Source: Candidatus Colenecus caballi (lineage in GTDB: Bacteria > Bacteroidota > Bacteroidia > Bacteroidales > Bacteroidaceae). Taken from it: a stretch of DNA of 64,000 bases. The DNA is taken from the NCBI GenBank assembly GCA_018065615.1, contig JAGHSY010000033.1, forward strand, positions 8,210 through 72,209. The letters are read 5' to 3'. Numbering within the stretch: position 1 is the first letter of the stretch; each line of letters begins with the position of its first letter. The notes below the pieces were generated by a model. The model was not told where the DNA came from. It saw only the letters and a list, made by a program, of their open reading frames with translations, and made no database searches. The position numbers and the translations under genes are program-made. Positions 1-64,000 of the stretch are shown one piece after another.

Positions 1-971
1 TGATGGTCGTTCACAGAAAGAGCGGTGAAATTGACCATGTCCTGTTCAAGGAAATCCTGAAGTATTTCGATGAAAACGATGTTTTCGTCTTCAACGACAC
101 CCGTGTCTTCCCTGCCCGTCTGTACGGCAACAAGGAAAAGACCGGCGCCCAGATTGAAGTGTTCCTGCTGCGCGAACTGCGTGAGGAGAATCTGCTTTGG
201 GACGTTCAGGTGGATCCCGCCCGCAAGATCCGCATCGGAAACAAGCTGTATTTCGGCGAGGACAACTCAATGGTGGCCGAAGTCATTGACAACACCACGT
301 CACGCGGACGCGTACTGCGTTTCCTCTATGACGGCCCGCATGACGAATTCAAGAAGGCGCTGTATGCACTTGGCGAGGCTCCCATTCCAACCTATCTGAA
401 GAGAAAGGTCGATGAAATGGACGAAGAACGCTTCCAGACAATATTTGCCACCAATGAAGGTGCAGTGACCGCTCCTACCGCCGGTCTGCATTTCAGCCGC
501 GAACTCCTGAAGCGCATGGAAATCAAGGGCGTTGAACGTGCCTTCATAACCATGCACTGCGGTCTTGGCAACTTCCGTGAGATCGATGTCGAAGACCTGA
601 CAAAGCACAAGATGGAGTCCGAGCAGATGTTCGTGACTGAAGAGTGCACTGAGATTGTCAACAAGGCCAAGCTGGCCGGACACAAGATCTGTGCAGTGGG
701 CAACACCGTGAACCGCGCTCTTGAAACCGTTGTCGGAACTGACCACCTGATCAAGCCGTTTGAAGGCTGGACCAACAAGTTCATATTCCCGCCCTACGAC
801 TTCAGTGTCGCAGACAGCATGATAAGCAATTTCCAGCTGCCCGAATCAGTACAGCTCATGCTTACTGCCGCATACGGCGGTTATGATCTGGTAATGAGCG
901 CCTACAACCTGGCCGTCAAGGAGGGTTACCGCTTTGGCTGCTACGGTGACGCTATGCTGATAATGGATTAA
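1..971 (+). CDS. queA: S-adenosylmethionine:tRNA ribosyltransferase-isomerase, 5'-truncated by the window edge
   Basis: ORF 3..971 is open to the left edge. Translation carries VFPARLYG and the C-terminal [13 protein letters not shown], both typical of QueA. Confidence 0.93.
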
Positions 972-981
972 GTTCAGGCCG

Positions 982-1404
982 ATGGCAACACTGTACCTTT
1001 CACTTGGCACCAATCTGGGAGACAGACGCAGCAACCTTGACTGCGCCCTGGAACTCATTGCCGGTCAGGTTGGTACGGTCGTGCGTGCATCGGACATCAT
1101 AGAGACCGAGCCCTGGGGGTTTGCCAGCGGGAACGGTTTCCTGAACATGGCTGTCAAAGTTGAGACGGAGCTGACTCCGCTTGAGGCGCTGCATGCCACG
1201 CAGGCCATTGAACGGCAGCTGGGCCGCACCGAAAAGACCGTGAACGGACAGTACCGCGACCGGCTCATTGACATTGACCTGCTCATGTACGATGACGTGG
1301 TCATGAATACGCCGGAGTTGACGCTGCCGCACCCGCTAATGCGCAAACGGCAGTTCGTCATGCGGCCGCTGGAGCAGATTGCACCGGAACTTGTCAATTC
1401 ATAA
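982..1404 (+). CDS. folK: 2-amino-4-hydroxy-6-hydroxymethyldihydropteridine pyrophosphokinase (HPPK)
   Basis: 140 aa. LSLGTNLGDR N-terminus, IDIDLL and LTLPHPLMRKRQFVMRPL are classic HPPK motifs. Confidence 0.9.
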   Translation: MATLYLSLGTNLGDRRSNLDCALELIAGQVGTVVRASDIIETEPWGFASGNGFLNMAVKVETELTPLEALHATQAIERQLGRTEKTVNGQYRDRLIDIDLLMYDDVVMNTPELTLPHPLMRKRQFVMRPLEQIAPELVNS

Positions 1405-1407
1405 GCT

Positions 1408-1533
1408 ATGGCAGACAACTATCTGGAGAACCACTATGAGGACTACCTCAGGCGCAAGGCCGCCTGGGAGAAGTCACGCAAGCATACGCCGTCCGTGCGC
1501 AAGCCCGAACGGCCTGAGGACGAGGCACTGTAA
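1408..1533 (+). CDS. small conserved-looking ORF (41 aa), unknown function
   Basis: Not in the supplied track (below its size cutoff). My own translation is MADNYLENHYEDYLRRKAAWEKSRKHTPSVRKPERPEDEAL. It starts 3 nt after the folK stop, and its TAA ends 1 nt before the flippase ATG. From memory, the MADNYLE.. N-terminus resembles a short protein seen in other Bacteroidales. Confidence 0.45.
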   Translation: MADNYLENHYEDYLRRKAAWEKSRKHTPSVRKPERPEDEAL

Positions 1534-1534
1534 T

Positions 1535-3028
1535 ATGGGGGTAGTAATCAGACAATCGCTGAAAGGGGCCATACTGACCTACATTGGTGCAGCCATAGGG
1601 TTTGTCACCCAATTCTTCATTGTCACAAGGTTTCTCAATCCGGACATTATCGGACTCACCAAAGTATTCTATGAGGTGGGTAACTTCTTTGCCAGTTTCG
1701 CCCTGCTTGGAGTGACCGCGTCAGGAATGCGCTTCTTCCCCTATTTCAGAGATCCGGAAAAGGGGAACAACGGATTCCTGTTCTGGTATCTCATGATACC
1801 GCTCATAGGTACAGCACTGATTTCAGGTATCTACTGTCTGTGTAAAACTCCGGTTATAGATTTCTTTGCCAAAGATTCGGCTCTGTTCGTTGATTACTTC
1901 TATCTGGTAATTCCCCTGATACTTATTCTGACGCTATGGCAGGCCTTTGAAAACTATTCGAACATCAACATGCGCATTGCCCTGCCAAAAGGGGTGCGTG
2001 AGGTCGGTCTTCGCATATTCACACTGGCTTCATATCTGCTGTATGCATTCGGATACATAGGCATATCAGGTCTGGTTCTGGCCATTCTGTTTTCCTACGG
2101 GCTCTGTCTTCTGATTGATGTCATATATGTCTCAAAAACACAATGCATAAGTCTGAAGCATGACTCAAAATTCATTTCACCCGATCTCAGACGCAGTTTC
2201 TTCAAGTATTCCGGTTTTCTTATTCTTGCAGCCATCAGCCACAACCTGATGAACCAGCTGGACATCTTCATGCTGTCAGGTGTTAAAGGACAGGGATTAT
2301 ACAGCGTGGGCATATATACCATTGCCTTATACATGGCCAATGTCATAGACATGCCTGCACGCTCCATACAGGCCATATCGACACCAATAGCCGCCGATGC
2401 CCTAAAGCGGGATGATTTTGAAACAGCCAATTCGCTGTATAAGAAGGTTTCAATCAACCAGCTTATCATTTCCAGTCTGATTCTGCTGGTAATATGGGTG
2501 AACCTTGACAACATATACGCCATCATTCCAAACGGAGAGACATTCTCCAAGGGACGTTATGTCGTACTGTTCCTGGGATTGTCAAAGATCATTGTATCCA
2601 CTCTGAATTTCGGCAGTATCATGATTCAGTTCTCAAAGTACTATTTCTGGTCCTTGTATATTGCCATATTCATTACAATACTGTCCATCGGCACCAATCT
2701 GTTCTTCATCCCGCGAATGGGTGTTGCCGGAGCAGCACTGGCCACACTCATTGCCACAATAATAAGCTACAGTTACCAGCAGTATCTTGTCCACAAAAAG
2801 GTTCATGGCAATCCGTTCACCTGGAAAACCGTATGGATGATACTTGTTGCCATCGGATTATGGGGCTTGAATTTCCTGATTCCATCTGTGACTCACATAT
2901 CACCCTGGCTTGACATTGCAATCAGATGTCTGGTTATTGGAACCGCCGGTCTCTTCCTGATATACAAACTCAACATATCTCCTGACGTTAACCTGATTCT
3001 GGACAAATTCCTGAAGAAAAAACAATAA
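1535..3028 (+). CDS. oligosaccharide/polysaccharide flippase (Wzx/MOP family) membrane protein
   Basis: Polytopic hydrophobic 497-aa product starting MGVVIRQSLKGAILTYIGAAIGF. The upstream part of ORF 1379..3028 overlaps the small ORF and looks non-coding. It sits at the head of the glycan locus. Confidence 0.75.
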   Translation: MGVVIRQSLKGAILTYIGAAIGFVTQFFIVTRFLNPDIIGLTKVFYEVGNFFASFALLGVTASGMRFFPYFRDPEKGNNGFLFWYLMIPLIGTALISGIYCLCKTPVIDFFAKDSALFVDYFYLVIPLILILTLWQAFENYSNINMRIALPKGVREVGLRIFTLASYLLYAFGYIGISGLVLAILFSYGLCLLIDVIYVSKTQCISLKHDSKFISPDLRRSFFKYSGFLILAAISHNLMNQLDIFMLSGVKGQGLYSVGIYTIALYMANVIDMPARSIQAISTPIAADALKRDDFETANSLYKKVSINQLIISSLILLVIWVNLDNIYAIIPNGETFSKGRYVVLFLGLSKIIVSTLNFGSIMIQFSKYYFWSLYIAIFITILSIGTNLFFIPRMGVAGAALATLIATIISYSYQQYLVHKKVHGNPFTWKTVWMILVAIGLWGLNFLIPSVTHISPWLDIAIRCLVIGTAGLFLIYKLNISPDVNLILDKFLKKKQ

Positions 3029-3036
3029 ATCTGCTT

Positions 3037-4245
3037 ATGTTCAATCTGGACAAATTCATTTCCGACAGCGTAACCGGACGTCCTGCCAGCATGTTTGAAA
3101 AAGACATACTGGACAATAGCCGTCTGTTGTCCGATGAAATAAAAGGAAAATCAGTCTGTGTGATTGGCGGAGCCGGTTCAATCGGTTCAAGCTTTATCAA
3201 AGCTGTTCTCAAGTTTGAACCGGGCAAGGTCGTGGTCATCGACCTGAACGAAAACGGACTGGCTGAACTTGTCCGTGACATACGGTCAACAGAAGGACTG
3301 TTCTGTCCCGATGAATTCCGATGCTACACTCTTAATTTTGCAGATCCTATATTTGAACGCATCTTCCGTGAAGAAAAAGGTTTTGACATAGTGGCCAACT
3401 TCTCGGCCCACAAGCATGTCCGCTCTGAAAAGGACCGCTATTCAGTTCAGGCACTCATTGAGAACAATGACATCAGGGCAAAGAAACTGATGGACCTGCT
3501 GACTGTCTTTCCGCCAAATCACTTCTTCTGCGTCAGTACCGACAAAGCTGCCAACCCGGTCAATATAATGGGAGCATCGAAACGCATCATGGAAGACCTG
3601 GTCATGGCCTATAACAGATACTTCAAAGTCACGACAGCCAGATTTGCAAATGTAGCATTCAGCAACGGATCACTTCCTGACGGATGGATTCACAGGCTCC
3701 AGAAAAAACAGCCCCTTGCTGCTCCTTCAGATGTCAAACGCTATTTTGTATCTCCAGAAGAATCCGGTCAGATATGTATGCTGGCCTGTATTCTCGGAAA
3801 AGGCGGTGAAGTGTTCTTTCCAAAACTTGGCGAAGACCAGATGCTGACCTTCAGCGCTATCTGTGATGACTTTGTAAAGGCCGAAGGCTTCAGAAAGGTT
3901 GAATGCAGGAATGATTCCGAGGCCAGGAAGTTTGCCGCTGACATGTCCTATGAATCTGAGGATTATCCGGTGGTATATTTCAAAAGTGACACCACAGGTG
4001 AGAAAGCATATGAAGAATTCTATGTTCCGGGTGAAAGAATAAGCTTGGACCGTTTCCATGCGCTTGGCGTCATTGAAGAATCTGCCCGCAGAACGATGGA
4101 TGAGGTGAATGCCTTCTTCACTGGCCTTGAGGCTCTGTTTGCTGAAGAGGATTTCACCAAGGCACAGGTCGTCAATGCCATAAGACAGTTCATCCCGAAC
4201 TTCGAACATGAGGAAAAGGGTAAAAACCTTGATCAGAAAATGTAA
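3037..4245 (+). CDS. nucleotide-sugar 4,6-dehydratase (Polysacc_synt_2 / CapD-PglF-LgaA-like)
   Basis: Rossmann VIGGAGSIGSS and the family signature CVSTDKAANPVNIMGASKR. Confidence 0.8.
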   Translation: MFNLDKFISDSVTGRPASMFEKDILDNSRLLSDEIKGKSVCVIGGAGSIGSSFIKAVLKFEPGKVVVIDLNENGLAELVRDIRSTEGLFCPDEFRCYTLNFADPIFERIFREEKGFDIVANFSAHKHVRSEKDRYSVQALIENNDIRAKKLMDLLTVFPPNHFFCVSTDKAANPVNIMGASKRIMEDLVMAYNRYFKVTTARFANVAFSNGSLPDGWIHRLQKKQPLAAPSDVKRYFVSPEESGQICMLACILGKGGEVFFPKLGEDQMLTFSAICDDFVKAEGFRKVECRNDSEARKFAADMSYESEDYPVVYFKSDTTGEKAYEEFYVPGERISLDRFHALGVIEESARRTMDEVNAFFTGLEALFAEEDFTKAQVVNAIRQFIPNFEHEEKGKNLDQKM

Positions 4246-4250
4246 CAGCC

Positions 4251-5402
4251 ATGTACTCGAAAGTAATCAGTTTCATAAAAGAACTTTACGGCAATCAGGA
4301 GTTTACACCTCTGTCTGTACCGAAATTCCTGGGCAAGGAAAAGGAATATCTTAACGAGTGCATTGACACTACATTCGTCAGTTCTGTCGGAAAGTTCGTT
4401 GACAGATTTGAAGAAGAAATTGCACGATACACCGGAGCCGGTCGGGCTGTCGTCTGCGTTTCCGGCACCAATGCCCTGCACATGTCCCTTATGATGGCGG
4501 GAGTGGAGCGCAATGATGAAGTTCTGACGCAGGCCCTTACCTTTATTGCCACCTGCAATGCACTGAGCTATATCGGAGCATATCCGGTTTTCATTGACGT
4601 TGACCGCAGCACAATGGGTCTGAGTCCCGATGCAGTGAAGGAATGGCTCTGCAAAAACACAGAAATCAGGAACTCACAATGCTACAACAGGAATACCGGC
4701 AGACGCGTCAAGGCATGCGTTCCAATGCACACATTCGGTTGTCCGGTACGCATTGGGGAACTTGCGCAAATCTGTCAGGAATACCACATCGAACTTGTTG
4801 AAGACGCTGCTGAAAGCATTGGTTCACGCTACAAAGGCCAGCACACGGGTACATTCGGAAAGGTTGGCGCACTAAGTTTCAACGGCAACAAGACCATTAC
4901 TACAGGCGGTGGCGGCATGCTTCTATTCAAGGACAAGGAGCTGGGAGACTACTGCAAACACATAACCACACAGGCAAAGATTCCTCACCGTTGGGAGTTC
5001 CGTCATGACCATATCGGCTACAACTACCGTATGCCGAATATCAATGCTGCTCTTGGATGTGCTCAGTTGGAGAACCTGGACCGCTACATAGCCGACAAGC
5101 GTGAGACCGCTGCAGCATATGCTGAATTCTTCAGGAATGTTGACGGCATTGATTTCTTTACTGAACCTGAAAACTGCTTCTCCAACTACTGGCTGAACTC
5201 TGTAATCCTCAAGGACAAGAAAGCTCAGCTGGAGTTCCTGCAGGAAACAAATGACAACGGCGTCATGACCCGTCCCATCTGGGAACTCATGACCCGGCTG
5301 CCCATGTTCGAGAACTGTGAAACCGACGGCTTGAAGAACACCGTCTGGTTTGCCGACAGGGTTGTAAACATTCCTTCAAGCGTAAAACTGGAAAAGATAT
5401 GA
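4251..5402 (+). CDS. DegT/DnrJ/EryC1-family PLP-dependent sugar aminotransferase (LegC/LgaB-like)
   Basis: 383 aa. SGTNALHM, and FNGNKTITTGGGGML holding the PLP-lysine context. Confidence 0.85.
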   Translation: MYSKVISFIKELYGNQEFTPLSVPKFLGKEKEYLNECIDTTFVSSVGKFVDRFEEEIARYTGAGRAVVCVSGTNALHMSLMMAGVERNDEVLTQALTFIATCNALSYIGAYPVFIDVDRSTMGLSPDAVKEWLCKNTEIRNSQCYNRNTGRRVKACVPMHTFGCPVRIGELAQICQEYHIELVEDAAESIGSRYKGQHTGTFGKVGALSFNGNKTITTGGGGMLLFKDKELGDYCKHITTQAKIPHRWEFRHDHIGYNYRMPNINAALGCAQLENLDRYIADKRETAAAYAEFFRNVDGIDFFTEPENCFSNYWLNSVILKDKKAQLEFLQETNDNGVMTRPIWELMTRLPMFENCETDGLKNTVWFADRVVNIPSSVKLEKI

Positions 5403-5977
5403 ACAGACCTTTGATTCTAGTTGGCGGCGGAGGCCACTGCAAATCAGTCATAGACGTGGCAGAAAGCGCAGGCTATTCCATTCTGGGCATACTTGACAAG
5501 CCCGAAGAAGTCGGCCGGCAGGTTCTTGCCTACAAGGTTATAGGCACCGATGAAGACATACCCCAGTATGTTGACAAAGCTGAATTTGTCATTACAGTAG
5601 GACAGATCAGAAGCAGCGACCTGCGCCACAGCATTGCACGGCGCATAGAAAAGGCAGGAGGCCATTTTGCAACAGTCATTGCCCCTGATGCATCAGTATC
5701 AGAATACGCCCAAATTGGCGAAGGGACTGTTATCCTTCACAAATGCGTAATCAATGCCGACGCCAAAATAGGACGCAACTGCATAATAAACACCATGGCC
5801 GACATTGAGCATGATGTTGAGATAGGTGATTTCTGTCACATCTCAACAGGAGTAATGGTCAACGGGATGACCAAGATTGGAAGTGACACATTCATTGGCA
5901 GCGGATCAGTGCTTTACAACTGCATTGAAATAGCCGCCGGCAGCATTATTCCTGCAGGAACAACCGTAAGAAAATGA
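5399..5977 (+). CDS. NeuD/PglD-family sugar N-acetyltransferase (left-handed beta-helix)
   Basis: LILVGGGGHCKSV N-terminal Rossmann-like part followed by a hexapeptide-repeat C-terminus. 4-nt overlap with the upstream gene. Confidence 0.8.
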   Translation: MNRPLILVGGGGHCKSVIDVAESAGYSILGILDKPEEVGRQVLAYKVIGTDEDIPQYVDKAEFVITVGQIRSSDLRHSIARRIEKAGGHFATVIAPDASVSEYAQIGEGTVILHKCVINADAKIGRNCIINTMADIEHDVEIGDFCHISTGVMVNGMTKIGSDTFIGSGSVLYNCIEIAAGSIIPAGTTVRK

Positions 5978-6975
5978 AACGTACCCTTATCATTGCCGAG
6001 GCTGGCGTTAACCACAACGGATCCATAGAACTGGCAAAACAGCTTGTGGACAAGGCTGCCACAGCCGGTGTGGATTACGTAAAGTTCCAGACTTTCAAGA
6101 CAGAAAAACTGGTTGCCAGATCTGCCCGGCTGGCTTCATATCAGAAGAATAACATTGGCACTGATGACAATTCACAGTTTGCCATGCTGAAAAAACTGGA
6201 ACTGTCACCGGCACAGCATGAAGAGCTTGTTGCCTACTGCAAGACAAAAGGTGTGAAGTTCTTCTCTACCGCCTTTGATCTGGACAGCATTGACTATCTG
6301 CACAGCCTGGATCTGGGGCTGTGGAAAATTCCGTCAGGTGAGATTACCAACTACCCCTTCATCAAGAAGATTGCCCAATACGGTGAACCTGTCATTCTAT
6401 CCACCGGAATGTGCAATATGCAGGATATAGAAAACGCAGTTGAGACTCTGCGCAAATGGGGAGCACCCAAAATCACCATCCTTCACTGCAATACTGAATA
6501 CCCCACTCCTTTCAATGATGTCAATCTGAAAGCAATGGAGTCAATCCGTCAGAAGTTCGGCGTTGAGGTGGGCTATTCAGACCACACCCAAGGCATTGAA
6601 GTTCCAATAGCAGCAGTCGCTCTTGGCGCCACTGTCATTGAGAAACACTTCACCCTTGACCGTAATATGGAAGGCCCTGACCATAAGGCATCACTTGAGC
6701 CTGATGAACTCAATGCCATGGTATCTGCCATCCGTAACATTGAACAGGCAATGGGTGACGGAATAAAGAAGGTGACCGACAGCGAAAAAGGCAACATGTC
6801 CGTTGCCCGCAAGTCGATAGTCGCAGCATGTGATATCAGGTCAGGAGAAACATTCACAGAAAATAACCTCACAGTAAAACGCCCTGGCACAGGCATATCG
6901 CCAATGCGTTGGGAAGAAGTTATTGGCAAGACTGCCAAGCGCGATTTCATTGAAGAAGAACCTATAGAGTTATGA
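5974..6975 (+). CDS. NeuB-family nonulosonic acid synthase (legionaminic/N-acetylneuraminic acid synthase type)
   Basis: IIAEAGVNHNGS start, a TIM-barrel NeuB body and a C-terminal SAF-like domain (RKSIVAACDIRSGETFTENNL). Confidence 0.88.
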   Translation: MKRTLIIAEAGVNHNGSIELAKQLVDKAATAGVDYVKFQTFKTEKLVARSARLASYQKNNIGTDDNSQFAMLKKLELSPAQHEELVAYCKTKGVKFFSTAFDLDSIDYLHSLDLGLWKIPSGEITNYPFIKKIAQYGEPVILSTGMCNMQDIENAVETLRKWGAPKITILHCNTEYPTPFNDVNLKAMESIRQKFGVEVGYSDHTQGIEVPIAAVALGATVIEKHFTLDRNMEGPDHKASLEPDELNAMVSAIRNIEQAMGDGIKKVTDSEKGNMSVARKSIVAACDIRSGETFTENNLTVKRPGTGISPMRWEEVIGKTAKRDFIEEEPIEL

Positions 6976-8114
6976 GAAAAGTTTGTGTTGTCACCGGCTC
7001 ACGTGCTGAATACGGCATTCTGAGAACACTGATGCAGGCCATCAAGGATGACCCTGAACTTCAGCTCCAGATCATTGCCACCAACCAGCACCTGTCAGAA
7101 CTCCAGGGTGAGACCTATAAGGAGATTGAAAATGACGGCTTCAGCATTGACTTCAAAGTCCCCATGGCTGACGACCAGGCTGCTGACTGCGCATGCACGA
7201 CAGTCAAATCAGTGGGCCGCGGGGTCATTGGCTTTGCCGATGCTTTTGAAGCTCTCAAGCCGGATCTTCTGCTCATTCTCGGTGACCGTTACGAGATGCT
7301 TGCAGTAGCATCGGCCGCTCTCATATTCAAGATACCGGTAGCCCATCTTCATGGTGGTGAGATTACGGAAGGCGCCTTTGACGATTCCATCCGCCACGCA
7401 ATCACCAAGATGAGCCACCTTCATTTCACATCAACTGAAGCCTATAGCAAGCGTGTCATCCAGCTTGGCGAACAGCCTGACCGGGTATTTAACGTCGGTG
7501 CTTTAGGCGTTGAGAACATACACAAGCTTCAGCCCATTTCAAAGCAGGAGATTGAAACATCCTTGAACTTTGAACTCACAGACAAGTGCTTCCTGGTAAC
7601 CTATCATCCCGTTACGCTTTCCAACATGTCCAGCGAGACACAAATCCTGAACCTGCTTGAAGCTCTTGATGATTATCAGGACCATCATATCATATTCACA
7701 TATTCCAACTCGGATACCAGTTCTCAAATCATTATCCGTCGGATTCATGAATATGTAGACCGCAATCCAGTCCGATGCATGTTCATCCCCTCACTTGGAC
7801 AGCGCCGCTATTTCTCCGTATTGCAATATGTGAATGCCGTGATAGGAAACTCATCAAGCGGAATCATTGAGGTTCCCAGTTTTGGAATTCCAACACTTGA
7901 TATCGGCGACCGGCAAAAAGGCCGTATTGCAGCCGACAGCGTCATACACTGCGGTTATGAAGTTTCAGAAATCAGGGAGGGCCTGAAGAGAATTGGCGGA
8001 AAGGCCGATGTACAGAATCCGTATGACAAACCCGGCACATGCCAGGCTATACTTGATGTCATCAAGGACTATCCGCTTGAAAATATTGTTCAGAAACGAT
8101 TTTACGACTTATAA
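6972..8114 (+). CDS. hydrolysing nucleotide-sugar 2-epimerase (NeuC/LegG family)
   Basis: VVTGSRAEYG, AHLHGGE and the SSSGIIE motif are typical of NeuC. Confidence 0.88.
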   Translation: MRKVCVVTGSRAEYGILRTLMQAIKDDPELQLQIIATNQHLSELQGETYKEIENDGFSIDFKVPMADDQAADCACTTVKSVGRGVIGFADAFEALKPDLLLILGDRYEMLAVASAALIFKIPVAHLHGGEITEGAFDDSIRHAITKMSHLHFTSTEAYSKRVIQLGEQPDRVFNVGALGVENIHKLQPISKQEIETSLNFELTDKCFLVTYHPVTLSNMSSETQILNLLEALDDYQDHHIIFTYSNSDTSSQIIIRRIHEYVDRNPVRCMFIPSLGQRRYFSVLQYVNAVIGNSSSGIIEVPSFGIPTLDIGDRQKGRIAADSVIHCGYEVSEIREGLKRIGGKADVQNPYDKPGTCQAILDVIKDYPLENIVQKRFYDL

Positions 8115-8115
8115 T

Positions 8116-8793
8116 ATGGAAAACTTACTGGTCGTCATACCCGCCCGAGGGGGCAGCAAAGGCCTGCCGGGAAAGAATATCAGAAAACTTTGCGGCAAGC
8201 CGCTGATTTGCTATTCCATTGACATTGCACGTACAATTACAAGTGATGCCAATATTTGCGTGTCAACAGATGATCAGAAGATTATTGATACTGTTGAAGA
8301 ATACGGATGCAAAGTTCCTTTTGTACGCCCGGCCCGATATGCCACTGACACTGCGACAACAAATGATGTCCTTCTTCACGCTATATCATATTATGAGAGC
8401 ATCGGACGCAAATATGACAGGATTCTGCTTCTGCAGCCCACGTCACCGTTGAGAACCGCTGCGCAGGTCAGGGAAGCCCTTTCATTGTATAGTGACAATA
8501 TTGATATGGTAGTCTCTGTAACGGAATCACATGCACCTTCAGTACTGTGCAATGACAACGGAGAAGGATTTGTTGAACTGGTTTACAACAAGAAGGCTCT
8601 TGGCAGACAATCTCTCCCAAAGTTCTATGAATTCAATGGAGCCATTTATATCATCAATGTCAAAGCATTGAAGGAGAAAGGGCTTGGCGGTTTCAACAGA
8701 CGGATCAAATATGTAATGCCAAAAGAATCATCCATTGACATTGATGACATTTATGACTTCATGCTGGTGGAATCAATCCTCACACACAAATAA
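8116..8793 (+). CDS. acylneuraminate (nonulosonate) cytidylyltransferase, CMP-sugar synthetase
   Basis: Start chosen at MENLLVVIPARGGSKGLPGKN (CTP_transf_3 signature), 1 nt after the neuC-like stop. The upstream part of ORF 7993.. overlaps the neuC-like gene. Confidence 0.85.
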   Translation: MENLLVVIPARGGSKGLPGKNIRKLCGKPLICYSIDIARTITSDANICVSTDDQKIIDTVEEYGCKVPFVRPARYATDTATTNDVLLHAISYYESIGRKYDRILLLQPTSPLRTAAQVREALSLYSDNIDMVVSVTESHAPSVLCNDNGEGFVELVYNKKALGRQSLPKFYEFNGAIYIINVKALKEKGLGGFNRRIKYVMPKESSIDIDDIYDFMLVESILTHK

Positions 8794-8802
8794 TGACAGA
8801 CT

Positions 8803-9843
8803 ATGTTTGAAAAGTACCTCATATCACAAGACAAGACTATTCTTGATGCTCTGATTGCCATCAACAGCATGGGCAGGAATGAGACTCTGACTCTGTTCGT
8901 TGAAAATTCAAATAAGGAAATCATAGGATCACTTACCGATGGCGACATACGCCGATGTCTGGTTAAGGGCATGACCGTTGACACAAAAGTCAGCGAAATA
9001 GCATTCAAGACCTTCACATACTTGAAGAACGGCGAATATGACATCGAACTGATCCACAGCGCGAAAGCAAAAGGTATAGAACTGATTCCCGTTCTTGACG
9101 ATGGAAAACATCTGATTGATGTGGTCAATCTGAAAAAACAGAAATCGCTCCTGCCCATTGATGCCGTTATCATGGCTGGAGGTAAAGGCGAACGTCTGCG
9201 TCCGCTGACTGACAAGACGCCCAAGCCATTGCTGCCAATGAACGGAAAACCAATCATCGATTATGTTGTCGAACATATCATTTCGTATGGTATTAAGGAC
9301 ATTTCCATAACTGTAAACTATCTGAAAGAACAGATTGAAGAACATTTTGCAGAACCTGTCGGCGACATTAAGGTGACAACAGTCAGCGAGCCCAGATTTC
9401 TTGGCACGATTGGCAGCATTCAGTATGTTCAGAACCTGAAAAATGATACTGTTGTCCTGATGAACAGTGATGCCATAACAGACATCAACCTTGAAGACTT
9501 TTACATACATTTCAAAGAAAATGATGCCGATATAAGCGTTGCCGCCATCCCGTATTCCATATCAGTCCCTTACGGAATTCTTGAGCTGAACGGACATGAC
9601 ATAGAAACGGTACTTGAAAAACCCACATACAATTACTATGCGAATGCCGGCATCTATCTGATAAAAAGAGACCTATTGAAACTGATTCCCAAAGACCAGT
9701 TCTTCAATGCAACAGATTTTCTTGAACTGGCAATTTCAAAAAAATACAAGGTTATCCGATTCCCGCTGAACGGGACCTGGATAGACATAGGCAACCCTCA
9801 GGAATATCAGAAGGCTATTGAATTGGTCAAACATCTGAAGTAA
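8803..9843 (+). CDS. CBS-domain + sugar-1-phosphate nucleotidyltransferase (PtmE/LgaF-like)
   Basis: N-terminal CBS pair region, then AVIMAGGKGERLRPLTDKTPKPLL (NTP_transferase G-loop). Confidence 0.8.
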   Translation: MFEKYLISQDKTILDALIAINSMGRNETLTLFVENSNKEIIGSLTDGDIRRCLVKGMTVDTKVSEIAFKTFTYLKNGEYDIELIHSAKAKGIELIPVLDDGKHLIDVVNLKKQKSLLPIDAVIMAGGKGERLRPLTDKTPKPLLPMNGKPIIDYVVEHIISYGIKDISITVNYLKEQIEEHFAEPVGDIKVTTVSEPRFLGTIGSIQYVQNLKNDTVVLMNSDAITDINLEDFYIHFKENDADISVAAIPYSISVPYGILELNGHDIETVLEKPTYNYYANAGIYLIKRDLLKLIPKDQFFNATDFLELAISKKYKVIRFPLNGTWIDIGNPQEYQKAIELVKHLK

Positions 9844-9848
9844 GAGAG

Positions 9849-10901
9849 ATGAAACATCTCATAGTTGTACATAGCCATCTTTCCTATCTTGTCATCAATC
9901 AGTATTTTCTTGACAGGAATATTGATCCAGACGATTGCCTGTTCATTGTAAATGCCCGATACAGACACTTGCCGGAAGGAAACCACTATACCAATTTCAT
10001 ATTTTTTCCTGATGAACTGCTGCCGGATGGTTTTAAGAGAGTTTTCCATAAGAACAACATCATAACCGGAATAAAGAACATAAAATACATTGAAAACAGA
10101 ATCAATGAATTCTTTCATGGTGATTTATTCCTAATGTATCTGACAACCACCAGCCTTGATTACCTGAGCGCGCTGGTTACAATGAAGCAGTGTAAAGGCT
10201 ACTATCTGATGGAAGAAGGATCGGCCTCATATTACAGGAAGGCCGAAATTCCCAAACTCTATAAGGGAGCAGCATACGGATTCGCTTTCATCCTGTCTAA
10301 GATCCTGCCCAGATTCTTTGCCTTGAAATGTTCGTCATTCTCATACGACAACAAGTACTTTCTTGGAACAATTTCCACTGCAGAAAATGCTTTTCCTGAC
10401 TTTCCGGGCGTACACATTGTCATCAATACTCCATTTACAGGAATCGAACTTGATTCTGTTCCGGATGTCATACTCTCAATTGATTCCAGCCTTATGATTT
10501 CCTTAGGAGATTTCTTTCCAAAGGAACTCTATGAGAAGATTGCCGTATTCTTCAAAAATAAAGGCTATAAGAGCATTGCCTATAAGTTCCATCCAAAATA
10601 TTTCGTATTTCCTGAACTGCTTGCGGCTTATAGAGAAGGCCTGACAAGTGTATTTGGTGAAAGCATTGTGGAACTGCCTGAAAGCAGCCAGCTTGAAAAT
10701 TATTTTCTGTCATATCCGATAGACTTCTGCTCAGACTTCTCATCAGTGGGAATCTATGCATCGAACTTTGGCAGAAAGTGTTACAGTTACAGAGATCTTG
10801 TAATGGAAACATATCCTGACAGCACTTATGACAAAGATTTCAACATTCCGAAAATAGTATTCGGATTTTATACGAAAATCAATGCATCAGAAATTCAATA
10901 A
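9849..10901 (+). CDS. hypothetical protein; candidate nonulosonic-acid (sialyl-type) transferase
   Basis: 350 aa with no family I recognise outright. It contains YYLMEEGSASYY (D/E-D/E-G) and AYKFHPKYF (HP), the two motifs shared by bacterial sialyltransferases. It lies immediately after the CMP-sugar pathway genes. The DNA is AT-rich. Confidence 0.45.
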   Translation: MKHLIVVHSHLSYLVINQYFLDRNIDPDDCLFIVNARYRHLPEGNHYTNFIFFPDELLPDGFKRVFHKNNIITGIKNIKYIENRINEFFHGDLFLMYLTTTSLDYLSALVTMKQCKGYYLMEEGSASYYRKAEIPKLYKGAAYGFAFILSKILPRFFALKCSSFSYDNKYFLGTISTAENAFPDFPGVHIVINTPFTGIELDSVPDVILSIDSSLMISLGDFFPKELYEKIAVFFKNKGYKSIAYKFHPKYFVFPELLAAYREGLTSVFGESIVELPESSQLENYFLSYPIDFCSDFSSVGIYASNFGRKCYSYRDLVMETYPDSTYDKDFNIPKIVFGFYTKINASEIQ

Positions 10902-10930
10902 TTAATTCGTACTTTCGCCAGTAATAGAAA

Positions 10931-12304
10931 ATGATTATGAAGAATATAGCAGTCGTCTTGGCAGGAGGTGTAGGAGAACGATGTGGCCTGGGTGCCCCGA
11001 AACAGTTCTTCAAGGTGGCCGGCAAAACTGTCATTGAACATACCGTTGACGTGTTCCAGAACAACAGGCACATTGATGAGATTGCTCTGGTAATAAATGC
11101 CATGTTCCAGCGTGAGATTCAGGATATGGTGACGCGCAACAAATGGTCAAAGGTCAAGAAAATCCTTCTTGGAGGAAAGGAACGTTACGAATCAAGCCTG
11201 GCCGCCATCAATGCCTATGACATGTACCCTGACTGCAACCTTATTTTCCATGACGCCGTACGTCCGCTGCTTGACGACCGTATCATTGATGACATAGTTG
11301 CCGCTCTGGACCGGTATCAGGCAATTGACGTAGCCGTACCCGCCACAGACACAATCATTCAGGTCGATGCTGACGGACAGTTCATTGAAAACATTCCCAA
11401 CCGCCGCCTTCTCAGGCGCGGCCAAACCCCACAGGCCTTCAGGCAGAAGACCATCAGGGAAGCATACGAAATTGCTCTGAAGGATCCTGATTTCGTGTCG
11501 TCCGATGACTGCGGAACCGTTGTGAAATACCTGCCACAGGTCAAAGTCTATGTGGTCAGGGGCGAGGAATCAAACATGAAGCTCACTTACAAGGAAGATT
11601 CATATCTGCTTGACAAGCTGTTCCAGCTCAGGTCAACATCTGTCCGTGACGATGCAGATCTGACAGTACTGAAAGGTAAGGTTCTTGCCGTTTTCGGAGG
11701 CAATTCAGGCATAGGTGCAGAGATCATGAAGAAGGCGGAATCATTCGGTGGAATCGCATATTCTTTCTCAAGGAGTACAACTGGAACAGACATTGCAGAC
11801 CGCAGCTCCGTCAAGGCTTGTCTGGAAAAGATTGCATCGGAACAGGGCCATATAGACTATGTGGTGAATTCGGCCGCTATACTGGTCCGCGAACCATTGG
11901 TGACCATGGACGAGAATGTCCTGTCAACTATGATAAGAACAAACTATGACGGAATGGTCAACATTGCCGTGGAAAGTTTCCCTTATCTGAAACAGAGCCA
12001 TGGCCAGCTGCTGCTGTACACATCAAGTTCATACACGCGCGGACGTGCCCTATACAGCATCTATTCATCAACAAAGGCAGCTGTAGTCAACTTCATGCAG
12101 GCACTGGCACAGGAATGGGACGCTGACGGCATACGTGTCAACGTCATGAATCCGGAACGCACCAAAACGCCAATGCGCCTGCAGAATTTCGGAAACGAGC
12201 CTGAAGGCACTCTGCTTGATGCCGCAACTGTGGCCGATGCCTCACTCAAGACACTGATATCGGACCTGACAGGTCAGGTATTTGACGTCCGCATAAAGAA
12301 ATGA
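10931..12304 (+). CDS. bifunctional cytidylyltransferase/short-chain reductase, Bcs1-like CDP-ribitol synthase
   Basis: N-terminal IspD/TarI-like VVLAGGVGERCGLGAPKQF. C-terminal SDR with FGGNSGIGAEI and the catalytic YSSTK. Confidence 0.75.
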   Translation: MIMKNIAVVLAGGVGERCGLGAPKQFFKVAGKTVIEHTVDVFQNNRHIDEIALVINAMFQREIQDMVTRNKWSKVKKILLGGKERYESSLAAINAYDMYPDCNLIFHDAVRPLLDDRIIDDIVAALDRYQAIDVAVPATDTIIQVDADGQFIENIPNRRLLRRGQTPQAFRQKTIREAYEIALKDPDFVSSDDCGTVVKYLPQVKVYVVRGEESNMKLTYKEDSYLLDKLFQLRSTSVRDDADLTVLKGKVLAVFGGNSGIGAEIMKKAESFGGIAYSFSRSTTGTDIADRSSVKACLEKIASEQGHIDYVVNSAAILVREPLVTMDENVLSTMIRTNYDGMVNIAVESFPYLKQSHGQLLLYTSSSYTRGRALYSIYSSTKAAVVNFMQALAQEWDADGIRVNVMNPERTKTPMRLQNFGNEPEGTLLDAATVADASLKTLISDLTGQVFDVRIKK

Positions 12305-13497
12305 CGGTCATGAAATTCATTGCCTACCTGATCTGCTACATAATTTATCCGTTCTCATTCCTGTTCCCACGCAGCAGGAACAAATATGCATTCGGCAGTT
12401 TCCGCGGATCGTTCAATGACAACGCCCGCTATCTGTTCATATATGCAGCCGGACATTCTGAGGGCGAAATCAGGACGGCATGGATTTCAAAGAACCGGGA
12501 CAGCGTAAGGAAAGCCCGCAGCTACGGACTCAGGGCATATTGGATTTTCAATCCCGCCGGAATCTGGTATGCGCTGACATCAAGATACTGGTTCTTCAAC
12601 TCATATACATCGGACATAATGTTCTGCCTGTCAGGCGGTGCGGTCTGTATAAACCTGTGGCACGGCGTCGGTCTGAAAAGAACAGAGTTCAACACCATAT
12701 CCGGCCCGCTTGCCGATCGTTATTCAAAGAAGAACAGGCTGGATGTATTCTACCACCCTGAATCATTCCGCCGGCCGGACTGGCTTCTTACATCCACCCC
12801 GTTCCAGACATCCATGTTCGCTAAGGCATTCCGCATTCCTGAAGACCGTTGTCTGGAATTCGGATACCCCAGAAACCGCATCCTGACATGCAGTGAAGAT
12901 GAACGCAGCAGTTTCATAAGGAAATATGAGACAACTGAAACCGGTCAGTTCATTGAAAGGCTGGCAGGATATGACAAGGTGTATGTCTATATGCCCACAT
13001 GGCGTGACTCACAACGGACAATATTCTTACAGAGCATGGACCTTGAACGGCTTAACGGCATAATGGCCGGAAAACATTCTCTGCTAATACTCAAACCGCA
13101 TGCCAACGTCATTCTGACAGACAACATACAGTCACTTTCAAATGTCATCCTCTTTGATCCGAAAATGGACATCTATCCGGTGCTGCCCTATTCCGATGTC
13201 CTGATTACCGACTATTCGTCAATCCTTTACGACTGGCTTCTCATGGAATATAAGGATGTCATACTCTACCTGTATGACTATGAGACATACGTTAAGGAAC
13301 GTGACTTCTATTATCCGTTTGACGAAAATGTGGCTGGCACAAAGGTCTATGATTTCGAATCATTGTGTTCATGTCTGGAATCAGGGGACCACGCCATGTC
13401 CGATGACGAACGCTGCAGGATTGTGGAAAAGTTCTGGGGCCGGTCAGCAGGATATGACTCATCGGAAAAGATTTTGGAATTTGTTGAAAGAATATGA
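12301..13497 (+). CDS. CDP-alditol phosphotransferase (TagB/TagF, Glyphos_transf family)
   Basis: YMPTWRDS and VLITDYSSILYDW are signature motifs of teichoic-acid-type glycerol/ribitol-phosphate transferases. Confidence 0.8.
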   Translation: MTVMKFIAYLICYIIYPFSFLFPRSRNKYAFGSFRGSFNDNARYLFIYAAGHSEGEIRTAWISKNRDSVRKARSYGLRAYWIFNPAGIWYALTSRYWFFNSYTSDIMFCLSGGAVCINLWHGVGLKRTEFNTISGPLADRYSKKNRLDVFYHPESFRRPDWLLTSTPFQTSMFAKAFRIPEDRCLEFGYPRNRILTCSEDERSSFIRKYETTETGQFIERLAGYDKVYVYMPTWRDSQRTIFLQSMDLERLNGIMAGKHSLLILKPHANVILTDNIQSLSNVILFDPKMDIYPVLPYSDVLITDYSSILYDWLLMEYKDVILYLYDYETYVKERDFYYPFDENVAGTKVYDFESLCSCLESGDHAMSDDERCRIVEKFWGRSAGYDSSEKILEFVERI

Positions 13498-14399
13498 TTT
13501 CAGTTATAATCTGCACATACAATAGAGAGAAGTACATCTATAACGTACTGAAAAGCCTTGCTGACGGCACTATGCCTGCAAACGCATATGAAATCATACT
13601 TGTTGACAACAACTGTACTGACGGAACACGTCAGGAAGTGGACCGGTTCTGTAAAGATTTCCCGAACGTACAGCTGAGATACTGTATAGAAACCAATCAG
13701 GGCCTGTCCCATGCCCGCAACAGGGGAATCCAGGAATCAGCAGGCAACATACTGGTCTATGTCGATGATGACGCAACAGTAAATGCAGAATACCTTTCAG
13801 CCTATGCCTCATGGTTTGAAGCCCACCCCGAAACCCATGCGGCAGGCGGACCAATCATTCCACATTATGAAACAGGCAGTGAACCGCGCTGGATGACCTA
13901 TTTCATAAAGAGACTCCTGACCGGATATCTGTATTTTGGAGACAAGGCCAAACCTTTCCCCGGTGACAACTACCCCGGAGGCGGAAATGCCGCATACCGC
14001 AGGGAAGTGTTTGATAAGGTCGGACTTTACAACGTCCAGCTGGGACGTAACGGTGACAGTCTGGCCGGCGGTGAGGAAAAGGACATATTCAACAAAATGA
14101 AAAAGGAAGACATGCAGTTCACATATCTTCCCGATGCTGTTCTGTATCACAGCATTCCAGCCTACAAACTGGAACCTGACTATTTCAACCGCCTGACATA
14201 CAGCATAGGTCAGAGCGAAAGGGCACGTACTTTAAAAATTGGAAAGAAAGCTTACCGTGGACGTATTCTGTCAGAGTGCAGGAAATGGGCCGCAACAATT
14301 GTATTGTGGTGTTTCTATCTTGTTACATTCAGACCGTCACGCGGAAATATGCTCATACGCTTCCGCCGCAATGTGACACGTGGCCTGACCGGAAAATAA
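13494..14399 (+). CDS. family 2 glycosyltransferase
   Basis: ISVIICTYNRE, VDNNCTDGT and the DxD-type VYVDDDA. Confidence 0.85.
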   Translation: MISVIICTYNREKYIYNVLKSLADGTMPANAYEIILVDNNCTDGTRQEVDRFCKDFPNVQLRYCIETNQGLSHARNRGIQESAGNILVYVDDDATVNAEYLSAYASWFEAHPETHAAGGPIIPHYETGSEPRWMTYFIKRLLTGYLYFGDKAKPFPGDNYPGGGNAAYRREVFDKVGLYNVQLGRNGDSLAGGEEKDIFNKMKKEDMQFTYLPDAVLYHSIPAYKLEPDYFNRLTYSIGQSERARTLKIGKKAYRGRILSECRKWAATIVLWCFYLVTFRPSRGNMLIRFRRNVTRGLTGK

Positions 14400-14978
14400 T
14401 CAGCCGAACACCTTCTCCAGCAAATCAACAAACTCCCTGTAGGCAAACGTATCCTTGAGTTCTGAGAGCGATGCCGCCAGACCGCGGTAGTGCCACTCAT
14501 GGTCTGCCTTGCCGCCAGGAGCATGGAAAAGGCTCCACAGCTTGTCTCCGTCCTTCATATAGTCCCTGTAGATGGCGCGCATGTTTGACAGCTTGTCACC
14601 CATGGCCACCATTTTGGAATCCGTTGACACTTTTGCCAGACGGTCAATTGCGGCCTGCTTGCGGTCACGCCAGCTGTCAGTCTCACTTACCCCTTCAGTG
14701 AACCTGTCACTTTCAGAATCGACAATGGCGGCAATCCTGTCACCGAATTCGGCACGGATCTGTTCAACGGTGACATCGGTGTCCTCAACCGTATCATGAA
14801 GTGCGGCGGCGGCCAGCAGTTCCTGGTCCGATGTCATGGAAGCCACAATTTCCACAGCTTCCATCGGATGTACTATGTACGGAAAACCCTTTCCGCGACG
14901 TTCAGTATTCTCATGTGCCTTGACTGCAAATACTATTGCCTTGTCAAGCAGTGCCGTATCAATGTACTTGTTTCCCAT
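14400..14978 (-). CDS. HD-domain small alarmone hydrolase (SpoT/Mesh1-like (p)ppGpp-type pyrophosphohydrolase)
   Basis: 192 aa. HPMEAVEIV, AAALHDTVEDTD and MGDKLSNMRA match the RSH hydrolase-domain motifs. The start lies 2 nt after the synthetase stop. Confidence 0.8.
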   Translation of the reverse strand: MGNKYIDTALLDKAIVFAVKAHENTERRGKGFPYIVHPMEAVEIVASMTSDQELLAAAALHDTVEDTDVTVEQIRAEFGDRIAAIVDSESDRFTEGVSETDSWRDRKQAAIDRLAKVSTDSKMVAMGDKLSNMRAIYRDYMKDGDKLWSLFHAPGGKADHEWHYRGLAASLSELKDTFAYREFVDLLEKVFG

Positions 14979-14980
14979 AC

Positions 14981-16099
14981 CTACTGTTTTTTCATGAACG
15001 GCATCCTGGCTGTCTTTTCAACCAGCCTCTGTGCCCTTGTCCTGTTATATGATGATGGTCCGTTCAGTTCATCAAAGAATGATGCCAGACCGTCTTCTCC
15101 GCCTCCGTTTTTAAGAATATGTACGATGCACAGATCCTGGACTGACACCGTCGATGAAATGATGTCAAGGTCCGTACCGCCAATTTCAAGCTTTGCCAGC
15201 TGATAGGCATCATCACTTGACTCCTTCTGCAGCTTCTCAATGTCACCAAGAGTCTTGAAACCCAGATACTTGAACATTCTCAGATACGGCATCAGGGTGT
15301 CCTGATGGATTTCGGCCTGATTGATGGCTGCAATATGGTTGTTCAGTTTGTCAAAAGGCTTCAGATTCAGGTAACTGCGGAACGTGTCGACATCAAGTGA
15401 GACCTCGTCAAAATTACCGCTGGCAACCAGAGCCTGTACCTGACGGCGGTATTCGTTGACGGCTATGCGGATGCGGCTGAACTCGTCATCGGCAAGTTCA
15501 AGCACTCCGGCCAGACGGTTCATGTTCCTCAAATGCTCGACAGGAATCTCCACATCACCCTTGTATCCGCAGTCATGGTTCATGTTGGCCCACATGTGCT
15601 GCAGGGTTGTACGCAGCTGCAGTTCCCATCGGAATTCATTTATCTCCGGATGGGCCGGATCGTGGTACAGTTTCTTTGGGACACGGCAGATGTAATGCAG
15701 TGACATGTATCCGAAACTGTCAAGAGTGTGCATCTTGCGCTTGTCAACTGAATTCTCCCAGTCAATGTCAAAGTTGTTTTCTGCAATGGCCGCAATCTTG
15801 TCCACGTCATCAGTATAGAAAGTGATGACACGTGTACCGACAATGTCCGTGATGTCACTCAGAGTCCTGTATTTGTGACCTTTCAGTTCCAGCTTGCCGG
15901 CAAGGCTCTTCTCTTCCTTGACACGCCCTTCAACTGCAGTTACAAACATGCCGTTCTGTTTGAGCGCCTGTCTTATGCAGTCCAGAATGATTTCCTTTAT
16001 CTTGACGAATGACTCATAGTTTGCACGATACTCTTCAAGTATCATCGTGCAGTGCATGTCAAGACCGTATTTTTCAAGATCGTCCTGTTCCATAAACAT
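14981..16099 (-). CDS. RelA/SpoT-synthetase-domain protein (small alarmone synthetase-like pyrophosphokinase) with ~160-aa C-terminal extension
   Basis: RVKEEKSLAGK, DIVGTRVITF, GYMSLHYI and ELQLRTTLQHMWANMNHD are the four synthetase motifs, all intact. I do not recognise the C-terminal third. Confidence 0.85.
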   Translation of the reverse strand: MFMEQDDLEKYGLDMHCTMILEEYRANYESFVKIKEIILDCIRQALKQNGMFVTAVEGRVKEEKSLAGKLELKGHKYRTLSDITDIVGTRVITFYTDDVDKIAAIAENNFDIDWENSVDKRKMHTLDSFGYMSLHYICRVPKKLYHDPAHPEINEFRWELQLRTTLQHMWANMNHDCGYKGDVEIPVEHLRNMNRLAGVLELADDEFSRIRIAVNEYRRQVQALVASGNFDEVSLDVDTFRSYLNLKPFDKLNNHIAAINQAEIHQDTLMPYLRMFKYLGFKTLGDIEKLQKESSDDAYQLAKLEIGGTDLDIISSTVSVQDLCIVHILKNGGGEDGLASFFDELNGPSSYNRTRAQRLVEKTARMPFMKKQ

Positions 16100-16884
16100 C
16101 AGATGAGATATCTGTTCCTCATTGTTTCAATATCGCGGTCTGTCATGCCGAAACACTTATGCAGATAGTCCAGCAAAGAGCCGTATCTGCTGCAGATGGC
16201 ATCAAGTCCCATCCTGAAATACTCCACATTGGCGCCGGCAAAAGTCTGGATGACCTTTTTGACCTCAATGTCTGTAACTCCCATTCTGTCACAGAGTTCC
16301 CTGACTTTGCTCGAATACTGGAAATTTGACAGGTCATAGTCAGCCACAATAGTGTCAATGTCACAGCCAAGTGCCGCAAGAACAAATGCGGCACCCATTC
16401 CGGTGCGGTCCTTGCCCTGCGAACAGTGCCACAGAATGGCACCGTCCTCATTGTCAACGACCAGACGCATGAACTTTGCATATGCAGGAACAGCACCGTC
16501 ACCAAGGCCCAGATCCATGTACATCTGTCTGGCAAAAGCCTGCACCTGCGGACGGTCGGCATACCTTATCAGCATGTCCAGCGGGTCAGCGTCATCATTC
16601 TTGAAGATTTCCTTCCAGACTTCACCGTTGGAATCAATCAACGGCATATGCAGATATCTGGCACCCGGAATCATCCGGTCCGGCGCCATTTCCACCTCAT
16701 AGTCAGAACGGAAATCAACGACAGTACGCACCCTGTAGCCATTGGCCAGCAGGTCCAGATCGGAATCCGATGCCTTTATGAGCGCACCGCAGCGTAAAAG
16801 CACCCCCGATCTGATAACGCGGCCTTCCTTATTTTTCAGACCGCCAAGACACCTGAAGTTTACAATATGTTCAGGTTCTCTCAT
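16099..16884 (-). CDS. protein-tyrosine-phosphatase-superfamily phosphatase (CX5R, Tyr_phosphatase_3-like)
   Basis: P-loop WHCSQGKDRTG. TGATG stop/start overlap with the downstream synthetase gene. Confidence 0.75.
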   Translation of the reverse strand: MREPEHIVNFRCLGGLKNKEGRVIRSGVLLRCGALIKASDSDLDLLANGYRVRTVVDFRSDYEVEMAPDRMIPGARYLHMPLIDSNGEVWKEIFKNDDADPLDMLIRYADRPQVQAFARQMYMDLGLGDGAVPAYAKFMRLVVDNEDGAILWHCSQGKDRTGMGAAFVLAALGCDIDTIVADYDLSNFQYSSKVRELCDRMGVTDIEVKKVIQTFAGANVEYFRMGLDAICSRYGSLLDYLHKCFGMTDRDIETMRNRYLI

Positions 16885-16891
16885 CAGACAA

Positions 16892-17194
16892 TCAGATTAT
16901 CTTGATGATGTTTGAGAAACCGGTAATGTCAAACACTTCCTTTACCTGGGGGTTCATGTTGGTCATGACCATGCTGCCGCCACGTGAGTTGACACTCTTC
17001 TGAAGCATGAGGAACATTCTCAGTCCCTGGCTTGAAGTGTATTCCATTGCAGTGCAGTCAAGTGTAATATCGGGTTTTTCTCCTGTCATCAGCGGTTCGA
17101 TGTCCTTCTGGAACTGGTCTGCGTTTGTGGTGTCAAGACGGCCTTCAAGCACAACATTGAATTTGTTTTCCTCCTGATTGATAGTTACATTCAT
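16892..17194 (-). CDS. STAS-domain anti-sigma-factor antagonist (SpoIIAA/RsbV-like)
   Basis: 100 aa with the conserved phospho-serine context EYTSSQGLRMF. Confidence 0.85.
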   Translation of the reverse strand: MNVTINQEENKFNVVLEGRLDTTNADQFQKDIEPLMTGEKPDITLDCTAMEYTSSQGLRMFLMLQKSVNSRGGSMVMTNMNPQVKEVFDITGFSNIIKII

Positions 17195-17228
17195 AGTAGT
17201 TTTCAGTTTATTGTTATTTGTTATTGTT

Positions 17229-17627
17229 TCATCCGATTTTCTTTATCATAGTAAGGTTGTTGCAACCGTCCTTGTACTCATAGCTGATGTCATCCATCAT
17301 CTGCTTGCACAGGAAAATTCCCAGACCGCCTATTTCACGGTCTTCGGCCGACAGGGTAATGTCAGGGTCGTCTTTGGCCAGCGGATTGAACTGGATACCC
17401 GAATCACGGAACGTTATGTAAAGATTGTCTCCTTTTATTTCCGTACCTACTTCAACGTATCCGTTTCCGTTCTCATAGGCATAATTGACTATGTTTTCAA
17501 CCACTTCTTCAATACATAATCTGAGTTTGAACTGCAGGGCAGGATCATCGACCATGTCTTCAGAAGCCATAAGAGTTTCAATGATTTGCGCAGACTTGCC
17601 GGCAATCGGATCAATCAGTACTTTCAT
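17229..17627 (-). CDS. anti-sigma-factor-type serine kinase (SpoIIAB/RsbW-like, HATPase_c_2)
   Basis: Start chosen at MKVLIDPIAG (cat at 17625-17627). N-box EEVVENIVNYA, G1 FRDSGIQFNP, G2 GGLGIFLCK. Confidence 0.85.
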   Translation of the reverse strand: MKVLIDPIAGKSAQIIETLMASEDMVDDPALQFKLRLCIEEVVENIVNYAYENGNGYVEVGTEIKGDNLYITFRDSGIQFNPLAKDDPDITLSAEDREIGGLGIFLCKQMMDDISYEYKDGCNNLTMIKKIG

Positions 17628-17699
17628 TTCGTCCTTATTTTGAATAGCGCAAAGAAAACGAAAAAAGTGCCTAAAATCAAATAATACCATATCTTTCTT

Positions 17700-17707
17700 T
17701 ATCTTTG
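17700..17707 (+). promoter_or_regulatory. candidate Bacteroidota -7 promoter box (TAnnTTTG)
   Basis: TATCTTTG lies 22 nt upstream of the lipid-kinase ATG, inside the 102-bp divergent intergenic region. Confidence 0.3.
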
Positions 17708-17729
17708 TAATACAGAAACTATTGTTGAC

Positions 17730-18629
17730 ATGTATTACATCTTTGTAATTAACGGAAGGGACGACATGCGCAGTGACATAGACTGCGACTTGAAAAGACA
17801 GCTTTATAATACCGAAATCCAATATGAAACCTACCACACGACAGGTATTGGAGACGGAATCCGTTTTGTAAGAATCTATTGTGACCTGCACCAGAATGCT
17901 GAGGTCTGTTTCATTGCATGCGGCGGAAGCGGCACTGTAAATGAGGTTGCACAAGGCATTTTCGGTTTCAGGCACAAGTCAATGGCCATAATGGCATACG
18001 GTTCGACAAATGACCTGATAAAGTATTATCCTGACAGGGACTTCCGTTCTCTGGACCGCATAATACGTGGTGAGAACACCAGACTTGACATAATCAGGGC
18101 CAATGACAACTATTCGCTGAATGTCATCAACTGCGGATTTGACGCCATGGTGGCTCACAGGGCAAACCAGTTCATTGAACGCGGAATCAAGGGTGCCAAA
18201 GGATACAGCCGCGCTGTCACCAGAAGCGTCCTGGGAAACAGGTTCAACAGAATCAGAGTCACCGCTGACGGTGAGAAGCTTAACCGGCGTTCAATTCTCA
18301 TGTGTACAATGGCCAATGCCGTTTACTGTGGAGGGCAGTTCAAATGCGCCCCATACGCAAAAGTCGATGACGGACTCATTGACCTCTGCCTGTTCAAGAC
18401 ATGCAGCATGTTCACTTTCCTGTATCTTCTGAACCATTTCAAAGACGGGTCGCATCTGACTGACAAATTTTCCAAAAGACACATCAAGTACCGTCAGGTC
18501 AGACACGTGGAACTTGACTCGGACTATCTCATTTACCTCTGTCTTGATGGCGAAACTACCGCTGCGACACATTTTGACATTGATATAATACCCGGAGCCA
18601 TCAACATGGTTCTCCCCTCAAAAGACTGA
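17730..18629 (+). CDS. diacylglycerol-kinase-family lipid kinase (YegS/BmrU-like)
   Basis: DAGK catalytic-domain layout with FIACGGSGTVNEV (GGDGT-type loop). Confidence 0.75.
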   Translation: MYYIFVINGRDDMRSDIDCDLKRQLYNTEIQYETYHTTGIGDGIRFVRIYCDLHQNAEVCFIACGGSGTVNEVAQGIFGFRHKSMAIMAYGSTNDLIKYYPDRDFRSLDRIIRGENTRLDIIRANDNYSLNVINCGFDAMVAHRANQFIERGIKGAKGYSRAVTRSVLGNRFNRIRVTADGEKLNRRSILMCTMANAVYCGGQFKCAPYAKVDDGLIDLCLFKTCSMFTFLYLLNHFKDGSHLTDKFSKRHIKYRQVRHVELDSDYLIYLCLDGETTAATHFDIDIIPGAINMVLPSKD

Positions 18630-18635
18630 TTGCAC

Positions 18636-19589
18636 ATGCTTGGAAAAAGGACTGTTACAATTGCATTGGCTATAGTCACGGCCATTGCCTTACATGCGCG
18701 TGAAACCGTCCGTTTCATGCCTGCATGGACTCCGCAGGCACAGTTTGCCGGATTCTATGTAGCTCTGGATATGGGCTTTTATGATGAAGAAGACCTTGAT
18801 GTGGTCATTGAGCACATGGGCATCAATTCATCAAAACCCGGAATTGTGAGAATAGCTGAAGGAGAGATTGACATGATAGGTTCACACCCCATCCAGGCAT
18901 TGATAGCCAGAGATGCCGGCACCAAAGTGGTCAACACGCTTCAAGTAACCCAGAATACGGGCATAATGGTTGTCAGCCACAAACCCATTGTGAATCTCCA
19001 GTCACTTGAAGGGGCAAAGATAGGCCGATGGCAGAGCGGGTTCAGTGAAATATGTGAATTGAGCTGCAAGGCCAACAACCTGAACGTAATCTGGGTTCCG
19101 TTCCTGAATGGCATAAACCTGTTCCTGTCCGGCGCCATTGACGCGACAGTGGCCATGAGCTACAATGAGTACAACCTTCTGGTGGAAGCCACGGGCGGCA
19201 TACCTGAAGAAAACTGCATACACTTCTCGGACTACGGATATGATATTCCTGAAGACGGGGTTTATGTCACCGAAGAATATTACAATACGCACAGGGAGAC
19301 CGTTGAGAAATTCAACCGCGCTACCTGCCGCGGATGGGACTACTGCATTGAGCACCCTGACAAAGCGCTTGACATTGTCATGAAATGGACCGAAAAGACT
19401 GGAATAAGGACCAACCGCTACCACCAGTCACTTATGCTCAAGAGCATGAACGGACTGATAGTGAATCCAAGGACTGGAAAAGCCGATTACAGTCCCATAC
19501 CTGAAGACAAGTTCAACAGACTGATACAGGCACTCATTGACATGCAGTACATTTCAAGTCCTACATCTTATAAGGAGTTCATAAAATGA
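18636..19589 (+). CDS. periplasmic solute-binding protein (NMT1/THI5-like, ABC-type SBP fold) with signal peptide
   Basis: MLGKRTVTIALAIVTAIALHA signal. Body resembles nitrate/sulfonate/thiamine-precursor type binding proteins. No permease or ATPase gene is adjacent. The stop overlaps the PP2C start. Confidence 0.6.
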   Translation: MLGKRTVTIALAIVTAIALHARETVRFMPAWTPQAQFAGFYVALDMGFYDEEDLDVVIEHMGINSSKPGIVRIAEGEIDMIGSHPIQALIARDAGTKVVNTLQVTQNTGIMVVSHKPIVNLQSLEGAKIGRWQSGFSEICELSCKANNLNVIWVPFLNGINLFLSGAIDATVAMSYNEYNLLVEATGGIPEENCIHFSDYGYDIPEDGVYVTEEYYNTHRETVEKFNRATCRGWDYCIEHPDKALDIVMKWTEKTGIRTNRYHQSLMLKSMNGLIVNPRTGKADYSPIPEDKFNRLIQALIDMQYISSPTSYKEFIK

Positions 19590-21484
19590 AAGCATCCGGT
19601 TCCTTTGCAAAACGGCTCAGCCTGAACATCATTTCCGCTACAGGTCTGCTGCTGATATTAGTAGCCCTTCTATTGGGTTTCTTTTCATATATTGTAAACT
19701 ACAAGTCAGCGGTAAAGGAGGCATCGGCCTCACTTGAAAACAACCTGCTTGACATAGAAAAGATGCTGACTGACGTTGAGGCCAGCACCAACAGCATAAC
19801 ATGGCTGCTGGAGAAATTCAATGACAACGGTGACGCCATCATTGACGTTGCGGAACATCTTGTCACGTCCGACACCAACATTGTGGCATGCGCCATAGGA
19901 TACGAGCCCTTTGAGTTCGATGACAATTCGGTGTATTTCTGCCCTACCGCCTTTATGGAAGGAGACCAGATCCGGTCAAAAATACTTGGAAGCGCAGACT
20001 ATGACTACCAGCTCATGGACTGGTATCTCATTCCGCGTCTGCTTGGCAAGCCGTACTGGAGCGAACCGTCATTTGATTCTGACGGATCAGGCAGACTTAT
20101 AGCATCGTACTCAAAACCGCTGTATCACGAAAACGGAGTCTTCTTCGGTGTCATCAAGGCCGATATCGACCTGAAATGGCTTACAGAAAAGGTTCAGGCA
20201 ATCAAGCCGTATGAGAACTCCATCACTGTTCTGGCCGGACGCAACGCATCGTACATAACTCACGTTGACAGCACCAAAATCCTTAACGAAACGCTGTTCA
20301 CCCAAGCACTTGAAGCCGGTGATGAAAAAGGCTTGATGGTGGCAAAGGACATGATTGCCGGCAACAGCGGTGTACAACATTTCGGCAATACCAGGGAAAA
20401 CGGCGGCATAATTGTCTATGGTCCCATGGACAACGGCTGGTCAGGTGCCATTATCTGTTCTTACAGTGACATTTACAGCGGTGTGAGAAAGGCCAATCTC
20501 ATAACACTGCTCATTGCCTTATTAAGCCTTGTGGCACTTTACTATACCGACAAATCAATCATCCAGCGTCTGACCCAGCCAATCACCGAATTCGCATATT
20601 CGGCACTGAACATAGGTCAGGGCAATTTCCACGCACGAATCCCTGAAATCAAGACTCAGGACGAACTCAGGCGGCTGCACGACGCACTCGGATACATGGA
20701 ATCGTCTATCAACAACTATATTGCCGAACTGCGCACCACAACGGCATCGAACGAACGTTTTGAAAGCGAACTGAACATTGCAAGCGCAATCCAGATGCAG
20801 ATGCTGCCCAAGGATTTCCCCAACTGTGACGAGATTGACCTGTATGCGACCCTGCATCCGGCCAAAGAGGTTGGCGGTGATTTGTACGACTTCTTCACAA
20901 ACGGGCGCAACCTGTATTTCTGCGTAGGTGACGTGTCAGGAAAGGGCGTTCCGGCTGCATTGTATATGGCTATCACACGAGCCGCATTCCGTTTCATTGC
21001 GGGCCTGGAACTGCCTGCCGAGGGTGTGGTGCAGAAAATCAACAACTCATTCTGCGACGGAAATGACAGCGGCATGTTCGTGACAATGTTTGTAGGCTGC
21101 ATCAATCTGGACACTTTGGAAATGAAATACTGCAATGCCGGACACAATCCCATCCTGATAATCAGTCCTGACGGCAAACCTGAATATCTGCATGCCAAAC
21201 CCAATCTGGCAGCCGGCCTGTTTGAGGACTTCCCGTACCAGGGTGAAACAATGCAGCTGGAAAAAGGATCCAGACTGGTCATTTATACCGATGGAGTCAC
21301 TGAAGCTGAAGACAGGGTCAAGAACCTGTACGGTGAGGAACGTCTGGAGCAGTTTGCAGCCAAGGAAGACACCGCAGAGGATTCTGTCAGCTTCCTTACC
21401 AATCTGGCCGCTTCAATCAAGTCGTTCACACTGGACAATGACCAGAATGATGACATAACCATGATGTCCATCAGACTGAAATGA
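19586..21484 (+). CDS. membrane sensor PP2C/SpoIIE-family serine phosphatase (RsbU-like) with periplasmic sensor domain and HAMP-like linker
   Basis: Two TM segments flank a ~270-aa extracytoplasmic region. PP2C motifs EVGGDLYDFF, CVGDVSGKGVPAALYM, YCNAGHNP, VIYTDGVTEA and NDDITMMSIR. Confidence 0.88.
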   Translation: MKASGSFAKRLSLNIISATGLLLILVALLLGFFSYIVNYKSAVKEASASLENNLLDIEKMLTDVEASTNSITWLLEKFNDNGDAIIDVAEHLVTSDTNIVACAIGYEPFEFDDNSVYFCPTAFMEGDQIRSKILGSADYDYQLMDWYLIPRLLGKPYWSEPSFDSDGSGRLIASYSKPLYHENGVFFGVIKADIDLKWLTEKVQAIKPYENSITVLAGRNASYITHVDSTKILNETLFTQALEAGDEKGLMVAKDMIAGNSGVQHFGNTRENGGIIVYGPMDNGWSGAIICSYSDIYSGVRKANLITLLIALLSLVALYYTDKSIIQRLTQPITEFAYSALNIGQGNFHARIPEIKTQDELRRLHDALGYMESSINNYIAELRTTTASNERFESELNIASAIQMQMLPKDFPNCDEIDLYATLHPAKEVGGDLYDFFTNGRNLYFCVGDVSGKGVPAALYMAITRAAFRFIAGLELPAEGVVQKINNSFCDGNDSGMFVTMFVGCINLDTLEMKYCNAGHNPILIISPDGKPEYLHAKPNLAAGLFEDFPYQGETMQLEKGSRLVIYTDGVTEAEDRVKNLYGEERLEQFAAKEDTAEDSVSFLTNLAASIKSFTLDNDQNDDITMMSIRLK

Positions 21485-22440
21485 AAAACGGCGGGATATT
21501 CCTCTATCATTTCCTTGCCTTCATGACAATGGCATTGTGGGGTGTGACATTTGTCTCGACCAAAATGCTCATTAATGCCGGACTCACCCCGGCGCAGATT
21601 TTCACAATCAGGTTCATCATTGCCTACATCGGACTGTGGGCAATATGCCTTGTACGCGGCAGCCGCAGACTGTTATCTGAATCCTGGACCCATGAACTCA
21701 TATTCCTTGTCCTTGGCATAACCGGCGGTTCAATGTATTTTCTCACCGAAAACACAGCCCTTGCCAATACGCAGGCATGCAATGTGTCATTCATAGTATG
21801 CATTGCCCCGCTGCTGACCACAATTCTGACATTGTCAATAAGAAAACTGCTGCGCAACAGCTTTTCTGAAAAACTTGAAGATGTCAGGGTAGGTCTGCCG
21901 CTTATTGCCGGAACCGTTCTGGCACTGTTGGGAATGGGCATGGTGATTTTTGACGGCGTGGGCCTGAACCTGTCCCCAAAAGGAGACATACTGGCATTCC
22001 TTGCCGCACTTTGCTGGGCCGTTTACAGCCAGTTCATGGGGCAGATGACAGACATTTACGGAACATACTTTGCAACCCGCAAGGTGTTCTTCTACGGACT
22101 TCTGACCATTATTCCGGTCCTTTTAATGTCCGATAACTCCAACCTGAGCGCAGTCAGATTCTCAAGCCCTGAGGTTTGGGGCAACCTGCTGTTCCTTGCC
22201 GTAATGGCATCGCTTGTATGCTTTGTGGTCTGGAACAGGGTAATGGCCACTATCGGAAACGTGACTGCAACCAATTACGTATATCTGAACCCTGTATTCA
22301 CGCTGATTACCGCTGTCATTGTCCTTGGTGAAAGCATGACGTTTGCATCGGGCCTGGGATCTGTCATGATTCTTGGCGGTGTGATCATTGCCGGAAGCAG
22401 AATTCCCTACAACAGACATCCTAAACCAAAACAGATATGA
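21481..22440 (+). CDS. DMT-superfamily (EamA-type) transporter
   Basis: About 10 predicted TM helices in two repeats. 4-nt overlaps with both neighbouring genes. Confidence 0.8.
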   Translation: MKNGGIFLYHFLAFMTMALWGVTFVSTKMLINAGLTPAQIFTIRFIIAYIGLWAICLVRGSRRLLSESWTHELIFLVLGITGGSMYFLTENTALANTQACNVSFIVCIAPLLTTILTLSIRKLLRNSFSEKLEDVRVGLPLIAGTVLALLGMGMVIFDGVGLNLSPKGDILAFLAALCWAVYSQFMGQMTDIYGTYFATRKVFFYGLLTIIPVLLMSDNSNLSAVRFSSPEVWGNLLFLAVMASLVCFVVWNRVMATIGNVTATNYVYLNPVFTLITAVIVLGESMTFASGLGSVMILGGVIIAGSRIPYNRHPKPKQI

Positions 22441-22976
22441 AAAAACTGACATTTGCCTTGATCATTGCCTGCACACTCATTTCATGCGTCAGCCAGGCTC
22501 AGACTGAAAAGAAAGAAAACACGGTAACTGAAGCAATCATGGGCCGCCGTTCAATACGCAAGTATCAGGACAAGGCCGTAGAGAAGGAAAAGCTGCAGCA
22601 GATTGCTGAAGCAGGCATTAATGCCCCCAACGCCATGAACGCTCAGGGCTGGGCTGTGCGAATAGCACAGAACAAGGAGCTGATAAGCGGCATTCGCGGC
22701 ACGCATGGAGGCACGGCGCTTATTTTCGTTGCCGGACGCAATGCCGTTGACTGCGGTCTTATGGGCCAGAACATGATGCTTACAGCGTATGATCTCGGAC
22801 TTGGCACCGTAATCATGACCGGACCGCTTGGCGGAATAAAAGGCAATGCCGACATTATGAAGAAACTGGAACTGCCTGAAGGAATGGAACTGCAGTTCGT
22901 CATTGAAGTGGGCTACCCTGATGAACAGCCCGATGCCAAACCGCGCAAAATGGACGTAATCAAATTCTTGGAATAA
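22437..22976 (+). CDS. nitroreductase-family flavoprotein with lipoprotein-type signal peptide
   Basis: MKKLTFALIIACTLISC lipobox-like N-terminus, then GRRSIRKYQDK and a short nitroreductase fold. Confidence 0.7.
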   Translation: MKKLTFALIIACTLISCVSQAQTEKKENTVTEAIMGRRSIRKYQDKAVEKEKLQQIAEAGINAPNAMNAQGWAVRIAQNKELISGIRGTHGGTALIFVAGRNAVDCGLMGQNMMLTAYDLGLGTVIMTGPLGGIKGNADIMKKLELPEGMELQFVIEVGYPDEQPDAKPRKMDVIKFLE

Positions 22977-22982
22977 AATAAA

Positions 22983-24974
22983 ATGAAAGTACTTACAAAA
23001 ATCATGATGATTTCAGGCGTGCTGGCCATAACAGCCGGCTGTGGACAGAAGAAAGATTCGGACTTCAAGTATCTGCTTGATGAATTTGCAGACCTCAAAG
23101 TCATGCGTTACAAGATTCCCGGCTGGGAAGATCTGACCCTTAAGCAGAAGGAATACGCATACCATCTGGCCGAGGCCGCCAAGTGGGGCCGTGACATCCA
23201 CTGGGACCAGAACTGCAGGTTTAACCTGCCCATACGCCACACCGTTGAGAACATCATTGAGAACTATTCAGGCGACCGTGACTGCACGGAATTCCAGCAG
23301 TTCATGGTATATGCCAAGCGTCTGTTCTTTGCCAACGGCATTCACCACCACTATGCCGAGGACAAGTTCTTCCCGGAGTGCTCAAAGGAATACTTCCAGT
23401 CACTTATGTCAGCTGTCGGAGAAAACAATTCCGAACTGCTGGACATAATATATGACAAGGACAACTGGCTGCAGCGCCGCTCAACATCAACAGACGGTGA
23501 CATTGTGGTACTTTCAGCAGGCAACTTCTATGAGGGAGTGACCCGTACCGAGGTTGAGAAATACTACGAGTCCATACAGGATGCATCGGACGAAACACCA
23601 ATTGCCTACGGTCTGAACACCAAGGTTGTAAAGTCCGATGGCAAAGTGGTGGAGATTCCATGGTGCAAGGACGGCATGTACGGCCCTGCCATTGCTAAGA
23701 TATGTGACGAGCTTGCTCTTGCTGCCGCATGTGCAGAGAACGACATACAGAAGCGCGCTCTGGCACTCCTTATCAAATATTACGAGACAGGAGACCTTAA
23801 GACATGGGACGAATTCAACATTGAATGGGTAAAGGACACCATCGGAACAGTTGACTTCATCAACGGATTCATTGAGGACTACAATGACCCGCTGGGACGC
23901 AAGGGCGCATGGGAAGGCTATGTCAACATCAAGGACCACAAGGCATCGGAGCGTTCAGTCATCCTGAGCCAGAACGCACAGTGGTTTGAGGACAATTCAC
24001 CGGTTGACCCGCGCTTCAAGAAGAAGGAGGTCAAGGGCGTTTCAGCAAAGGTTGTCAACGCTGTCTGCCTGGCAGGTGACAGCTACCCCGCCACACCCAT
24101 CGGAATAAACCTTCCTAACGCCGACTGGATACGCAAAATGTACGGCAGCAAGTCCGTTACCATTGCCAACATTACCCATGCGTATGACTACGCTGCACAG
24201 GAATCGCCCAAGAACACGCTTGACGAATTTGCCTATGACGATGCTGACAAGGCCCTGTACCGCCAGTGGGGATCATACGCCGATGAAATCCATACCGACC
24301 TGCACGAATGCCTTGGCCACGGCTCAGGCCAGCTGCTGCCCGGTGTGTCATCGACCGCTATGGGCGAATATTCATCGACCTTGGAAGAGGCCCGCGCAGA
24401 CCTGTTCGGACTATATTTCACTGCAGACCCCAAGATGGTCGAACTTGGCATAATGCCCAACATGGAAGCCTACAAGGCCGAATATTCCAACTACATACGC
24501 AACGGCATCATGGTGCAGTTCAACCGCGTGGAGCTGGGCCGTCCCAACACCGAAGCCCACATGCAGAACCGCAAACTCATTGCTGACTGGTGCTACGAAC
24601 ACGGACGGAAGGACAACGTGATTGAAAAGAAAATCCGCAACGGCAAGACCTATTTCGTGGTCAACGACTATGAGAAGTTGCGCGGCCTGTTTGCCGAACT
24701 CCTGGCCGAGATCCAGCGCATCAAGTCCGAAGGTGACTATGAAGCCGGCAAGAAGCTGGTCGAGACCTACGCCGTGAACATTGACCCCGCCCTGCACAAG
24801 GAAGTCAAGGAGCGCTACGACGCCCTGAACCTGAAGCCTTACGGCGGTTTCATCAACCCGGACATCGTTCCAGTCAAGGACGCATCCGGCAAGGTTGTTG
24901 ACTATGAGGTGGTTTATAATGACAACTACCTGCAACAGCAGCTTGACTACGGCAAGAAATACGGTGTATTGTAA
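22983..24974 (+). CDS. dipeptidyl-peptidase III (peptidase M49), lipoprotein
   Basis: HECLGHGSG and LEEARADL are the two M49 zinc-binding motifs. N-terminal signal ends in AGC. Confidence 0.85.
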   Translation: MKVLTKIMMISGVLAITAGCGQKKDSDFKYLLDEFADLKVMRYKIPGWEDLTLKQKEYAYHLAEAAKWGRDIHWDQNCRFNLPIRHTVENIIENYSGDRDCTEFQQFMVYAKRLFFANGIHHHYAEDKFFPECSKEYFQSLMSAVGENNSELLDIIYDKDNWLQRRSTSTDGDIVVLSAGNFYEGVTRTEVEKYYESIQDASDETPIAYGLNTKVVKSDGKVVEIPWCKDGMYGPAIAKICDELALAAACAENDIQKRALALLIKYYETGDLKTWDEFNIEWVKDTIGTVDFINGFIEDYNDPLGRKGAWEGYVNIKDHKASERSVILSQNAQWFEDNSPVDPRFKKKEVKGVSAKVVNAVCLAGDSYPATPIGINLPNADWIRKMYGSKSVTIANITHAYDYAAQESPKNTLDEFAYDDADKALYRQWGSYADEIHTDLHECLGHGSGQLLPGVSSTAMGEYSSTLEEARADLFGLYFTADPKMVELGIMPNMEAYKAEYSNYIRNGIMVQFNRVELGRPNTEAHMQNRKLIADWCYEHGRKDNVIEKKIRNGKTYFVVNDYEKLRGLFAELLAEIQRIKSEGDYEAGKKLVETYAVNIDPALHKEVKERYDALNLKPYGGFINPDIVPVKDASGKVVDYEVVYNDNYLQQQLDYGKKYGVL

Positions 24975-24997
24975 AGTTTAAGTGCCTGCATATTTGT

Positions 24998-25041
24998 ATC
25001 TCGGAACTCTTCATACTTTGAAGTGTTCCGAGATTTTTTTT
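24998..25041 (+). terminator. rho-independent terminator after the DPP3 gene
   Basis: 10-bp stem ATCTCGGAAC/GTTCCGAGAT with an inner CTTCA/TGAAG extension, followed by a T8 run. Confidence 0.75.
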
Positions 25042-25083
25042 AACCGTTGCGGTAACTGATAACCAAATGTCCATTTAGGTTCG

Positions 25084-25230
25084 ATGAACAAAAAAGGCAG
25101 TGATTTTGTTCATGGAAGCAGAAAACGGAAGAACCTCGAGAAGGTAACCCCATCCACAAGGCCTATAGGAGGGGTGGCTACAGCGGACCTGTTATCGTGG
25201 AACAAAAAAGATGGTAATTTTGTTCCTGTA
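25084..25230. repeat. two GAACAAAA..TTTTGTTC hairpins spaced 114 nt apart, related to the 35.6 kb tandem array
   Basis: ATGAACAAAA-N10-TTTTGTTCAT (GAACA at 25086) and GGAACAAAA-N10-TTTTGTTCC (GAACA at 25200). Confidence 0.6.
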
Positions 25231-25238
25231 GACAGATA

Positions 25239-25529
25239 TCAGCAACCAACAATGATAGGGACGGCCAGGATACGGTCCGGCCATGAGGGATAGTAGACCA
25301 ACGGGTGCTCCTGCCCGTCAAGGGTGTTCCAGTCAACTCGGCTCAGACGGCTGAAATCAGGTGCTCCGAAATCGAAAGAACGGGCAAAGAGGATGATGGT
25401 CCCGTTTTCATTCTCCCACAGACCTCCGCCGCAGCAGTCATCCTGACCGGGTTCCAGCAGGTCCATATGACGTGATACCTGACCGAACTTCAGGACACCG
25501 GCGGTTGTAATGATGAACTTCTTGTACAT
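25239..25529 (-). CDS. hypothetical protein (96 aa)
   Basis: ORF trimmed to MYKKFIITTAG. No family recognised. Only 40 bp separates it from the divergent pepD start, so its reality is uncertain. Confidence 0.35.
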   Translation of the reverse strand: MYKKFIITTAGVLKFGQVSRHMDLLEPGQDDCCGGGLWENENGTIILFARSFDFGAPDFSRLSRVDWNTLDGQEHPLVYYPSWPDRILAVPIIVGC

Positions 25530-25569
25530 GGTCTGCAAAAATAGTACTTTTGGGCAAAACCATACCGAT

Positions 25570-26964
25570 ATGACTTTTACAGAAAGAGTATTTGACATTT
25601 TCAGTCAGCTGAATGCAATTCCGCGCCCGTCACACCATGAGGAGAAGGTAGCTGATTTCCTTTGCGGCTATGCGAGCAAACTGGGTCTGGAGTATGACCG
25701 TGATGCGCAGAACTGCGTTGTAATACGTAAACCGGCTACACCCGGAAATGAGAATGCCGGGACAGTTGTGCTGCTCAACCACATGGATATGGTGGCAGTG
25801 GGTGACGGAACAAGACCTTTCAACCCATTGACTGACGGCATTGAAAGCTATATTGACGGCGGTTTCATGAAGGCCCGCGGGACTTCACTTGGAGCAGACA
25901 ACGGCATAGGACTGAGCATGGCGCTGGCCGTGCTTGCCAGTGACGACATAATTCACGGTCCCATAGAGGTGCTGACCACCACCAATGAAGAAGACGGAAT
26001 GACCGGTGCAGCCGGCATGTCATCGGACTTCATACGCGGCCGTAAGGTCATAAACCTGGACAGTGAGGACTATGACACCATAACCGTTGGTGCGGCCGGC
26101 GCATACCTGCAGATTGCCACAATTAAGACCGATGCCAGGCCGGCTCCTGTAGGAATGCGGTTCTACAGCGTGAGTCTGAGTGGCGGCGCAGGCGGACATT
26201 CCGGTGTGGACATTGGCAAGGGACGCATCAATGCCAACCAGGCACTTGCCCAACTGTTGCTGGACAATTGTCCCGATTTGCAGATTTCAAGCTTTGACGG
26301 TGGAAGCGCAAACGCTTCAATTGCGGCATCGGCTACGGCAGTGATTGCTGTTCCTGCTGAAATCACATTAGACGGATTTGAATCTGTGAGCTCAAGATAC
26401 AGTGACGGAGAAGGTCTGAAACTTGAAGTCAATGAGGTTCCGGAGCAGCAGGTCATTGCCGATGCATCACTGCTAAGGCTGATTGCCTCCCTGCCCTGCG
26501 GAGTGATAAGGATGCATGACAGCCTGCCCGGAACGGTCATGACCAGCAACAATATAGGAATGGTGCGCACAGAAGGCGGCACAATAACCATTTCATGCCA
26601 CACACGCAGTTTCAGTGACACGGAGATGGTGGCAACTGCAGAAGGGATAAGCCGCAGGTTCCGTGAATATGGCGCACAAGTTCAGGTAATGATGAACACC
26701 CCCGGCTGGCAGGAGAACAGCTCATCGGACTTCTTGAAAATGACTGACAGCACATTCCGTGACGTGCTTGGATTCTCACCACGTAAGGTGGCCATGCATT
26801 TTGTCCTTGAGGCCGGATATTACGTACAGAAGTTCCCGGGCATTGAAATTGCATGCATAGGCCCGCGTATCATTGAGCCGCATTCAACAAAGGAACGGGT
26901 CGAACTGTCAACGGTTCATGACATCTGTCGCGTGCTGGTGGAAATGCTGCGGCGGCTGGCATAA
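25570..26964 (+). CDS. pepD: aminoacyl-histidine (Xaa-His) dipeptidase, peptidase M20 family
   Basis: Start chosen at MTFTERVFDIF. HMDMVAV and TTTNEEDGMTGA are metal-ligand motifs of PepD-type M20 enzymes. Confidence 0.82.
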   Translation: MTFTERVFDIFSQLNAIPRPSHHEEKVADFLCGYASKLGLEYDRDAQNCVVIRKPATPGNENAGTVVLLNHMDMVAVGDGTRPFNPLTDGIESYIDGGFMKARGTSLGADNGIGLSMALAVLASDDIIHGPIEVLTTTNEEDGMTGAAGMSSDFIRGRKVINLDSEDYDTITVGAAGAYLQIATIKTDARPAPVGMRFYSVSLSGGAGGHSGVDIGKGRINANQALAQLLLDNCPDLQISSFDGGSANASIAASATAVIAVPAEITLDGFESVSSRYSDGEGLKLEVNEVPEQQVIADASLLRLIASLPCGVIRMHDSLPGTVMTSNNIGMVRTEGGTITISCHTRSFSDTEMVATAEGISRRFREYGAQVQVMMNTPGWQENSSSDFLKMTDSTFRDVLGFSPRKVAMHFVLEAGYYVQKFPGIEIACIGPRIIEPHSTKERVELSTVHDICRVLVEMLRRLA

Positions 26965-27001
26965 AAAATCCCGGATCTTCAAAGGTCCGGGATTGATTTT
27001 T
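26963..27001. terminator. bidirectional terminator hairpin between convergent genes
   Basis: 9-bp stem AATCCCGGA/TCCGGGATT (26967-26994), flanked by an A-run on the left and a T-run on the right. Confidence 0.6.
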
Positions 27002-27821
27002 ATCTGAGCACTCTGTTACGCCGGTCAACCATCCTGTTCTTGTTGACCACATGGAATTCTATCAGCTCACTTGCTGTAAAATGACTCTCACGCTTTTCTT
27101 TAAGCAATTCGCTCTGCATCAGGTCATCCCGGACTCTTGCCATTTCCTTGTCAATTGAAGCTATCTTGTCAAGAATTCCTATAACGCTGTCCAGAACCTT
27201 TACATGAACAACTACCTGTTCATCAGTAATCCTGCCGTAGTACAGTTCCGGGGCACATGCCATCAAGTATGACAGATTGATCAAAGCATCGGTCTGCACC
27301 TCCCAGAAATACTGGACCTGATGCTTCTCCTTACAGATGGCATAAACGGAACGGATATTGTCCGATATGCTCCTGTTCTTAAGGTCATCGACTGTAAGCG
27401 GATAATTCATGTCGGCCGCAAGCTTGGCTATGGCCGCATCGGACTCCTTCAACGAAATGCCGTATGCAATCCTCAATGGCCTTTCAGTTATCAGAAATGC
27501 CAGCGCGGCGGTCTTCTGATGCATGGTCACAAGCTTGTCCGTTTCCTTCGGATCAAAAAGATACTTGGGCTTGACAAGTTTTTCTCTCTTGGTAAGTGCA
27601 GTTACAATTGTGAGAGAACCGTCTTCAATGTTGTCAAAATACTGCTGAGCCAGAACATCGACCATGTCCAGAACACTGTCAGCCAGTTCTGCCTTGTAGT
27701 TGTCAAACATTTCCTGGGTAGCCTGCTTGGCCTGTTTCATAATTGACTTTCCGTCCTTGCATGAAGTGAGGGAAAGGAGTGCGCCCAACGTAAGCGCCAT
27801 GATAACTGAGTCCTTTTTCAT
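27000..27821 (-). CDS. hypothetical lipoprotein
   Basis: Start chosen at MKKDSVIMALTLGALLSLTSC (lipobox). No family recognised. Confidence 0.6.
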   Translation of the reverse strand: MKKDSVIMALTLGALLSLTSCKDGKSIMKQAKQATQEMFDNYKAELADSVLDMVDVLAQQYFDNIEDGSLTIVTALTKREKLVKPKYLFDPKETDKLVTMHQKTAALAFLITERPLRIAYGISLKESDAAIAKLAADMNYPLTVDDLKNRSISDNIRSVYAICKEKHQVQYFWEVQTDALINLSYLMACAPELYYGRITDEQVVVHVKVLDSVIGILDKIASIDKEMARVRDDLMQSELLKEKRESHFTASELIEFHVVNKNRMVDRRNRVLR

Positions 27822-27834
27822 AATTTGAGCATAT

Positions 27835-29127
27835 TTAAAGTCCGAAAGCCTCTTTGACCTTGTCAACATAATCCAGCTTTTCCCAGGTGAAGAGCTCGAC
27901 CTTCATGGTCTTGACCTCTCCATTACAGCTGCGGAATGTCTTTTCCACCTCTTTAGGACGACGGCCCATGTGACCATAGCTGGCAGTCTCACTGTATATG
28001 GGATTGCGCAGTTTGAGACGCTGCTCAATAGCCTTTGGACGCAGATCAAATATCTTATCGACTTTGGCTGCAATTTCACCGTCTGTCATGTTCACGTGGC
28101 TTTTGCCGTATGTGTTCACCCAGATGCTGATGGGTTTTGCGACACCGATTGCGTATGAAATCTCAACCAGAATCTCATCACTGACACCTGCTGCTACCAG
28201 ATTCTTGGCAATGTGACGTGCTGCGTATGCCGCACTGCGGTCAACCTTACTGGGGTCCTTGCCGCTGAATGCACCGCCTCCGTGTGCGCCCTTGCCGCCG
28301 TAGGTATCGACTATTATCTTGCGGCCGGTAAGACCGGTGTCACCGTGCGGGCCGCCAATGACGAACTTGCCTGTCGGATTTACAAAATACTTGATTTCAC
28401 CGTCAAAAAGAGCCTTTACCTCTTCACGTCCGATGCGGGAAATGACGCGCGGAATAAGAATGTTTATGACATCCTGACGGATCTGATCCAGCATGGCGGC
28501 ATCGGCCTTGAGCTGAGCCTCCTCAGTGTCGTTTTCGGGTCTGATGAAATCATCGTGCTGGGTTGAAACCACTATGGTGTCAATGCGTTCAGGTATTCCG
28601 TTATCACTGTACTGTACGGTAACCTGGCTTTTGGAATCCGGACGCAGGTAGGTCATGACCTTGCCCTCGCGGCGTATCTCTGCCAGCACCTTAAGTATCT
28701 TGTGGGCAACAAACAGGGAAACCGGCATGTAGCTCTCAGTCTCGTTTGTGGCATAACCGAACATCATGCCCTGGTCACCGGCACCCTGATCCATGGGGTC
28801 TTCACGGTTCACGCCACGGCTTATGTCTGCGCTCTGCTCATGAATGGCACTGAAAATTCCGCAACTGTCAGCATCGAACTTGTATTCGGACTTTGTGTAA
28901 CCGATACGGCGGATCACGCTGCGGGCAGCTTCCTGCAGGTCAATGTAGGAATTCGATGTAACCTCGCCCGCCATTACGACCTGACCGGTTGTTACAAGTG
29001 TTTCACAGGCAACCTTTGAACTGGGGTCAAAGGCAAGCATTTCGTCTACGACTGCGTCCGATATCTGATCGGCCACTTTGTCCGGGTGTCCTTCAGACAC
29101 CGATTCGGATGTGAATAGATATGACAT
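27835..29127 (-). CDS. metK: S-adenosylmethionine synthetase
   Basis: [24 protein letters not shown] and [16 protein letters not shown]. Confidence 0.97.
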
Positions 29128-29214
29128 ATATAAAGTAAAAAAAATATCCCACCATCAGTTCTGACAATGGGAAGACTGCTGTCCGACTCAAAGACGGGTC
29201 ATAATAAAAAATGT

Positions 29215-29285
29215 TGACTTTTAGCATTTTTTACCGTGGTTGCAAGCTGTCGTAACCCCATGGGGTGACCAAATCTTTCCACATT
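29215..29285 (-). promoter_or_regulatory. candidate SAM-responsive riboswitch-like element in the metK leader (SAM-II-like by eye)
   Basis: Minus-strand RNA reads GAUUUGGUCACCCCAUGGGGUUACGACAGCUUGCAACCACGGUAAAAAAUGCUAAAAG. The GAUUU .. GCUUG .. A-rich GCUAAAA layout recalls SAM-II from memory. It was not verified with a covariance model. Confidence 0.25.
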
Positions 29286-29465
29286 GTCGGGCGCAAAATT
29301 ACTGCTTTTTCAACTAAGCAATTGTTAAAATATTAAAAATTAGCGACTTTCAACTTAACATTAGGAAAAATGCTGACTCTTTAAACTGCAATTGATTAGA
29401 ATGTAAGGTTTTAAGGACCCGGTTTTTTTACCGGAATAAAGTGATTTAGTTGGAAAAAACAGGTT

Positions 29466-29491
29466 GGAAAAGGCAGACCGTGAGGCCCGCC
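29466..29491 (-). terminator. rho-independent terminator after the lytic transglycosylase gene
   Basis: Minus-strand GGCGGGCC-UCAC-GGUCUGCC (8 bp including two G-U pairs) followed by UUUU, directly after the stop codon. Confidence 0.6.
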
Positions 29492-29495
29492 TTTT

Positions 29496-30395
29496 TTATT
29501 TCACCCAAACCGGATTGTGTACTTTTATCTTTGACGGATTGTACTTCTGTGCAGCTACATCAGGAATTGTCACATAGTAGGTCCTGTGAGACTTGTTGTT
29601 CAGCTTTGACTCCCTGAGCCACAGGTTGGCACGCTTCAGATCCGCGTATGAAACACCGTAATGTTCAGCAAAAGCAACCAGATCTTCTACAGGATCAGTA
29701 ATCTTTATCTCACCTTTTGGCGGAATGTACTGATACAGGTCTTCGGCTTTGAAATGAAAGCCGAAAGCTGCGGGATTTTCAAACATCATCTTGGCTGCAA
29801 TGAGCCTGAACATGTATCTTGAGGTCTCTTCCACCAGCCACATGTCAAGGGCATTGGTCTGATGCTGAAGTTCTATGCGCCTGTCCATACCCTGCTGACC
29901 ACCATTGTAGCTGGCAGCAACAGTCATCCAGTTGCCGTACTTTTCATACGCCTCAAGAAGGAAACTGCATGCCGCTTCCGTTGCCTTGACGGTGTTGTAA
30001 CGTTCATCAATGTTGGCATTGACTTCAAGACCGTACACCCGGCCTGTAGCCTGAGTGAACTGCCAGAGTCCTGCGGCTCCCGCCCCTGACGCAGCCTGCG
30101 GGTCAAGATTGCTCTCAATGACCATCAGGTATTTCAGGTCATCGGGCACACCCATGCGCTTGAGTATGGGCTCAATTTGCGGGAAATACTTGTTGGCACG
30201 CTTTATCATCAGGGTCGATGTACTGTGCGTGTAAGTGAACGCTATCAGCTCACGGTCCATGCGTTCGCGAAGGTCCTGACGGTCAAAACGTATAGTCTCA
30301 CCGGCAAAGACAAAATAATCCGGAACAGCGGGAACCTGCTGCGCACTGACAGCAAATGAAATCAGGGAAACGATAATGAAAAGGGTATGTTTCAT
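29496..30395 (-). CDS. lytic transglycosylase (SLT domain) with C-terminal LysM-like region
   Basis: Signal peptide, SLT catalytic region (ESNLDP .. AGAAGLWQF) and a LysM-like GVSYADLKRANLW segment. Confidence 0.8.
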   Translation of the reverse strand: MKHTLFIIVSLISFAVSAQQVPAVPDYFVFAGETIRFDRQDLRERMDRELIAFTYTHSTSTLMIKRANKYFPQIEPILKRMGVPDDLKYLMVIESNLDPQAASGAGAAGLWQFTQATGRVYGLEVNANIDERYNTVKATEAACSFLLEAYEKYGNWMTVAASYNGGQQGMDRRIELQHQTNALDMWLVEETSRYMFRLIAAKMMFENPAAFGFHFKAEDLYQYIPPKGEIKITDPVEDLVAFAEHYGVSYADLKRANLWLRESKLNNKSHRTYYVTIPDVAAQKYNPSKIKVHNPVWVK

Positions 30396-30404
30396 GACGG
30401 GGAA

Positions 30405-32714
30405 TTATTCTGCCAGAATTACTGTCCGGTCAGCTTTTCGGAAAACGGGAATGCAGTCTGCGGTTACAGGGACCTCAATATAACTGCCACCATTATACAA
30501 TATGTCATTAACCGGACCGTCCGCACTGAACTGAGCCCAGCCGCATTCACACTCGGGAAGATATACGCGCATGCTGGTAATGCCGGGATCGGTTACGGGG
30601 CATACCAGCAGTGCCGGGCCGAACATGAATTCTGTCTGTTGCCTTAATGCTTCAGTATCATTCGGGAAATCGAATACCAGAGGACGCATCATGGTGTAGT
30701 CATCGGAAGAAACCATTTCAGCACATGAAAGAATGTACGGCATAAGCTTGTAACGCATGTCTATCTGTTTCCTGTAGATGCGCTGCGTCTCTTCTGAATA
30801 GTTCCATGGTTCGGTGCGGCTCATGTAACCGTGTACACGCATGAACGGCAGGAATACTGCTGTCTCTATCCAGCGCAGCATACGCTCCTGGTAGTCCTGG
30901 TCCGTGTACTGGTTGCCGGGACGGAAGAATCCGCCTGCATCGTAAGTCCACCAGGGCTGTCCGGTTGCCATAAGGTTAAGACCGCCGGCTATCTGGCGGC
31001 GCAATGTCTCCCAGTCATTGCCTACGTCACCTGACCAGTTTATTGCACCATATCTCTGAATCCCAGTAAATCCGCTACGGGTCAGAATCATTGGATCACG
31101 GTCAGGCTGATCCTTCCTGAGACCGCCGTAAACCGTCTCGTTGACCTTGTTGGGATATGCGTTTCTGTAGAATTCACCGGGAATTTTTCCGCCTGCCACC
31201 ATGCGTCCGGCCAAATCATCATTCTCAGGTTCTGTAGCATCCTGCCACCATGCGTCAATGCCGGTCGGAAGCAGTTTTTCACTGAAGTTCTTCCAGTAAA
31301 GGGCAGCAGCATCGGGGTTGAAGAAATCTATCCAGTCAGTGCCGTCAATGTAATAGCCTTTTGCAGCCATGTCACGGCCCACTTCACAATTGCGGTCTAT
31401 CTTGGACCAGACAGAAAGCATGAGTTTCATATCAATTGCATGCAGTTCATCGGTCATCTTCTTGGGGTCAGGGTACTTGCCCTCATCGAACTTCATGGCG
31501 TTCCAGCCGTACTTGCCCCACCACTGCCAGTCCTGAACAATGACGCTGGTGCGGTAACCTTCGTCACGCAGGCGGTATGCGTTGCCAAGCAGTTCCTTCT
31601 GGCTGTCGTAGCGCTCGCGGCAGTGAATGTAGCCGAAAGCCCAGTCCGGCATTTCAGGAACATGTCCTGTCAGACTGCGGAAAGAACCTATTATTTCATC
31701 GGCACTGCCCGCAAAGACCGTGTAGTCAAGTGCTGTGGCGACCGGTGAATGGAGTGTGGTCACGTCAGTTACAGGACGAAGTCCGATGCTGGGACTGTCA
31801 CCGCGGGAACCGCTGACAAAGACCTTATGGACACCCTTGTCAAGATAGGTTATGACCGATGATGTTGGCGGCAGCCAGGTGTTGCTGGCATTGATGACCG
31901 TATCACCGTCTATCATCATGAAATGCTTGCGCGCCATGGCCTGGCCCACATCAAGAAGGATGGCATAGTCACCTGCTCTGTCAACTGTAATTTCACCGGT
32001 GAAATCGTTGAAAAAGCGGCGTTCGCGGACGTTGCCGGCAGTTCCTGTGGCGTTCACGGTAACCGCCTGTCCATCGGACTCACCTTTTTCAAGTCTGACC
32101 GTCATATCTGACGGGTTGTAGTCTGTCAGACCATAATTGTTCCACAGAATGCCGTAACCCTTGTTGGATATGATCATAGGTATGGATATCTGGGTATTGA
32201 CCTGGGTCAGACGGCGGGTCAGGCCGCGAATGTTCAGGTATCCGTCCTGGAACTGGCCGGTTCCGAACAGGAATTCATCCTTTCCGGTCCTGAATGACTG
32301 GGTCACGTCCAGAGAATTGAAGCTGCCTGTTTTACCTGCTTCAATGCTGCGGCTGCCTGGCATTTCCTCCAGCAGCAGACGGCCATTGGCATCATAGAAT
32401 CTGATGTCACCCGTCTTCAGACTGACCCGGGCCTGCATGGAACCTTCCTTTCCGAATACCAGAAAACTGCCGTCCTGTGTGTGTTCCTGACAGGGCTGAC
32501 TCTGTTCAGTGTAGATAAGCTCTTCCAGTTCAGGCAGTTCCACTCCATCCGGTACTATCCGGACACGGATTGCACTTTCATTCATTGGGATAACGCTCAA
32601 CCAGCCCTGAGGCACTTTCACGGCTGTGCCGTCTTCACTCCACGCTGGAGTGTACTGCCTGCATGAAGCTGCAAGTGCTGCCGTCAGCAGCAACGGAATC
32701 AATTTTTTGCTCAT
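30405..32714 (-). CDS. glycoside hydrolase family 31 (alpha-glucosidase/alpha-xylosidase type), lipoprotein
   Basis: Start chosen at MSKKLIPLLLTAALAASC. GH31 core with IDAWWQDATEPE and FMRVHG regions. Confidence 0.85.
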   Translation of the reverse strand: MSKKLIPLLLTAALAASCRQYTPAWSEDGTAVKVPQGWLSVIPMNESAIRVRIVPDGVELPELEELIYTEQSQPCQEHTQDGSFLVFGKEGSMQARVSLKTGDIRFYDANGRLLLEEMPGSRSIEAGKTGSFNSLDVTQSFRTGKDEFLFGTGQFQDGYLNIRGLTRRLTQVNTQISIPMIISNKGYGILWNNYGLTDYNPSDMTVRLEKGESDGQAVTVNATGTAGNVRERRFFNDFTGEITVDRAGDYAILLDVGQAMARKHFMMIDGDTVINASNTWLPPTSSVITYLDKGVHKVFVSGSRGDSPSIGLRPVTDVTTLHSPVATALDYTVFAGSADEIIGSFRSLTGHVPEMPDWAFGYIHCRERYDSQKELLGNAYRLRDEGYRTSVIVQDWQWWGKYGWNAMKFDEGKYPDPKKMTDELHAIDMKLMLSVWSKIDRNCEVGRDMAAKGYYIDGTDWIDFFNPDAAALYWKNFSEKLLPTGIDAWWQDATEPENDDLAGRMVAGGKIPGEFYRNAYPNKVNETVYGGLRKDQPDRDPMILTRSGFTGIQRYGAINWSGDVGNDWETLRRQIAGGLNLMATGQPWWTYDAGGFFRPGNQYTDQDYQERMLRWIETAVFLPFMRVHGYMSRTEPWNYSEETQRIYRKQIDMRYKLMPYILSCAEMVSSDDYTMMRPLVFDFPNDTEALRQQTEFMFGPALLVCPVTDPGITSMRVYLPECECGWAQFSADGPVNDILYNGGSYIEVPVTADCIPVFRKADRTVILAE

Positions 32715-32721
32715 ATTTTTA

Positions 32722-33186
32722 TCAGTTGGAATTCTTCTTGGACTTTCTGGCTTCTTTTTTGGACTTTCTGGCTGTTTTTCTGATTGTTTTATTTTCTGCG
32801 GCCGCACGTTTTTCGGCCTCCATATGTGATCTGGTCGTAATTTCAATGACACCATTGGCGCCCTGCATACCGTAAATGGCCGAAGTTCCGTCCTTAATGA
32901 CATTTATAGAATAAACATCCTCCGGCTGTATGTACATAATGTTGTCCGTCTGAATACCGTCAACCACAAACAGAGGCTGTGTCTGACCGGAATTTGTACC
33001 AATACCACGTATATACATGGCAGGCATAGTACCACCACCCTTATCAGTACTTATTACCAGACCAGGTTCTCCACGCAGCATGTCAATGATTGTATTGTAC
33101 TTGATTTTCTTATTGTCCTGAGAAAAACAGGACACATACCCCAGCATCAAAAGCAGGGACAATACGGTAAAACGAACTCTATTCAT
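32722..33186 (-). CDS. stand-alone TonB-dependent-receptor Plug-domain protein with Lys-rich tail
   Basis: Start chosen at MNRVRFTVLSLLLMLGYV. Plug motifs IRGIGT, PLFVVDG and IKDGTSAIYGMQGANGVIEITTRS. No beta-barrel follows. Confidence 0.65.
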   Translation of the reverse strand: MNRVRFTVLSLLLMLGYVSCFSQDNKKIKYNTIIDMLRGEPGLVISTDKGGGTMPAMYIRGIGTNSGQTQPLFVVDGIQTDNIMYIQPEDVYSINVIKDGTSAIYGMQGANGVIEITTRSHMEAEKRAAAENKTIRKTARKSKKEARKSKKNSN

Positions 33187-33264
33187 AAAATGTCCGGCTA
33201 ATTGGTGCAAACGTACTAAAAAAAAGAAATAATTCATATCTTCGCACTAAATAACCAACTGCTT

Positions 33265-35607
33265 ATGAAAACCCGAAACCTGTTATTTTCACTTTCACTT
33301 GCACTGGCTCCAATTGCCGCCGGTGCACAAGTCAAGACTAATGTCACGTTCTACACGCCTGACATTGTGCGCATTCAAAAGACCTGGTCCGATGCCCCGC
33401 GCCGGGACCTTTCCGTAATCATGCAGCCAGGACAGGTCAAAGTCAGCCGGTCCGGTGACACTTACAAGTCTTCAGAACTGACCGTGAAAGTCAGTGCAGA
33501 CAATGAAGTTACATTCCTTGACAGCAAGGGAAACATTCTGCTTGCCGAAGGCGCTTTTGAGGCAGGAAAAGCCGCCAGACCTGAAGACGCGTCCGCCAGC
33601 CAGTCATTCAAGACCGATGCCGACGAACCCATATACGGCCTGGGCATACTGCAGGAAGGCCGCATGGACATGCGTGGAACCGACCGCCGCATGATTCAGG
33701 GCAACACCGATGACTACTGCAACATTATCCAGTCCATCAAGGGCTACGGTCTGTTCTGGGACAATTATTCACCCACTACCTTCCGCGCATCGGACTCAGG
33801 ATTCACATTCGCATCCGAAAACGGCGGACAGATTGACTATTATTTCATATACGGCGGCAATGCTGACGGCGTCATTGCAGGCATACGCCAGCTGACAGGC
33901 ACTGTACCCATGCTACCGCTCTGGAGCTACGGGTTCATGCAGAGCCGTGAGCGCTACAAGTCAAGCGCCGAACTGCTTGAGGTTCTGACAAAATACCGCC
34001 AGACGGGCGTGCCCATTGACTGCATGATCCAGGACTGGCAGTACTGGGGTAACAACTATCTTTGGAATGCCATGGAGTTCAATGCCGATGAATTCCGCAA
34101 TCCCGAACGCTGGATAGGACAGATACACGGCATGAACGCCAAACTTATGATTTCAATATGGTCATCTTTCGGCCCCATGACCAAGCAGTACCGCGAACTT
34201 CAGCCCAAGGGTCTGCTGCTCGATTTCCAGACATGGCCCCAGAGCGGCCTTACCGACTGGCCTCCAAGAAGGGACTATCCGTCAGGCGTACGTCCGTATG
34301 ACCCGTTCAGCCAGGAAGCACGTGACATATACTGGAACCACCTGACCCGCCTGCATGACCTTGACATTGACGGTTGGTGGATGGATTCCACAGAGCCGGA
34401 CCACATGGATTTCCAGGAAAGCGACCTGGACCTGTCCACAGCTATGGGTCCGCTGCGGAATGTCCGCAACGCCTATCCGCTCATGGCAGTAGGCGGCGTC
34501 TATGACAACCAGCGCAAGGTGGACAGCGGCAAGCGCGTCCTTATCCTTACCCGTTCGGTCTTTGCCGGCCAGCAGCGCTACGGCTCCAACACCTGGTCAG
34601 GTGACGTGCAGTCCAACTGGGAGAGCTTGAGAAAACAGGTACCCGCCGGCCTGAACTTTGCCCTGACCGGCAACCCCAACTTCAACAGCGACCTGGGCGG
34701 ATTCTTTGCCAACAGTTACAACGAACGCTCACAGGACTGGTCAGCCGTCAGGAACCCGCTGTATCAGGAACTCTACACCCGCTGGATGCAGTACGGCATA
34801 TTCTGCCCCATGATGCGCAGCCACGGCACGGAAGTTCCGCGTGAACTGTACTATTACGGTGAAGCCGGCCAGCCCGTTTACGATGCCCTGCTGGGTGCTG
34901 TCAAAAAACGCTACAGCCTGCTCCCCTACATCTACTCGCTGGCACATGAAGTCAGCGCCGGCAACGGCACATACCAGCGCGCCCTGATCATGGACTTCAA
35001 GTCCGATAAGAACGTGTGGGACATGGGTACTGAATTCATGTTCGGCCGCTCAATCCTTGCTGCTCCTGTTCTGAACGCCCTCTACACTCCTGAAAGAGCT
35101 GTCAGCAAGAGCCGCTCAGGCATAGGTGACGTTGATTTCACCGAAATGAAGACGGTTAAAGTCTATCTTCCCGCAGGTGCCAGATGGTATGATTTCGATT
35201 CCAACAGACTGTATGAAGGCGGTCAGGAAATAGAGCGTGAAGCCAATCTGGCCACCGTTCCCATGTACCTGAAGGCCGGCAGCATTCTGCCCATCGGACC
35301 CGATGTCCAGTATTCGACCGAAAAGCCGTGGGATGACCTTGAGATACGCGTCTATGCGGGTGCAGACGGCACATTCTGCCTGTATGAGGACGAATTTGAC
35401 AACTACAACTATGAGGACGGCAAGTTCACGACCATTGACTTTATCTGGAACGACAGAAGCGGCAGCCTGACCATTGCAACCCGCAAAGGCCAGTATGACG
35501 GCATGCTCCAGAACCGCCAGTTCCGCGTGATTCTGGTTAAGGACGGAGTGGAAAAAGCAGCAAAGACAGTAAAATATTCCGGCAGAAAGGTCAGCGTCAA
35601 GCTGTAA
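33265..35607 (+). CDS. glycoside hydrolase family 31 (alpha-xylosidase/alpha-glucosidase type)
   Basis: Signal peptide. DIDGWWMDSTEPD and MRSHG regions are paralogous to the neighbouring GH31. Confidence 0.88.
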   Translation: MKTRNLLFSLSLALAPIAAGAQVKTNVTFYTPDIVRIQKTWSDAPRRDLSVIMQPGQVKVSRSGDTYKSSELTVKVSADNEVTFLDSKGNILLAEGAFEAGKAARPEDASASQSFKTDADEPIYGLGILQEGRMDMRGTDRRMIQGNTDDYCNIIQSIKGYGLFWDNYSPTTFRASDSGFTFASENGGQIDYYFIYGGNADGVIAGIRQLTGTVPMLPLWSYGFMQSRERYKSSAELLEVLTKYRQTGVPIDCMIQDWQYWGNNYLWNAMEFNADEFRNPERWIGQIHGMNAKLMISIWSSFGPMTKQYRELQPKGLLLDFQTWPQSGLTDWPPRRDYPSGVRPYDPFSQEARDIYWNHLTRLHDLDIDGWWMDSTEPDHMDFQESDLDLSTAMGPLRNVRNAYPLMAVGGVYDNQRKVDSGKRVLILTRSVFAGQQRYGSNTWSGDVQSNWESLRKQVPAGLNFALTGNPNFNSDLGGFFANSYNERSQDWSAVRNPLYQELYTRWMQYGIFCPMMRSHGTEVPRELYYYGEAGQPVYDALLGAVKKRYSLLPYIYSLAHEVSAGNGTYQRALIMDFKSDKNVWDMGTEFMFGRSILAAPVLNALYTPERAVSKSRSGIGDVDFTEMKTVKVYLPAGARWYDFDSNRLYEGGQEIEREANLATVPMYLKAGSILPIGPDVQYSTEKPWDDLEIRVYAGADGTFCLYEDEFDNYNYEDGKFTTIDFIWNDRSGSLTIATRKGQYDGMLQNRQFRVILVKDGVEKAAKTVKYSGRKVSVKL

Positions 35608-35644
35608 CTCCAAACCAGAATACAGCTTTTCGCCAAAGCAGTAA

Positions 35645-36080
35645 ACAGACATGTGTCTCAGAAGCTTTGTGAGCGGGGTGTCATTTCCAAAGTCGGTGTC
35701 ACCAGAGCAATCCTTGAACAAAAAAGCACCGTTATTTGTTCATGGAATTCGGTTGCGCAGAAGCCATGTGCCTCAGAAGCCTTGTGGACGGGGTGTCATT
35801 TCCAAAGTCGGTGTCATTGACCAAACCTTGAACAAAAAGGTGCCGTTATTTGTTCTTGGAATACGGTTACGCAGAAGCCATGTGCCTCAGAAGCCTTGTG
35901 AGCGGGGTACCATTTCCAAAGTCGGTGCCATTGACCAAACCTTGAACAAAAAGGTGCCGTTATTTGTTCTTAGAATACGGTTACGCAGAAGACATGTGCC
36001 TCAGAAACCTTGTGAGCGGGGTGTCATTTTGAAAACCGGAATACTGGAACAAAATACAGGCACTTTGTGTTCCAGGATTT
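35645..36080. repeat. tandem repeat array, ~3.8 units of 114-115 bp, each with a GAACAAA-N12-TTTGTTC hairpin
   Basis: CATGTG anchors at 35650, 35765, 35879 and 35993. Hairpin GAACA at 35716, 35830, 35944 and (degenerate) 36047. Units are near-identical and the last one decays. Confidence 0.9.
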
Positions 36081-36340
36081 CTTAAACAGAGCGGGCAGTC
36101 GCCAGTGACGGCAAGGCGGATTCACATGGCACCCATTCGGGTCTCCTGTGACTCGGGAAACGCCCGAGCCACAAATACAACGAACCTGCGCATCACCTCC
36201 CCAATGAAATTTCCACTCCATGTTTGCTGCTTTGGCGGAAACCACCACAATCCATCAACGTTATAATTAATTAATGTATGAGAAACATCGGCGCGCTCCT
36301 TTTTTGATTACCTTTGCCGGACTTATCATCAATCCAAACG

Positions 36341-37765
36341 ATGACTGAATTTGAAATGATTGCCAAGACCTTCCAGGGGCTGGAAGAGATTCTTGCAAAG
36401 GAACTTATTGAACTTGGAGCCAATGGAGTGGCCATTGGCAACCGCATGGTATCATTCAAGGGTGACAAAGCCCTGATGTATAAAGCCAATTTCTCCCTGC
36501 GTACCGCAATACGCATTCTCAAACCCTTTCTGCATTTCCACGCTGACAGCGCCGATGAAGTCTATGAAATCTGCAAGACCAAGGTCGAATGGGAAAAGTA
36601 CATGTCCCTGTCTGACAGTTTTGCCGTTGACGCAGTAGTCAACAGTGAGGACTTCAAGCACTCAAAGTTCGTGGCATACCGTGTCAAGGACGCCATTGCG
36701 GACTGGTTCCGTGAAAAATACGGCAAGCGCCCCAACGTTAGCGTGGCAAACCCGGACCTTACCTTCCACATTCACATATCACATGACGACTGCTCACTGT
36801 CATTGGACAGCAGCGGCGAATCACTGCACAAGCGCGGCTACCGTCAGGAAGCCATGGAGGCTCCCCTGAACGAGGTCCTTGCAGCCGGCATGATTCTCAT
36901 GTCAGGCTGGGACGGCAAGTCCGATTTCACCGACCCCATGTGCGGCAGCGGCACCATACCGATTGAAGCCGCCCTTATTGCCCGCAACATGGCACCCGGC
37001 CTGTTCCGCAGCCAGTTCGCCTTTGAGAAGTGGAAGGACTTTGACCGCGACCTGTTCGAATCGATCTACAACGATGACAGCCAGGAGCGCCCGTTCGAAT
37101 TCCACATTCGCGCATACGACAAGGATCCCAAGGCCATTGCGGTTGCAAAGCGCAACGCCAAGGCCGCCGGCCTGCAGGACATGATAGAGTTCGATGTCCG
37201 CGACTTCAAGGACTTTGAACCAATAAAGGAACGCACCGTCATGATTACCAATCCGCCTTACGGTGAGCGCCTGACTGATGACAACCTGCTGGGACTGTAT
37301 GAAATGATAGGCGAACGTCTCAAACACGCTCTTATGGGCGGTGAAGCCTGGATTATAAGTTACCACTACGAATGCTTTGACAAGATAGGACTCAAGCCAA
37401 GCGCAAAAATTCCCCTTTTCAACGGTGCTCTTCCCTGTGAACTGCGCAAGTATGAAATCTTTGAAGGCAAGTTCGGTGAGTTCCGCGGCGGCGGCCGCCG
37501 GCTGAAGAAGGACGATCTGCCCACACGCCGCAGCACCACCCTGCGTTACAAGGCCCGCCTTGAGGAGAAGAAGCAGGAAAGTGAAACCGTAGAGGAAAAG
37601 AAGCCGTTCAGAAAAGACGGTGAACGCAAGCCGTTCAGAAAGGACAGCGAAAAGAAGCCTTATCGCAAGGACGGTGACAGGAAACCGTTCCGTAAGGACG
37701 GACAGAAGCCCGCTCAGAAGCGCACATACAGCAAAACCAAACCAACAAACAGAAACAAAAATTAA
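36341..37765 (+). CDS. THUMP-domain class I SAM-dependent RNA methyltransferase (RlmL/RlmK-like) with basic repeat tail
   Basis: Start chosen at MTEFEMIAKTF. DPMCGSGTIPIEA (SAM motif I), ITNPPYGERL (motif IV), and a C-terminal K/RKPFRKDG x4 tail. Confidence 0.82.
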   Translation: MTEFEMIAKTFQGLEEILAKELIELGANGVAIGNRMVSFKGDKALMYKANFSLRTAIRILKPFLHFHADSADEVYEICKTKVEWEKYMSLSDSFAVDAVVNSEDFKHSKFVAYRVKDAIADWFREKYGKRPNVSVANPDLTFHIHISHDDCSLSLDSSGESLHKRGYRQEAMEAPLNEVLAAGMILMSGWDGKSDFTDPMCGSGTIPIEAALIARNMAPGLFRSQFAFEKWKDFDRDLFESIYNDDSQERPFEFHIRAYDKDPKAIAVAKRNAKAAGLQDMIEFDVRDFKDFEPIKERTVMITNPPYGERLTDDNLLGLYEMIGERLKHALMGGEAWIISYHYECFDKIGLKPSAKIPLFNGALPCELRKYEIFEGKFGEFRGGGRRLKKDDLPTRRSTTLRYKARLEEKKQESETVEEKKPFRKDGERKPFRKDSEKKPYRKDGDRKPFRKDGQKPAQKRTYSKTKPTNRNKN

Positions 37766-37771
37766 CCTGAT

Positions 37772-39043
37772 ATGAAAATCCTCTTACTTGGAAGCGGCGG
37801 CCGTGAACATGCACTGGCCTGGAAGATTGCCCAGAGCCCACTCCTGGACAAGTTGTACATTGCACCCGGCAACGCCGGCACAGCAAACACAGGTGAAAAC
37901 GTTGCCATCAAGGCCGATGACTTTGACGCCATAAAGGCTTTCTGTCTGGACAAGAACATAGACATGGTCGTTGTCGGTCCTGAAGACCCGCTGGTCAAGG
38001 GCATCTACGACTATTTCCAGAACGATGCACAACTCCGGAATATTCCGGTCATCGGACCGTCCAAGGAAGCAGCACAGCTTGAAGGCAGCAAGGATTTTGC
38101 AAAGAAGTTCATGCAGCGCCACGGCATTCCCACCGCAGCATACCGCACATTCACCGGCGAAAACCTTGAAGAGGGACTGAAGTTCCTTGAAACACTTAAG
38201 GCGCCATACGTTCTCAAGGCCGACGGTCTGTGTGCAGGCAAGGGCGTGCTCATTCTGCCCACTCTTGAGGAAGCCCGGAAGGAATTGAAGGAAATGCTGG
38301 GCGGCATGTTCGGAAACGCTTCGTCACGTGTGGTGATTGAGGAGTTCATGAGCGGTATCGAATGTTCAGTATTCGTTCTGACTGACGGAAAGAACTACAA
38401 GATTCTGCCCGAGGCCAAGGACTACAAGCGTGTTGGCGAACATGACACCGGCCTGAACACAGGCGGCATGGGTTCAGTCTCACCAGTTCCTTTTGCCACC
38501 GCTGAATGGATGAAGAAGGTCGAGGACCGCATTATACGTCCCACCGTCCAGGGGCTTGCCCGGGAAGGCCTGGTTTACAAAGGCTTCATATTCTTCGGAC
38601 TTATAAATGTTGATGGCGAACCCAAGGTCATTGAATACAACTGCCGCATGGGCGACCCTGAGACCGAAACCGTCATGCTGCGCCTTAAGAGTGACATTGT
38701 CGAACTGTTCCAGGGAGTTGCAGAAGGCAATCTGGACACGAAAGTTCTGGAAAAGGATCCGCGTTCAGCTGTCTGCGTCATGCTGGTTTCAGGCGGATAC
38801 CCTCAGCACTACGACAAGGGCTTTGTCATAAGCGGCATTGAAAACGTAAAGGACAGCATTGTGTTCCACGCAGGTACCGCCTTCAATGACAAGGGACAGG
38901 TAGTGACTGCCGGCGGACGTGTCATTGCTGTCAGCTCATACGGAAATGACAAGGCTCAGGCTCTTGCACTTTCATTCAAAGGTGCCGGACTCATTGACTT
39001 TGAAAAGAAACATTTCCGCAGTGACATCGGACAGGATTTGTAA
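37772..39043 (+). CDS. purD: phosphoribosylamine--glycine ligase
   Basis: [18 protein letters not shown] and an ATP-grasp body. Confidence 0.96.
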
Positions 39044-39136
39044 CTTTTTGGCAACATTTGGAAAACTATAACTTAAAGGCGGACTGAAATGACCGTGATA
39101 AGGCCTAACTTTGGAACGCCTGAAAATTGACCAATA

Positions 39137-42100
39137 ATGAATTACAAAAGACTTAACACCATCATCGGCTGGCTGGTGTTCGCCATTGCAGCATTCACAT
39201 ACTGCATGACAATTGAACCTACCGCCAGTTTCTGGGATTGTCCTGAGTTCATAACCACCGGCTACAAGCTGGAAGTCGGTCACCCGCCTGGGGCACCTGT
39301 CTTCATGCTGACAGCCAACCTGTTCTCACAGTTCACATCGGACCCCGGCAAGGTTGCCATGATGGTCAACACCATGTCAGCCCTGCTCAGCGCACTGTGC
39401 ATACTGTTCCTGTTCTGGAGCATAACCATGCTTGTCAAAAAGCTGGTAGCAAAGGACGGTGAGCCCGATGCATGGCAGATGGTTGCCATTTTCGGTTCCG
39501 GCATAGTGGGCGCACTGGCATACACATGGAGCGACACCTTCTGGTTCAGTGCCGTAGAAGGTGAGGTCTATGCATATTCGTCATTCTGCACCGCCGTCAC
39601 ATTCTGGCTCATCCTTAAATGGGAGGAAAGCTGTGATGAACCTCACAGCGCACGCTGGCTGGTACTCATTGCCTACATGATAGGCGTGTCAGTAGGCGTC
39701 CACCTGCTGAACCTGCTCTGCATCACGGCCATTGTGCTTGTCTATTATTTCAAGAAATGCGAAAATCCGACATGGAAGGGCGGCATTCTGGCATTCTGCC
39801 TGTCCGGCGTCATAATCTATGCCGTTCTTTACGGTATTGTACCCGGCATTGTCAAGGTTGGAGGCTGGTTTGAACTGCTGTTCGTAAACGGCATGGGCAT
39901 GCCTTTCAACACAGGTCTGATCATCTACATTATTCTTCTGGTTGCCGTTCTCATCTGGAGTGTTTATGAGACACAGCGCGCAGACCGGAAAGCTCTTATG
40001 TACCTGTCATTCCTGCTTACCATTGCAATGGCCGGTATTCCATTCTACGGCCACAAGACATCCGGCGTGGTGCTTGGCATTCTTTTCCTTATTGCCGCAG
40101 CAGTCTATCTGTTTGCCGCCGGCATTCCTGAAAAGTTCAAGCCGTCTGCAAAGGTGCTCAATACCATAATGCTTTGCGTAATGACAATAACCATCGGCTA
40201 TTCTTCATACGCAGTCATTGTGATCCGTTCAACCGCCAACCCGCCCATGGATCAGGATTCACCTGAAGACATTTTCTCACTTGGAGAGTATCTGGCCCGT
40301 GAACAGTACGGTTCAAGACCTCTGTTCTACGGACAGGCCTACTCATCGGAAATTGCCTTCATTCCAAGGGGCAACTACTGTGAACCTGCAATGGACATCA
40401 AGGGCAAATCATACGGCCGCAAGGAAAAGGCCAATGCCCAGGAAAAGGACAGCTATTATGTCAAGGATGAGAAGCGTGAGTACAAATATGCTCAGAATAT
40501 GCTGTTCCCGCGCATGTACAGCAGCGAAGGCGAACACGTCAGCCAGTACAAGAGCTGGTGTGGAGGAATTAAAGGTCGCACTTACGACTATGACGCATGC
40601 GGACGCAAGACCAAGGTAACCATTCCCACACAGGCCGAAAACCTTAAGTTCTTCTTCCGCTATCAGGTCAACTTCATGTACTGGCGTTACTTCATGTGGA
40701 ACTTTGCCGGGCGTCAGAATGACACCCAGAACCACTATGGTGAGATGGAGAACGGCAACTGGATTACCGGCATCAACTTCATTGACAAAATGCTTGTTGG
40801 CGGTGACAACAACCTGCTTCCCGATGCTTTCAAGGGCAAGGGCCATAACGTGTTCTACTGTCTGCCTCTCATTCTCGGACTCATCGGACTGTTCTGGCAG
40901 TTCGGAAAAGGCAAGGAAGGATTCCACCAGTTCTTTGTTGTGCTGGCACTGTTCTTCATGACAGGTCTTGCCATTGTGGTATATCTGAACCAGACACCGC
41001 TCCAGCCGCGTGAGCGTGACTATGCGTACGCCGGTTCGTTCTACGCATTTGCCATCTGGATTGGCATGGGTGTTGCAGCCCTTGCAGAGCTTCTGGGCAA
41101 GTTTGCAGGAAAGAAGGCGGCTCCGGTCATTGCAGCAGTGCTCTGTCTGCTGGTTCCCATTCAGATGGTCAGCCAGACTTGGGATGACCATGACCGCAGC
41201 GGTCGTTATACATGCCGTGATTTCGGACAGAACTATCTGACCTCACTGCCAAAGCAGGGCAATCCGATCATTTTCACAAACGGTGACAATGACACATTCC
41301 CCTTGTGGTACAACTTTGAAACTGAAGGCTTCCGCACTGACGCACGCTGCTGCAACTTGAGTTATCTTATGACTGACTGGTACATTGACCAGATGAAACG
41401 TCCGGCATACGACTCACCTGCATTGCCTATTTCTTTCGAAAGAATTGACTATGAGACAGGAACCAACGATGTAGTTGACATTGACCCGAGCGGCAAAGCT
41501 ACCCTGCTCAGAAACAACAGTGCCGATGTCGTTGACAAGTCTTTCGAACTCAATTATGTCCTGAACTACTGGATCAAGAAGAATCATGTCATTCCGACTG
41601 ACACCATCTGGTTCAAGATTGACAAGGATGCCGTTCTGCGTTCAGGCATGAAGATTCCGGCAAAGTATCTTGGCGCCACTGATGAGGAGACCAAAGCCAA
41701 GATGCCGGACCGCATGATCATTTCACTCAAGGGCAAGAGACGCCTTATGAAGAATGAAATCATGATGCTTGACCTGATTGCCCACTGCAACTGGGAAAGA
41801 CCGCTGTTCATAGCTACTACCGTTCCATCAAGCAGCTACCTGGGACTGGGCAACTACTTTGTTCTGGAAGGACTTGCATACAGAATCACACCTTTCAACT
41901 GGAAAGAGGCTCAAGGCAATAACAGGAATGCTCTTGGAGGCGGTGCCATTGACTCTGACAGAATGTATGCAAACCTGATGGAATTCAAATTCGGAGGTCT
42001 TGACAACCCTGACCTTTACCTTGATGAGACTGTACGCAGAATGGTCACTTCACACCGCCGTCTGTTCTCTGAACTGGCTACCGAATTATATACACAGGGA

Positions 42101-42463
42101 CAGAAAGACAAGGCTCTCCAGATTATGGAGAAGATTGACTCTGAAATATCGGAATCTGTCATGCCCATGAATGACATCATGAGCCTTGAAGCTGCAAACC
42201 TTTATCTGGCTTTGGGCAAGACAGAAAAGGGAATTTCCATTCTGAGCAACATGACTGAGAACTATTTCCAGCAGATGAGATGGTTCCTGAGCATGAATGA
42301 CAGGAAACTTTCACTGTCACAGGAATCATTCACTGATGCCGCCGGAATGCTGTACCAGTACGTATTCCCTATCATGGAGATGGCCTTGAGTGAAGAATCA
42401 TACAAGGAAATCTATGACACCTGGACTGTACTCTGTCATGAATTCGAAACAAGAGTGAACTGA
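39137..42463 (+). CDS. DUF2723-family large polytopic membrane protein (GT-C / TMEM260-like putative glycosyltransferase)
   Basis: 1108 aa. The FWDCPEFITTGYKLEVGHPPGAPVF N-terminal signature is followed by many TM helices and a soluble C-terminal half. Confidence 0.7.
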   Translation: MNYKRLNTIIGWLVFAIAAFTYCMTIEPTASFWDCPEFITTGYKLEVGHPPGAPVFMLTANLFSQFTSDPGKVAMMVNTMSALLSALCILFLFWSITMLVKKLVAKDGEPDAWQMVAIFGSGIVGALAYTWSDTFWFSAVEGEVYAYSSFCTAVTFWLILKWEESCDEPHSARWLVLIAYMIGVSVGVHLLNLLCITAIVLVYYFKKCENPTWKGGILAFCLSGVIIYAVLYGIVPGIVKVGGWFELLFVNGMGMPFNTGLIIYIILLVAVLIWSVYETQRADRKALMYLSFLLTIAMAGIPFYGHKTSGVVLGILFLIAAAVYLFAAGIPEKFKPSAKVLNTIMLCVMTITIGYSSYAVIVIRSTANPPMDQDSPEDIFSLGEYLAREQYGSRPLFYGQAYSSEIAFIPRGNYCEPAMDIKGKSYGRKEKANAQEKDSYYVKDEKREYKYAQNMLFPRMYSSEGEHVSQYKSWCGGIKGRTYDYDACGRKTKVTIPTQAENLKFFFRYQVNFMYWRYFMWNFAGRQNDTQNHYGEMENGNWITGINFIDKMLVGGDNNLLPDAFKGKGHNVFYCLPLILGLIGLFWQFGKGKEGFHQFFVVLALFFMTGLAIVVYLNQTPLQPRERDYAYAGSFYAFAIWIGMGVAALAELLGKFAGKKAAPVIAAVLCLLVPIQMVSQTWDDHDRSGRYTCRDFGQNYLTSLPKQGNPIIFTNGDNDTFPLWYNFETEGFRTDARCCNLSYLMTDWYIDQMKRPAYDSPALPISFERIDYETGTNDVVDIDPSGKATLLRNNSADVVDKSFELNYVLNYWIKKNHVIPTDTIWFKIDKDAVLRSGMKIPAKYLGATDEETKAKMPDRMIISLKGKRRLMKNEIMMLDLIAHCNWERPLFIATTVPSSSYLGLGNYFVLEGLAYRITPFNWKEAQGNNRNALGGGAIDSDRMYANLMEFKFGGLDNPDLYLDETVRRMVTSHRRLFSELATELYTQGQKDKALQIMEKIDSEISESVMPMNDIMSLEAANLYLALGKTEKGISILSNMTENYFQQMRWFLSMNDRKLSLSQESFTDAAGMLYQYVFPIMEMALSEESYKEIYDTWTVLCHEFETRVN

Positions 42464-42464
42464 C

Positions 42465-43073
42465 ATGTTTCTTGAACAGCCTACATTCATTCTGAAGAAA
42501 ATATATCCGAAGGGTATCTTCCGTGGCAATACGGAAGACCATTCGGTATATCTGACATTCGATGACGGACCTATTCCTGAAGTTACCCCATGGCTGTTGG
42601 ATATTCTTGACGAATATGGAATCAAGGCCACTTTCTTTGTTGTCGGAGACAACGTACGAAAGTATCCTGAGATATACCGCATGATAATTGAAAGAGGTCA
42701 CCATATCGGTAACCATACTTTCAATCATGTCCGCAGCATGCGCATGCGCAACGCTGACTTCATTGACAACGTAAGGAAATGTGACACATATTTTGAAACA
42801 AGGCTGTTCCGTCCGCCTCACGGCATTATGAGACGCTGGAGTTACCGTTTCATGATGGATGACTATGATATTGTCTTCTATGATGTGGTGACACGCGACT
42901 ACAATGCCAAACTGAAAGGGAACAAGGTTCTGAACATTGTCAGAAGATACACCCGCAACGGTTCAATCATTGTTTTTCATGATTCCCTGCGCAGTGAAAA
43001 GAATCTGCGCTACGCTCTTCCAAAGGCTATTGAATGGCTCAAACAGCAGGGATACGGATTCAAGCAGCTGTAA
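42465..43073 (+). CDS. polysaccharide deacetylase (CE4/NodB family)
   Basis: YLTFDDGP and HIGNHTFNH NodB motifs. Confidence 0.85.
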   Translation: MFLEQPTFILKKIYPKGIFRGNTEDHSVYLTFDDGPIPEVTPWLLDILDEYGIKATFFVVGDNVRKYPEIYRMIIERGHHIGNHTFNHVRSMRMRNADFIDNVRKCDTYFETRLFRPPHGIMRRWSYRFMMDDYDIVFYDVVTRDYNAKLKGNKVLNIVRRYTRNGSIIVFHDSLRSEKNLRYALPKAIEWLKQQGYGFKQL

Positions 43074-43849
43074 TGTCAACGGTAATATATCCTTCACCAA
43101 TTTTCGGACCTGTACACAGCCGTCGTCTGGGAGTATCGTTAGGAATCAACCTGATGCCCGCTGACGGAAAGATATGCACCTTTGACTGCATTTACTGCGA
43201 ATGCGGACGCAATGCTGAACGCCGTCCGTCACTTAAACGCCCGTCCAGGAATGAAGTGCGCCGGGCGCTTGAGACCAGACTGCTGGAAATGAAGGAACAT
43301 GGACCGGAACCCAATGTGCTGACTTTTGCAGGCAATGGCGAACCGACAGCGCATCCGGACTTTGCGGACATTGTCACAGACGTTCTGGAGCTTCGTGACC
43401 GGTATTTTCCATCTGCACAGGTCAGCGTACTGAGCAACGGCACGCGCATCTTTGACAATGACGTATTTGACGCACTGCTGAGACTGGACAACAACATCCA
43501 GAAGCTTGACACCGTCAATCCGGAATACATCGGACTTATTGACAGCCCCGTCGGACAATATGATGTTGAGAAGGTCATTGACCGGCTTTGCCAGTTCAAC
43601 GGTAAGGTCATGATCCAGACCATGTTCCTTACAGGCACTCTGGACGGACGGGACATGGACAATACATCGGACTTGTATGTAATGCCTTGGCTTGAAGCCG
43701 TGAAACGGATCAGACCATACAAGGTTTTCATTTACACAGTGGCAAGAGAAACCCCGGTAAGCACTCTTGCCAAAGCTTCACACCAGCAGTTGGACCGCAT
43801 TGCGGATCTGCTCCGGAAAGCCGGACTGGAAACCGTCATATCCTACTGA
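43073..43849 (+). CDS. radical SAM protein
   Basis: Start chosen at MSTVIYPSPIFGPVHSRRLG (TAATG overlap with the upstream stop). CX3CX2C cluster CTFDCIYC. Confidence 0.8.
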   Translation: MSTVIYPSPIFGPVHSRRLGVSLGINLMPADGKICTFDCIYCECGRNAERRPSLKRPSRNEVRRALETRLLEMKEHGPEPNVLTFAGNGEPTAHPDFADIVTDVLELRDRYFPSAQVSVLSNGTRIFDNDVFDALLRLDNNIQKLDTVNPEYIGLIDSPVGQYDVEKVIDRLCQFNGKVMIQTMFLTGTLDGRDMDNTSDLYVMPWLEAVKRIRPYKVFIYTVARETPVSTLAKASHQQLDRIADLLRKAGLETVISY

Positions 43850-43850
43850 C

Positions 43851-45257
43851 ATGAAACTGCTCAAAACCCTTCCATTCCTTCTGATGGCACTGCCCGCATC
43901 GGCCATTGATTCCGATGAGGTCACTGAAGCCATTGACCAGATAATATACGATGACCTGCCGACAGGTACAGACATTGCAATCATGGTCTATGACCTTACT
44001 TCCGACACCACACTCTACGCCTACCGCGAGAAAGTGCTGTGCCGCCCGGCATCGGTCCTGAAAGTCGTGACTTCAGCAACAGCCCTTGCATCACTTGGCC
44101 CGGACTACACCTTTGACACGACACTCAGAACAAAGGCCGATGTCACAGCTGACAGTGTGCTGACCGGTGACCTGTATCTGGTTGGCGGACTTGATCCGGC
44201 ACTTATGGAACAGGACCTGAAGAAGATGATAAGTGATTTGAAAGCGGCCGGTATAAACAGGATAAAGGGTACCCTATATGCAGACATATCAATAATGGAT
44301 TCGGTATATTGGGGGTCCGGTTGGTGTTGGGATGATTCTCCGGCCAGTTTCCAACCATACATTTCACCGCTCATGGTCCATGAAGGCTATGTTGGCATAC
44401 AGGTAACGCCCACAACAAAAGGACAGGCACCTGAAGTCAGCCTTTACCCTTCCAACAGACTTATCAGGGTCATCAATGACGCACGGACACAGGACAACAG
44501 TCTGGGACCGCTTACCATTACACGTGACTGGCTGCACAATGACAACACGATCATTGTTCAAGGAAACTGCAAGAGAAAACAGTCAACAGACTTGAGTGTG
44601 GTCGGAACAGCCGATCTGACTTTTGCCCTTTTCCGCGAGTATCTGGATGATGCCGGAATCAAATATGACAGATTCTCATGGGGAACCTGTCCGGTCATGG
44701 CCAAAACCATAACTAAAGTGTCACATGGCCTTCCAATGGTCATGAAAGAGGCCTTGAAGGAAAGCAACAACCTTTATGCGGAATGCATGTTCCTGCAGAC
44801 CGGACGCCTGCGCCAACCCAACGGAATCACATTCAAGGAGGCTTCAAAATACATTGACAGTTTCGTGTCACGCAAATTCGGCATGTCATCATCGGAATAC
44901 AATATTGTTGACGGCTGCGGACTGTCAATGTATGACTTCGTTTCACCAAAGTTCATGGTTGACATGCTGTCACTCATTTACCGCGATGAGAAACTCTTCC
45001 CGCTGTTCTACCGCAGCCTGCCGATATCAGGTGTTGACGGCACCCTGAAGACCCGGCTCAATGACAAGGCAACACTCAACAAGGTACACGCCAAGACCGG
45101 GTCCGTTACCGGCGCATGCACCCTGGCCGGCTACATAAGAACCGCTGACGGACGGGACCTTGCATTCTGCATAATGAATGAAGGCGCCGTCAAGATGGCC
45201 CCATCAAGAAAAATCCAGGACATGATATGTGAAGTACTGTGTTCACTTGAGGACTGA
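43851..45257 (+). CDS. dacB: D-alanyl-D-alanine carboxypeptidase/endopeptidase (PBP4, peptidase S13)
   Basis: Start chosen at MKLLKTLPFLLMALPASA. SxxK motif in RPASVLKVVT. C-terminal KTGS. Confidence 0.8.
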   Translation: MKLLKTLPFLLMALPASAIDSDEVTEAIDQIIYDDLPTGTDIAIMVYDLTSDTTLYAYREKVLCRPASVLKVVTSATALASLGPDYTFDTTLRTKADVTADSVLTGDLYLVGGLDPALMEQDLKKMISDLKAAGINRIKGTLYADISIMDSVYWGSGWCWDDSPASFQPYISPLMVHEGYVGIQVTPTTKGQAPEVSLYPSNRLIRVINDARTQDNSLGPLTITRDWLHNDNTIIVQGNCKRKQSTDLSVVGTADLTFALFREYLDDAGIKYDRFSWGTCPVMAKTITKVSHGLPMVMKEALKESNNLYAECMFLQTGRLRQPNGITFKEASKYIDSFVSRKFGMSSSEYNIVDGCGLSMYDFVSPKFMVDMLSLIYRDEKLFPLFYRSLPISGVDGTLKTRLNDKATLNKVHAKTGSVTGACTLAGYIRTADGRDLAFCIMNEGAVKMAPSRKIQDMICEVLCSLED

Positions 45258-45287
45258 TTCCATTTTATTTATTTGAAATAATCAATT

Positions 45288-45665
45288 GTGCGAAAAAATT
45301 TGGATAAGTTGTTCAGTGTCGCTAAGTTTGCTGCCATGGATGCACAGACTCAGGAAAAATATCTAGCCCAGATAATGTGGGAATGGGATCAGGAAAGTCA
45401 GATTTATACCGGCTATATGGACGGCATGGAGAAGGGTCTTGCAGATGGTAGGGCAAAAGGACTGAAGGAAGGGCGTGCGGAAGGGCGTGCGGAAGGACGT
45501 GCGGAAGGACGTGCGGAAGGACGTGCGGAAGGACTGATAGAAGGGCGTGCGGAAGGCATGGCCCGAATCATTGATACAGCAAAAGCAATGAAAGCCCACG
45601 GCATATCAGAAGAAATCATAGAACAATGCACAGGATTAAGTCTTGAAGAAATCTATGAATTGTAA
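45288..45665 (+). CDS. Rpn/PD-(D/E)XK-transposase-family C-terminal fragment (probable gene remnant)
   Basis: GTG-initiated ORF. The (EGRA)n tract and GISEEIIEQCTGLSLEEIYEL tail resemble the C-terminus of Bacteroidales Rpn-family proteins. The N-terminal nuclease domain is absent, because only 30 nt separate it from the upstream gene. Confidence 0.5.
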   Translation: MRKNLDKLFSVAKFAAMDAQTQEKYLAQIMWEWDQESQIYTGYMDGMEKGLADGRAKGLKEGRAEGRAEGRAEGRAEGRAEGLIEGRAEGMARIIDTAKAMKAHGISEEIIEQCTGLSLEEIYEL

Positions 45666-45673
45666 CTCTCTCC

Positions 45674-45706
45674 AGTAGCAGCCTTTTTAAAGCTGCTACT
45701 TTTTTT
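45674..45706 (+). terminator. rho-independent terminator
   Basis: 9-bp stem AGTAGCAGC/GCTGCTACT followed by T7. It lies between the ends of convergent genes. Confidence 0.75.
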
Positions 45707-45720
45707 ATACAAAACAGGTT

Positions 45721-47619
45721 CTAATATTTCCAGATAAACTGCAGGCTCAGGTCCTCCTTGTGACAGGAATCAATGCGCTGCTGTCCTGAACTGATTTCAT
45801 CACGGTCAGTGTAAATTGTCGAACCGAATTTAAGGCTCAGATTCAGGTGACTGCCCAAACTGTATTTCCAGACTGTGGAAAGCCTGACTCCATGTCCGTA
45901 CATGGTCATGAAATTGAATGAATAGCGCATGCCCTTCTCATAGACTGATACGCTGCTGTCATAGCTGTCAGTAAGGAAGACCGATGCAGATACGCTGCCG
46001 TCAAGTCTGCCGCCCATAAATGCCCGGTCATAGGACGATGCCAAAGCCCAGCCGTTTGAAATGGGTTCGGCCACCATGTCATAGCGCGAATATGCAAGCA
46101 ATGTCTGCAAACCTGAACCGTCACTGAAATCATGAGTCCATTTTAGGCGGCAGCGCGTTGTCAGGCAGTACTCCAATGCACCGGTATATTTGCAGTCCTT
46201 CTGCTTTGCCTTGTAACGTGCAGTCAGAATCAATGCATCATGCTTTCCAGGCTGCCACTCTAACTGACCTTTAAGATCCATACCATCGGCCCCGCTCTCA
46301 ATGTACCTGAAGAAATCAGCATAGCAGTTTGCTTTCAGCTTGCGGCTGCTGCGTGACAGGCTGACCATAAGGCCGGTTTCATCATTAACCTTGCGCTCTG
46401 AAAAGGCACTTGCATGCAGAGCGGCATATTCCGGACTGTAATACCTGTAAACCACATTCAGTTCATGACCTGCCGGCAGCCGCAGAAGCAAGGAGTTCAG
46501 GGTTGCCGGACCACCGCTCCATGATGTCTCACCGCCAATGCTGAAACACGCCCGGCTAAGCGACCAGTCTGCAGCAACCCCCGCATAAACATCCCTGTCC
46601 TTGTACGGAAGCGGCAGTTTTTCAGCCAGAGCAGTAACACCCAAAGTCACCCCGCGGCTGTGGTATCGGACATTGAACACTCCGGTCTTCAGACTGATGT
46701 TGTGCTTCTTAGAACGCTCCAACTCAGTACGGTGCAAGCCGTCCTGTTTGAATGACCCTATAACCGAATCACCTTTCAGCGTTGCGTCAAGCGGCGTCAG
46801 CGCACCCATGAAAGTGTATTTGACATGCCCACGGCCCAAAGTCACTCCAACACCTGTGAAATATCCTGATTCCGATGTTGACGAATGCGGTTTCAAACCA
46901 TGTGAACCGCTCTGCGTCATACTTTTGCCAAGTGAAAAGCCGCTGTTCATGAGCAGTCCCCATCCGAATGAAGCCTTGAAGTTTCCAACAGCCAGAACGC
47001 TGACAAAGCCCATGTCCTTACAATACAGATAAGATGAATGGAAGTCGTGGCCCCAGGCTTCACCGGCATCCTTGTCTAAAGCAAGTCCGAATCTGATGCG
47101 GTTCTTCCAGTTGAATGACCAGCGCAGATTATGTGAAAGTCTGCCACCTGCGTACTTGCCGTTTATGATTCCGTCACGCCGGTAAAACGGAATGTCCAAG
47201 TGCCCGGTCACCTCCTGACGGCCATCACTGATAACCTTGCTCAAATCAATCCTTTCCTCATCCTGGGGTACCGGTCCTGCATAGACAAAGTGTTTCAGCA
47301 GCTGTCTGGTGCTGAAATCCAGCCCGCCCGTCAGCTGCAGTTCACCCAGCGTCTGCATCGGACCATGCATATAGACATACGCCTGGATGTTCTCAATCTG
47401 CAAGTCCGACAGGAACGCCAGCTGCGACAATTCGTCTGGAGTGGCTGTGTTTATGTTCATCGGACTGTCATGAAGTGACTCATAAAGGAAAGACAGCTCT
47501 TCACGTGCCTGGTCGCTCAGGTCCTCATCAGAAAGAAGAAATTCAAGTGTGGTGTCCCAGTCCTGTGAAAAAAGTGGAGTACTCAGAAATAAGGAAAGAA
47601 TTAACAATGTTCTTTTCAT
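45721..47619 (-). CDS. helix-hairpin-helix (ComEA-like) domain protein fused to a predicted outer-membrane beta-barrel
   Basis: Start chosen at MKRTLLILSLFLSTPLFS. NINTATPDELSQL HhH motif. The long C-terminal region has alternating beta-strand-like pattern and ends in an aromatic residue (..FIWKY). Confidence 0.6.
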   Translation of the reverse strand: MKRTLLILSLFLSTPLFSQDWDTTLEFLLSDEDLSDQAREELSFLYESLHDSPMNINTATPDELSQLAFLSDLQIENIQAYVYMHGPMQTLGELQLTGGLDFSTRQLLKHFVYAGPVPQDEERIDLSKVISDGRQEVTGHLDIPFYRRDGIINGKYAGGRLSHNLRWSFNWKNRIRFGLALDKDAGEAWGHDFHSSYLYCKDMGFVSVLAVGNFKASFGWGLLMNSGFSLGKSMTQSGSHGLKPHSSTSESGYFTGVGVTLGRGHVKYTFMGALTPLDATLKGDSVIGSFKQDGLHRTELERSKKHNISLKTGVFNVRYHSRGVTLGVTALAEKLPLPYKDRDVYAGVAADWSLSRACFSIGGETSWSGGPATLNSLLLRLPAGHELNVVYRYYSPEYAALHASAFSERKVNDETGLMVSLSRSSRKLKANCYADFFRYIESGADGMDLKGQLEWQPGKHDALILTARYKAKQKDCKYTGALEYCLTTRCRLKWTHDFSDGSGLQTLLAYSRYDMVAEPISNGWALASSYDRAFMGGRLDGSVSASVFLTDSYDSSVSVYEKGMRYSFNFMTMYGHGVRLSTVWKYSLGSHLNLSLKFGSTIYTDRDEISSGQQRIDSCHKEDLSLQFIWKY

Positions 47620-47684
47620 GGTATATTCAAAATGGTTGGCATCAAAAGTATGCATTATTTTTGATATTTGATAATTTTGCCTGC

Positions 47685-48290
47685 ATGAAACGTATCGTCA
47701 TTCTGATTCTTGCTGTCCTAATGGCTGTCCCGTCATTTGGAGTGGATCTGGACTCATTAAAGCAGAAGCGCGTCTTTGTAGCTCTTGCCACTGTAGTCGA
47801 TGGCGACACAATCCCATCATTTGACCTGATGGAGGTCACCATTTTCGGACGCCGCACCTACTCCAGCGCACGCAAGCAGCGCAAGTACGACAAGCTGACC
47901 CGCAACGTCATGAAAATGTACCCCATTTCACTTGAAATCAAAGCCATTCTGATCGAGACCTACCTGTATATGCAGACATTGCCTGATGATGAGGCCCGTC
48001 AGGAGCATATCGAACTTGTAGAAAAGGGCGTATGGGACCAGTACTATCCCGTAATGCGGAAATGCACACTTGCACAGGGCAAACTGCTCATCAAACTCAT
48101 TGACCGTGAATGCAACCAGACAAGCTTTGAACTGATAAATGCCTTTGCCGGCGGTTTCAAGGCCAAGTTCTATCAGGCATTTGCCGCGCTGTTCGGCGCA
48201 TCGCTCAAGAAGGAATACAACCCTGAAGATGACGATGAGGACAACATGATTGAGGAAATCATCTGGATGATTGACAACGACATGTTGTAA
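47685..48290 (+). CDS. DUF4294-family protein with signal peptide
   Basis: Start chosen at MKRIVILILAVLMAVPSFG. The segment LAQGKLLIKLIDRECNQTSFELI recalls DUF4294 from memory. Confidence 0.55.
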   Translation: MKRIVILILAVLMAVPSFGVDLDSLKQKRVFVALATVVDGDTIPSFDLMEVTIFGRRTYSSARKQRKYDKLTRNVMKMYPISLEIKAILIETYLYMQTLPDDEARQEHIELVEKGVWDQYYPVMRKCTLAQGKLLIKLIDRECNQTSFELINAFAGGFKAKFYQAFAALFGASLKKEYNPEDDDEDNMIEEIIWMIDNDML

Positions 48291-48333
48291 TTTTGGGTAC
48301 CTTTGCATTCAGAATACTATTTGACAATTACAT

Positions 48334-49434
48334 ATGGCATTGCAATGCGGCATAGTGGGCCTGCCCAACGTAGGCAAATCCACACTTTTCAACTGTCTGT
48401 CAAGCGCCAAGGCGCAGGCAGCAAATTTCCCTTTCTGCACAATTGAACCTAACGTAGGTACAATAACCGTCCCCGATGAACGTCTCAACCGTCTGGCAGA
48501 GATTGACCACCCGCAAAGGGTCATCCCGACCACCGTTGAGATAGTTGACATTGCCGGTCTGGTAAAGGGTGCCAGCAAGGGAGAAGGACTGGGCAACAAG
48601 TTCCTGGCCAACATACGTGAGACCGATGCCATCATACACGTGCTCCGCTGCTTTGATGACGAGAACGTCACCCACGTTGACGGCAGCGTAAACCCGGTAC
48701 GTGACAAGGAAATCATTGACACAGAACTCCAGCTCAAAGACCTTGAAACCGTTGAAAGCCGTATAACCAAGGTCCAGAAGCAGGCCACCACAGGCGGTGA
48801 CAAGAACGCCAAGGCTCTGCTTGAGCTGCTGCTCCGCTATAAGGAAGCCCTTCTCCAGGGCAAGTCAGCCCGCACTGTGGAACTCAGCAAGGAGGAACTC
48901 CCGCTGGTCCACGACCTGTTCCTGCTGACCACCAAACCGGTGCTGTACGTCTGCAATGTTGACGAATCCAGCGCCGTAAGCGGCAACGCCTACTCTGAAG
49001 CCGTAAAGGAAGCCATCAAGGATGAAGGCGCGCAGATGATTCTGGTAGCCGCCGGACTTGAGGCCGATATTGCCGAACTGGATACCTTTGAAGAACGCCA
49101 GATGTTCCTTGAAGAAGCCGGCCTTAAAGAATCGGGAGTAGTGCGCCTTATCAAAGCCGCCTACAAGCTGCTTGACCTGCAGACCTTCTTCACCACCGGT
49201 GCTGACGAATCACGTGCATGGACATTCCGCCGCGGCATGAAGGCACCTCAGTGCGCCGGTGTCATACACACTGACTTTGAAAAAGGATTCATCCGCGCAG
49301 AGGTCATAAAGTACGATGATTACGTGACACTTGGTTCTGAAGCTGCCGTGCGTGAAGCCGGAAAGCTGAACGTTGAAGGCAAGGAATATGTGGCTCAGGA
49401 CGGTGACATAATGCATTTCCGCTTTAACGTATGA
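48334..49434 (+). CDS. ychF: redox-regulated ATPase YchF
   Basis: GIVGLPNVGKSTLFN P-loop, TGS-like C-terminus, 366 aa. Confidence 0.96.
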   Translation: MALQCGIVGLPNVGKSTLFNCLSSAKAQAANFPFCTIEPNVGTITVPDERLNRLAEIDHPQRVIPTTVEIVDIAGLVKGASKGEGLGNKFLANIRETDAIIHVLRCFDDENVTHVDGSVNPVRDKEIIDTELQLKDLETVESRITKVQKQATTGGDKNAKALLELLLRYKEALLQGKSARTVELSKEELPLVHDLFLLTTKPVLYVCNVDESSAVSGNAYSEAVKEAIKDEGAQMILVAAGLEADIAELDTFEERQMFLEEAGLKESGVVRLIKAAYKLLDLQTFFTTGADESRAWTFRRGMKAPQCAGVIHTDFEKGFIRAEVIKYDDYVTLGSEAAVREAGKLNVEGKEYVAQDGDIMHFRFNV

Positions 49435-50267
49435 TCAATTTCCTTGCCGTCGTCTGGAACCCGGACAGCCAGCTGGGCACTTTCTTCGGACTGCCGCTCA
49501 GGTATTACTCACTGCTGTGGGTCATCGGTCTTGCCGCCGCCTATTTCCTTGTAAAGAAATTCTACAAGGACCGCGGAATAAGCAATGACGTTTATGAACC
49601 GCTGTTCCTGTACTGCTTCTTCAGCATCCTTATTGGCTGCCGTCTTGGACACTGCATATTCTACGAACCCGAATACTATTTTGGCAGTTTCAAGCACTTC
49701 ATAGAAATGCTTCTGCCAATACGCTTCATGCCAATGGGCGGCATCAGACTGGTAGGCTACAGCGGTCTGGCCAGCCACGGTGGCACAATAGGCATATTCA
49801 TCGGCATTCTGCTATATTGCAAGAAGTACAAGGTCAAACTGCTTGAATGCGTTGATATGGTCGGCGTTGCCACACCATCGACCGCTGCCTGCATACGTCT
49901 TGGCAATCTTATGAATTCCGAAATTGTGGGCAAGGCCACCGGAACCGACTGGGGCTTCATTTTTGTCCAGTTGGGTGAAGATTTCCCGCGTCATCCGGCC
50001 CAGCTGTATGAGGCCATTGCCTATGCTGTAATTCTGGTTCTCTCACTGCTCATATACCGTAAGCACAAAAATCTGGTAGGCACCGGCTTCTATTTCGGAT
50101 TCTGCCTTGCCACCATATTCATCTTCCGCTTCTTCATTGAGTTCTGCAAGGAAGTACAGGTTGACTTTGAACAGGGCATGGCCCTTGACATGGGTCAGAT
50201 TCTCAGCATCCCGTTTGCCATTGTCGGCGTCTATTTCGTAATCAGGGGACTCAGAAAAAAGAAGTGA
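49431..50267 (+). CDS. lgt: prolipoprotein diacylglyceryl transferase
   Basis: Polytopic membrane protein with HPAQLYEA and other Lgt-type motifs. Confidence 0.88.
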   Translation: MINFLAVVWNPDSQLGTFFGLPLRYYSLLWVIGLAAAYFLVKKFYKDRGISNDVYEPLFLYCFFSILIGCRLGHCIFYEPEYYFGSFKHFIEMLLPIRFMPMGGIRLVGYSGLASHGGTIGIFIGILLYCKKYKVKLLECVDMVGVATPSTAACIRLGNLMNSEIVGKATGTDWGFIFVQLGEDFPRHPAQLYEAIAYAVILVLSLLIYRKHKNLVGTGFYFGFCLATIFIFRFFIEFCKEVQVDFEQGMALDMGQILSIPFAIVGVYFVIRGLRKKK

Positions 50268-52889
50268 CTATTTGCCTTTAAGGATTTTCTTGATGTCGTT
50301 CAGCTTGTTCAGAGCCTCAATGGGTGTCAGGTTGTTGACGTCAATTGAGAGCAGCATGTCACGTATCTGACACAGCACGGGGTCATCGAGCTGGAAGAAA
50401 CTCATCTGCATGCCTTCACGGCTCTGTGCGGTCTCTACGCTTGGACGTGAAATGCCCTTTCCGGTGCTGGCAGACTCCATCTCCTGAAGAATGGTGTTTG
50501 CGCGCTTCACAATACTGCGCGGCATGCCGGCCATATCGGCCACATGGATACCGAACGAATGCTCGCTGCCGCCGGGAGCCAGCTTGCGCAGGAACAGCAC
50601 CTTTCCATCGACCTCTCTGACTGATACGTTGAAGTTGCGTATGCGCTGGAACGATTCGGCCATCTCATTGAGTTCGTGATAATGGGTGGCAAACAGCGTA
50701 CGTGCGTGGGCGGTTGGGTGTTCGTGAATGTATTCGACTATGGCCCATGCAATTGAAATGCCGTCATAGGTCGATGTGCCGCGGCCCAATTCGTCAAACA
50801 GGACAAGGCTGCGGCGGGTTATGTTGTTCAGAATGCTGGCGGCCTCTGTCATCTCAACCATGAAGGTCGATTCACCGGCCGATATGTTGTCACTTGCGCC
50901 CACGCGGGTGAAAATGCGGTCAACGACACCTATGCGGGCACTGTCAGCCGGAACGTAGCAGCCCATCTGGGCAAGCAGGGTTATCAGCGCGGTCTGACGC
51001 AGCAGGGCAGACTTACCGGCCATATTTGGGCCTGTAATGATAAGTATCTGCTCCTTGTCGCTGTCCATATAAACGTTGTTCGATATGTAGCTTTCACCGG
51101 GGGCCATCTGCGTTTCAATGACCGGATGACGGCCTTCACGTATGTCAAGAATACAGCTGTCGTCAACAACAGGACGGACATAACGGTGCTGGCGCGCCAC
51201 AGCGGCAAATGACAGCAGGCAGTCCAGGTGGCTGACCTGAACGGCATCCTGCTGAATGGCCGGCACATACTGTACAATGGACTGCGCAAGCTGTGCAAAA
51301 AGCTGCGTTTCAAGAGCCAGTATCTTGTCCTCGGCACCCAGAATCTTTTCTTCGTACTCCTTCAGTTCGGGAGTGATGTAACGCTCGGCATTGACCAGGG
51401 TCTGCTTGCGTATCCATTCCTGCGGCACCTTGTCCTTGAAGGTATTCCGGACTTCAAGGTAATATCCGAACACGTTGTTGTAGGCAATCTTCAGACTTGG
51501 AATGCCTGTCAGTTCCGCCTCGCGCTGCTGGATCTGCATAAGGTAATCCTTGCCGTTGTATGCAATCTGACGCAGTTCATCAAGCTCCGGACTTATTCCG
51601 TCTGCAATGACACCGCCTTTGCTCACCAGCATGGGGGCATCGGACTTGAGGGTGCTCAGAATGCTGTCACGCAGGTCAGCGCACAGGTCCATCTTTTCCG
51701 CCAGACCCTTCAGTTTTTCATTGTCCGATGCAAGGCAGGCCTCACGCACGGGCTCAAGGCGCAAAAGTGCCTGACCCAGTCCGATGACTTCACGCGGATT
51801 GATGCGGCCCACGGCGGCTTTGGACACCAGGCGTTCAAGGTCACCCATGCGCCCGATTGATTCAGTAAGCGTTTCTGCCATATCAGGACAGCGGAACAGA
51901 TGGTCCACAACGTCAAGACGGCTGTTTATGGCCGCCACATCCTTGAGCGGAAACAGCATCCAACGGCGCAGCAGACGGGCTCCCATGGGAGAACTGGTCC
52001 TGTCTATGACCTTGAGCAGGGAAGTTCCGTCCTCATTGTTGGAACCAAGCAGTTCCAGGTTGCGGACCGTGAATTTGTCAAGACGCACATAACGTTCCTC
52101 ATCAATCATGCGGATTGACGTTATGTGACTTATGTTGTTGTGCAGTGTCTGGGCCAGATATTCAAGAATGGCACCGGCCGCAACCTTGCCGTTGTTCAGA
52201 TGGTCAACGCCGAATCCTTTCAGGTTGCGGACCTTGAAATGACGGTTCAGCTTTTCACGGGCATACTCTTCAGTGAACACCCAGTCGTCAAGTTCCCGGA
52301 CACAGTAGCGTGTGCCAAGTGACTGTTCGAACTGCTGGCGGTGTCCGCGCTCAATCAGAGTCTCCTTTGGAGAGAAGTTGGAAAGCAGCTTGTCAATGTG
52401 GTCTGCCGGACCTTCGGCAATAAGGTATTCACCGGTAGAGATGTCCAGCAGTGACATTCCCCATGCGCCTTTGCCGAAATGGACGGCTGCAAGGAAGTTG
52501 TTCTCCTTGTTCTGGAGCACGTTGTCACTCATGGCAACACCAGGGGTAACCAGTTCTGTTATGCCGCGCTTTACCAGCTTGTTGGTAAGTTTGGGGTCCT
52601 CAAGCTGGTCACATATTGCAACACGGCGCCCGGCGCGTATCAGTTTTGGCAGATACACGTCAAGGGCATGATGCGGAAAGCCGGCCATATCAAGGGCCAT
52701 GGCTCCGTTCTTGCCGTTGTTACGGCGGGTCAGAGTTATTCCAAGAATTTCACTGGCATCGACAGCGTCCTGTGCGTATGTCTCATAGAAGTCACCGCAT
52801 CGGAACAGAAGGACGGCATCGGGGTGTTTTTCCTTGAGGCTGTAGAACTGCCTCATCATTGGTGTCTCAGACGGATTGCTTGCAGCCAT
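50268..52889 (-). CDS. mutS: DNA mismatch repair protein MutS
   Basis: TPMMRQF N-terminus, Walker [16 protein letters not shown], 873 aa. Confidence 0.97.
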
Positions 52890-52892
52890 TGC

Positions 52893-54311
52893 TTAGTTTT
52901 TTCTTTTTCTGAACAGGAACAGCGTAGCAATGATGAACAGGACAATCAGAATGCCGAGAGTAATCCATGTGGCCGTCATGCTCTTGGGTGCAAAACCAAG
53001 AAGAAGCAGCACCGGGAAGCCCATAACCATGGCAGGTATGTTTTGAAGCACCAGATTGTTTGCGGCAGGAGTCTCATAGCGCGGGTCTATTTCACGCAGC
53101 AGGATCATGCCGTTGCTGGCTGTGCCGGTAAGCATGCCGAACATTGCAAAGAAACCTTCATACTTGTAATTGGGATAAATCTTGAATGACACCCAGCGTA
53201 TGTAGTAGAAGGTGACAATGGCACCTACAACGCAGACAATGGTAAGCGGCAGCCAGATGGCCTTGAGGTTCTCAAAGCTTATGGCGGCGGTACCGGCCAC
53301 AATCATAATGTCAAAGCAAGTTCCGCTTACGCGGTTAAGCAGGAAATTGTTCAGATATTCACGGTTCATGAGACCTACCTTGCGCAGCCACTGGATAATG
53401 ATCTTGACCAGTGAACCGAACAGTATGCCCCAGAAGAAATTGAATCCGTAAACCAGAGGCTTGAGGGTCTTCTCACCGAAATCACCCAGATCAAGGCTGC
53501 CGATTCCCTTCATGAGCAGATATACCAGGAAATAGGTCAGCAGAACGATTGAAACCACAATGGTCATCTTGTCAACTGATTCCGAATGCGGCAGTTCGTT
53601 CTCCTGCTCATAGTCGTTGAGAGTATGGCGTGCAGACATTTCCTCATCGGTAATCTGCAGTTTTTTCTTCTTGTTGAGAATGTTCATGTAAATGACTCCG
53701 ACCACGCTGCCCACCAGGAATCCGATGGCTGCAATGGACAGACCGAAATCAATGCCCTCAAAGCTGATTCCCTGTTCACCCGCACCAATCTGATAGATGG
53801 TGCCGAAATTCAGTGCCTGACCGGGTCCCTGTCCGTAACCCATAGGCAGAAGCAGACCGCTTGAATAGAAAATGTCACGTCCGGCCTCAGGATTGCGCCA
53901 CCACATGAACATCGGAATAGTGACAAGAAGTCCGATGATACCCTGAACAATATAAGTGGCAATTGTCAGAGTGCCGGTATCTATGACCGTACGTGTATTT
54001 GAGCGGTTCGAAGTCTGGGCCGAGCGAAGTGACATGGCAATGAAACCCAGAGCAAGGGCATGATAGGTCACCACCTCCATGAAATGCTTGTCAATAAGAT
54101 CAGCAAATGCCGGCCACAGTTTGAATACAAGTATGATGAGTCCGCCAAGCAGAGCTGAAGGAATCAGACTGCGGCGCATCAGTTTTACCTTTCTGCGCAA
54201 GACATTGCCGGCAAGAACGGCTACCGCTACAATAAAGAACTGAATGAGTGTGTTCCACACTTCCGGTGTTGCGAATGAGGTCACGGCAAGGCCGTTTGCA
54301 GATAGTGTCAT
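52893..54311 (-). CDS. sodium/glutamate symporter family (GltS-like) transporter
   Basis: Polytopic protein. The N-terminal segment VLAGNVLRRKVKLMRRSLIPSALLGGLIILVFK parallels E. coli GltS from memory. Confidence 0.55.
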   Translation of the reverse strand: MTLSANGLAVTSFATPEVWNTLIQFFIVAVAVLAGNVLRRKVKLMRRSLIPSALLGGLIILVFKLWPAFADLIDKHFMEVVTYHALALGFIAMSLRSAQTSNRSNTRTVIDTGTLTIATYIVQGIIGLLVTIPMFMWWRNPEAGRDIFYSSGLLLPMGYGQGPGQALNFGTIYQIGAGEQGISFEGIDFGLSIAAIGFLVGSVVGVIYMNILNKKKKLQITDEEMSARHTLNDYEQENELPHSESVDKMTIVVSIVLLTYFLVYLLMKGIGSLDLGDFGEKTLKPLVYGFNFFWGILFGSLVKIIIQWLRKVGLMNREYLNNFLLNRVSGTCFDIMIVAGTAAISFENLKAIWLPLTIVCVVGAIVTFYYIRWVSFKIYPNYKYEGFFAMFGMLTGTASNGMILLREIDPRYETPAANNLVLQNIPAMVMGFPVLLLLGFAPKSMTATWITLGILIVLFIIATLFLFRKRKN

Positions 54312-54359
54312 AAGCTGTTAGTCCTGTTTCTTAAACATATTCGGCGAAAGTAATCAATT

Positions 54360-55385
54360 TCACTGAAGTAATGAAATGAACTTGTCAATATATTCTGCCG
54401 TTGTGTTCCAGCTGGTCACAAACCGGACTATGCTGCTGTCCTGACCGGCAGGAGCCCACACTTCAAAAGTGACTGATCCGGACAGTCTCTCAATGTCTCC
54501 ATTTGGCAGAACAAAGAACTGCTGGTTGGTCGGAGAATCAATATATGGTTTGTAACCTCTGGCAATCATGGCCTCTTTCAGCCGCAAAGCCTGTGTAACG
54601 GCCTGCTTTGAAATATCCATATACAGATTGTCCGTGAACAGGGCATCGAACTGAAGACCGAGCAGGCGGCCTTTTGCCAGTATTGCGCCATGCTGCTTTG
54701 ACAGGGTGAAGAAATGCGGCAGCAGTTCGGGACGCGGTGCCACTACGGCCTCGCCGAACAGCGCACCCACCTTGGTGCCGCTAATGTAGAACACGTCACA
54801 CAGACGCGCAATGTCCTTCATTGTCACCTGGTCCGATGCGGCCAGCCCGTAACCCAGACGCGCGCCGTCCAGGAACAGCGGAATGCAGTACCTGTGGCAG
54901 ACGGCGCTCAGTTCCTCAAGTTCGGACAGGGAATACAGAGTGCCCCATTCGGTCGGAAAAGATATGTACAGGGCACCGGGATATACCATGTGGTCACGGG
55001 AGCCGTCACCTAAAAAACTTATAAAGAAGTCCTCAACGTCACTGGCCCACACCTTGCCGTCATGACTGGGCAGCACAAGAATCTTATGGCCCGATGACTC
55101 CACCGCACCAGACTCATGACAGTTGATATGACCTGACTCCGCAGCCAGCACACCTTCATACTTTTTAAGGAGTGCGTCTATTACAGTGTCATTTGTCTGG
55201 GTGCCGCCAACAAGAAACTGGACAAGAGCATCAGGACAGCCGAAATGTTCACGGATCTTTTCTGCAGCCTTCATGCAATAGTCATCCTGACCGTATCCCA
55301 CGGTCTTTTCCAAGTTGGTCTCAAGCAGGCGCTCCATGACTTTGGGGTGGGCGCCTTCCATGTAATCGGAATCAAAGTGAAGCAT
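54360..55385 (-). CDS. threonine aldolase / beta-eliminating-lyase-family PLP enzyme
   Basis: Start chosen at MLHFDSDYMEGAHPKV. GGTQTND and ISGTKVG (PLP-lysine context). Confidence 0.65.
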   Translation of the reverse strand: MLHFDSDYMEGAHPKVMERLLETNLEKTVGYGQDDYCMKAAEKIREHFGCPDALVQFLVGGTQTNDTVIDALLKKYEGVLAAESGHINCHESGAVESSGHKILVLPSHDGKVWASDVEDFFISFLGDGSRDHMVYPGALYISFPTEWGTLYSLSELEELSAVCHRYCIPLFLDGARLGYGLAASDQVTMKDIARLCDVFYISGTKVGALFGEAVVAPRPELLPHFFTLSKQHGAILAKGRLLGLQFDALFTDNLYMDISKQAVTQALRLKEAMIARGYKPYIDSPTNQQFFVLPNGDIERLSGSVTFEVWAPAGQDSSIVRFVTSWNTTAEYIDKFISLLQ

Positions 55386-55470
55386 CGGATTATTATTTTT
55401 GTTACCGCAAATGTAGCGAATATCCGATTCAAAAAAGTATATTCGCGGTGTTACAAACCGACAAATCACT

Positions 55471-56586
55471 ATGGCATCAGAAGTATTCTTTACAAATTTG
55501 AGAACCGATCCGGACCACCATCTTCTGTACAAACTTGAAAAACTGGTTAGAAAAGCCGGGATTGACAGAATAGATTTCAAGGACAAGTTCACCGCAATCA
55601 AAATCCATTTCGGCGAGATTGGCAACATGGCCTACCTGCGTCCGGACTACGCCGCTGTCATTGTGAAAATTATAAAGGAGTTAGGTGGAAAACCCTTCCT
55701 GACAGACTGCAACACCCTTTACACCGGTTGGCGTTCGAATGCCATCGACCATCAGGACACCGCAATAAAGCATGGATATACCCCGTTCAGCACAGGAGCA
55801 CAGGTCATAATTGCAGACGGTCTCAAGGGTCTTGACTATAAGGAAATACCTATTGACGGTGAATACTGCAAGGCTCCAAAAATTGGTTCCGCCATAGCTG
55901 AAGCCGATATCATAATTTCAATAAATCATGTCAAAGGCCATGAGATGACCGGATTCGGTGGCGCGCTAAAGAACCTTGGAATGGGCTGCGGAAGCGTGGC
56001 CGGCAAGAAAGAGATGCACAGCGCTTCAAAACCGCGCATTGACACCGGTGCATGCCGCGGCTGCGGACTGTGTGTGAAGAACTGCGCCAGCAAAGCCATC
56101 AGTCTTAAGGACCGCAAGGCGGTAATAGACTATGAAAAGTGCATAGGATGCGGACAGTGCGTTGCCACATGCCAGTGCAACGGCGCCATTGCAGACAATG
56201 ATGAACAGCTGGACATTCTGAACTGCAAGATAGCGGAATATGCAAAGGCCACACTGAAGGGAAAACCCAACTTCCATATCAGCCTTATAATTGACGTGTC
56301 ACCTGAATGTGACTGCTGGGGCTACAATGACGCACCAGTGGTTCCCAACATAGGAATTCTGGCTTCATCGGACCCTGTAGCTCTGGACTGTGCATGCGCT
56401 GACCTGGTCAATCAGACCCCTGCAAACCGTTCTGACAATGTCCTTGCCAACAATATTGAGAAGCACAGCCATGACCATGGCGACCATTGGCACATGATTC
56501 ACCCGGACACCAACTGGCGATCATGCGTGGAACATGCTGAAAAGATTGGTATAGGCACGCGTGAATACAGCCTTGTAATTGTCTGA
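55471..56586 (+). CDS. DUF362-domain protein with 2x[4Fe-4S] ferredoxin insert
   Basis: DUF362-type N-terminus (IKIHFGE, FLTDCNTLY) and CRGCGLCVKNC / CIGCGQCVATC clusters. Confidence 0.75.
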   Translation: MASEVFFTNLRTDPDHHLLYKLEKLVRKAGIDRIDFKDKFTAIKIHFGEIGNMAYLRPDYAAVIVKIIKELGGKPFLTDCNTLYTGWRSNAIDHQDTAIKHGYTPFSTGAQVIIADGLKGLDYKEIPIDGEYCKAPKIGSAIAEADIIISINHVKGHEMTGFGGALKNLGMGCGSVAGKKEMHSASKPRIDTGACRGCGLCVKNCASKAISLKDRKAVIDYEKCIGCGQCVATCQCNGAIADNDEQLDILNCKIAEYAKATLKGKPNFHISLIIDVSPECDCWGYNDAPVVPNIGILASSDPVALDCACADLVNQTPANRSDNVLANNIEKHSHDHGDHWHMIHPDTNWRSCVEHAEKIGIGTREYSLVIV

Positions 56587-56637
56587 TTGACTGAAATTGT
56601 GTACTTTTGCGGACCAAAATGTTTTTAAAGCCGCAAA

Positions 56638-59454
56638 ATGGAATACGATTTCAGGTCTATTGAGAAAAAATGGCACGAAAAGTGGGCCAAGCAGGGTACC
56701 TACAAGGTAATTGAAGACGCTTCAAAACCCAAGTATTACGTACTTAACATGTTCCCCTACCCGTCAGGGGCAGGACTTCATGTGGGTCACCCTCTGGGCT
56801 ACATTGCATCGGACATATATGCACGCTACAAGCGCCAGTGCGGGTTCAACGTACTGAACCCCATGGGGTATGACGCCTACGGCCTGCCCGCCGAACAGTA
56901 CGCCATACAGACCGGCCAGCATCCGGCTGTGACCACAGAAAAGAACATTGCCCGCTACCGCGAGCAGCTGGACAAGATAGGTTTCTCCTTTGACTGGGAC
57001 CGTGAAGTCCGCACCTGCGAACCCGGCTACTACCACTGGACACAGTGGGCCTTCCAGAAAATGTTCGGTTCATATTACTGCAACAAGTGCCAGTGCGCAC
57101 AGCCAATAGAGAAACTGATCCAACATTTTGAGAAGCAGGGCACAGCCGGCCTTGACGTTACATGCAGTGAAGAACTGACGTTTTCACCGGCGGAATGGAA
57201 CGCCATGGATGAAAAGCAGAAGTCCGATGTGCTCATGAACTACCGCATAGCATACCAGGGTGAGACCATGGTCAACTGGTGCGCAGGACTTGGTACAGTT
57301 CTTGCCAACGATGAAGTTGTCGAAGGCGTTTCAGTTCGTGGCGGTTTCCCTGTAGAACAGAAAAAGATGCGCCAGTGGTGCCTGCGCGTTTCGGCTTACG
57401 CCCAGCGCCTGCTTGACGGGCTTGACACCATTGACTGGTCTGACTCCATCAAGGAGACCCAGCGCAACTGGATTGGCCGCTCTGAAGGAACAGAGATGCA
57501 GTTCAAGGTAAAGGACAGCGATATTGAGTTCACCATATTCACCACACGTGCCGACACAATATTCGGTGTGACCTTCATGGTTCTGGCTCCTGAAAGCGAA
57601 CTGGTTGGGCAGCTAACCACCGCCGCTCAGAAGGCCGATGTCGATGCATACGTTGCCGCAGTGAAGAAGCGCACCGAGCGCGAGCGCATTGCCGACCGCA
57701 AGGTCACCGGCGTTTTCAGCGGTTCATACGCCATCAACCCGCTTACCGGTGAATCAATTCCGGTATGGATCAGTGACTATGTTCTGGCCGGATACGGAAC
57801 AGGCGCCATCATGGCCGTTCCCGCACACGACAGCCGTGACTACGCTTTCGCCAAGCATTTCGGACTTGAAATACGTCCGCTCATTGAGGGCTGTGACGTA
57901 AGTGAAGAAAGCTTTGACGCCAAGGAGGGCATCATGATGAATTCGGCCAACGCTGAACTCAACCTGAACGGCCTGACTGTAAAGGAGAGCATTGCCGCAA
58001 CAAAGAAATACGTTACGGAAAAGGGTATAGGCCGTGTCAAGGTCAACTACCGTCTGCGTGACGCCATATTCAGCCGCCAGCGCTACTGGGGCGAACCGTT
58101 CCCTGTTTATTATAAAAACGGAATCCCGACCATGCTCCCGGAAGAGTGTCTGCCGCTGCAGCTCCCTGAAATCAAGGACTACAAACCTACTGAAAGCGGC
58201 GAGCCGCCACTTGGCCACGCCACTGACTGGGCTTTCGATACAAAGAACAATAAGGTCGTTTCAAAGTCTCTCATTGACAATGTGACCGTATTCCCGCTGG
58301 AACTGAACACCATGCCGGGTTTTGCCGGTTCATCGGCCTATTATCTGCGTTACATGGACCCCAGGAACGACAAGGCTCTTGTAAGCGCCCAGGCTGACAG
58401 TTACTGGAAATGCGTTGACCTGTATTTGGGCGGCAGCGAACATGCTACCGGTCACCTTATATATTCCCGTTTCTGGAACAAGTTCCTCAAGGATCTTGGC
58501 GTGAGCGTTGTTGAAGAGCCGTTTGCAAAGCTCATCAACCAGGGTATGATCCAGGGCCGAAGCAACTTTGTATACCGCATAAAGGATACCAACACTTTCG
58601 TTTCTCTGGGTCTCAAGAACCAGTATGACACCACTCCCATTCATGTTGACGTGAACATTGTAAGCGGTGACGTTCTTGACGTTGAGGCATTCAAGGCATG
58701 GCGTCCGGAGTATGAGACTGCTGAATTCATTCTTGAAGACGGCAAGTACATTTGCGGCTGGGCTGTTGAAAAGATGTCAAAGTCCATGTTCAACGTTGTC
58801 AATCCGGATGTAATAATTGAAAAGTACGGCGCTGACACACTGCGCATGTATGAAATGTTCCTTGGACCGCTTGAGCAGTCAAAGCCGTGGGATACAAACG
58901 GCATTGACGGCTGCCACCGTTTCATACGCAAGATGTGGACTCTGTTCACTGACCGTGAGGGCAATCTCAAGGTGTCCGATGAGGCTCCGACCAAAGATGA
59001 ACTGAAATCAATACACAAGCTCATCAAGAAGGTGACTGAAGACATTGAGGCCTTCTCATACAACACTTCAATTGCAGCCTTCATGATCTGCGTGAACGAA
59101 CTCTCACAGCTAAAGTGCAACAAGCGCCAGGTGCTGACAGACCTTGTAAAGCTTATTGCCCCGTTCGCTCCGTTCATTGCCGAAGAACTTTGGGAGGCTC
59201 TTGGCAACAGTACCACTGTATGTGATGCTGCATGGCCCAAGTTCAATGAGGAATACCTTAAGGAGGACAGCATAACCTATTCCATTTCATTCAACGGCAA
59301 GACACGTTTCACCATGGACTTTGCAGCCGATGCAACCCAGGATGAAATCCAGACCGCCGTCCTAGCAAATGAAAAGGCTCAAAGCTACATTGACGGCAAA
59401 CCCATACGCAAGATCATTGTAGTTCCACGCAAGATTGTCAACATCGTACTCTAA
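56638..59454 (+). CDS. leuS: leucine--tRNA ligase
   Basis: HVGHPLGY (HIGH) and KMSKSMFN (KMSKS), 938 aa. Confidence 0.97.
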
Positions 59455-59458
59455 GAGG

Positions 59459-60031
59459 ATGGAACTGGTATTTGCAACAAACAACGCCCATAAACTGGAA
59501 GAGGTCCGCCAGATTCTTGGCGAACGCTTTCTGGTACGTTCCCTTGCGGAAATAGGCTGTAATGAAGACATACCTGAAACGGCTGAAACATTTCAGGGCA
59601 ATGCGCTTCAGAAAGCCCGATACGTCAAGGAACACTACGGCTTTGACTGCTTTGCCGACGATACCGGACTAGAGGTCACAGCACTGGACGGTGAGCCGGG
59701 TGTACATTCGGCCCGATATGCCGGAGACCACGATTCTGAAGCCAACATGACCAAACTTCTTGGCAGACTTGAAGAAAAATCGGACCGCAGCGCACAATTT
59801 CGGACAGTTATTGCGTTAATACTTAACGGACAGGAAGTTCTGTTTGAGGGAATTGTCAAAGGATACATAGCCAAGGAGCGGCAAGGTGAAGGAGGATTCG
59901 GATATGACCCCATTTTCATTCCTGAAGGATTTGACACGACATTTTCCCAAATGGGTCCTGAAAGCAAGAACCTGATAAGCCACAGGGGACGCGCCGTTAG
60001 AAAACTGGCAGACTATCTTAAAAACCTATGA
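59459..60031 (+). CDS. rdgB: non-canonical purine NTP pyrophosphatase (RdgB/HAM1)
   Basis: Start chosen at [24 protein letters not shown] and SHRGRA. Confidence 0.9.
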
Positions 60032-62343
60032 TAAGAAAACTGACGGAAGGGGCATTTGCCGCACTGGTTGCGGCAATGCTCCTTTTGCCTTTTGATACGG
60101 TTCGTGCAGGCATTCCTGTAGGAACCTGGAGATCACATCCGGCATACAACAACGCCACTTTTTCACTGACTGCATTCTCTTACGTGTTCGTCCTCAGTGA
60201 CGGAGGTCTGTATTTCTTTGATCCGGCCGATGACGGACTCTACACAATAGACCGTACCGGCGGACTGAGTGATACCGACATTTCAGCAATGGCTTATTGC
60301 GACAGTGAAAAGGCCATATTGCTGGTTTATTCCAACGGCAATATAGACATTCTGTATGAAAACGAAACAATCTACAATTTCACTGATCTGAAAAATGCAA
60401 TAGGCGGATCCGTCACTATTGGAAATATCAAAATTTACGGAAATCAGGCTTACATTCCCACAAATGAAGGAGTTTACCATTTTGACATTCGAAAAAGGGA
60501 AATCAAGGAAACTTTCAAGTTTGAAACTCCAGCAAAGAATGTGGAATTATTCCATGATACAATAATATGTGGAACGGATAACGGTCTGTTCATTGCCAAT
60601 ACATCGGACAATCTTTCTGACCCTGGTAACTGGAAACTGTTTATACAGAAAAACTTCAAGGACATATTTACATTTGATGGAAAACTCATGGGATGGTCAT
60701 GGGAAAACCGCGTATGGACTATTGATAAAAAAAGACGTGACATAAATTTGGTCATGGATTCAGTGGAATCCGTTTCATACAGCGATGACAGACTTTTCCT
60801 TATTAAAGATACTGTAGTAAACGTTTTTTACAGTCTGACCAATGTACGACAACTTGTATTTGCACATCATGTCAATCATATAAACTCAAATTCCAATACA
60901 TGGTGGGTAAGTCAGGGCGTTCACGGTCTGGGCAGATACGAACTCAAGGACAGTATCCCTGTATGTAAAGCTGAAGGAATCAAGCCCAATAGTCCGAGAA
61001 GAAACCTGTTCAATTACATAACATGGCCTGAACAGAATAAGATGTTAATTGTCAGCGGTTGTCCTAACTATTCCGGTATAGATTATCCCGGAAGTATAAT
61101 GGTATATGAAAACGACAGATGGTCATATCTTGATGAGGATATTGAGTCATATACTGGAGTTAAATATATAAATCTCAGTACCGTTGTTCAGGACCCAAAT
61201 GACAGAAACCACTATTTTGCAGGGTCTATGAGACAGGGTCTGTACGAATTTAGAGACAGTAAATTCTATAAACTTCATTCCTGGGACAACAGTCCGTTGA
61301 CAAGTATTCTTGACCATGACAGGTCAAACTATGTTAATGTTGAATGTCTGGCTTATGACAGAAACGGATACTTGTGGATGACTAATAATGAAGTTGATAC
61401 AATAATCAATGTTATGAAACCTGACAGTACCTGGTTCAAACTGTATTATCCGCAACTGTCAGGAGGACCGTCTTACAGGCAGATGACAATTGATGAAAAA
61501 GGATACATATGGTTTGTATCTGCACGTGGTCTTAAAATAGGACTTTATTGCCTTGATACCAACAATACTCCTGAAAACAGTTCTGACGACAGACTTAAAT
61601 ATTCAGGTGACATATTCATTAATCAGGATGGAAGTTCTGAACAGATATATGACATTTATTTCTATCAGAAAGACCTGAACGGTGAAATGTGGCTGGGAAC
61701 TAACAGAGGTATTTTCGTTCTTAAAAATCCGGATGAATTCATATCTGGCAACAATGTCATTTTTGAAAGGATAAAGATACCAAGAAACGATGGAACTGAT
61801 CTTGCAGATTATCTGTTCAATGGAGTAATGACAACTGCAATATTCATCGATCAGGGAAACAGAAAATGGATAGGTACTTTGAATGACGGTGTTTTCCTGT
61901 TAAGTCCGGATGGAATGCAGGTTCTCGAACATTTTACAGAAAACAACAGTACGTTACCATCGGACTATATTGTAAGCATTTCACAGAATGGCACAGACGG
62001 CTCTATTTTCTTCTGTACTGATAAAGGTATGGTGGAATATGGTGGAATGGCCAGAAATCCGGAAAAAGAGCTTTCAGAATCAAATCTGTCAGTATATCCT
62101 AATCCGGTCAGATCTGATTTTGACGGATATGTTTCAATAACCGGAATGACAAGTGAAAGTTCAGTAAGAATTGTAAACGCTTCAGGACGGCTTGTACATA
62201 CAGGGATTTCAAATGGAGGACAGTACAGTTGGAATCTTCTTGATATGAACGGCAGACCTGTTCCTTCAGGCATTTATCATGCGGTTATCACCAATCTTGA
62301 AAACAGCAGAAGTGAAAGCAAATCAATTACAGTTATCAGATAA
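60028..62343 (+). CDS. beta-propeller protein with T9SS C-terminal sorting domain (PorZ-like)
   Basis: 771 aa. Propeller-type repeats (two-component-regulator propeller-like) and a CTD ending in ..[25 protein letters not shown]. The PorZ assignment rests on size and architecture only. Confidence 0.5.
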
Positions 62344-62635
62344 TATGAATATGTCTGTTTATTTGTTTTTTAATTGATTATTTGTTGTATATAGCCTGTT
62401 GAAACTGTTGATATCTTTTGTTTTTGTGTATTAATCAATTGATTTTCAATATATATGGAAAGTTGATTCATGGTTTGAAATTCAAATTGACTTTTTGTGT
62501 TTTAAACAGCGGTTTTTCAAATATAATTCCAATTGGAATATGTTGGAATTTGAGCAAATTTTAAATGCACTTTTTCTGATTTTCTTTTGAACACTTATTT
62601 ACATTGTTTTCAACAGGCAAAAGTGTCAAATGCAC

Positions 62636-62643
62636 TATTTTTG
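62636..62643 (+). promoter_or_regulatory. candidate Bacteroidota -7 promoter box (TAnnTTTG)
   Basis: TATTTTTG lies 20 nt upstream of the trmH-like ATG. Confidence 0.3.
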
Positions 62644-62663
62644 CACAGTATATTTAAAAAATA

Positions 62664-63197
62664 ATGAGAAAACTGGAAGTAATAGAACTGGGCAGAATGA
62701 ATTCCGAAGAATATAAAAGGAGTTTAAAAATGCCTGTTACAGTCATATTGGATGATGTCCGCAGTTTATATAATGTAGGATCTGTTTTCCGTACTTCCGA
62801 TGCTTTCAGAATAGAAAAGATTATACTGTGCGGAATTACAGCAACACCTGACAATTCTCTTGTAGAAATTCATAAAACAGCTCTTGGTGCCGAAGAAACT
62901 GTTGAATGGGAATATTGTAGTGATTGTGTCAGTGCTGTAAAAGATCTGAAAAGCAAAGGTTATACTGCAATTGCGGTTGAACAGGTTGAAGACAGCATAA
63001 AGCTTGGTGATTTCAAAGCCGATAGAAACAGCAGTTATGCACTTGTTTTCGGAAATGAAGTCAAAGGAGTAAACCAGCAGGTTGTGGATAACTGTGACAT
63101 TTCGCTTGAAATTCCACAATATGGAACCAAGCATTCACTGAATGTATCCGTCTCTGCCGGGATTGTAATTTGGGAGTTTGCAAAACAGTTCCATTAA
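62664..63197 (+). CDS. TrmH/SpoU-family RNA 2'-O-methyltransferase
   Basis: NVGSVFRTSDAF, VFGNEVKGV and IPQYGTKHSLNVS are SpoU motifs 1-3. Confidence 0.82.
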   Translation: MRKLEVIELGRMNSEEYKRSLKMPVTVILDDVRSLYNVGSVFRTSDAFRIEKIILCGITATPDNSLVEIHKTALGAEETVEWEYCSDCVSAVKDLKSKGYTAIAVEQVEDSIKLGDFKADRNSSYALVFGNEVKGVNQQVVDNCDISLEIPQYGTKHSLNVSVSAGIVIWEFAKQFH

Positions 63198-64000
63198 TGC
63201 GCTTCAAGCCAATTGTCACCCCATCCGCAATCTGCAATCAGCGGTACGGACATTGGCCAGGCGTTCTGCATTTCTTCCAATACGATTGTTCTGACTTTTT
63301 CCTCTTCACCTGCAACGACATTGAAATTGAGTTCGTCATGAACCTGAAGAATCATTGTTGATTTAAGGTTTTCTTTCATGAACCTGTTATAGATTCCTAT
63401 CATTGCCTTTTTGATAATGTCTGCAGCGCTGCCCTGAATAGGTGCGTTTATGGCATTGCGTTCAGCAAACCCGCGTACTGTGGCATTGTGTGAACTTATA
63501 TCCGGCAAGTATCTTTTTCTTTTCAGAACAGTCTCAATATATCCTTTCTCCCTTGCATTTTCTATGGCTTTGTCCATGTATTCCTTAATGCCTTTGTAAG
63601 TAAGGAAATAATTTTCTATCAGTTCTTTAGCTTCTGTCCTGCTGACTCCCATCCTTTGAGCCAGACCAAAGGCCGATATTCCGTAGATGATTCCGAAGTT
63701 TGCAGTCTTGGCTTTGCTGCGTTCAGCTTTTGTCACCTCCTCAATTGGCTTGTGGAAGACTTTTGCAGCTGTGGCGGCGTGAACATCATGACCTAACATG
63801 AAATCTTCAATCATGTTCTGATCACCGCTCAGATGTGCCATGATACGTAATTCAATCTGTGAATAGTCAGTTGAAAAGAACTTGCATCCCGGTTCTGGAA
63901 CAAATGCCTTGCGCACTTCTTTGCCGTCCTCATCACGTACGGGAATATTCTGCAAGTTAGGATTGCTTGAACTCAGTCTGCCTGTCGCTGTTACTGTCTG
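63194..64000 (-). CDS. polA: DNA polymerase I, 3' (C-terminal) part; gene continues beyond the right edge
   Basis: DYSQIELRIMAHLS (motif A) and QVHDELNF (motif C). The reading frame stays open to the window end. Confidence 0.95.
   Translation of the reverse strand, partial: QTVTATGRLSSSNPNLQNIPVRDEDGKEVRKAFVPEPGCKFFSTDYSQIELRIMAHLSGDQNMIEDFMLGHDVHAATAAKVFHKPIEEVTKAERSKAKTANFGIIYGISAFGLAQRMGVSRTEAKELIENYFLTYKGIKEYMDKAIENAREKGYIETVLKRKRYLPDISSHNATVRGFAERNAINAPIQGSAADIIKKAMIGIYNRFMKENLKSTMILQVHDELNFNVVAGEEEKVRTIVLEEMQNAWPMSVPLIADCGWGDNWLEAH

Follow-up and report, generated by a model that had tools for sequence, protein, structure and literature searches.

A candidate legionaminic acid transferase related to GT38 polysialyltransferases in a glycan locus of Candidatus Colenecus caballi

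Described transferases of ulosonic acids

To our knowledge, very few natural transferases of legionaminic acid (Leg), a bacterial analogue of sialic acid, have been described, and chemoenzymatic synthesis of Leg glycans relies on borrowed or engineered sialyltransferases. Glycosyltransferase family GT38 (PF07388) includes MhPST/SiaD of Mannheimia haemolytica (PDB 5wc6/5wcn), NeuS of Escherichia coli K1 and SiaD of Neisseria meningitidis B/C; as far as we know, its members described to date are all polymerases of polysialic acid, and come from few pathogens. The roles of MhPST residues E152/E153, K289, H291, E323 and S339/T340 have been set by structures and kinetics, and the polyanionic product is held in a prominent electropositive groove (PMC5517516). 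The motifs D/E-D/E-G and HP, as the pattern of contacts to the ribose and phosphate of CMP, are common to GT38, GT52 and GT80 (PMC5517516). GT52 (Neisseria Lst/NST) and GT80 (Pasteurella PmST1, Photobacterium 2,6-ST) enzymes perform a single transfer, with CMP-Neu5Ac as native donor; PmST1 and N. meningitidis Lst use CMP-Leg5,7Ac2 in vitro (PMC11356810). Maf proteins (C. jejuni Maf4, C. botulinum Maf) are proposed native Leg transferases with CMP-NulO donors (PMC9298399; bioRxiv 10.1101/2020.06.03.131540). In Tannerella forsythia, genetic work shows NulO transfer to depend on TFUB4_00887 / Tanf_01245 (PMC5420450). CMP-ulosonate donors are also used by GT99 (WbbB), GT107 (KpsC/KpsS), GT118 (KpsS1, Pse) and GT140 (KrkA), retaining enzymes with an Asp nucleophile and a MhPST-like C-terminal domain (PMC12887879). 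With these four families, deeply divergent ulosonate transferases keep giving rise to new CAZy families.

The gene analyzed here resides in the window, the whole stretch of 64,000 nucleotides under study, which comes from a gut member of the Bacteroidaceae. Its product is likely to be a soluble or peripheral cytoplasmic GT-B transferase, related to GT38, which moves Leg from CMP-Leg with inversion of configuration. It shares the two motifs and the CMP contact pattern with GT52 and GT80 enzymes. Maf proteins differ in fold, and feature a Maf_flag10 domain, a flagellin Ser/Thr acceptor and flagellar loci, all missing here: Maf_flag10 was not matched in the protein (Pfam, E<=10), and no flagellar genes were found in the locus. 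The T. forsythia proteins are similar in that they belong to Bacteroidales, lie directly 3' of a CMP-Leg or CMP-Pse locus and have reported D/E-D/E-G and HP motifs (PMC5420450). They are set apart by their description, as they measure 442–445 aa and carry a TagB/GT-B-type CDD domain and a DXD, in contrast to a protein of 350 aa free of PF04464 (Glyphos_transf, TagB/TagF), a domain that sits on a separate gene of the locus.

The gene and its locus

The open reading frame, taken from a program-made list with translations, starts with ATG, and its product is at present named "hypothetical protein" at NCBI. The preliminary description had called it impossible to annotate; its quoted translation was reproduced, and direct searches gave no true match. 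Pfam returned no family at E<=0.01 and, at E<=10, a spurious TscT match alone; neither PF07388 (gathering score 23.3 bits) nor PF07922 (GT52) was matched at that limit. NCBIfam yielded no matches. In searches of PDB sequences by phmmer, and by hmmsearch with family profiles, nothing real was retrieved, the sole matches being J-domain proteins (KFHP resembles KYHPD) and a viral anti-CRISPR protein, both rejected as chance. No transmembrane segment is predicted (maximum 19-residue KD hydropathy 1.38). Metatranscriptome coverage of the gene is weak.

The gene begins 5 nt past the last of seven genes for CMP-Leg, in agreement with the position directly after the CMP-sugar pathway reported earlier. 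As judged from Pfam and NCBIfam, the operon is complete, including LegB, LegC, LegH, LegG, LegI, LegF and a GDP-sugar entry enzyme, and is the sole CMP-sugar pathway of the locus (Table 1). LegF starts at ATG 8115, the listed TTG start at 7993 being an artefact; its orthologues measure 226 aa. It scores 140, below the PseF equivalog cutoff of 205.7, as an enzyme not acting on Pse would be expected to. The TarIJ-type fusion scores below the cutoff of NF001183, the model of ribitol-5-P cytidylyltransferase. No ABC-transporter/kps system was found in the locus.

Table 1. Coordinates of the glycan locus and of predicted functional residues of the candidate transferase
Feature	Position	Strand	Basis
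Wzx-like multi-pass membrane protein, probable flippase of lipid-linked glycan	1535..3028	+	translation; 35% identical (E 1.5e-80) to PF01943 Polysacc_synt gene in L004
LegB-like NAD-dependent 4,6-dehydratase (Polysacc_synt_2)	3037..4245	+	PF02719 124 bits
LegC aminotransferase	4251..5402	+	TIGR04181 544.6 bits, cutoff 420
LegH-type N-acetyltransferase (NeuD/PglD family)	5399..5977	+	TIGR03570 186.8 bits, cutoff 160.8
LegI / NeuB-family nonulosonate synthase	5974..6975	+	TIGR03569 513.2 bits, cutoff 399.65; PF03102 + SAF
LegG / NeuC-family hydrolysing 2-epimerase	6972..8114	+	TIGR03568 458.9 bits, cutoff 235.9
LegF-type CMP-nonulosonate synthetase, 226 aa, would make the predicted donor of the candidate transferase	8115..8793	+	PF02348 78.6 bits (cutoff 22.6)
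PtmE-like CBS + sugar-1-phosphate nucleotidyltransferase (GDP-sugar entry to Leg pathway)	8803..9843	+	PF00483 124.6 bits, weak CBS
GT-B glycosyltransferase of 350 aa, related to GT38, predicted to transfer legionaminic acid from its CMP donor with inversion	9849..10901	+	ORF, alignments, model, Foldseek, hhalign
E122-E123-G124 codons, D/E-D/E-G motif; E123 predicted catalytic base (MhPST E153)	10212..10220	+	conservation, alignment to VEEGTG of MhPST, PMC5517516
K246-F247-H248-P249 codons, HP motif; H248 predicted acid (MhPST H291), K246 predicted cytosine contact (MhPST K289)	10584..10595	+	conservation, hhalign, PMC5517516
E283 codon, predicted bidentate ligand of CMP ribose 2'/3'-OH (MhPST E323)	10695..10697	+	conservation, alignment to E of PAEDF, PMC5517516
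S298-S299 codons, predicted CMP phosphate ligands (MhPST S339/T340)	10740..10745	+	conservation, alignment to S-T of IASTS, PMC5517516
Fused IspD-like cytidylyltransferase + SDR, CDP-ribitol synthase (TarI-TarJ type)	10931..12304	+	PF01128 151 bits + adh_short 98 bits; NF001183 146.8 bits, below cutoff of 166
TagF/TarF-like CDP-alditol phosphotransferase, probable ribitol-phosphate transferase	12301..13497	+	PF04464 182.6 bits, full length
GT2 glycosyltransferase, final gene of glycan locus	13494..14399	+	PF00535 104.9 bits

Both motifs of bacterial sialyltransferases announced by the preliminary description are present in the protein. The stretch YYLMEEGSASYY, which begins at residue 118, carries E122-E123-G124, and AYKFHPKYF, which begins at residue 244, carries H248-P249 (nt 10590–10595); the distance between the motifs, given as about 120 residues, measures 126. 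Shuffling the protein reproduced the two motifs, in the same order and spacing, in 1.6% of cases, and of the 40 long open reading frames of the window the candidate alone carries them; they are therefore suggestive but, taken by themselves, not decisive. A constellation of five elements was found in none of 20,000 shuffles.

The AT-rich composition of this DNA had been read as the mark of a separately acquired module. The hand counts behind that reading are exact (23 G+C of 60 at 9901–9960, 32 of 60 at 6301–6360), and the gene has the lowest GC of its locus, 38.7%, where the window averages 48.6% (SD 4.1 in 1053-nt windows; 3.9th percentile). However, homologues have a lower GC than their flanks in all the 13 loci examined. 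Low GC is thus a trait of the gene family, which weakens the case for a separate module, and was rejected as a sign of recent acquisition.

The neighborhoods of homologues tie the family to nonulosonate synthesis. In 14 distinct loci, from Bacteroidaceae, Paludibacteraceae, other Bacteroidales, Sphingobacterium and Oscillospiraceae, the homologue directly follows a NeuB-family gene; the homologues are as little as 21% identical, and the linkage, independent in each locus, holds for Leg-, Pse- and Kdn-like pathways. Nearness to CMP-ulosonate pathways is near-universal in the family. A member in Haloferula (22% identical) adjoins KdsA-like, HAD and KdsB-like genes, as in a Kdo-like pathway.

The locus is clearly mosaic. 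Two other loci (L009 and L020) provide a natural experiment, as in them the leg operon is complete and the candidate gene present, but the TarIJ and TagF-like genes are missing. These loci bear on the possibility that Leg is moved by the TagF-like protein, as by the TagB-type proteins of T. forsythia, and that the candidate moves another sugar or has another role. The full-length PF04464 protein is encoded two genes downstream of the candidate, and in T. forsythia knock-out and complementation have shown that TagB/GT-B-type proteins of 442–445 aa are needed for Leg/Pse transfer (PMC5420450). The TagF-like gene, however, tracks the CDP-ribitol synthase fusion, as it was found alongside the fusion only (the window, L001, L008); L009 and L020 do not have it, nor do L005, L007 and L011, whose pathways are Pse-like and Kdn-like. 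CDP-ribitol made by the adjacent gene is its simplest substrate, and the full CMP-binding constellation of sialyltransferases is featured by the candidate, not by the TagF-like gene. We hold Leg transfer by the TagF-like protein to be very unlikely.

Family, conserved residues and fold

The family, of which a profile made of 12 close relatives retrieved 644 cluster representatives (319 of them at E<=1e-10), numbers at least 644 clusters when grouped at 50% identity. Across 101 distant members (16–26% identity) E122 and G124 never vary, and E123, K246, H248, P249, E283, S298 and S299 are conserved in >=90% of them. E283 is invariant in one alignment (A2) and >=90% conserved in another (A3), and S298/S299 are >=90% conserved or invariant in both. 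The motifs pointed out in the preliminary description are therefore invariant or nearly so across the 101 relatives. In orthologues with other downstream cassettes, the N-terminal (acceptor) and C-terminal (donor) domains show a small difference in conservation (49 vs 58% in P0007), to which no weight is given.

Matches to PF07388 at E<=0.1 were found in 14 of 45 family members. At least two of them exceed the threshold of 23.3 bits: P0059 (30 bits) and P0037 from Solitalea lacus (41.8 bits, full length), which NCBI names 'alpha-2,8-polysialyltransferase family protein'. No sugar pathway adjoins P0037, an orphan gene, and MhPST was not reached when its product was searched against PDB by phmmer. 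PF07922 was matched weakly by one member of 45 (E 0.086), and Pfam gave no GT80 match for the candidate or for any of the 45. PF05159 (Capsule_synth, KpsC/KpsS) was matched weakly by 4 of the 45 (best E 0.0027); matches to PF07388 are more numerous and score far higher. A word-indexed search with the 45-sequence profile found 13 proteins, with little gain, and the GT38 chains in PDB were unreached by three family profiles of increasing depth in hmmsearch. At the level of sequence, the membership of the candidate in PF07388 is transitive, valid for the superfamily, and not direct; its link to GT38 rests on transitivity, fold and hhalign. Within the explanation that we favor, the family can with reasonable confidence be regarded as a large, mostly unannotated and distant branch of the GT38 polysialyltransferase lineage.

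An AF2 model of the protein built on an alignment of 45 sequences has a pLDDT of 94.0 and a pTM of 0.90. It replaced an earlier model built on 12 sequences (pLDDT 70.5, below 50 in the EEG loop), for which the top Foldseek match to PDB was the same. The confident model is a GT-B fold, and the two first-ranking PDB structures are both MhPST (5wcn_A, E 7.6e-10; 5wc6_A, E 5.2e-8; TM 0.64–0.66), followed by generic GT-B folds with TM <=0.52. No GT52, GT80, GT99 or GT107 structure occurs among the top 50 matches. The protein had been compared earlier to sialyltransferases of the GT38/52/80 type: the likeness to GT38 holds, while those to GT52 (one weak match in 45 members, none in the top 50 folds) and to GT80 (none in the top 50) do not.

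The comparison to MhPST was made with the PDB chain sequence, to which 19 is added to obtain the numbering of the paper. The hhalign alignment of the family to this sequence covers 267 columns, with E 1.4e-4 in local and 3.5e-5 in global mode, and a probability of 45–52%, the template being a single sequence. The elements are colinear: the family residues fall on E152/E153/G154, K289, H291, E323 and S339/T340 of MhPST, and KFHP is aligned to KLHP. The two motifs are thus placed by an unbiased profile alignment on the catalytic base and the catalytic acid. Spacings are similar, as base and His are separated by 125 residues vs 138 in MhPST, His and Glu by 35 vs 32, Glu and Ser by 15 vs 16. From the alignment, the five elements would gather round one cleft.

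To sum up the likeness to GT38, the protein features a GT-B fold with MhPST as best structure, and colinear E-E-G, K-x-H-P, ribose Glu and phosphate S-S/T elements. It differs by low identity (about 13–14% to MhPST in structural alignment), by length (350 aa, about 30 fewer than the 381–382 aa of the crystallised MhPST chain), by an acidic rather than strongly basic character, and by its residence beside a Leg pathway in a heteropolysaccharide locus of the Wzx type, not in a Neu5Ac and group-2 kps/ABC capsule locus.

The next-best folds after MhPST are the UDP-GlcNAc 2-epimerases WecB and NeuC, as might suit a GT-B protein which does not transfer the nonulosonate of the locus, such as a transferase with another donor, or an epimerase or hydrolase of nucleotide sugars. 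Against this, TM to epimerases is at most 0.52, a NeuC/LegG epimerase is already encoded in the locus, the residues conserved in the family match those by which sialyltransferases bind CMP and catalyse transfer, and CMP-ulosonate pathways are found next to almost all members. Of the alternatives weighed, this is the least probable.

Hardly more probable is a retaining transferase of the beta-Kdo type (GT99/GT107/GT140-like, or GT118-like for Pse) acting by double displacement on Asp. The weak PF05159 matches favor it, as does the distant member which adjoins a Kdo-like pathway, and the C-terminal domains of retaining enzymes resemble MhPST in structure (PMC12887879). However, the family keeps the N-domain E-E-G base loop typical of inverting sialyltransferases and has no conserved Asp, D296 being invariant only in the 12 closest relatives and lost in the A2 and A3 alignments; the strength of PF07388 relative to PF05159 and the top 50 folds also speak against it.

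Predicted mechanism and meaning of the family

Fold, conservation, alignment and neighborhoods all support the earlier reading of the protein as the transferase for the CMP-nonulosonate made upstream. The preliminary description had named two outcomes that would speak against this reading, a model free of a GT-B-like fold and motifs that vary among homologues, and neither occurred. It most likely attaches Leg to a surface glycan by a mechanism predicted to be metal-independent and inverting, with a CMP donor. We infer Leg as the donor from context; the nature of the acceptor, the inversion, and single rather than processive transfer are likewise predictions.

CMP-Leg would be supplied by the seven genes immediately upstream, and its CMP moiety held by the C-terminal Rossmann domain, where K246 would contact the cytosine, E283 the hydroxyls of the ribose and S298/S299 the phosphate. 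Once the domains have closed, the acceptor hydroxyl would lose its proton to E123, in a loop of the N-terminal domain, and attack C2 of Leg; this one SN2-like step would invert the configuration, while H248 may stabilise or protonate the departing CMP phosphate. For E153, the MhPST counterpart of E123, mutation is reported to lower activity more than 100-fold. The product may be alpha-linked Leg on an oligosaccharide carried by undecaprenyl phosphate. The same oligosaccharide would gain ribitol phosphate (TarIJ and TagF-like proteins) and hexose or hexosamine (GT2), and once finished would be flipped by the Wzx-like protein.

Homopolymers of Leg occur in nature, as in the O-antigen of Legionella pneumophila serogroup 1. 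Their existence, and the fact that the closest characterised relatives are polymerases, count for a processive enzyme making poly-legionaminic acid, the Leg counterpart of GT38 polysialyltransferases. The charge of the protein, used as a proxy for the groove, points the other way: residues 41–343 of MhPST have a pI of 9.6 and a net charge of +23, the candidate a pI of 6.0 and a net charge of -5, and its close relatives pI values of 6.1–8.4. K293, which pins the acceptor in MhPST, corresponds to K250, a residue not conserved in the family. Finally, a locus with three further transferases and a Wzx-type flippase, free of ABC-transporter/kps genes, is typical of heteropolymer repeat units. A polymerase is unlikely; since it is acidic, the protein is probably a single-transfer enzyme. 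For the family as a whole, we see an even chance that it is made of GT38-derived, non-polymerising CMP-ulosonate transferases whose donor tracks the adjoining pathway, Leg here, Pse-, Kdn/Neu- or even Kdo-like elsewhere.

In the openly accessible literature searched, no earlier description of a GT38-like Leg transferase was found. If the above reading of the family is correct, the protein would count as the first native legionaminyltransferase of GT38-like fold that acts on glycans. A native, soluble Leg transferase of 350 residues would be of practical use in making glycoconjugates of Leg to serve as probes, on glycan arrays or as vaccine antigens, and the family would be a ready panel of natural enzymes for installing various bacterial sialic-acid analogues. 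The family might merit a CAZy family of its own, or a GT38 subfamily. The gene would be a marker predicting the display of Leg by gut Bacteroidales, and GT38 would prove to be a small, visible part of a far larger family, which would handle several ulosonic acids in commensal Bacteroidota, Firmicutes, Verrucomicrobiota and Cyanobacteria.

The candidate transferase and its operon

The ORF carrying the D/E-D/E-G and HP motifs, previously noticed as a candidate legionaminic acid (Leg) transferase, is real, and is part of a tightly packed operon of the + strand, past which genes are unrelated and run on the opposite strand. It begins 5 nt past the PtmE-like gene, directly after the CMP-sugar pathway as reported. 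The first motif lies in YYLMEEGSASYY, which starts at residue 118 (E122-E123-G124, nt 10212-10220), the second in AYKFHPKYF, which starts at residue 244 (H248-P249, nt 10590-10595), 126 residues away. As 1.6% of the shuffles of the protein give the same order and spacing, the two motifs by themselves are only suggestive. The term unannotatable was apt: no match was found in Pfam at E<=0.01 (a single spurious one at E<=10) or in NCBIfam, PDB sequence searches returned nothing real, and a cluster member at least 90% identical is named by NCBI 'hypothetical protein [Bacteroidaceae bacterium]'. The protein has no hydrophobic segment pointing to membrane insertion. J-domain proteins matched weakly in PDB by family profiles were discarded as spurious; KFHP (10584-10595) and its flanking helices resemble the DnaJ 'KYHPD', a likeness which is a trap for annotation by motif.

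Genes of the operon (window positions)
Gene	Positions	Strand	Remarks
Wzx-like membrane protein	1535-3028	+	35% identical to the PF01943 flippase gene in locus L004
LegB-like dehydratase	3037-4245	+	
LegC	4251-5402	+	TIGR04181, 545 bits (cutoff 420)
NeuD/LegH acetyltransferase	5399-5977	+	
NeuB/LegI	5974-6975	+	
NeuC/LegG	6972-8114	+	
CMP-synthetase LegF	8115-8793	+	
PtmE-like CBS-nucleotidyltransferase	8803-9843	+	
Candidate transferase	9849-10901	+	ATG start, 350 residues
IspD-SDR fusion (CDP-ribitol synthase, TarIJ)	10931-12304	+	downstream of candidate
TagF-like CDP-alditol phosphotransferase	12301-13497	+	full-length; downstream of candidate
GT2	13494-14399	+	downstream of candidate

For the Wzx-like protein the most likely start is ATG 1535 (MGVVIRQ...); LegF starts at ATG 8115. 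The mechanical ORF list gives TTG 1379 (1379-3028) and TTG 7993 (7993-8793, overlapping NeuC) instead, both of them artefacts. The seven genes in the interval 3037-9843 make up a complete CMP-Leg route. From this gene content, CMP-Leg is the sole CMP-activated sugar made in the locus. CDP-ribitol is the obvious donor of the TagF-like enzyme.

Family, fold and relationship to GT38

A word-indexed search retrieved only 11 relatives (35–99% identity), none with a Pfam domain. Their profile, run against 1.84 billion cluster representatives, identified 644 proteins at E<=1e-3, 319 of them at E<=1e-10. The majority consist of one domain and have ~340 residues; in a few cases the domain belongs to a protein of 1100–2100 residues with HAD, sulfotransferase or pyruvyltransferase fusions. 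The family domain is at or near the N-terminus of the giant multidomain proteins P0036 (2118 aa), P0057 (1468 aa) and P0039 (1549 aa), where it is fused either to a polysaccharide pyruvyltransferase domain or to domains of HAD phosphatase and sulfotransferase type. Such fusions suggest that one polypeptide can serve as an assembly line for modified ulosonate glycans.

In an alignment of 101 members, only 16–26% identical to the candidate, residues E122, G124 and Y303 are invariant, and E123, K246, H248, P249, E283, S298 and S299 are conserved in at least 90%; two further family alignments give a matching picture. EEG and HP are thus conserved in distant homologues, where a lack of conservation would have refuted the preliminary description, and the conserved set extends beyond these two motifs.

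AlphaFold2 gave a mediocre model with 12 sequences (pLDDT 70.5), and with 45 diverse sequences a model (pLDDT 94.0, pTM 0.90) made of two Rossmann-like beta/alpha/beta domains. The first two PDB matches by Foldseek, 5wcn_A (E 7.6e-10, TM 0.64) and 5wc6_A (E 5.2e-8, TM 0.66), are both MhPST, the GT38 polysialyltransferase of Mannheimia haemolytica. Next come generic GT-B proteins (UDP-GlcNAc 2-epimerases, plant UGTs, WaaA, MurG; TM <=0.52). The model thus has the GT-B fold whose absence would likewise have refuted the preliminary description, and the families originally listed (GT38, GT52, GT80) are reduced to GT38, since no GT52 or GT80 structure is among the top 50 matches. Pfam PF07388 (alpha-2,8-polysialyltransferase) is matched individually by 14 of 45 members, over the full length in P0037 (41.8 bits, gathering score 23.3; named 'alpha-2,8-polysialyltransferase family protein' by NCBI), with 30 bits in P0059.

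In MhPST the catalytic base is E153 of the D/E-D/E-G motif, in a loop supported by E152, and H291 is the catalytic acid, acting on the phosphate; K289 binds cytosine O2, E323 bonds in bidentate fashion with the ribose hydroxyls, S339 and T340 are phosphate ligands, and K293 pins the acceptor (PMC5517516). The 101-sequence profile was aligned by hhalign to the MhPST chain sequence (paper numbering is chain +19). The local alignment covers a C-terminal block (E 1.4e-4), the global one 267 columns (E 3.5e-5). A single colinear alignment, obtained either globally or by relaxing the MAC threshold, sets E122-E123-G124 on E152-E153-G154, K246 on K289, H248 on H291, E283 on E323, S298/S299 on S339/T340, and Y303 on the following Tyr. 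Spacings between elements (125, 35 and 15 residues) agree with those in MhPST (138, 32 and 16), and the five-element pattern occurred in none of 20,000 shuffles of the candidate. The hhalign probability is only 45–52%, a consequence of using a single-sequence template. Homology of the family with GT38 rests on three concordant lines: transitive Pfam matches, the ranking of folds and the register of residues.

In descent the candidate stands nearest to GT38, and it is predicted to work as an inverting, metal-independent GT-B sialyltransferase. In contrast, it falls below the sequence threshold of GT38, is not basic, and differs in donor pathway and locus type; it is therefore classed as a GT38-related variant, and not strictly as a member of GT38.

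Gene neighbourhoods, donor and mode of transfer

Contexts of homologues were taken from metagenome contigs and species-representative genomes. In 14 distinct loci the gene immediately upstream of the homologue encodes a NeuB-family synthase. These loci belong to Bacteroidaceae, Paludibacteraceae, other Bacteroidales, Sphingobacterium and an Oscillospiraceae (Firmicutes) genome, and their homologues range down to 21% identity (P0160). Full leg operons are found in the window and in loci L001, L008 and L009/L020; L005 has a Pse-like set (aminotransferase, CMP-transferase, large acetyltransferase, NeuB), while L004, L007 and L011 have NeuB, a CMP-transferase and a HAD phosphatase (Kdn/Neu-9-P type). 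In L015 (Haloferula chungangensis, 6718-13089) a member 22% identical has KdsA-like, HAD, CBS and KdsB-like genes on one side and two sulfotransferase genes on the other, in what looks like a Kdo-type pathway; the arrangement hints that this Verrucomicrobium makes a Kdo-like glycan bearing sulfate. What stays constant beside the family is thus a pathway for a CMP-activated 2-keto-3-deoxy acid sugar, whichever the sugar. P0037 of Solitalea lacus, a Pfam-positive member, is an orphan gene.

IspD-like cytidylyltransferase genes occur beside the family in loci with no TagF-like phosphotransferase: L004 (7055-7759), L011 (5380-6102) and L014 (650-1330). Fic, Schlafen/AlbA_2-HATPase_c_4 and AAA_14/DUF4143 genes, of kinds characteristic of mobile or defence islands, flank the nonulosonate genes and the family member in the Oscillospiraceae locus L011 (4205-7463 and 11368-12579), an arrangement that fits with the module having spread horizontally.

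The TagF-like protein had to be weighed as the Leg transferase of the locus, because genetically proven transferases of Leg and Pse derivatives in Tannerella forsythia are TagB/GT-B-type proteins of 442–445 residues (PMC5420450). Yet this gene is found only alongside the CDP-ribitol synthase (window, L001, L008), and L009 and L020 keep the whole leg operon and the candidate, followed by GT4-GT2-YfhO, with neither TarIJ nor a TagF-like gene; the role is very improbable for it.

In MhPST an electropositive groove accommodates the polyanionic product (PMC5517516). The enzyme is highly basic (residues 41–343: pI 9.6, net +23), whereas the candidate has pI 6.0 and a net charge of -5; K250, equivalent to the acceptor-pinning K293, is not conserved in the family, and the locus resembles those of Wzx-dependent heteropolymers or oligosaccharides. 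A processive polymerase is accordingly unlikely, and addition of a single Leg residue is favoured.

Mosaic locus and proposed activity

The GC content of the candidate gene (38.7%) is the lowest in the locus, against a window mean of 48.6%, and falls at the 3.9th percentile among equal-sized windows. Counts of 23/60 and 32/60 in the preliminary description are exact and the AT-richness is real, but the separate acquisition drawn from it is not sustained: as homologues have lower GC than both flanks in 13/13 loci examined, in genomes of 32% to 52% GC, low GC is a trait of the family, and not a sign of recent import in the window. Low GC is common in serotype-specific transferase genes. Across the whole window, GC reaches its minimum at ~61701-62750 (33.6% over 1053 nt).

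The locus is a mosaic. LegF is only 41–43% identical to its positional counterparts in L001, L008 and L009, versus 74–87% for the flanking leg genes, has the lowest GC3 in the locus (37%, computed from nt 8124, in frame with the 8115 start), and seems to result from replacement by an allele or xenologue within an otherwise conserved operon. Contigs from two metatranscriptomes (X26, X27), carrying the TarIJ-TagF-GT2 module, match the window exactly from 10936 on, and are unrelated upstream; position 10936, where the CDP-ribitol synthase gene begins and the candidate has its 3' edge, marks a recombination junction. Comparison of the window with L005, L007, L009 and L020 shows that the glycan locus keeps to one chromosomal site, bounded by queA-folK-Wzx and by a block of HD_4, RelA_SpoT-like synthetase, Y_phosphatase3, STAS and HATPase genes; in the window the flanks cover 1-1404 and 14400-17975. 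The cassette following the candidate varies among strains (TarIJ-TagF-GT2, GT4-GT2-YfhO or GT1_2-GT1_4-YfhO), and the site appears to be hypervariable for surface glycans.

The transferase reading is supported by fold, motif conservation and neighbourhoods, narrowed to GT38 and relieved of the GC argument. The protein is very probably a GT38-related CMP-ulosonate transferase, and probably uses CMP-Leg for a single alpha-linked addition. No description of a GT38-like Leg transferase was found in the searchable literature; legionaminyltransferases are still described as very poorly known (PMC11356810), and ulosonate transferases continue to give rise to new CAZy families, with GT118 added in 2024 and GT140 in 2026 (PMC12887879). 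The predicted mechanism is what a specialist would expect; the protein makes a sound candidate, open to experiment, for an activity that has seldom been characterised, and offers a way into a large unannotated family.

Follow-up and report, generated by a model that had tools for sequence, protein, structure and literature searches.

What does a partner switch control when it is encoded beside an alarmone synthetase and an alarmone hydrolase, with no sigma factor, the usual target of such phosphorylation-driven switches, in sight? This question is raised by two divergent operons in a 64-kb window (the whole stretch of 64,000 nucleotides analysed here) of the Candidatus Colenecus caballi genome. 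The minus-strand operon opens with the gene for an RsbW/SpoIIAB-type serine kinase of 132 aa (17229-17627; HATPase_c_2 4e-21, with matches to the NCBIfam RsbW and SpoIIAB models); the mechanical extent of this ORF, to a GTG at 17975, was rejected in favour of an ATG start because the median orthologue length is 132 aa. Downstream on the same strand lie genes for a single-domain STAS protein of the anti-sigma-antagonist type with a serine in the motif YTSSQGL (16892-17194, 100 aa; STAS 4e-18, TIGR00377 1e-21), a CX5R phosphatase of the Y_phosphatase3 family (16099-16884, 261 aa; Pfam 2.9e-57), a small alarmone synthetase (SAS; 14981-16099, 372 aa) and, last in the operon, a small alarmone hydrolase (SAH) with an HD_4 domain (14400-14978, 192 aa; Pfam HD_4 2.9e-20). 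From their coordinates, these genes are separated by 34 nt, 7 nt, a 1-nt TGATG overlap and 2 nt. Beyond a divergent intergenic region of 102 bp (17628-17729), which contains what we take to be a Bacteroides-type TAnnTTTG box (17700-17707, 22 nt upstream of the plus-strand ATG), the plus strand encodes a YegS/DAGK-like kinase (17730-18629, 299 aa; YegS_C 1.8e-24, DAGK_cat 7e-11), an NMT1/THI5-type periplasmic solute-binding protein (18630-19589, 319 aa; NMT1 5e-31) and a membrane sensor phosphatase with PDC/dCache, HAMP and PP2C (SpoIIE) domains (19586-21484, 632 aa; SpoIIE 7e-48, MCP-like PDC 1.5e-17, HAMP 2.7e-6). An earlier note on this DNA had described the five minus-strand genes with their spacings, the 102-bp spacer and the PP2C gene as third in the divergent operon; all of these were correct (the genes confirmed, by coordinates and domains, were counted as nine), and the catalytic motifs are intact. 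The window is otherwise ordinary chromosome, with queA, folK, metK, purD, mutS, leuS and polA among its genes.

That the 64 kb hold no sigma-factor gene, as had been claimed, was borne out in two ways. No sigma Pfam match was found among the ~50 main ORFs of the window, and phmmer probes with RpoE, SigF and SigB against all of its six-frame ORFs gave nothing below E=1, while the same probes pick up ECF sigmas elsewhere. When the search was extended to 160 surveyed loci, sigma-like ORFs appeared in only two of them. To our knowledge, SigB/SigF-type sigma factors are absent from Bacteroidota.

The switch components themselves are conserved. In the kinase orthologue alignment, E41, N45, D75, G77 and the GGLG motif are invariant and the N, G1 and G2 boxes are conserved; the closest solved structures in the PDB search are SpoIIAB and RsbW. 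The closest solved relative of the STAS protein is RsbV (6m36_B, 1.4e-10), and the second serine of YTSSQGL aligns with the serine of the RsbV DSTGL motif. The SS..GL motif, including this serine at the RsbV phospho-serine position, is invariant in 50 sequences. In the sensor phosphatase the metal-binding aspartate motifs are invariant and the sensor part varies across orthologues; the protein matches the NCBIfam SiaA model weakly (2e-16, far below cut-off). The suggestion that this divergently encoded PP2C protein is the third switch component is upheld by two observations. It shares strand and operon with kinase, STAS and SAS in a close relative (L001) and many other loci, and Cache-HAMP-PP2C~kinase fusions of 703-778 aa occur beside STAS and SAS in nine loci. 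Where present, the NMT1-type gene lies directly upstream of the PP2C gene (17/52 genome loci and 6/36 metagenome loci), and its product likely brings the sensor phosphatase its ligand. Three proteins count as accessory: the CX5R phosphatase, the YegS-like kinase and an APH-like kinase encoded in other genomes. The CX5R phosphatase, with HCxxGKDRTG invariant among orthologues and PDB matches to 8dhi (9e-26) and MptpB (3e-10), is found in 23/52 well-flanked genome loci versus only 4/36 metagenome loci, and the YegS/DAGK-like kinase lies within the module in 5/52 and 13/36, respectively.

The two alarmone enzymes are likewise intact. The Pfam RelA_SpoT match to the SAS (1.2e-16) covers aa 58-182 only, and none of the Syn motif residues varies among 120 homologues (R59/K61/S65/K69, D85/G88/R90, G130-Y131-S133-H135, E159/Q161/R163 and H175/Y179/K180). 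Its catalytic part (aa 1-221; 15437-16099, minus strand) has a RelQ/RelP-like fold according to Pfam, PDB matches and AF2/Foldseek: sequence matches in the PDB are RelQ and RelP (3e-12), phmmer against solved structures up to E=1 returned nothing beyond RelQ/RelP-type synthetases, and for the AF2 model (pLDDT 89) the best Foldseek matches are SAS1 and RelP (E ~1e-9, TM 0.7-0.8). The remaining residues (aa 222-372; 14981-15436, minus strand, with the stop codon at 14981-14983) form a mostly helical domain of 150 aa in the AF2 model (pLDDT 92.8, pTM 0.88), which has no match in Pfam, no PDB profile match and no structural counterpart in either PDB (best E 4.5) or BFVD (best E 1.8). Searching 1.84e9 representatives by phmmer yielded only 98 clusters with this domain, mostly SAS-fused proteins or apparent fragments; among the listed matches, one apparent chimera and three multi-stretch proteins of great length depart from this pattern. 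Its IAAINQAE and TDLDII motifs are nearly invariant, and N260, Q261, E263, D310, D312 and R355 are invariant polar residues. The C-terminal domain is thus real, conserved and private to this SAS family. The earlier note put it forward as a candidate docking domain for the kinase or the STAS protein, which it may be; the PDB, BFVD and profile searches gave no hint of a partner. The SAH is closest among solved proteins to Lmo0812, SAHs, MESH1 and the Rel hydrolase domain, and its HD, ED and D..N motifs are conserved in 33 orthologues.

Is the proximity of switch and alarmone genes peculiar to this genome? We surveyed 80 GTDB species-representative loci anchored on the SAS, 52 of which are well flanked (4 kb or more to either side). 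STAS accompanied the SAS in 46 of these 52, the kinase in 46, SAH in 40 and PP2C in 32; across all 80 loci the counts were 66, 63, 63 and 45. A reciprocal survey of 36 well-flanked metagenome loci, recovered by kinase motifs only, found STAS in 34, SAS in 31, SAH in 30 and PP2C in 28. Conservation of the adjacency outside the source genome is therefore strongly positive from either anchor. The genes occur in at least 12 arrangements, all of which keep the set, and even a distant SAS branch (~35% identity) has the order SAS-SAH-STAS with the serine motif conserved. Hundreds of gut Bacteroidales species carry the module, as do some other gut bacteria, where the labels Akkermansia and Fibrobacter of some loci depend on MAG binning. 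Part of the synteny reflects shared descent, since most loci come from related Bacteroidales MAGs; clustering across hundreds of species is beyond chance.

Such clustering could arise if the SAS and SAH merely shared a stress regulon or operon with a switch that controls an unlinked target, either a sigma factor or another enzyme, without wiring at the protein level. The sigma search covered the window and the surveyed loci, which leaves room for such a target elsewhere in the genome; a minority of loci split the two gene sets, and the SAS sometimes lies 2-5 kb from the switch genes within one locus. STAS and kinase are both missing within 8 kb in 6/52 well-flanked SAS loci, and the SAS is missing within 7 kb in 5/36 well-flanked kinase loci. 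Nevertheless, we consider this explanation improbable: in well-flanked loci the kinase subfamily nearly always sits beside the SAS (31/36), the association outlasts the rearrangements, a sigma gene is not a recurrent neighbour, and Bacteroidota, as noted above, appear to be without the relevant sigma factors. It is also opposed by a fusion of kinase, SAS and C-terminal domain (521 aa), which is retained across ~18% sequence divergence. Three copies of this fusion turned up: two on separate contigs of a single NCBI metagenome assembly, the third in a JGI sample. They share 81-82% identity in a gap-free alignment, and we therefore rejected an assembly error as the source of the fusion and regard it as an inherited gene. 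No STAS or SAH was found near it at the two readable loci. We found no residues that discriminate the SAS of loci with fused kinases from that of loci with unfused kinases, and therefore no co-variation signal. Taken together, two-way adjacency, the shuffling of gene order and the kinase~SAS fusion support the earlier proposal that a sigma-less switch may be functionally wired to the synthetase/hydrolase pair.

The SAS and SAH could instead form the core of a toxin-antitoxin or abortive-infection system of the FaRel-ATfaRel kind, in which the SAS poisons the cell via (pp)pApp/ppGpp or tRNA pyrophosphorylation, the SAH is a type IV antitoxin, and the partner switch is an accessory trigger or safety catch. 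An SAS gene followed directly by an SAH gene is a known toxSAS architecture, as in FaRel-ATfaRel (PMC7229694), and in our family the SAH gene is directly downstream of the SAS in most loci (2 nt apart here, adjacent in about 77-83%). In addition, the SAS domain partially matches the PADLOC candidate family PDC-S33 (7e-17, aa 18-171), TIR, LRR and RyR genes adjoin one distant family member (L083), and the apparent cross-phylum spread is consistent with mobility. However, PADLOC matches none of the other components, the housekeeping chromosome of the window is devoid of mobile-element and defence genes, and an extracytoplasmic Cache domain with a solute-binding protein fits the sensing of a nutrient or ligand rather than of phage. 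Moreover, the closest solved proteins by both sequence and fold are the housekeeping RelQ/RelP and not CapRel, the sole toxSAS family to appear in the fold search, where it matched more weakly. Finally, SAH is missing from 12/52 well-flanked SAS loci, including close relatives (L002-L010); most SAH-less loci keep STAS and kinase, and the link of the SAS with the switch is therefore closer than its link with SAH. We thus regard a toxSAS core as unlikely.

Based on gene context, we propose that this is probably a sigma-independent partner-switching module with a dedicated small alarmone synthetase as its output and SAH for turnover. How the switch would reach the synthetase can be pictured in three ways. 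We tentatively prefer the classical geometry with the SAS in the place of sigma, in which the kinase would bind and hold the SAS, probably in an off state. An extracytoplasmic ligand would activate the PP2C protein, which would dephosphorylate STAS-P; free STAS would then capture the kinase and release the SAS, whose burst of synthesis would yield a purine nucleotide with a 3' pyrophosphate, (p)ppGpp being the likeliest candidate ahead of (p)ppApp or another product, and the co-expressed SAH would reset the signal. Our second choice, only somewhat less likely, is the SiaC/SiaD or HsbA/HsbD geometry, in which STAS itself binds the SAS and modulates it by its phosphorylation state. Phosphorylation of the SAS by the kinase comes third and seems doubtful.

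Signalling might also run in reverse, with the SAS alarmone as an input bound by STAS, kinase or C-terminal domain and the output elsewhere. Some STAS domains are known to bind nucleotides, and the polar residues that never vary in the C-terminal domain could bind a ligand instead of contacting a protein. We nevertheless think reversal very improbable, as the membrane Cache-PP2C protein already provides an input, the cluster has no other conserved output gene, and a co-encoded nucleotide synthetase is the output in every characterised non-sigma switch compared here (PMC7647112). With the SAS as output, the module would offer a route, so far undescribed, by which an external signal could elicit an alarmone response. 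The earlier note knew of no described partner-switch-to-alarmone circuit; in agreement, a full-text literature search found no partner switch linked to an RSH enzyme.

RsbU/RsbV/RsbW-sigmaB and SpoIIE/SpoIIAA/SpoIIAB-sigmaF of Bacillus use the same three protein families with a conserved phospho-serine position; they differ in their order, STAS-kinase-sigma against the usual kinase-STAS-output here, and in their sigma factor, which our module has neither in the operon, nor in the window, nor as a recurrent neighbour. By sequence and by fold, aa 20-220 of our SAS come closest to RelQ and RelP (SAS1/SAS2) of Firmicutes; the protein has all synthetase motifs and, unlike them, adds the conserved 150-aa C-terminal domain without known relative. 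RelQ and RelP are regulated through transcription and allosterically, by pppGpp or RNA, and we know of no dedicated signalling module that governs them. FaRel-ATfaRel differs from the present module, which is chromosomal, outside any defence island and accompanied by a complete sensor/kinase/STAS pathway.

Partner switches that drive second-messenger synthetases are known, with SiaABC acting on SiaD (PMC7647112); the same paper adds HsbR/HsbA acting on HsbD, BgrSTUWV on BgrR and MtT on MtG. In the Moorella thermoacetica stressosome output described there, the RsbT/RsbW-type kinase MtT directly binds and modulates the nucleotide synthetase MtG, and by analogy our kinase~SAS fusion suggests an MtT-MtG-like geometry with the kinase acting directly on the synthetase; MtT-MtG differs in its RsbR/RsbS scaffold and its diguanylate cyclase output. 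According to the same paper, the Pseudomonas HptB-HsbR-HsbA-HsbD pathway also controls a second-messenger synthetase through a canonical STAS protein (HsbA) and a PP2C/HATPase_c_2 fusion (HsbR), a fusion type that recurs in the nine loci above. Its input passes through a receiver domain and phosphorelay, whereas ours is an extracytoplasmic Cache-HAMP; the pathway ends in a diguanylate cyclase, and FlgM is a further target of HsbA. SiaABCD of Pseudomonas aeruginosa resembles our module in combining, within one operon, a membrane HAMP-PP2C protein, an RsbW-like kinase, a phosphorylatable antagonist-like protein and a nucleotide synthetase (PMC7647112; PMC8457831), and neither system includes a sigma factor. 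In Sia, the antagonist SiaC is a DUF1987 protein phosphorylated on threonine and binds a GGDEF diguanylate cyclase that makes c-di-GMP, whereas here a canonical STAS protein with a serine accompanies a RelA/SpoT-type synthetase and a hydrolase, and the one fusion that joins the enzyme to a switch component involves the kinase and not STAS.

The partner-switching and alarmone genes of the window (ORFs at 14400-21484) form two divergent operons separated by 102 bp. On the minus strand, an RsbW/SpoIIAB-type kinase (17229-17627; with the ATG start it has 132 aa, the median length of its orthologues) is followed after 34 nt by a STAS protein (16892-17194) and after a further 7 nt by a CX5R phosphatase of the Y_phosphatase3 family (16099-16884), which overlaps by 1 nt the gene of a 372-aa RelA/SpoT-synthetase protein, here called SAS for small alarmone synthetase (14981-16099). 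After another 2 nt comes an HD_4 small alarmone hydrolase (SAH, 14400-14978). The plus-strand operon opens with a YegS/DAGK-like kinase (17730-18629) and continues with an NMT1-type solute-binding protein (18630-19589) and a membrane PDC/dCache-HAMP-PP2C phosphatase (19586-21484); an EamA transporter gene lies downstream of these three. Genes and domains are as the earlier note had described them, and every domain assignment of the module proteins passed curated thresholds. The rest of the window is ordinary chromosome, with queA, folK, a capsule-type sugar cluster, metK, GH31 enzymes, purD, mutS, leuS, a PorZ-like gene and polA.

Several features of the surrounding sequence deserve mention in their own right. 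At 14397-14402 two stop codons meet with zero spacer, that of the plus-strand GT2 gene, which ends at 14399, and that of SAH on the minus strand, which ends at 14400, leaving no space for a terminator between these two convergent operons. Bacteroidota promoters differ from the sigma-70 consensus, and inspection by eye revealed a TATCTTTG box at 17700-17707, 22 nt 5' of the ATG of the YegS-like gene, which fits what we take to be the Bacteroides -7 consensus, TAnnTTTG; no exact TAnnTTTG counterpart for the minus-strand operon was seen by eye in the 102-bp intergenic sequence. The plus-strand sugar cluster (3037-14399) includes NeuB, DegT, PglD-like and UDP-GlcNAc 2-epimerase genes, a fused IspD and short-chain dehydrogenase of the CDP-ribitol-synthase type (10931-12304) and a TagF-like glycerophosphotransferase (12301-13497), which suggest a polyol-phosphate-containing capsule in a Bacteroidaceae genome. 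The last 4 kb of the window (60001-64000), spanning the PorZ-like gene, a SpoU methylase and a polA fragment, have a GC content of 0.38-0.39, compared with ~0.49 elsewhere.

The proteins of the switch resemble their counterparts in RsbU/V/W systems. The PP2C protein matches SpoIIE (Pfam, 7e-48), and its metal-binding motifs (GGDLYD, GDVSGKG, YTDG..EA and DDIT) are invariant in 44 sequences. The kinase matches HATPase_c_2 (Pfam, 4e-21) with invariant N, G1 and G2 box residues, and its best matches in the PDB are SpoIIAB and RsbW. The STAS protein, which matches TIGR00377 (1e-21), has RsbV and SpoIIAA as its closest solved relatives, and the second serine of its YTSSQGL motif aligns with the serine of the RsbV motif DSTGL and is invariant in 50 sequences. 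The closest solved relatives of the CX5R phosphatase are 8dhi and MptpB, and those of SAH are SAHs, MESH1 and the Rel hydrolase domain. Across orthologues there is little or no variation at the STAS serine or at the catalytic residues of the five enzymes. The locus combines what defines a partner switch, namely a PP2C phosphatase, a HATPase_c_2 kinase, a single-domain STAS protein with a phosphorylatable residue and the genetic linkage of all three, and may run a cycle of STAS phosphorylation with partner exchange, as RsbU/V/W systems do.

The classical target of such a switch was not found. Neither Pfam nor phmmer searches with RpoE, SigF and SigB (queries that detected ECF sigmas in other loci, a positive control) revealed a sigma-like ORF in the 64-kb window, in agreement with the earlier note. 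Of the 160 related loci, just 2 have sigma-like ORFs, so that a sigma factor as the sequestered target is encoded neither in the window nor as a recurrent neighbour. Similarly, GGDEF had no match among the 9 module proteins or ~50 main window ORFs, and no cyclase was found among the recurrent neighbour families, identified via similarity to window proteins or Pfam, of 80 genome loci (the best 80 of at least 525).

The enzyme encoded beside the switch is a small alarmone synthetase with an unusual architecture. RelA_SpoT is its sole Pfam match (61.4 bits against a cut-off of 27), with no HD hydrolase, TGS or ACT domain, and its Syn motifs are invariant in 120 sequences. By sequence, the closest solved relatives of residues 20-220 are RelQ and RelP. 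An AlphaFold2 model built from 120 homologues (pLDDT 89) agrees, superposing up to about residue 221 on SAS1/RelQ and RelP (5ded, 2be3 and 6ex0; Foldseek E ~1e-9, TM 0.7-0.8), while the match to CapRel is weaker. Based on this likeness to RelQ and RelP, the product is most likely (p)ppGpp; (p)ppApp as a product or tRNA as a target is possible. SAS departs from the single-domain form of ~200-250 aa in having an extra folded C-terminal domain, conserved throughout the family. This domain (residues 222-372) is separate and mostly helical, was modelled alone with a pLDDT of 92.8 and a pTM of 0.88, and carries two nearly invariant motifs, IAAINQAE and TDLDII.

Among 1.84 billion representative proteins, phmmer found the C-terminal domain in just 98 clusters. 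Apart from an apparent chimera (P0124) and three very long proteins with multi-stretch hits, these consist of SAS proteins of 350-390 aa and what look like fragments; P0124 and the repetitive P0161, the sole one of the three giants inspected, were discounted as other carriers, and we rejected the idea of a module shared with other effectors. We likewise rejected a sigma mimic or a known fold, as the domain has no structural or profile relative: Foldseek with the domain model found no match (lowest E 4.5 in the PDB and 1.8 in BFVD), the best hit of a PDB profile search had an E of 0.81, and Pfam at E up to 0.1 returned only Emaravirus ABC_AB (E 0.02, 15.5 bits against a cut-off of 27.5). We conclude from its near-exclusive occurrence on SAS proteins and its lack of any known relative that the C-terminal domain is real, conserved and private to the SAS family.

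Bacteroidales of the rumen and hindgut hold a large SAS family. More than 6,800 SAS homologues, nearly all of 360-375 aa, were scored, and at least 525 SAS-encoding loci turned up when each GTDB species was scanned through a single genome. The best 80 were kept, mostly from rumen, hindgut and gut Bacteroidales MAGs and a few labelled as Akkermansia, Verrucomicrobiales or Fibrobacter. In a reciprocal survey, metagenome contigs were scanned with the motifs of the kinase alone. Only loci flanked on either side of the query gene by 4 kb or more were counted, 52 found via SAS (from the best 80) and 36 via the kinase. The kinase and the STAS gene each accompany SAS in 46 of the 52 loci; starting from the kinase, SAS is present in 31 of 36 and STAS in 34. 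SAH follows with 40/52 and 30/36 (SAS and kinase loci, respectively), PP2C with 32/52 and 28/36, the CX5R phosphatase with 23/52 and 4/36, and the NMT1-type binding protein with 17/52 and 6/36. STAS is the commonest gene immediately upstream of SAS. With a few STAS genes per 3-Mb genome, the chance of one lying within 8 kb of a given gene is ~3%, a rough estimate, not a computed value. The adjacency described in the earlier note, which had named a lack of conservation outside this genome as grounds for refutation, is therefore conserved well beyond it, and in both directions of search.

Gene order within the module is fluid, with at least 12 arrangements, e.g., KIN-STAS-SAS-SAH, SAS-SAH-KIN-STAS-PTP and KIN-NMT1-PP2C-STAS-PTP-SAS-SAH (KIN, RsbW-like kinase; PTP, CX5R phosphatase). 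L001, the nearest relative among the genome loci kept, has the last of these, with all seven genes on one strand, and the divergent two-operon split in the window is thus a local rearrangement. A distant SAS branch (~35% identity) has the order SAS-SAH-STAS, with the serine motif intact and without a nearby kinase. At ~60% identity, the family is also found in loci labelled Akkermansia/Verrucomicrobiales (L014, L017, L023, L028 and L076) and Fibrobacter (L033 and L035), most of which have STAS and the kinase near SAS, the contig-truncated L035 being an exception. These MAGs come from the same horse and ruminant gut samples, and the occurrence of the family in them points to binning errors or else to horizontal transfer among gut bacteria.

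Two further kinases recur in these neighbourhoods. The YegS/DAGK-like kinase, present in 5 of the 52 SAS loci, lies just upstream of the RsbW-like kinase and inside the module in 13 of the 36 kinase loci, and is probably an accessory component, not a chance neighbour. An APH-like phosphotransferase (PF01636, HGDxxxxN...DxGDF), of which there is none in the window, is a frequent extra member (31/52 and 23/36). It can stand alone (~279 aa, e.g., L012:8820-9659) or form the C-terminus of SAH, as in 18 genome loci (~471 aa, including L011:9116-10546, L021 and L025); in L096, L099, L106, L107 and L110 the YegS/DAGK-like kinase lies between such a fusion and the RsbW-like kinase. The fusion of SAH to an APH-like small-molecule kinase hints at further nucleotide chemistry.

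Natural fusions tie the parts of the module together. In 9 loci, beside STAS and SAS, a Cache-HAMP-PP2C protein and an RsbW-like kinase form one chain of 703-778 aa (L039:2512-4821, L044:5420-7537, L071:10516-12852 and six more), indicating that the divergently encoded PP2C of the window is part of the switch, the third component that the earlier note had taken it to be. A second fusion, the only one found between the enzyme and a switch protein, joins the kinase to SAS with its C-terminal domain in three 521-aa proteins (P0132, P0233 and P0234; Pfam PF13581 and PF04607), whose sources are one JGI sample and a single NCBI metagenome assembly, the latter with two contigs. The three are 81-82% identical in a gapless alignment, with substitutions across both halves and the linker. 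This pattern is that of a gene inherited and kept by selection rather than of faulty assembly, and it argues for physical coupling of kinase and synthetase. Direct binding of SAS by a switch protein, altering its activity, thereby gains indirect support. In the two loci read (L081:8001-9566, P0132; L082:2282-3847, P0233), the fusion gene stands alone, with an MFS transporter gene on one side and, downstream, a gene that converges on it and in L082 encodes a peptidase S9, and neither STAS nor SAH was found within the flanks. Comparison of SAS sequences revealed no residues separating fused-kinase from unfused-kinase loci and no separate clade, and among the top 120 matches to a concatenated STAS and SAS query there was no STAS-SAS fusion. 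That the genes are only transcribed together while the switch acts on an unlinked target is made improbable by the kinase-SAS fusion and by the reciprocal synteny. Overall, conserved linkage and fusions support, at the level of comparative genomics, the earlier proposal of a switch without a sigma factor wired to SAS and SAH.

A toxSAS/SAH toxin-antitoxin or defence module would account for the tight pairing of SAS and SAH, which are 2 nt apart here and adjacent in 40/52 and 30/36 of the well-flanked loci. It would also fit a partial match by PADLOC of the SAS domain to the candidate family PDC-S33, and one distant SAS member in a TIR/LRR context. However, SAS is linked more tightly to STAS and the kinase than to SAH, its best sequence and structural matches are RelQ and RelP, with CapRel weaker, the chromosomal context is that of housekeeping genes, and the input is a ligand sensor. 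We therefore consider this alternative unlikely. A known defence system is not supported, as the partial PDC-S33 match is the only one that PADLOC returned. The distant member itself (P0201, L083:8001-9077) is 27% identical in the C-terminal domain and has no switch genes; its neighbours are TIR-, LRR- and RyR-domain genes and a 1675-aa ORF, which looks like a defence-type context.

We propose that PP2C would be controlled by an extracytoplasmic ligand, which the NMT1-type binding protein may deliver, that PP2C and the kinase would together set the phosphorylation state of the STAS serine, that this state would decide the activity of SAS, and that SAH would remove the SAS product. The opposite direction, with the alarmone as the input, seems very improbable to us. 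As for how the signal might reach the enzyme, we tentatively favour the classical geometry, in which the kinase would hold SAS until dephosphorylated STAS captures the kinase and frees the enzyme, since the only enzyme-switch fusion involves the kinase. Somewhat less likely, yet well possible, is a SiaC/SiaD-like geometry with STAS binding SAS directly, given that STAS most often lies immediately upstream of SAS and that STAS is retained in the distant branch, where no kinase is nearby. A third option, in which the kinase would phosphorylate SAS, appears doubtful.

Taken as a whole, our reading, which we hold to be slightly more probable than not, is that an extracellular ligand can trigger alarmone signalling independently of the ribosome in gut Bacteroidales and in some bacteria labelled Verrucomicrobiota and Fibrobacterota, by way of a Cache-HAMP-PP2C protein that flips a STAS/kinase switch, which in turn directly gates a dedicated RelQ-like SAS by contact between the proteins. 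Such a system would be without precedent both as a partner switch with an RSH target and as a SAS with a dedicated post-translational pathway, and its orphan C-terminal domain would represent a new fold for regulation or docking. To our knowledge, small alarmone synthetases are otherwise controlled by transcription and by allosteric effects of pppGpp or RNA, which leaves their activation largely an open question. A dedicated pathway from membrane sensor through phosphatase, STAS protein and kinase would, if true, add a new principle of regulation to the (p)ppGpp field, one that a specialist in alarmones or partner switching would find surprising. Based on the abundance of the SAS family, the module may govern entry into slow growth or persistence, and may do so for major fibre-degrading gut bacteria in response to an external metabolite. 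It also makes the activation of a small alarmone synthetase directly accessible to experiment, with a compact five-protein soluble system, a natural kinase-synthetase fusion for structures and an orphan domain.

A full-text literature search, which most subscription journals lie outside, found no paper in which RSH enzymes are linked to partner switches or STAS proteins, and within that reach agrees with the earlier note, which knew of no such circuit. The toxSAS survey of Jimmy et al. (2020) does not refer to STAS, anti-sigma or Bacteroidetes, the listing of Atkinson et al. (2011) has no SAS for Bacteroidia, and Kaur et al. (2020) concerns unrelated systems. Non-sigma outputs of partner switching are known for SiaABC acting on SiaD, HptB-HsbR-HsbA on HsbD, BgrSTUWV on BgrR and the switch kinase MtT on MtG, and the output is in all cases a diguanylate cyclase (PMC7647112).

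The module described here differs from the classical partner switch, whose target is a sigma factor, in that no sigma-factor gene accompanies it in the window. As in systems of the SiaABCD or HsbR-HsbA-HsbD type, PP2C, kinase and phospho-antagonist are co-encoded with an output enzyme, but the candidate output here is an RSH synthetase rather than a GGDEF cyclase. The PP2C-kinase layout is similar to that of HsbR, with an extracytoplasmic sensor in place of the receiver domain, and SAS is like RelQ and RelP in its catalytic part but is not single-domain. A partner switch acting on a second-messenger synthetase is thus known; if our reading is true, such non-sigma outputs extend from c-di-GMP to alarmone synthesis, and what would be new is the output class, an alarmone synthetase, together with its orphan domain.

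Follow-up and report, generated by a model that had tools for sequence, protein, structure and literature searches.

Partner switches in which a PP2C phosphatase and a GHKL kinase act together with a STAS protein are found in the RsbU-RsbV-RsbW-sigmaB and SpoIIE-SpoIIAA-SpoIIAB-sigmaF systems of Bacillus, and also in SiaABCD of Pseudomonas aeruginosa, to which the HsbR-HsbA-HsbD system is akin. In SiaABCD, the PP2C phosphatase and the kinase set the phosphorylation of a STAS-like protein, and the switch drives a nucleotide-messenger synthetase, a diguanylate cyclase (c-di-GMP), with no sigma factor (PMC7647112). Our literature searches found no partner switch coupled to an alarmone synthetase. 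In Mycobacterium tuberculosis, Rv1366 presumably adjoins Rv1364c/Rv1365c. Rv1366 is an inactive small alarmone synthetase (SAS; PMC8622095). Five small synthetase subfamilies have been shown to be toxins (toxSAS; Jimmy et al. 2020, PMC7229694). The FaRel-ATfaRel-AT2faRel module of Cellulomonas marina unites in one operon a synthetase-only RSH protein, which is a validated toxin making (pp)pApp, a small alarmone hydrolase (SAH) able to undo its product and a protein regulator (PMC7229694, PMC11782079). In fused CapRel (CapRelSJ46, PDB 7ztb, PMC9712102), an N-terminal SYNTH domain is followed by a regulatory C-terminal domain. RelQ and RelP (PDB 5dec, 2be3, 6ewz, 6fgk) are single-domain proteins of about 210 aa with no link to an SAH or a partner switch.

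We analyzed a window of 64,000 nucleotides from Candidatus Colenecus caballi, in which a synthetase-hydrolase pair lies beside a set of partner-switch genes. The features are as follows, in positions of the window:

14400..14978, minus strand: SAH, 192 aa, HD_4
14979..14980, minus strand: SAS-SAH spacer of 2 nt, read directly (SAS stop TAG at 14981-14983, SAH ATG at 14976-14978)
14981-16099, minus strand: SAS, a synthetase-only RSH protein of 372 aa, stop TAG
14984..15421, minus strand: C-terminal helical domain of SAS (residues ~227-372), from the AF2 model, outside Pfam RelA_SpoT
15422..16099, minus strand: SYNTH domain of SAS (residues ~1-226), Pfam RelA_SpoT
16099..16884, minus strand: Y_phosphatase3 (CX5R) phosphatase, Pfam E 2.9e-57, stop overlapping the SAS start by 1 nt
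16892..17194, minus strand: STAS anti-sigma-antagonist-like switch protein, 100 aa, Pfam STAS and NCBIfam ant_ant_sig
17229..17627, minus strand: RsbW/SpoIIAB-like serine kinase, about 132 aa, HATPase_c_2 E 2e-20 and NCBIfam RsbW
17730..21484, plus strand: predicted divergent operon of three genes, from Pfam
17730-18629, plus strand: DAGK/YegS-like kinase, from Pfam
18630-19589, plus strand: NMT1-like binding protein, from Pfam
19586-21484, plus strand: Cache-HAMP-SpoIIE (PP2C) sensor phosphatase, from Pfam

A Pfam scan found RelA_SpoT (PF04607) at residues 58-182 of SAS (E 1.2e-16, 61.4 bits against a cut-off of 27) and no HD domain, and HD_4 at residues 14-136 of SAH (E 2.9e-20, 73 bits) and no synthetase domain. 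The minus-strand junction, ...aaacagTAGgtATGggaaac..., consists of the SAS stop, 2 nt and the SAH start. Domains and junction, as read from the sequence, bear out the preliminary description of a 372-aa synthetase followed after 2 nt by a 192-aa HD hydrolase. Use of Met3 as an alternative SAS start would give 370 aa, the form of the database protein P0001 (99% identical). The adjacency of SAS and SAH is beyond chance: an SAH orthologue follows SAS on the same strand within 100 nt in 55 of 90 distinct related loci. The spacers there have a median length of 8 nt, and 31 of them do not exceed 10 nt. At least six proteins are SAS-SAH fusions. The Y_phosphatase3 stop overlaps the SAS start (TGATG), and the STAS and RsbW-like genes lie farther upstream. 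Because these three genes precede it on the same strand, the pair would be the tail of a predicted five-gene operon and not a bicistron; in related loci it is mostly embedded in a cluster of five to eight genes. The same-strand genes upstream of SAS were absent from the preliminary description.

SAS is predicted to be a catalytically intact synthetase: K61, K69, D85, R90, Y131 (the G-loop tyrosine), H135, E159 and Q161 are invariant among 59 homologues, and the catalytic residues align with the RelQ motifs GRVK, DIAGLR, GYRSYH and EIQIRT. The NCBIfam RelQ/YjbM model covers residues 24-218 at 60.3 bits, below its equivalog cut-off of 320. In a profile search against the PDB, RelQ/RelP scored 81-90 bits, CapRel 31 and FaRel2 15, and Tas1 was not matched. 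Likewise, Foldseek ranks 1-39 for the SYNTH domain (AF2 pLDDT 93.6) were all RelQ/RelP (TM 0.70-0.83), which share the fold and the catalytic and G-loop residues, and CapRel appeared only at rank 40 with a superposition rmsd of about 23 A. By both searches, SAS is not closer to CapRel, FaRel2 or Tas1 than to housekeeping SAS, and neither sequence profile nor fold bears out a CapRel/FaRel2-like synthetase. The preliminary description had named clustering with RelQ/RelP, together with a lack of toxicity on expression alone, as the result that would speak against a toxin. Here, the outcome is divided: RelQ/RelP are nearest to SAS among solved structures, in sequence as well as in structure, yet identity is just 22-26% and SAS falls into a separate clade of the SYNTH tree, in which RelQ/RelP are set apart with support of 99-100%. 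We downgraded the argument that a nearest PDB match to RelQ/RelP marks a harmless enzyme, as a lone SAS from a Mycobacterium abscessus prophage shows the same pattern, and the position in the tree weakens it further. RelQ/RelP likeness also does not fix the product of SAS, since, according to Kurata et al. (bioRxiv 10.1101/2021.04.30.441581), toxSAS that modify tRNA cannot be told by any clear signature in their sequence. The same genome encodes two long RSH proteins as well, neither of which was matched at E <= 10 by a tblastn search of the genome with the SYNTH domain of SAS.

With 372 aa and an extra C-terminal domain of 146 aa, SAS is built differently from RelQ/RelP and resembles fused CapRel in length (372-373 aa) and domain order. 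The C-terminal domain had no match in Pfam. Modelled alone with AF2, it gave a confident fold (pLDDT 93.9), for which a PDB fold search returned no match (best E 5.7) with CapRel 7ztb in the library. The domain is therefore not the CapRel pseudo-zinc-finger (pZFD), and a CapRel-type C terminus was ruled out for lack of a fold match to it. Of the CapRel-type architecture mentioned earlier, the extra C-terminal domain stands and the resemblance to the pZFD or any other PDB entry does not. A sigma-factor-like docking domain was also considered and rejected, as no sigma domain was matched in the PDB fold search. The domain is conserved (mean column identity of 60% over 46 sequences), SYNTH relatives on mobile elements bear C-terminal domains unlike it, and it is specific to the SAS family.

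SAH is, by prediction, an intact HD pyrophosphohydrolase. Among PDB entries, it is closest to the SAHs Lmo0812 (4yf1) and RelH (7qoc/7qoe), at E of about 1e-20, and R27, H37, H61-D62, E65-D66, D128 and N132 are invariant among 67 orthologues; HD_4 as the only domain, the His/Asp metal site and the ED motif are those of small alarmone hydrolases. Within the GTDB family (301 genomes), an SAH orthologue occurs in 28 of 38 SAS-positive and 0 of 263 SAS-negative genomes, and a STAS homologue in 38 of 38 and 44 of 263, respectively, in a profile whose Fisher tests ignore shared ancestry. Occurrence of the SAH orthologue only where SAS is present suggests a dedicated pair. However, the orthologue is unlinked to SAS in 8 of the 13 closest genomes, where it is located beside carB or dnaX, and in at least eight SAS-bearing genomes (90-98% complete) HD_4 is found only in the two long RSH proteins and no small hydrolase is present. 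An unlinked or absent SAH is the opposite of the pattern expected for an essential antitoxin: a toxSAS toxin should never persist without its antitoxin, and SAS does so in at least eight genomes. The toxSAS-SAH module put forward in the preliminary description thus survives in part, as a conserved and dedicated pair that is tightly spaced in 55 of 90 loci, but not in the dependence on SAH that an antitoxin would imply. The Bacteroidales SAH HMM misses Clostridia-type hydrolases, which a jackhmmer search seeded from L102 picks up.

All components of a partner switch are encoded in the cluster, namely a PP2C phosphatase, a GHKL serine kinase and a STAS protein with a phosphorylatable serine. As in the sigmaB and sigmaF trios, the phosphorylatable serine (S54/S55 in TSSQGL, kept in 70 orthologues) and the N-box, G1 and G2 residues of the ATP-binding boxes of the kinase are conserved. 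For the kinase, the MKVLIDP start is likelier, since the ORF in its longer form, running on to 17975, would overlap the divergent gene. In contrast to the sigmaB and sigmaF systems, no sigma-factor domain was found in the nine genes from 13494 to 21484, and in many relatives SAS fills the operon slot of the sigma factor (SpoIIE-RsbW-STAS-SAS). Within 5-6 kb of SAS in the 90 distinct Bacteroidales loci, STAS or RsbW is present in 73 and SAH in 68. Both partner switch and SAH occur in 57 loci, the partner switch without SAH in 16 and SAH without the partner switch in 11; in 17 of the 90, no partner-switch gene lies within 5 kb of SAS. Taken singly, the STAS gene is found within 5-6 kb in 70 loci (directly upstream of SAS in 31), the RsbW-like kinase gene near SAS in 70, the SpoIIE orthologue within 5-6 kb in 42 and Y_phosphatase3 nearby in just 20. 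The RsbW-like kinase and STAS are steadier partners of SAS than SAH is. Further, three proteins (P0122, P0271 and P0272; 521 aa each, mutually 74% identical, on independent contigs) are fusions of HATPase_c_2 (RsbW-like) and SAS. We dropped P0125, P0183 and P0231 as fusion evidence, in which SAS is joined to unrelated domains and which look like assembly chimeras. The SAS-SAH-STAS grouping is seen again in a branch of Clostridia (about 37% identity), SpoIIE-RsbW being present in some cases and missing in others. A partner-switch reading had been mentioned in the preliminary description as a competitor of the toxSAS reading, and it emerges as the better supported of the two from the synteny (73 of 90 loci), the presence of STAS in all 38 SAS-positive genomes and the RsbW-SAS fusions.

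The SAS family comprises 959 representative clusters at E <= 1e-30, and relatives are encoded by several hundred GTDB species genomes, cultured carriers being Prevotella sp. P6B1 and MA2016, both with the SpoIIE-RsbW-STAS-SAS arrangement, and Butyrivibrio sp. NC2002. The locus lies in a chromosomal setting among glycan synthesis, transporter and housekeeping genes, with a GC content of 0.483 for the module and 0.497 for the genome. No phage, plasmid or defence genes surround it, and no full-length SAS orthologue was found among 50,697 phage and 72,556 plasmid records. An anti-phage or defence role, as suggested earlier, is not borne out by this context. The PADLOC candidate model PDC-S33 matches the SYNTH domain (E 7e-17); we rejected this as defence evidence. 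Of the 349 profile positions, the match takes in only 34-175, the generic SYNTH core, and it is obtained in the same partial form with SAS proteins that are unrelated, distant or mobile. SYNTH relatives (33-41% identity) occur singly as cargo on a phage-plasmid of Bacteroides, on a Klebsiella plasmid of 3.5 kb and on a filamentous phage of Vibrio. Basal members of the SAS clade in the SYNTH tree sit on mobile elements, and the clade may therefore have toxin or defence ancestry.

Taken together, SAS-SAH has the look of a stress-nucleotide switch gated by a signal, and not of a toxin-antitoxin or anti-phage module. We propose, with a probability of roughly 60%, that a partner switch driven by the sensor phosphatase gates alarmone synthesis and that SAH is a dedicated reset. 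SAS and SAH would then probably be the output and the reset arm of a sigma-less partner-switching cassette that is conserved among gut and rumen anaerobes. We infer the mechanistic steps from gene order, fusions and homology. The Cache-HAMP-PP2C protein would sense a signal and dephosphorylate the STAS protein, which in its unphosphorylated form would bind up the RsbW-like kinase. This kinase would otherwise keep SAS inactive by binding or phosphorylation, probably via the C-terminal domain. Alternatively, STAS might activate SAS directly, comparable to the action of SiaC on SiaD. Released SAS would produce an alarmone, for which (p)ppGpp or pGpp is the default assumption, and the co-expressed SAH would hold its basal level low and terminate the pulse. 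Although SAH would formally counter SAS like a type IV antitoxin, it would be a dispensable safety and reset enzyme in a signalling pathway rather than an antidote that a mobile addiction or defence module could not do without. The arrangement has its precedent in SiaABCD, where a PP2C/kinase/STAS-like switch likewise drives a nucleotide-messenger synthetase (PMC7647112). The present locus differs in that the output enzyme is an RSH synthetase paired with a hydrolase dedicated to it, its kinase is RsbW/SpoIIAB-like and in some relatives fused to the synthetase, and its switch is deduced from the genes. As a counterpoint to the signalling model, SAS is spread patchily (38 of 301 genomes, 8 of 35 genera of the GTDB family), which is unusual for core physiology.

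The gating could also act on a toxin. SAS would then be a toxSAS acting via (pp)pApp or tRNA pyrophosphorylation and curbed by two antidotes, RsbW-like/STAS and SAH, in a tricistronic FaRel-like design whose sensor triggers deliberate growth arrest or an abortive response. Tight SAS-SAH coupling and the strict dependence of SAH on SAS fit this scheme, as do the basal mobile-element relatives, the variable C-terminal domains on a conserved SYNTH core (compare sensor-bearing fused toxSAS) and the lack of a signature for tRNA-targeting enzymes mentioned above; FaRel, too, has both an SAH and a protein antitoxin as neighbours (PMC7229694, PMC11782079). We nevertheless consider it rather unlikely. 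CapRel and FaRel2 score far under RelQ/RelP, Tas1 is unmatched and the C-terminal domain is not a pZFD. Moreover, at least eight genomes keep SAS with no SAH at all, and in some loci it lacks nearby partner-switch genes. A Cache sensor in the periplasm points to a chemical cue from outside and not to a phage trigger, and a defence-island or prophage context is absent. The resemblance to FaRel, with which SAS was compared by description and not by sequence, is also limited in that the hydrolase here frequently lies elsewhere or is missing and the additional genes make up a phospho-switch and not a Tis1/pZFD antitoxin; fused CapRel differs from SAS in score, superposition and C terminus, and the locus here is not phage-borne. 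A more specific form, in which the RsbW-like kinase is a protein antitoxin that sequesters or phosphorylates SAS via the C-terminal domain and SAH a second, enzymatic antitoxin, is unlikely. If true, it would put the FaRel design with its two antidotes under the control of a partner switch, and a chemical cue in the periplasm could impose reversible growth arrest or an abortive response through (pp)pApp or tRNA pyrophosphorylation instead of (p)ppGpp.

That the two genes alone make up a classical type IV toxin-antitoxin or anti-phage module, a toxSAS with SAH as its antitoxin and with unrelated partner-switch neighbours, is very unlikely. In its favour are the 2-nt spacer, the 55 of 90 loci with an SAH within 100 nt, a distant SAS-SAH pair that overlaps by 4 nt with no STAS detected there, and the PDC-S33 match. 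The last of these is generic, and the reading is weakened by synteny, as partner-switch genes co-localize with SAS in 73 of 90 loci and across phyla. The RsbW-SAS fusion, the unlinked (8 of 13 closest genomes) or missing (at least eight carriers) SAH and the absence of a mobile or defence context also stand against it. That SAS and SAH are two ordinary stringent-response housekeeping enzymes, neighbours by chance with no dedicated tie or special control, is likewise very unlikely: the genome does hold two long RSH proteins and the nearest solved SYNTH relatives are the housekeeping RelQ/RelP, but SAH is missing from all 263 genomes without SAS, fusions recur, clustering with the partner switch is kept across phyla, the C-terminal domain is family-specific and conserved, and the spread is patchy and not universal.

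In conclusion, to the question of why many bacteria hold extra small alarmone synthetases and hydrolases besides their long Rel enzymes, this locus suggests a non-toxin answer in a large family of gut and rumen Bacteroidales and Clostridia: a dedicated synthetase-hydrolase pair tied to a membrane sensor through a phospho-switch. Such wiring would be a ribosome-independent input to alarmone signalling and would make an RSH enzyme one of the few partner-switch outputs that are not sigma factors. With a natural fusion of RsbW to the synthetase, a C-terminal domain of novel fold and carriers in culture, the idea is open to direct tests. Annotators should be wary of labelling each SAS-SAH bicistron a toxSAS toxin-antitoxin module.

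The synthetase-only RSH protein (SAS) and the HD hydrolase (SAH) are encoded by a 2.25-Mb MAG whose nearest relatives in public records are labelled Bacteroidaceae. Two long RSH proteins are also encoded by this genome. The two genes are arranged as follows:

14981-16099, minus strand, SAS, 372 aa; RelA_SpoT synthetase domain (SYNTH) as sole domain, residues 58-182, E 1.2e-16
14400-14978, minus strand, SAH, 192 aa; HD_4 as sole domain, E 2.9e-20

Direct reading of the junction (TAG stop, 'gt', ATG) bore out the 2-nt spacing given in the preliminary description. The adjacency of the pair thus stood, but same-strand genes upstream had been left out. The start codon of SAS shares a base with the stop codon of a Y_phosphatase3 gene (TGATG), which is in turn preceded on the same strand by genes for a STAS protein and an RsbW-like kinase, so that SAS and SAH come last in an operon of five genes. 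Transcribed divergently from it is a second operon, with genes for a DAGK-like kinase, an NMT1-like binding protein and a Cache-HAMP-SpoIIE (PP2C) sensor phosphatase. As called mechanically, the ORF of the RsbW-like kinase (17229-17975, 248 aa) enters the DAGK-like gene by 246 nt; its orthologues align from MKVLIDP (17627), giving ca. 132 aa and leaving a 102-nt divergent promoter region (17628-17729). At the other end, a convergent GT2 glycosyltransferase gene (plus strand, end 14399) abuts the SAH gene (minus strand, end 14400) with zero intergenic bases and hence no terminator space between the two operons. In some relatives an APH-fold small-molecule kinase adjoins SAS (e.g. L011:5018-5944, a related locus); it is absent from the window, where the Y_phosphatase3 gene is found beside SAS instead.

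Based on observed domain content, conservation, synteny and fusions, we consider it probable (roughly 60%) that a sensor-driven partner switch gates alarmone synthesis by SAS and that SAH resets it. The individual steps are our inference. The Cache-HAMP-PP2C sensor would dephosphorylate STAS, which would then capture the RsbW-like kinase and thereby release SAS from inhibition acting through its C-terminal domain. Alternatively, STAS may activate SAS directly, the model being SiaABCD with its directly activated output synthetase (PMC7647112). The product would be an alarmone, with (p)ppGpp or pGpp as the default assumption, and SAH would hold its basal level low and terminate the pulse.

Of 90 distinct Bacteroidales loci with related SAS, 73 have STAS or RsbW-like genes no more than 5-6 kb from SAS. 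These are its steadier partners compared with SAH, found within that distance in 68. STAS is directly upstream of SAS in 31 of these loci and a SpoIIE phosphatase is present at 42. Within the GTDB family, all 38 SAS-positive genomes carry a STAS homologue compared with 44 of the remaining 263. Paludibacteraceae and Prevotella show the order SpoIIE-RsbW-STAS-SAS, which places SAS in the sigma-factor slot. In a Clostridia branch (ca. 37% identity) the arrangement is SAS-SAH-STAS, sometimes joined by SpoIIE-RsbW, and the hydrolase belongs to a subfamily other than that of the Bacteroidales SAH. Three 521-aa proteins from independent contigs (mutual identity 74%) join an RsbW-like HATPase_c_2 domain to a full SAS, and at least six proteins are SAS-SAH fusions. 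The phospho-Ser of STAS and the ATP-binding boxes of the kinase are retained. Three further apparent fusions (P0125, P0183, P0231) were rejected; they combine partial SAS with unrelated domains (PBP dimerisation, amidohydrolase, FeoB) and look like assembly or gene-calling chimeras.

The nearest relatives of the RsbW-like kinase domain (database proteins P0274-P0389) are mostly Cache-HAMP-SpoIIE-HATPase_c_2 proteins of ca. 786 aa, many from Bacteroidaceae MAGs, so that kinase and phosphatase are a single membrane protein in those lineages. In the Clostridia branch, the hydrolase 3' of SAS is often fused to Amidohydro_1 (ca. 610 aa; proteins P0390-P0432, loci L113 and L114), named guanine deaminase by one source, which hints at a guanine-nucleotide substrate. 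Other fusions of this hydrolase carry ADP-ribosylglycohydrolase, NUDIX or WYL domains.

Both enzymes look active and under purifying selection, as judged from their invariant catalytic residues. The ATP-binding Lys/Arg residues, D85, G-loop Tyr131, H135 and E159-x-Q161 of SAS are invariant in an alignment of 59 homologues and line up with RelQ motifs. The HD metal site and ED motif are invariant across 67 SAH orthologues, and the nearest solved relatives of SAH are bona fide small alarmone hydrolases.

RelQ/RelP were the sole PDB matches to the SAS sequence. With a family profile they scored 81-90 bits, compared with 31 for CapRel, 16-25 for long Rel, 15 for FaRel2 and no match for Tas1; the toxic small alarmone synthetases (toxSAS) covered by this comparison were CapRel, FaRel2 and Tas1. 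Foldseek ranks 1-39 for the AlphaFold model (pLDDT 93.6) were likewise RelQ/RelP (TM 0.70-0.83), with CapRel at rank 40 (rmsd ca. 23 A). SAS nevertheless missed the NCBIfam RelQ equivalog cut-off widely (60 vs 320 bits), and a maximum-likelihood SYNTH-domain tree placed RelQ/RelP in one clade and the window SAS family in another. Nearness to RelQ/RelP among solved structures is weak evidence that SAS is harmless, since an M. abscessus prophage synthetase, a lone gene, likewise has RelP/RelQ as its best-scoring matches. Kurata et al. point out that no clear sequence signature marks tRNA-modifying toxSAS (10.1101/2021.04.30.441581).

SAS residues ca. 227-372 had no Pfam match, yet this domain is conserved across homologues and, modelled alone, gave a confident fold (pLDDT 93.9). 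Relatives with 33-41% SYNTH identity have unrelated C-terminal halves. A PDB fold search with the modelled domain returned no match (best E 5.7), which rules out both a sigma-like identity and the CapRel pseudo-zinc-finger.

Four mobile elements carry SYNTH-only relatives as lone cargo genes, and these relatives take basal positions in the SAS family:

L104:436-1572, Klebsiella pneumoniae plasmid pZZW20-3.5K (NZ_CP058965), 3.5-kb ColE1-type plasmid, lone SAS cargo
L103:3989-5062, Bacteroides finegoldii 'plasmid 44' (NZ_OY725946), phage-plasmid, SAS gene between terminase and HNH genes
L105:2899-3909, Vibrio phage PQ189320, filamentous phage, lone SAS cargo
M. abscessus prophage, lone SAS cargo

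The Klebsiella, B. finegoldii and Vibrio proteins (336-378 aa, 33-41% identity to the window SYNTH domain) are candidate fused toxSAS-like or defence proteins. Given the basal branching, the SAS family, patchily distributed over 8 of 35 genera in the GTDB family, may descend from mobile and possibly toxic ancestors. With the same wiring, SAS could instead be a true toxin held in check by two antidotes, on the FaRel pattern (PMC7229694, PMC11782079), which we regard as unlikely but the strongest competitor. The context speaks against the defence module proposed earlier: the PADLOC match was limited to the generic SYNTH core, no full-length SAS orthologue occurred among the phage or plasmid records searched, and glycan-synthesis, transporter, peptidase and chaperone genes flank SAS in the window and its relatives. 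The GC content of the module (0.483) is in line with that of the genome (0.497).

SAH is dedicated to the window-type SAS, since its orthologue occurs in 28 of 301 genomes of the GTDB family, all among the 38 SAS-positive ones, and in 0 of 263 SAS-negative ones (Fisher p 2e-31, ignoring shared ancestry and with most genomes being MAGs). Among the 13 closest genomes, however, 8 have the SAH orthologue on a different contig amid housekeeping genes (carB and dnaX, for example), and in 8 SAS-bearing genomes (90-98% complete) HD_4 is confined to two long RSH proteins. SAS thus often persists without SAH while SAH never occurs alone. Toxin-antitoxin pairs usually show the opposite, and this contrast argues that SAS is not lethal by itself and makes it improbable that the two genes alone are a toxin-antitoxin or defence module. 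Of the toxSAS-hydrolase module in the preliminary description, the dedicated, tightly spaced hydrolase survives, while its frequent unlinking or absence and the low CapRel and FaRel2 scores speak against the remainder. Least credible is that the two are coincidental neighbours, SAH lying at most 100 nt downstream of SAS in 55 of the 90 loci (median spacer 8 nt).

One hydrolase-less relative (G155:C14:26203-27288) has an in-frame TAG in SAS and may therefore be a pseudogene. At another locus without adjacent SAH (L007:7110-9668), the SAS stop overlaps the start of a 560-aa PRK/uridine-kinase-domain protein, followed by a PNP_UDP_1 nucleoside phosphorylase; here two nucleotide-salvage enzymes occupy the position of SAH.

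Full-text literature searches returned no paper on a partner switch coupled to an alarmone synthetase. As read from the sequence, the novelty would lie in the output of the partner switch and in the regulatory domain of the small alarmone synthetase.

Follow-up and report, generated by a model that had tools for sequence, protein, structure and literature searches.

The feature described here lies in a window of 64,000 nt (the whole stretch of DNA that was analysed) from the genome of Candidatus Colenecus caballi. It is flanked upstream by a GH31 glycoside hydrolase gene (33265-35607, plus strand; Pfam Glyco_hydro_31) and downstream by a gene for a THUMP/RlmL-like RNA methyltransferase (36309-37765 with its promoter box included, plus strand). 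The GH31 stop codon (35605-35607) is separated from the first repeat unit by 42 nt (35608-35649). The methyltransferase gene has retained its Bacteroidetes -7 promoter box (TACCTTTG, 36309-36316), which is the sole box of the form TAnnTTTG at this place, none being present within the repeat feature, and judged by alignment with the start in relatives its start codon is likely the ATG at 36341. Further tandem repeats detected in the window with Tandem Repeats Finder are in frame with coding sequence and are located at the 3' end of the methyltransferase gene (37595-37701, 27/54-nt period) and at 45457-45556 (12/36-nt period).

The array between the two genes was recovered by Tandem Repeats Finder at 35650-36029, with a period of 114, 3.3 copies, 90% matches, no indels and a score of 611. 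Reading of the sequence bore out the original prediction of a repeat of about 114 bp with CATGTG anchors (35650, 35765, 35879 and 35993), internal sub-repeats (CAGAAGCC and GGTGTCATT, each present twice in every unit) and an embedded GAACAAA-N12-TTTGTTC hairpin. All units are on the plus strand. Internal unit 1 (35650-35764, 115 nt; hairpin at 35716-35741) is a hybrid, the 3' half of which is of the same type as the first unit of the copy on contig C64 of the same genome. Internal units 2 (35765-35878, 114 nt; hairpin at 35830-35855) and 3 (35879-35992, 114 nt; hairpin at 35944-35969) share 93.9% identity, which points to a local duplication, and unit 3 is the positional orthologue of the last internal unit of the C64 copy (93% identity).

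The fourth anchor opens a terminal unit (35993-36095, plus strand), which resembles the internal units over its first 37 nt or so and consists of distinct sequence thereafter, with a hairpin CTGGAACA..TGTTCCAG at 36044-36075. What had been taken for decay of the last unit is thus a switch, at about position 38, to a separate module that recurs at eight other loci (C1, C31, C54, C100, C103, C108, C119 and, in part, C4). Together with the next 120 nt or so it is conserved there at 83-97%, so that the feature extends to 36217 and not, as first delimited, to 36080. Behind the terminal unit follow a conserved tail (36096-36198, plus strand), which contains a G+C-rich hairpin (GTGACTCGGGAAACGCCCGAGCCAC, 36148-36172) and the motif ACGAACCTGCGCATCACCTC, and a right terminal inverted repeat (36199-36217, minus strand; reverse complement AGTGGAAATTTCATTGGGG) of an ISL3-type consensus, (GGC)TCAGTGGAAATTTAGTGGGGG, whose outermost bases are mutated in the window copy. 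Read inward, the right end is TCAGTGGAAATTTCATGGGGG. The window copy thus comprises 568 bp (35650-36217) and contains no transposase gene; its only open reading frame is one of 144 codons (35651-36085). Neither a left inverted repeat nor the left segment found in other copies is present upstream of 35650, where the GH31 stop codon is only 42 nt away, and since the first unit is represented only by a hybrid, the copy is regarded as 5'-truncated. Its nearest paralogue is the C64/C100 copy (96.7% identity over 242 nt).

The site is filled in the window genome and empty in its relatives. The spacer between the GH31 and methyltransferase genes measures about 35-90 nt in 10 of 11 genomes of the same genus and 235 nt in the eleventh, and it contains only a terminator hairpin and the promoter box; in the window genome about 730 nt separate the GH31 stop codon from the methyltransferase ATG, and the ordinary hairpin terminator of the relatives is missing. 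The unit was likewise absent from the methyltransferase locus in all of 31 further species, each of which shares a 24-mer of the methyltransferase gene (0/31); where the GH31 gene adjoins the methyltransferase gene in these species, the spacer is 34-390 nt long. An exact-pattern scan of the species genomes with the 3' end of the GH31 gene gave no match.

The unit is not unique to this locus, as a neutral minisatellite envisaged in the original prediction would be. A search of the window's own assembly (2.25 Mb, 125 contigs) returned 37 units with nhmmer, weaker relics in addition with a profile search, and 62 hits with a covariance model, far more than expected by chance. The covariance-model hits are distributed over about 14 strong loci and about nine relics, and many of the loci are found at contig ends, which indicates that the repeat breaks the (short-read) assembly. 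All same-genome copies are intergenic; each follows a stop codon at 13-100 nt, and most are flanked by convergent genes. The window itself contains a second, degenerate member of the family (25063-25230, minus strand; covariance model E 2.7e-8), in which two GAACAAAAAA..TTTTGTTC hairpins are spaced 114 nt apart just downstream of another gene.

The loci share a common layout, in which a left segment is followed by one to four units, the terminal unit, the tail and the inverted repeat. The left segment (GTGCGGTTGTAATTCTCGGCGCAGG...) is conserved with a sharp left boundary in five copies, and is followed by a distinct "first" unit and then by zero to three internal units; unit lengths range from 99 to 116 nt across loci and from 113 to 116 nt in the main subfamily. 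The tail of about 120 nt carries the G+C-rich hairpin and ends in ...ATGAAATTTCCACTGA; the right boundary of the copies is at AAATTTCCACTGA, and in seven copies the right inverted repeat stands at a constant distance from the terminal unit. One copy of 537 bp (C119:43284-43820) has both inverted repeats with the array between them, and a left inverted repeat is also present at C54, C64 and C38; the window copy and several others have one inverted repeat only. C54 and C64 differ in the stretch of roughly 100 nt that joins the left inverted repeat to the left segment, and the left end may therefore be a secondary association. Two other origins of the left segment were considered and rejected, namely that it is the N-terminus of a divergent gene (the open reading frames stop or diverge at once) and that it is an inverted right end (only a 9-mer is in common, and 75 of 2000 shuffles score equally well).

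Comparison of units within and between loci suggests the order in which the arrays arose. First units are 86% alike between loci and only 75% alike to their own neighbours, and C30, C64 and C92 resemble one another at 90-93% in their last internal units (C30u3 versus C64u2, 93%). At the same time, the neighbouring pairs C30u2/u3, C119u1/u2 (93.9%) and C39u1/u2 are all about 94% identical. Such positional orthology combined with near-identical neighbours indicates that an element with several units spread first and that units were gained locally later. A contig of another genome, G208 (L034; G208:C105, JAZUEH010000105), matches C54 with 98-99% identity over 8 kb and has an equal unit count. The GH31 and methyltransferase loci of G208 (C109, C137) share only 75-81% identity with the window genome, so that G208:C105 is probably mis-binned and, by its sequence, probably comes from a strain of the window's species; with only this one contig at 98-99% identity, G208 was rejected as a conspecific genome for copy-number variation.

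The family has a narrow distribution. Among 60 species of the genus, the covariance model detected the unit in only one other species (G019), where one array (period 104 nt, 5.2 units) lies between convergent genes; neither the tail nor the inverted repeat was found at this array. A single locus lacking the inverted repeat in one species, against about 20 loci with it in the other, is what would be expected if a MITE had captured the unit and spread it. When 237 genomes from 33 further genera of the same bacterial family were searched with the covariance model, no unit was found; an exact-pattern scan of JGI metagenome contigs for the unit junction and a distant BLAST search of a plasmid collection gave no match either.

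The inverted repeat connects the family to an insertion sequence of the genus. The IS consensus motif GGCTCAGTSGAWATTTAGTGGGGG occurs 14 times in the window genome (reversed control, 0), and 11 of the 14 occurrences are located 77-97 nt from contig ends. These ends are of two types. In end A, an open reading frame MESVLL... starts (seven such left-type ends); in end B, the reverse complement encodes a C-terminus ...AALRGIVDEKFFLFRLASIYAFPH-stop that runs into the repeat (four such right-type ends). Collapsed IS ends, at least 11 in all, are found on C9, C17, C48, C70, C89 and C125 (at both contig ends) and on C33, C34, C44 and C53. The 41-residue C-termini of end B match the last 30 positions of Pfam DDE_Tnp_ISL3 (E 0.003-0.009). 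No body of PF01610 is present in the window MAG, in which only 77-97 nt per IS end are assembled; with the ends at contig breaks and the body missing, the true genome should contain several IS copies that broke the assembly.

A complete element of this type, the only one found, is present in another genome of the genus (L088). It is 1433 bp long, has a 23-nt inverted repeat at both ends and is flanked by a perfect 8-bp target duplication (TATACTAG). Its transposase, which begins with MDSALLALASVVLPDEIL... and ends with ...FFLYRLANIYAYPH-stop, belongs to DDE_Tnp_ISL3 (PF01610; E 1.4e-46 and 2.1e-46), and the IS ends of the window genome encode N- and C-terminal residues of a transposase of the same type. 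The ISL3 family is characterized by a DDE_Tnp_ISL3 transposase, inverted repeats of 15-39 bp and an 8-bp duplication, and L088 agrees with it in all three respects. The transposase gene (L088 948-2325) is split into two open reading frames (948-1367 and 1333-2325), which are in different frames and have 35 nt in common; the split reflects either a frameshift mutation or programmed frameshifting. The repeat family of the window has the same terminal inverted repeat of about 21-23 nt and nothing else in common with L088; it has no transposase, and no 8-bp duplication was detectable at the six short elements examined. In a scan of one genome per species, the motif was found only in horse-gut-type MAGs of Bacteroidaceae, Alloprevotella and Paludibacteraceae, mostly at contig ends.

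An IS982 element was rejected as the partner IS, as the PF13612-like remnant by the inverted repeat in L073 and L077 belongs to another IS and the IS982 copies of G019 lack the ISL3-type inverted repeat. In both places (L073 ~850-953 and L077 ~3500-3620), an IS982-type remnant (GSMGWYHGFKLHFVCS; PF13612, E 9e-6) abuts doubled ISL3-type repeats, an arrangement suggesting that IS of different families were inserted into one another.

Further short elements, mostly in sister genomes, are bounded by the ISL3-type inverted repeat as well, and some of them also contain tandem repeats. Genome G001 has elements with a 50-nt unit, which is present in 3.1 copies in two elements of 352 bp and in 6.2 copies at another locus (L040 2809-3160; L042 193-544; L037 2708-3018), and the Horse_feces25 MAG has elements with a 51-nt unit (L053, L054, L060, L070, L083). 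In the plain short elements L048 (73 bp), L082 (336 bp) and C92 (688 bp; window genome, 31963-32650), no tandem repeat was seen. According to BLAST, the interiors of these families are mutually unrelated. The acquisition of minisatellites seems to recur in elements with the ISL3-type inverted repeat. An 8-bp target duplication was found in none of six short repeat-bounded elements (C92:31963-32650, C119:43284-43820, L040, L042, L048 and L082), whose flanks share no stretch of 5 nt or more. Recombination among the many copies, one-sided deletions or a secondary association of the repeat could each account for the missing duplications, the one-ended copies and the variable left part.

Taken as a whole, the feature is multicopy and modular, and its inverted repeat is the same as that of an ISL3-family IS of the genus. 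We therefore consider it probable that the array is the internal minisatellite of one 5'-truncated copy of a dispersed, non-coding, modular and MITE-like repeat element. The full element would consist of a left ISL3-type repeat with a variable stretch of about 60-100 nt, the left segment (GTGCGGTTGTAATTCTCGGCGCAGG...), the first unit, zero to three internal units of about 114 nt, the terminal unit, the tail of about 120 nt and the right ISL3-type repeat. The window copy appears to have kept only half of the first unit and neither the left segment nor the left inverted repeat, which makes it a 5'-truncated and probably immobile relic. The element would have been spread in trans by the ISL3 transposase, in the manner of a MITE; slippage during replication, or unequal recombination among the units, may later have altered their number; and the element would have no dedicated cellular function beyond incidental effects of its hairpins on neighbouring transcripts. 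MITEs are 50-1000 bp long and carry no transposase gene. The family resembles them in its size and lack of a transposase, in a repeat that matches that of an autonomous IS, and in its many copies with filled and empty sites, but the window copy does not have repeats at both ends and the 8-bp duplication was seen in none (0/6) of the short elements. Among the candidates put forward in the original prediction, a decayed or expanding non-autonomous repeat is the one favoured by the dispersal, the modular layout, the ISL3-type end and the empty sites in relatives; an array of structured RNAs finds little support.

Although the original prediction recognized no named family, a class of analogues is known. 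The BOX elements of Streptococcus pneumoniae, a Firmicute, have the structure boxA-boxB(n)-boxC with a boxB of about 45 nt; they are intergenic, multicopy and hairpin-forming, and are thought to be MITE-like. They resemble the window family in having fixed end modules around a variable number of tandem middle modules, but there is no sequence relation, and the window copy is without one of the end modules. Closer at hand is BrickBuilt, a MITE of Porphyromonas gingivalis (Klein et al. 2015, Mob DNA 6:18; PMC4596501), in which a 23-nt tandem repeat without spacers stands between a leader and a tail and which is present in 19 copies, all intergenic and many of them partial (leader only or tail only; PMC4596501). 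Its inverted repeats (GAGACCTTTGCA-type) match those of the IS5-family elements ISPg1/ISPg9, and its authors concluded that a direct repeat was captured by a MITE and then dispersed with it, and demonstrated promoter activity (PMC4596501). The window family has the same layout as BrickBuilt and BOX, with a leader, spacer-less units and a tail, and with a unit number that varies between copies; with BrickBuilt it further shares a host among the Bacteroidales, IS-like ends, about 10-20 copies, an intergenic location, partial copies and a narrow host range. In contrast, the unit is 114 nt long instead of 23 nt, the inverted repeats are of the ISL3 instead of the IS5 family, and there is no promoter box to compare with the promoter activity of BrickBuilt. 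The repeats of BrickBuilt (PMC4596501, Table 2) are dissimilar to GGCTCAGTGGAAATTT of the window family, which makes it an analogue and not a homologue. Another element of P. gingivalis, MITE464/PgRS, has a 41-nt internal tandem repeat in PgRS (PMC4596501). Like the window family, MITE464/PgRS and the elements of G001 and Horse_feces25 are short, repeat-bounded and equipped with an internal tandem repeat; they differ in unit length and have interiors that are unrelated by BLAST. The elements of G001 (50 nt) and Horse_feces25 (51 nt) have the very same ISL3-type inverted repeat as the window family.

The hairpin deserves separate consideration. The internal unit as a whole folds no better than shuffled sequences (z +1.15 on the plus strand and +0.47 on the minus strand), and folding of the terminal unit and the tail is marginal (z -1.7 and -1.1). 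A consensus structure of 25 units contained only the 7-bp hairpin, invariant and without compensatory pairs. All of 32 units, those of another species among them, have the GAACA..TGTTC stem unchanged, and the stem and a 5' motif have remained constant across the two species and across subfamilies that are only about 65% identical. When terminal units and the units of G019 were added, four pairs at the base of the stem proved compensatory between subfamilies (CCAT/ATGG, CCTT/AAGG, CCTG/CAGG and CTCG/CGAG), with a covariation of 0.139 against 0.093 +/- 0.013 for shuffles (0/500) and 0.009-0.047 for slid controls; they represent only about three to four independent events. An invariant stem with a compensatory base hints at constraint beyond that of neutral junk. 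The hairpin is real and probably constrained as DNA or RNA; beyond it, the unit is no structured RNA. A search of Rfam 15 with region 34500-37500 (E <= 5) gave no relevant match and returned only a chance hit to snoU105B outside the element (E 4.3, 37265-37344); L022 and L023 gave no relevant match either.

REP and BOX elements can act as hairpin-bearing RNA or 3'-UTR elements, and the units might likewise stall exonucleases or terminate transcription, their spread by a transposon being incidental. If the hairpins acted on read-through from upstream, selection would retain those arrays that closely follow a stop codon. Such a role, which we regard as unlikely, would suit the position of the copies (13-100 nt behind stop codons, in most cases with convergent genes on either side), the invariant stem (32/32) with its compensatory base (0.139 versus 0.093 +/- 0.013), and the absence from the window genome of the terminator hairpin that relatives have in the spacer. 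Yet convergent intergenic regions are also the safest place for any insertion, and a 7-bp A+T-rich stem without a U-tract makes a poor intrinsic terminator. Moreover, the unit as a whole folds no better than shuffles and belongs to no Rfam family, and the compensatory changes amount to only about three to four independent events.

The unit's 5' motif has a 22-nt relative, GCTCACAAsGCTTGTGGGGCrC, of which many genomes of the genus contain one site each (reversed control, 0). Such single sites were found in L022 (1480-1630; G014:C14) and in G002, G003, G010, G011, G189, G204, G212 and G215. In L022, the motif lies downstream of a helicase-like gene within a stretch of about 150 nt that is closed by a perfect 15-bp inverted repeat (GCCAAAGTGTCCCAC ... 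GTGGGACACTTTGGC). Such a site may represent a single-copy precursor from which the unit arose, or alternatively a small RNA gene. Together with the invariant stem and 5' motif and the compensatory stem base, the related once-per-genome motif would suit a reading in which the 104-114-nt unit is a selected functional module (a 3'-end hairpin, a small RNA or a protein-binding module) that was captured by an ISL3-type MITE and multiplied about 20-fold in one species. We consider this reading improbable, to about the same degree as a role in the 3'-UTR.

It is considerably less probable that the array serves as a series of sites at which a transposase, a host nucleoid protein or a regulator binds. 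The two near-palindromic motifs CTCAGAAGCCTTGTGAG and TTGAACAAA..TTTGTTCAA are the best-conserved parts of the unit, and the related 22-nt motif is present once per genome in at least nine other genomes of the genus, with none for the reversed control, which speaks for such sites. However, no candidate protein is tied to any array, the near-palindromes are unlike the inverted repeat that a transposase would be expected to bind, a compensatory change at the stem base is not predicted by a protein site, and there is no Bacteroidetes promoter box within the element.

We are equally doubtful that the arrays are REP/BIME-like sequences spread by a RAYT-type (IS200/IS605-like, Y1) transposase, with the ISL3 repeat as a coincidental neighbour. 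Short elements without target duplication, a hairpin in every unit and an array without inverted repeat in G019 would agree with such an origin, and the window genome has a Y1_Tnp-like gene at C75 (36 bits). RAYT (Y1, PF01797) genes are normally flanked by their own REPs, but within 2.5 kb of the gene at C75 there is no unit, hairpin motif or inverted repeat. In seven copies the spacing of the right inverted repeat from the terminal unit is constant, and the units are 114-nt direct repeats, not palindromes of 20-40 nt in alternating orientation.

The remaining alternatives concern the array as such. The 144-codon open reading frame has no Pfam match, consecutive units do not preserve its frame, and different loci have no open reading frame in common, several copies having none of at least 110 aa; together with the varying unit lengths, this confirms the earlier view that the frame is non-coding. 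The units are contiguous and alike over their entire length without unique spacers, and the array is therefore not a CRISPR array, again as originally stated. Contiguous near-identical units, a unit length of 114 nt that is a multiple of 3 and an open frame of 144 codons through the array are what a neutral locus-specific minisatellite, a CRISPR-like array or a protein-coding repeat might offer, but these explanations can practically be dismissed, since the unit occurs at about 20 loci and is not locus-specific, unique spacers are missing, and a repeat of 99-116 nt without Pfam match and without an open reading frame of at least 110 aa in several copies is not protein-coding.

The interpretation of the array as part of a MITE-like element with an ISL3-type inverted repeat places it as a new family within a class of elements that is already known, not as a new kind of genetic system. 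One ordinary element family explains the array, the 255-bp stretch behind it and the hairpin pair at 25 kb, and the element also explains contig breaks in the window MAG and in related MAGs from the horse gut. For annotation, this means that the 144-codon open reading frame should not be called a gene. With its ISL3-type repeat and long unit, the family joins the few bacterial MITEs with a minisatellite in their interior. In related species, three different internal tandem repeats have been acquired by elements with this one inverted repeat, a recurrence that bears on the origin of minisatellites in mobile elements.
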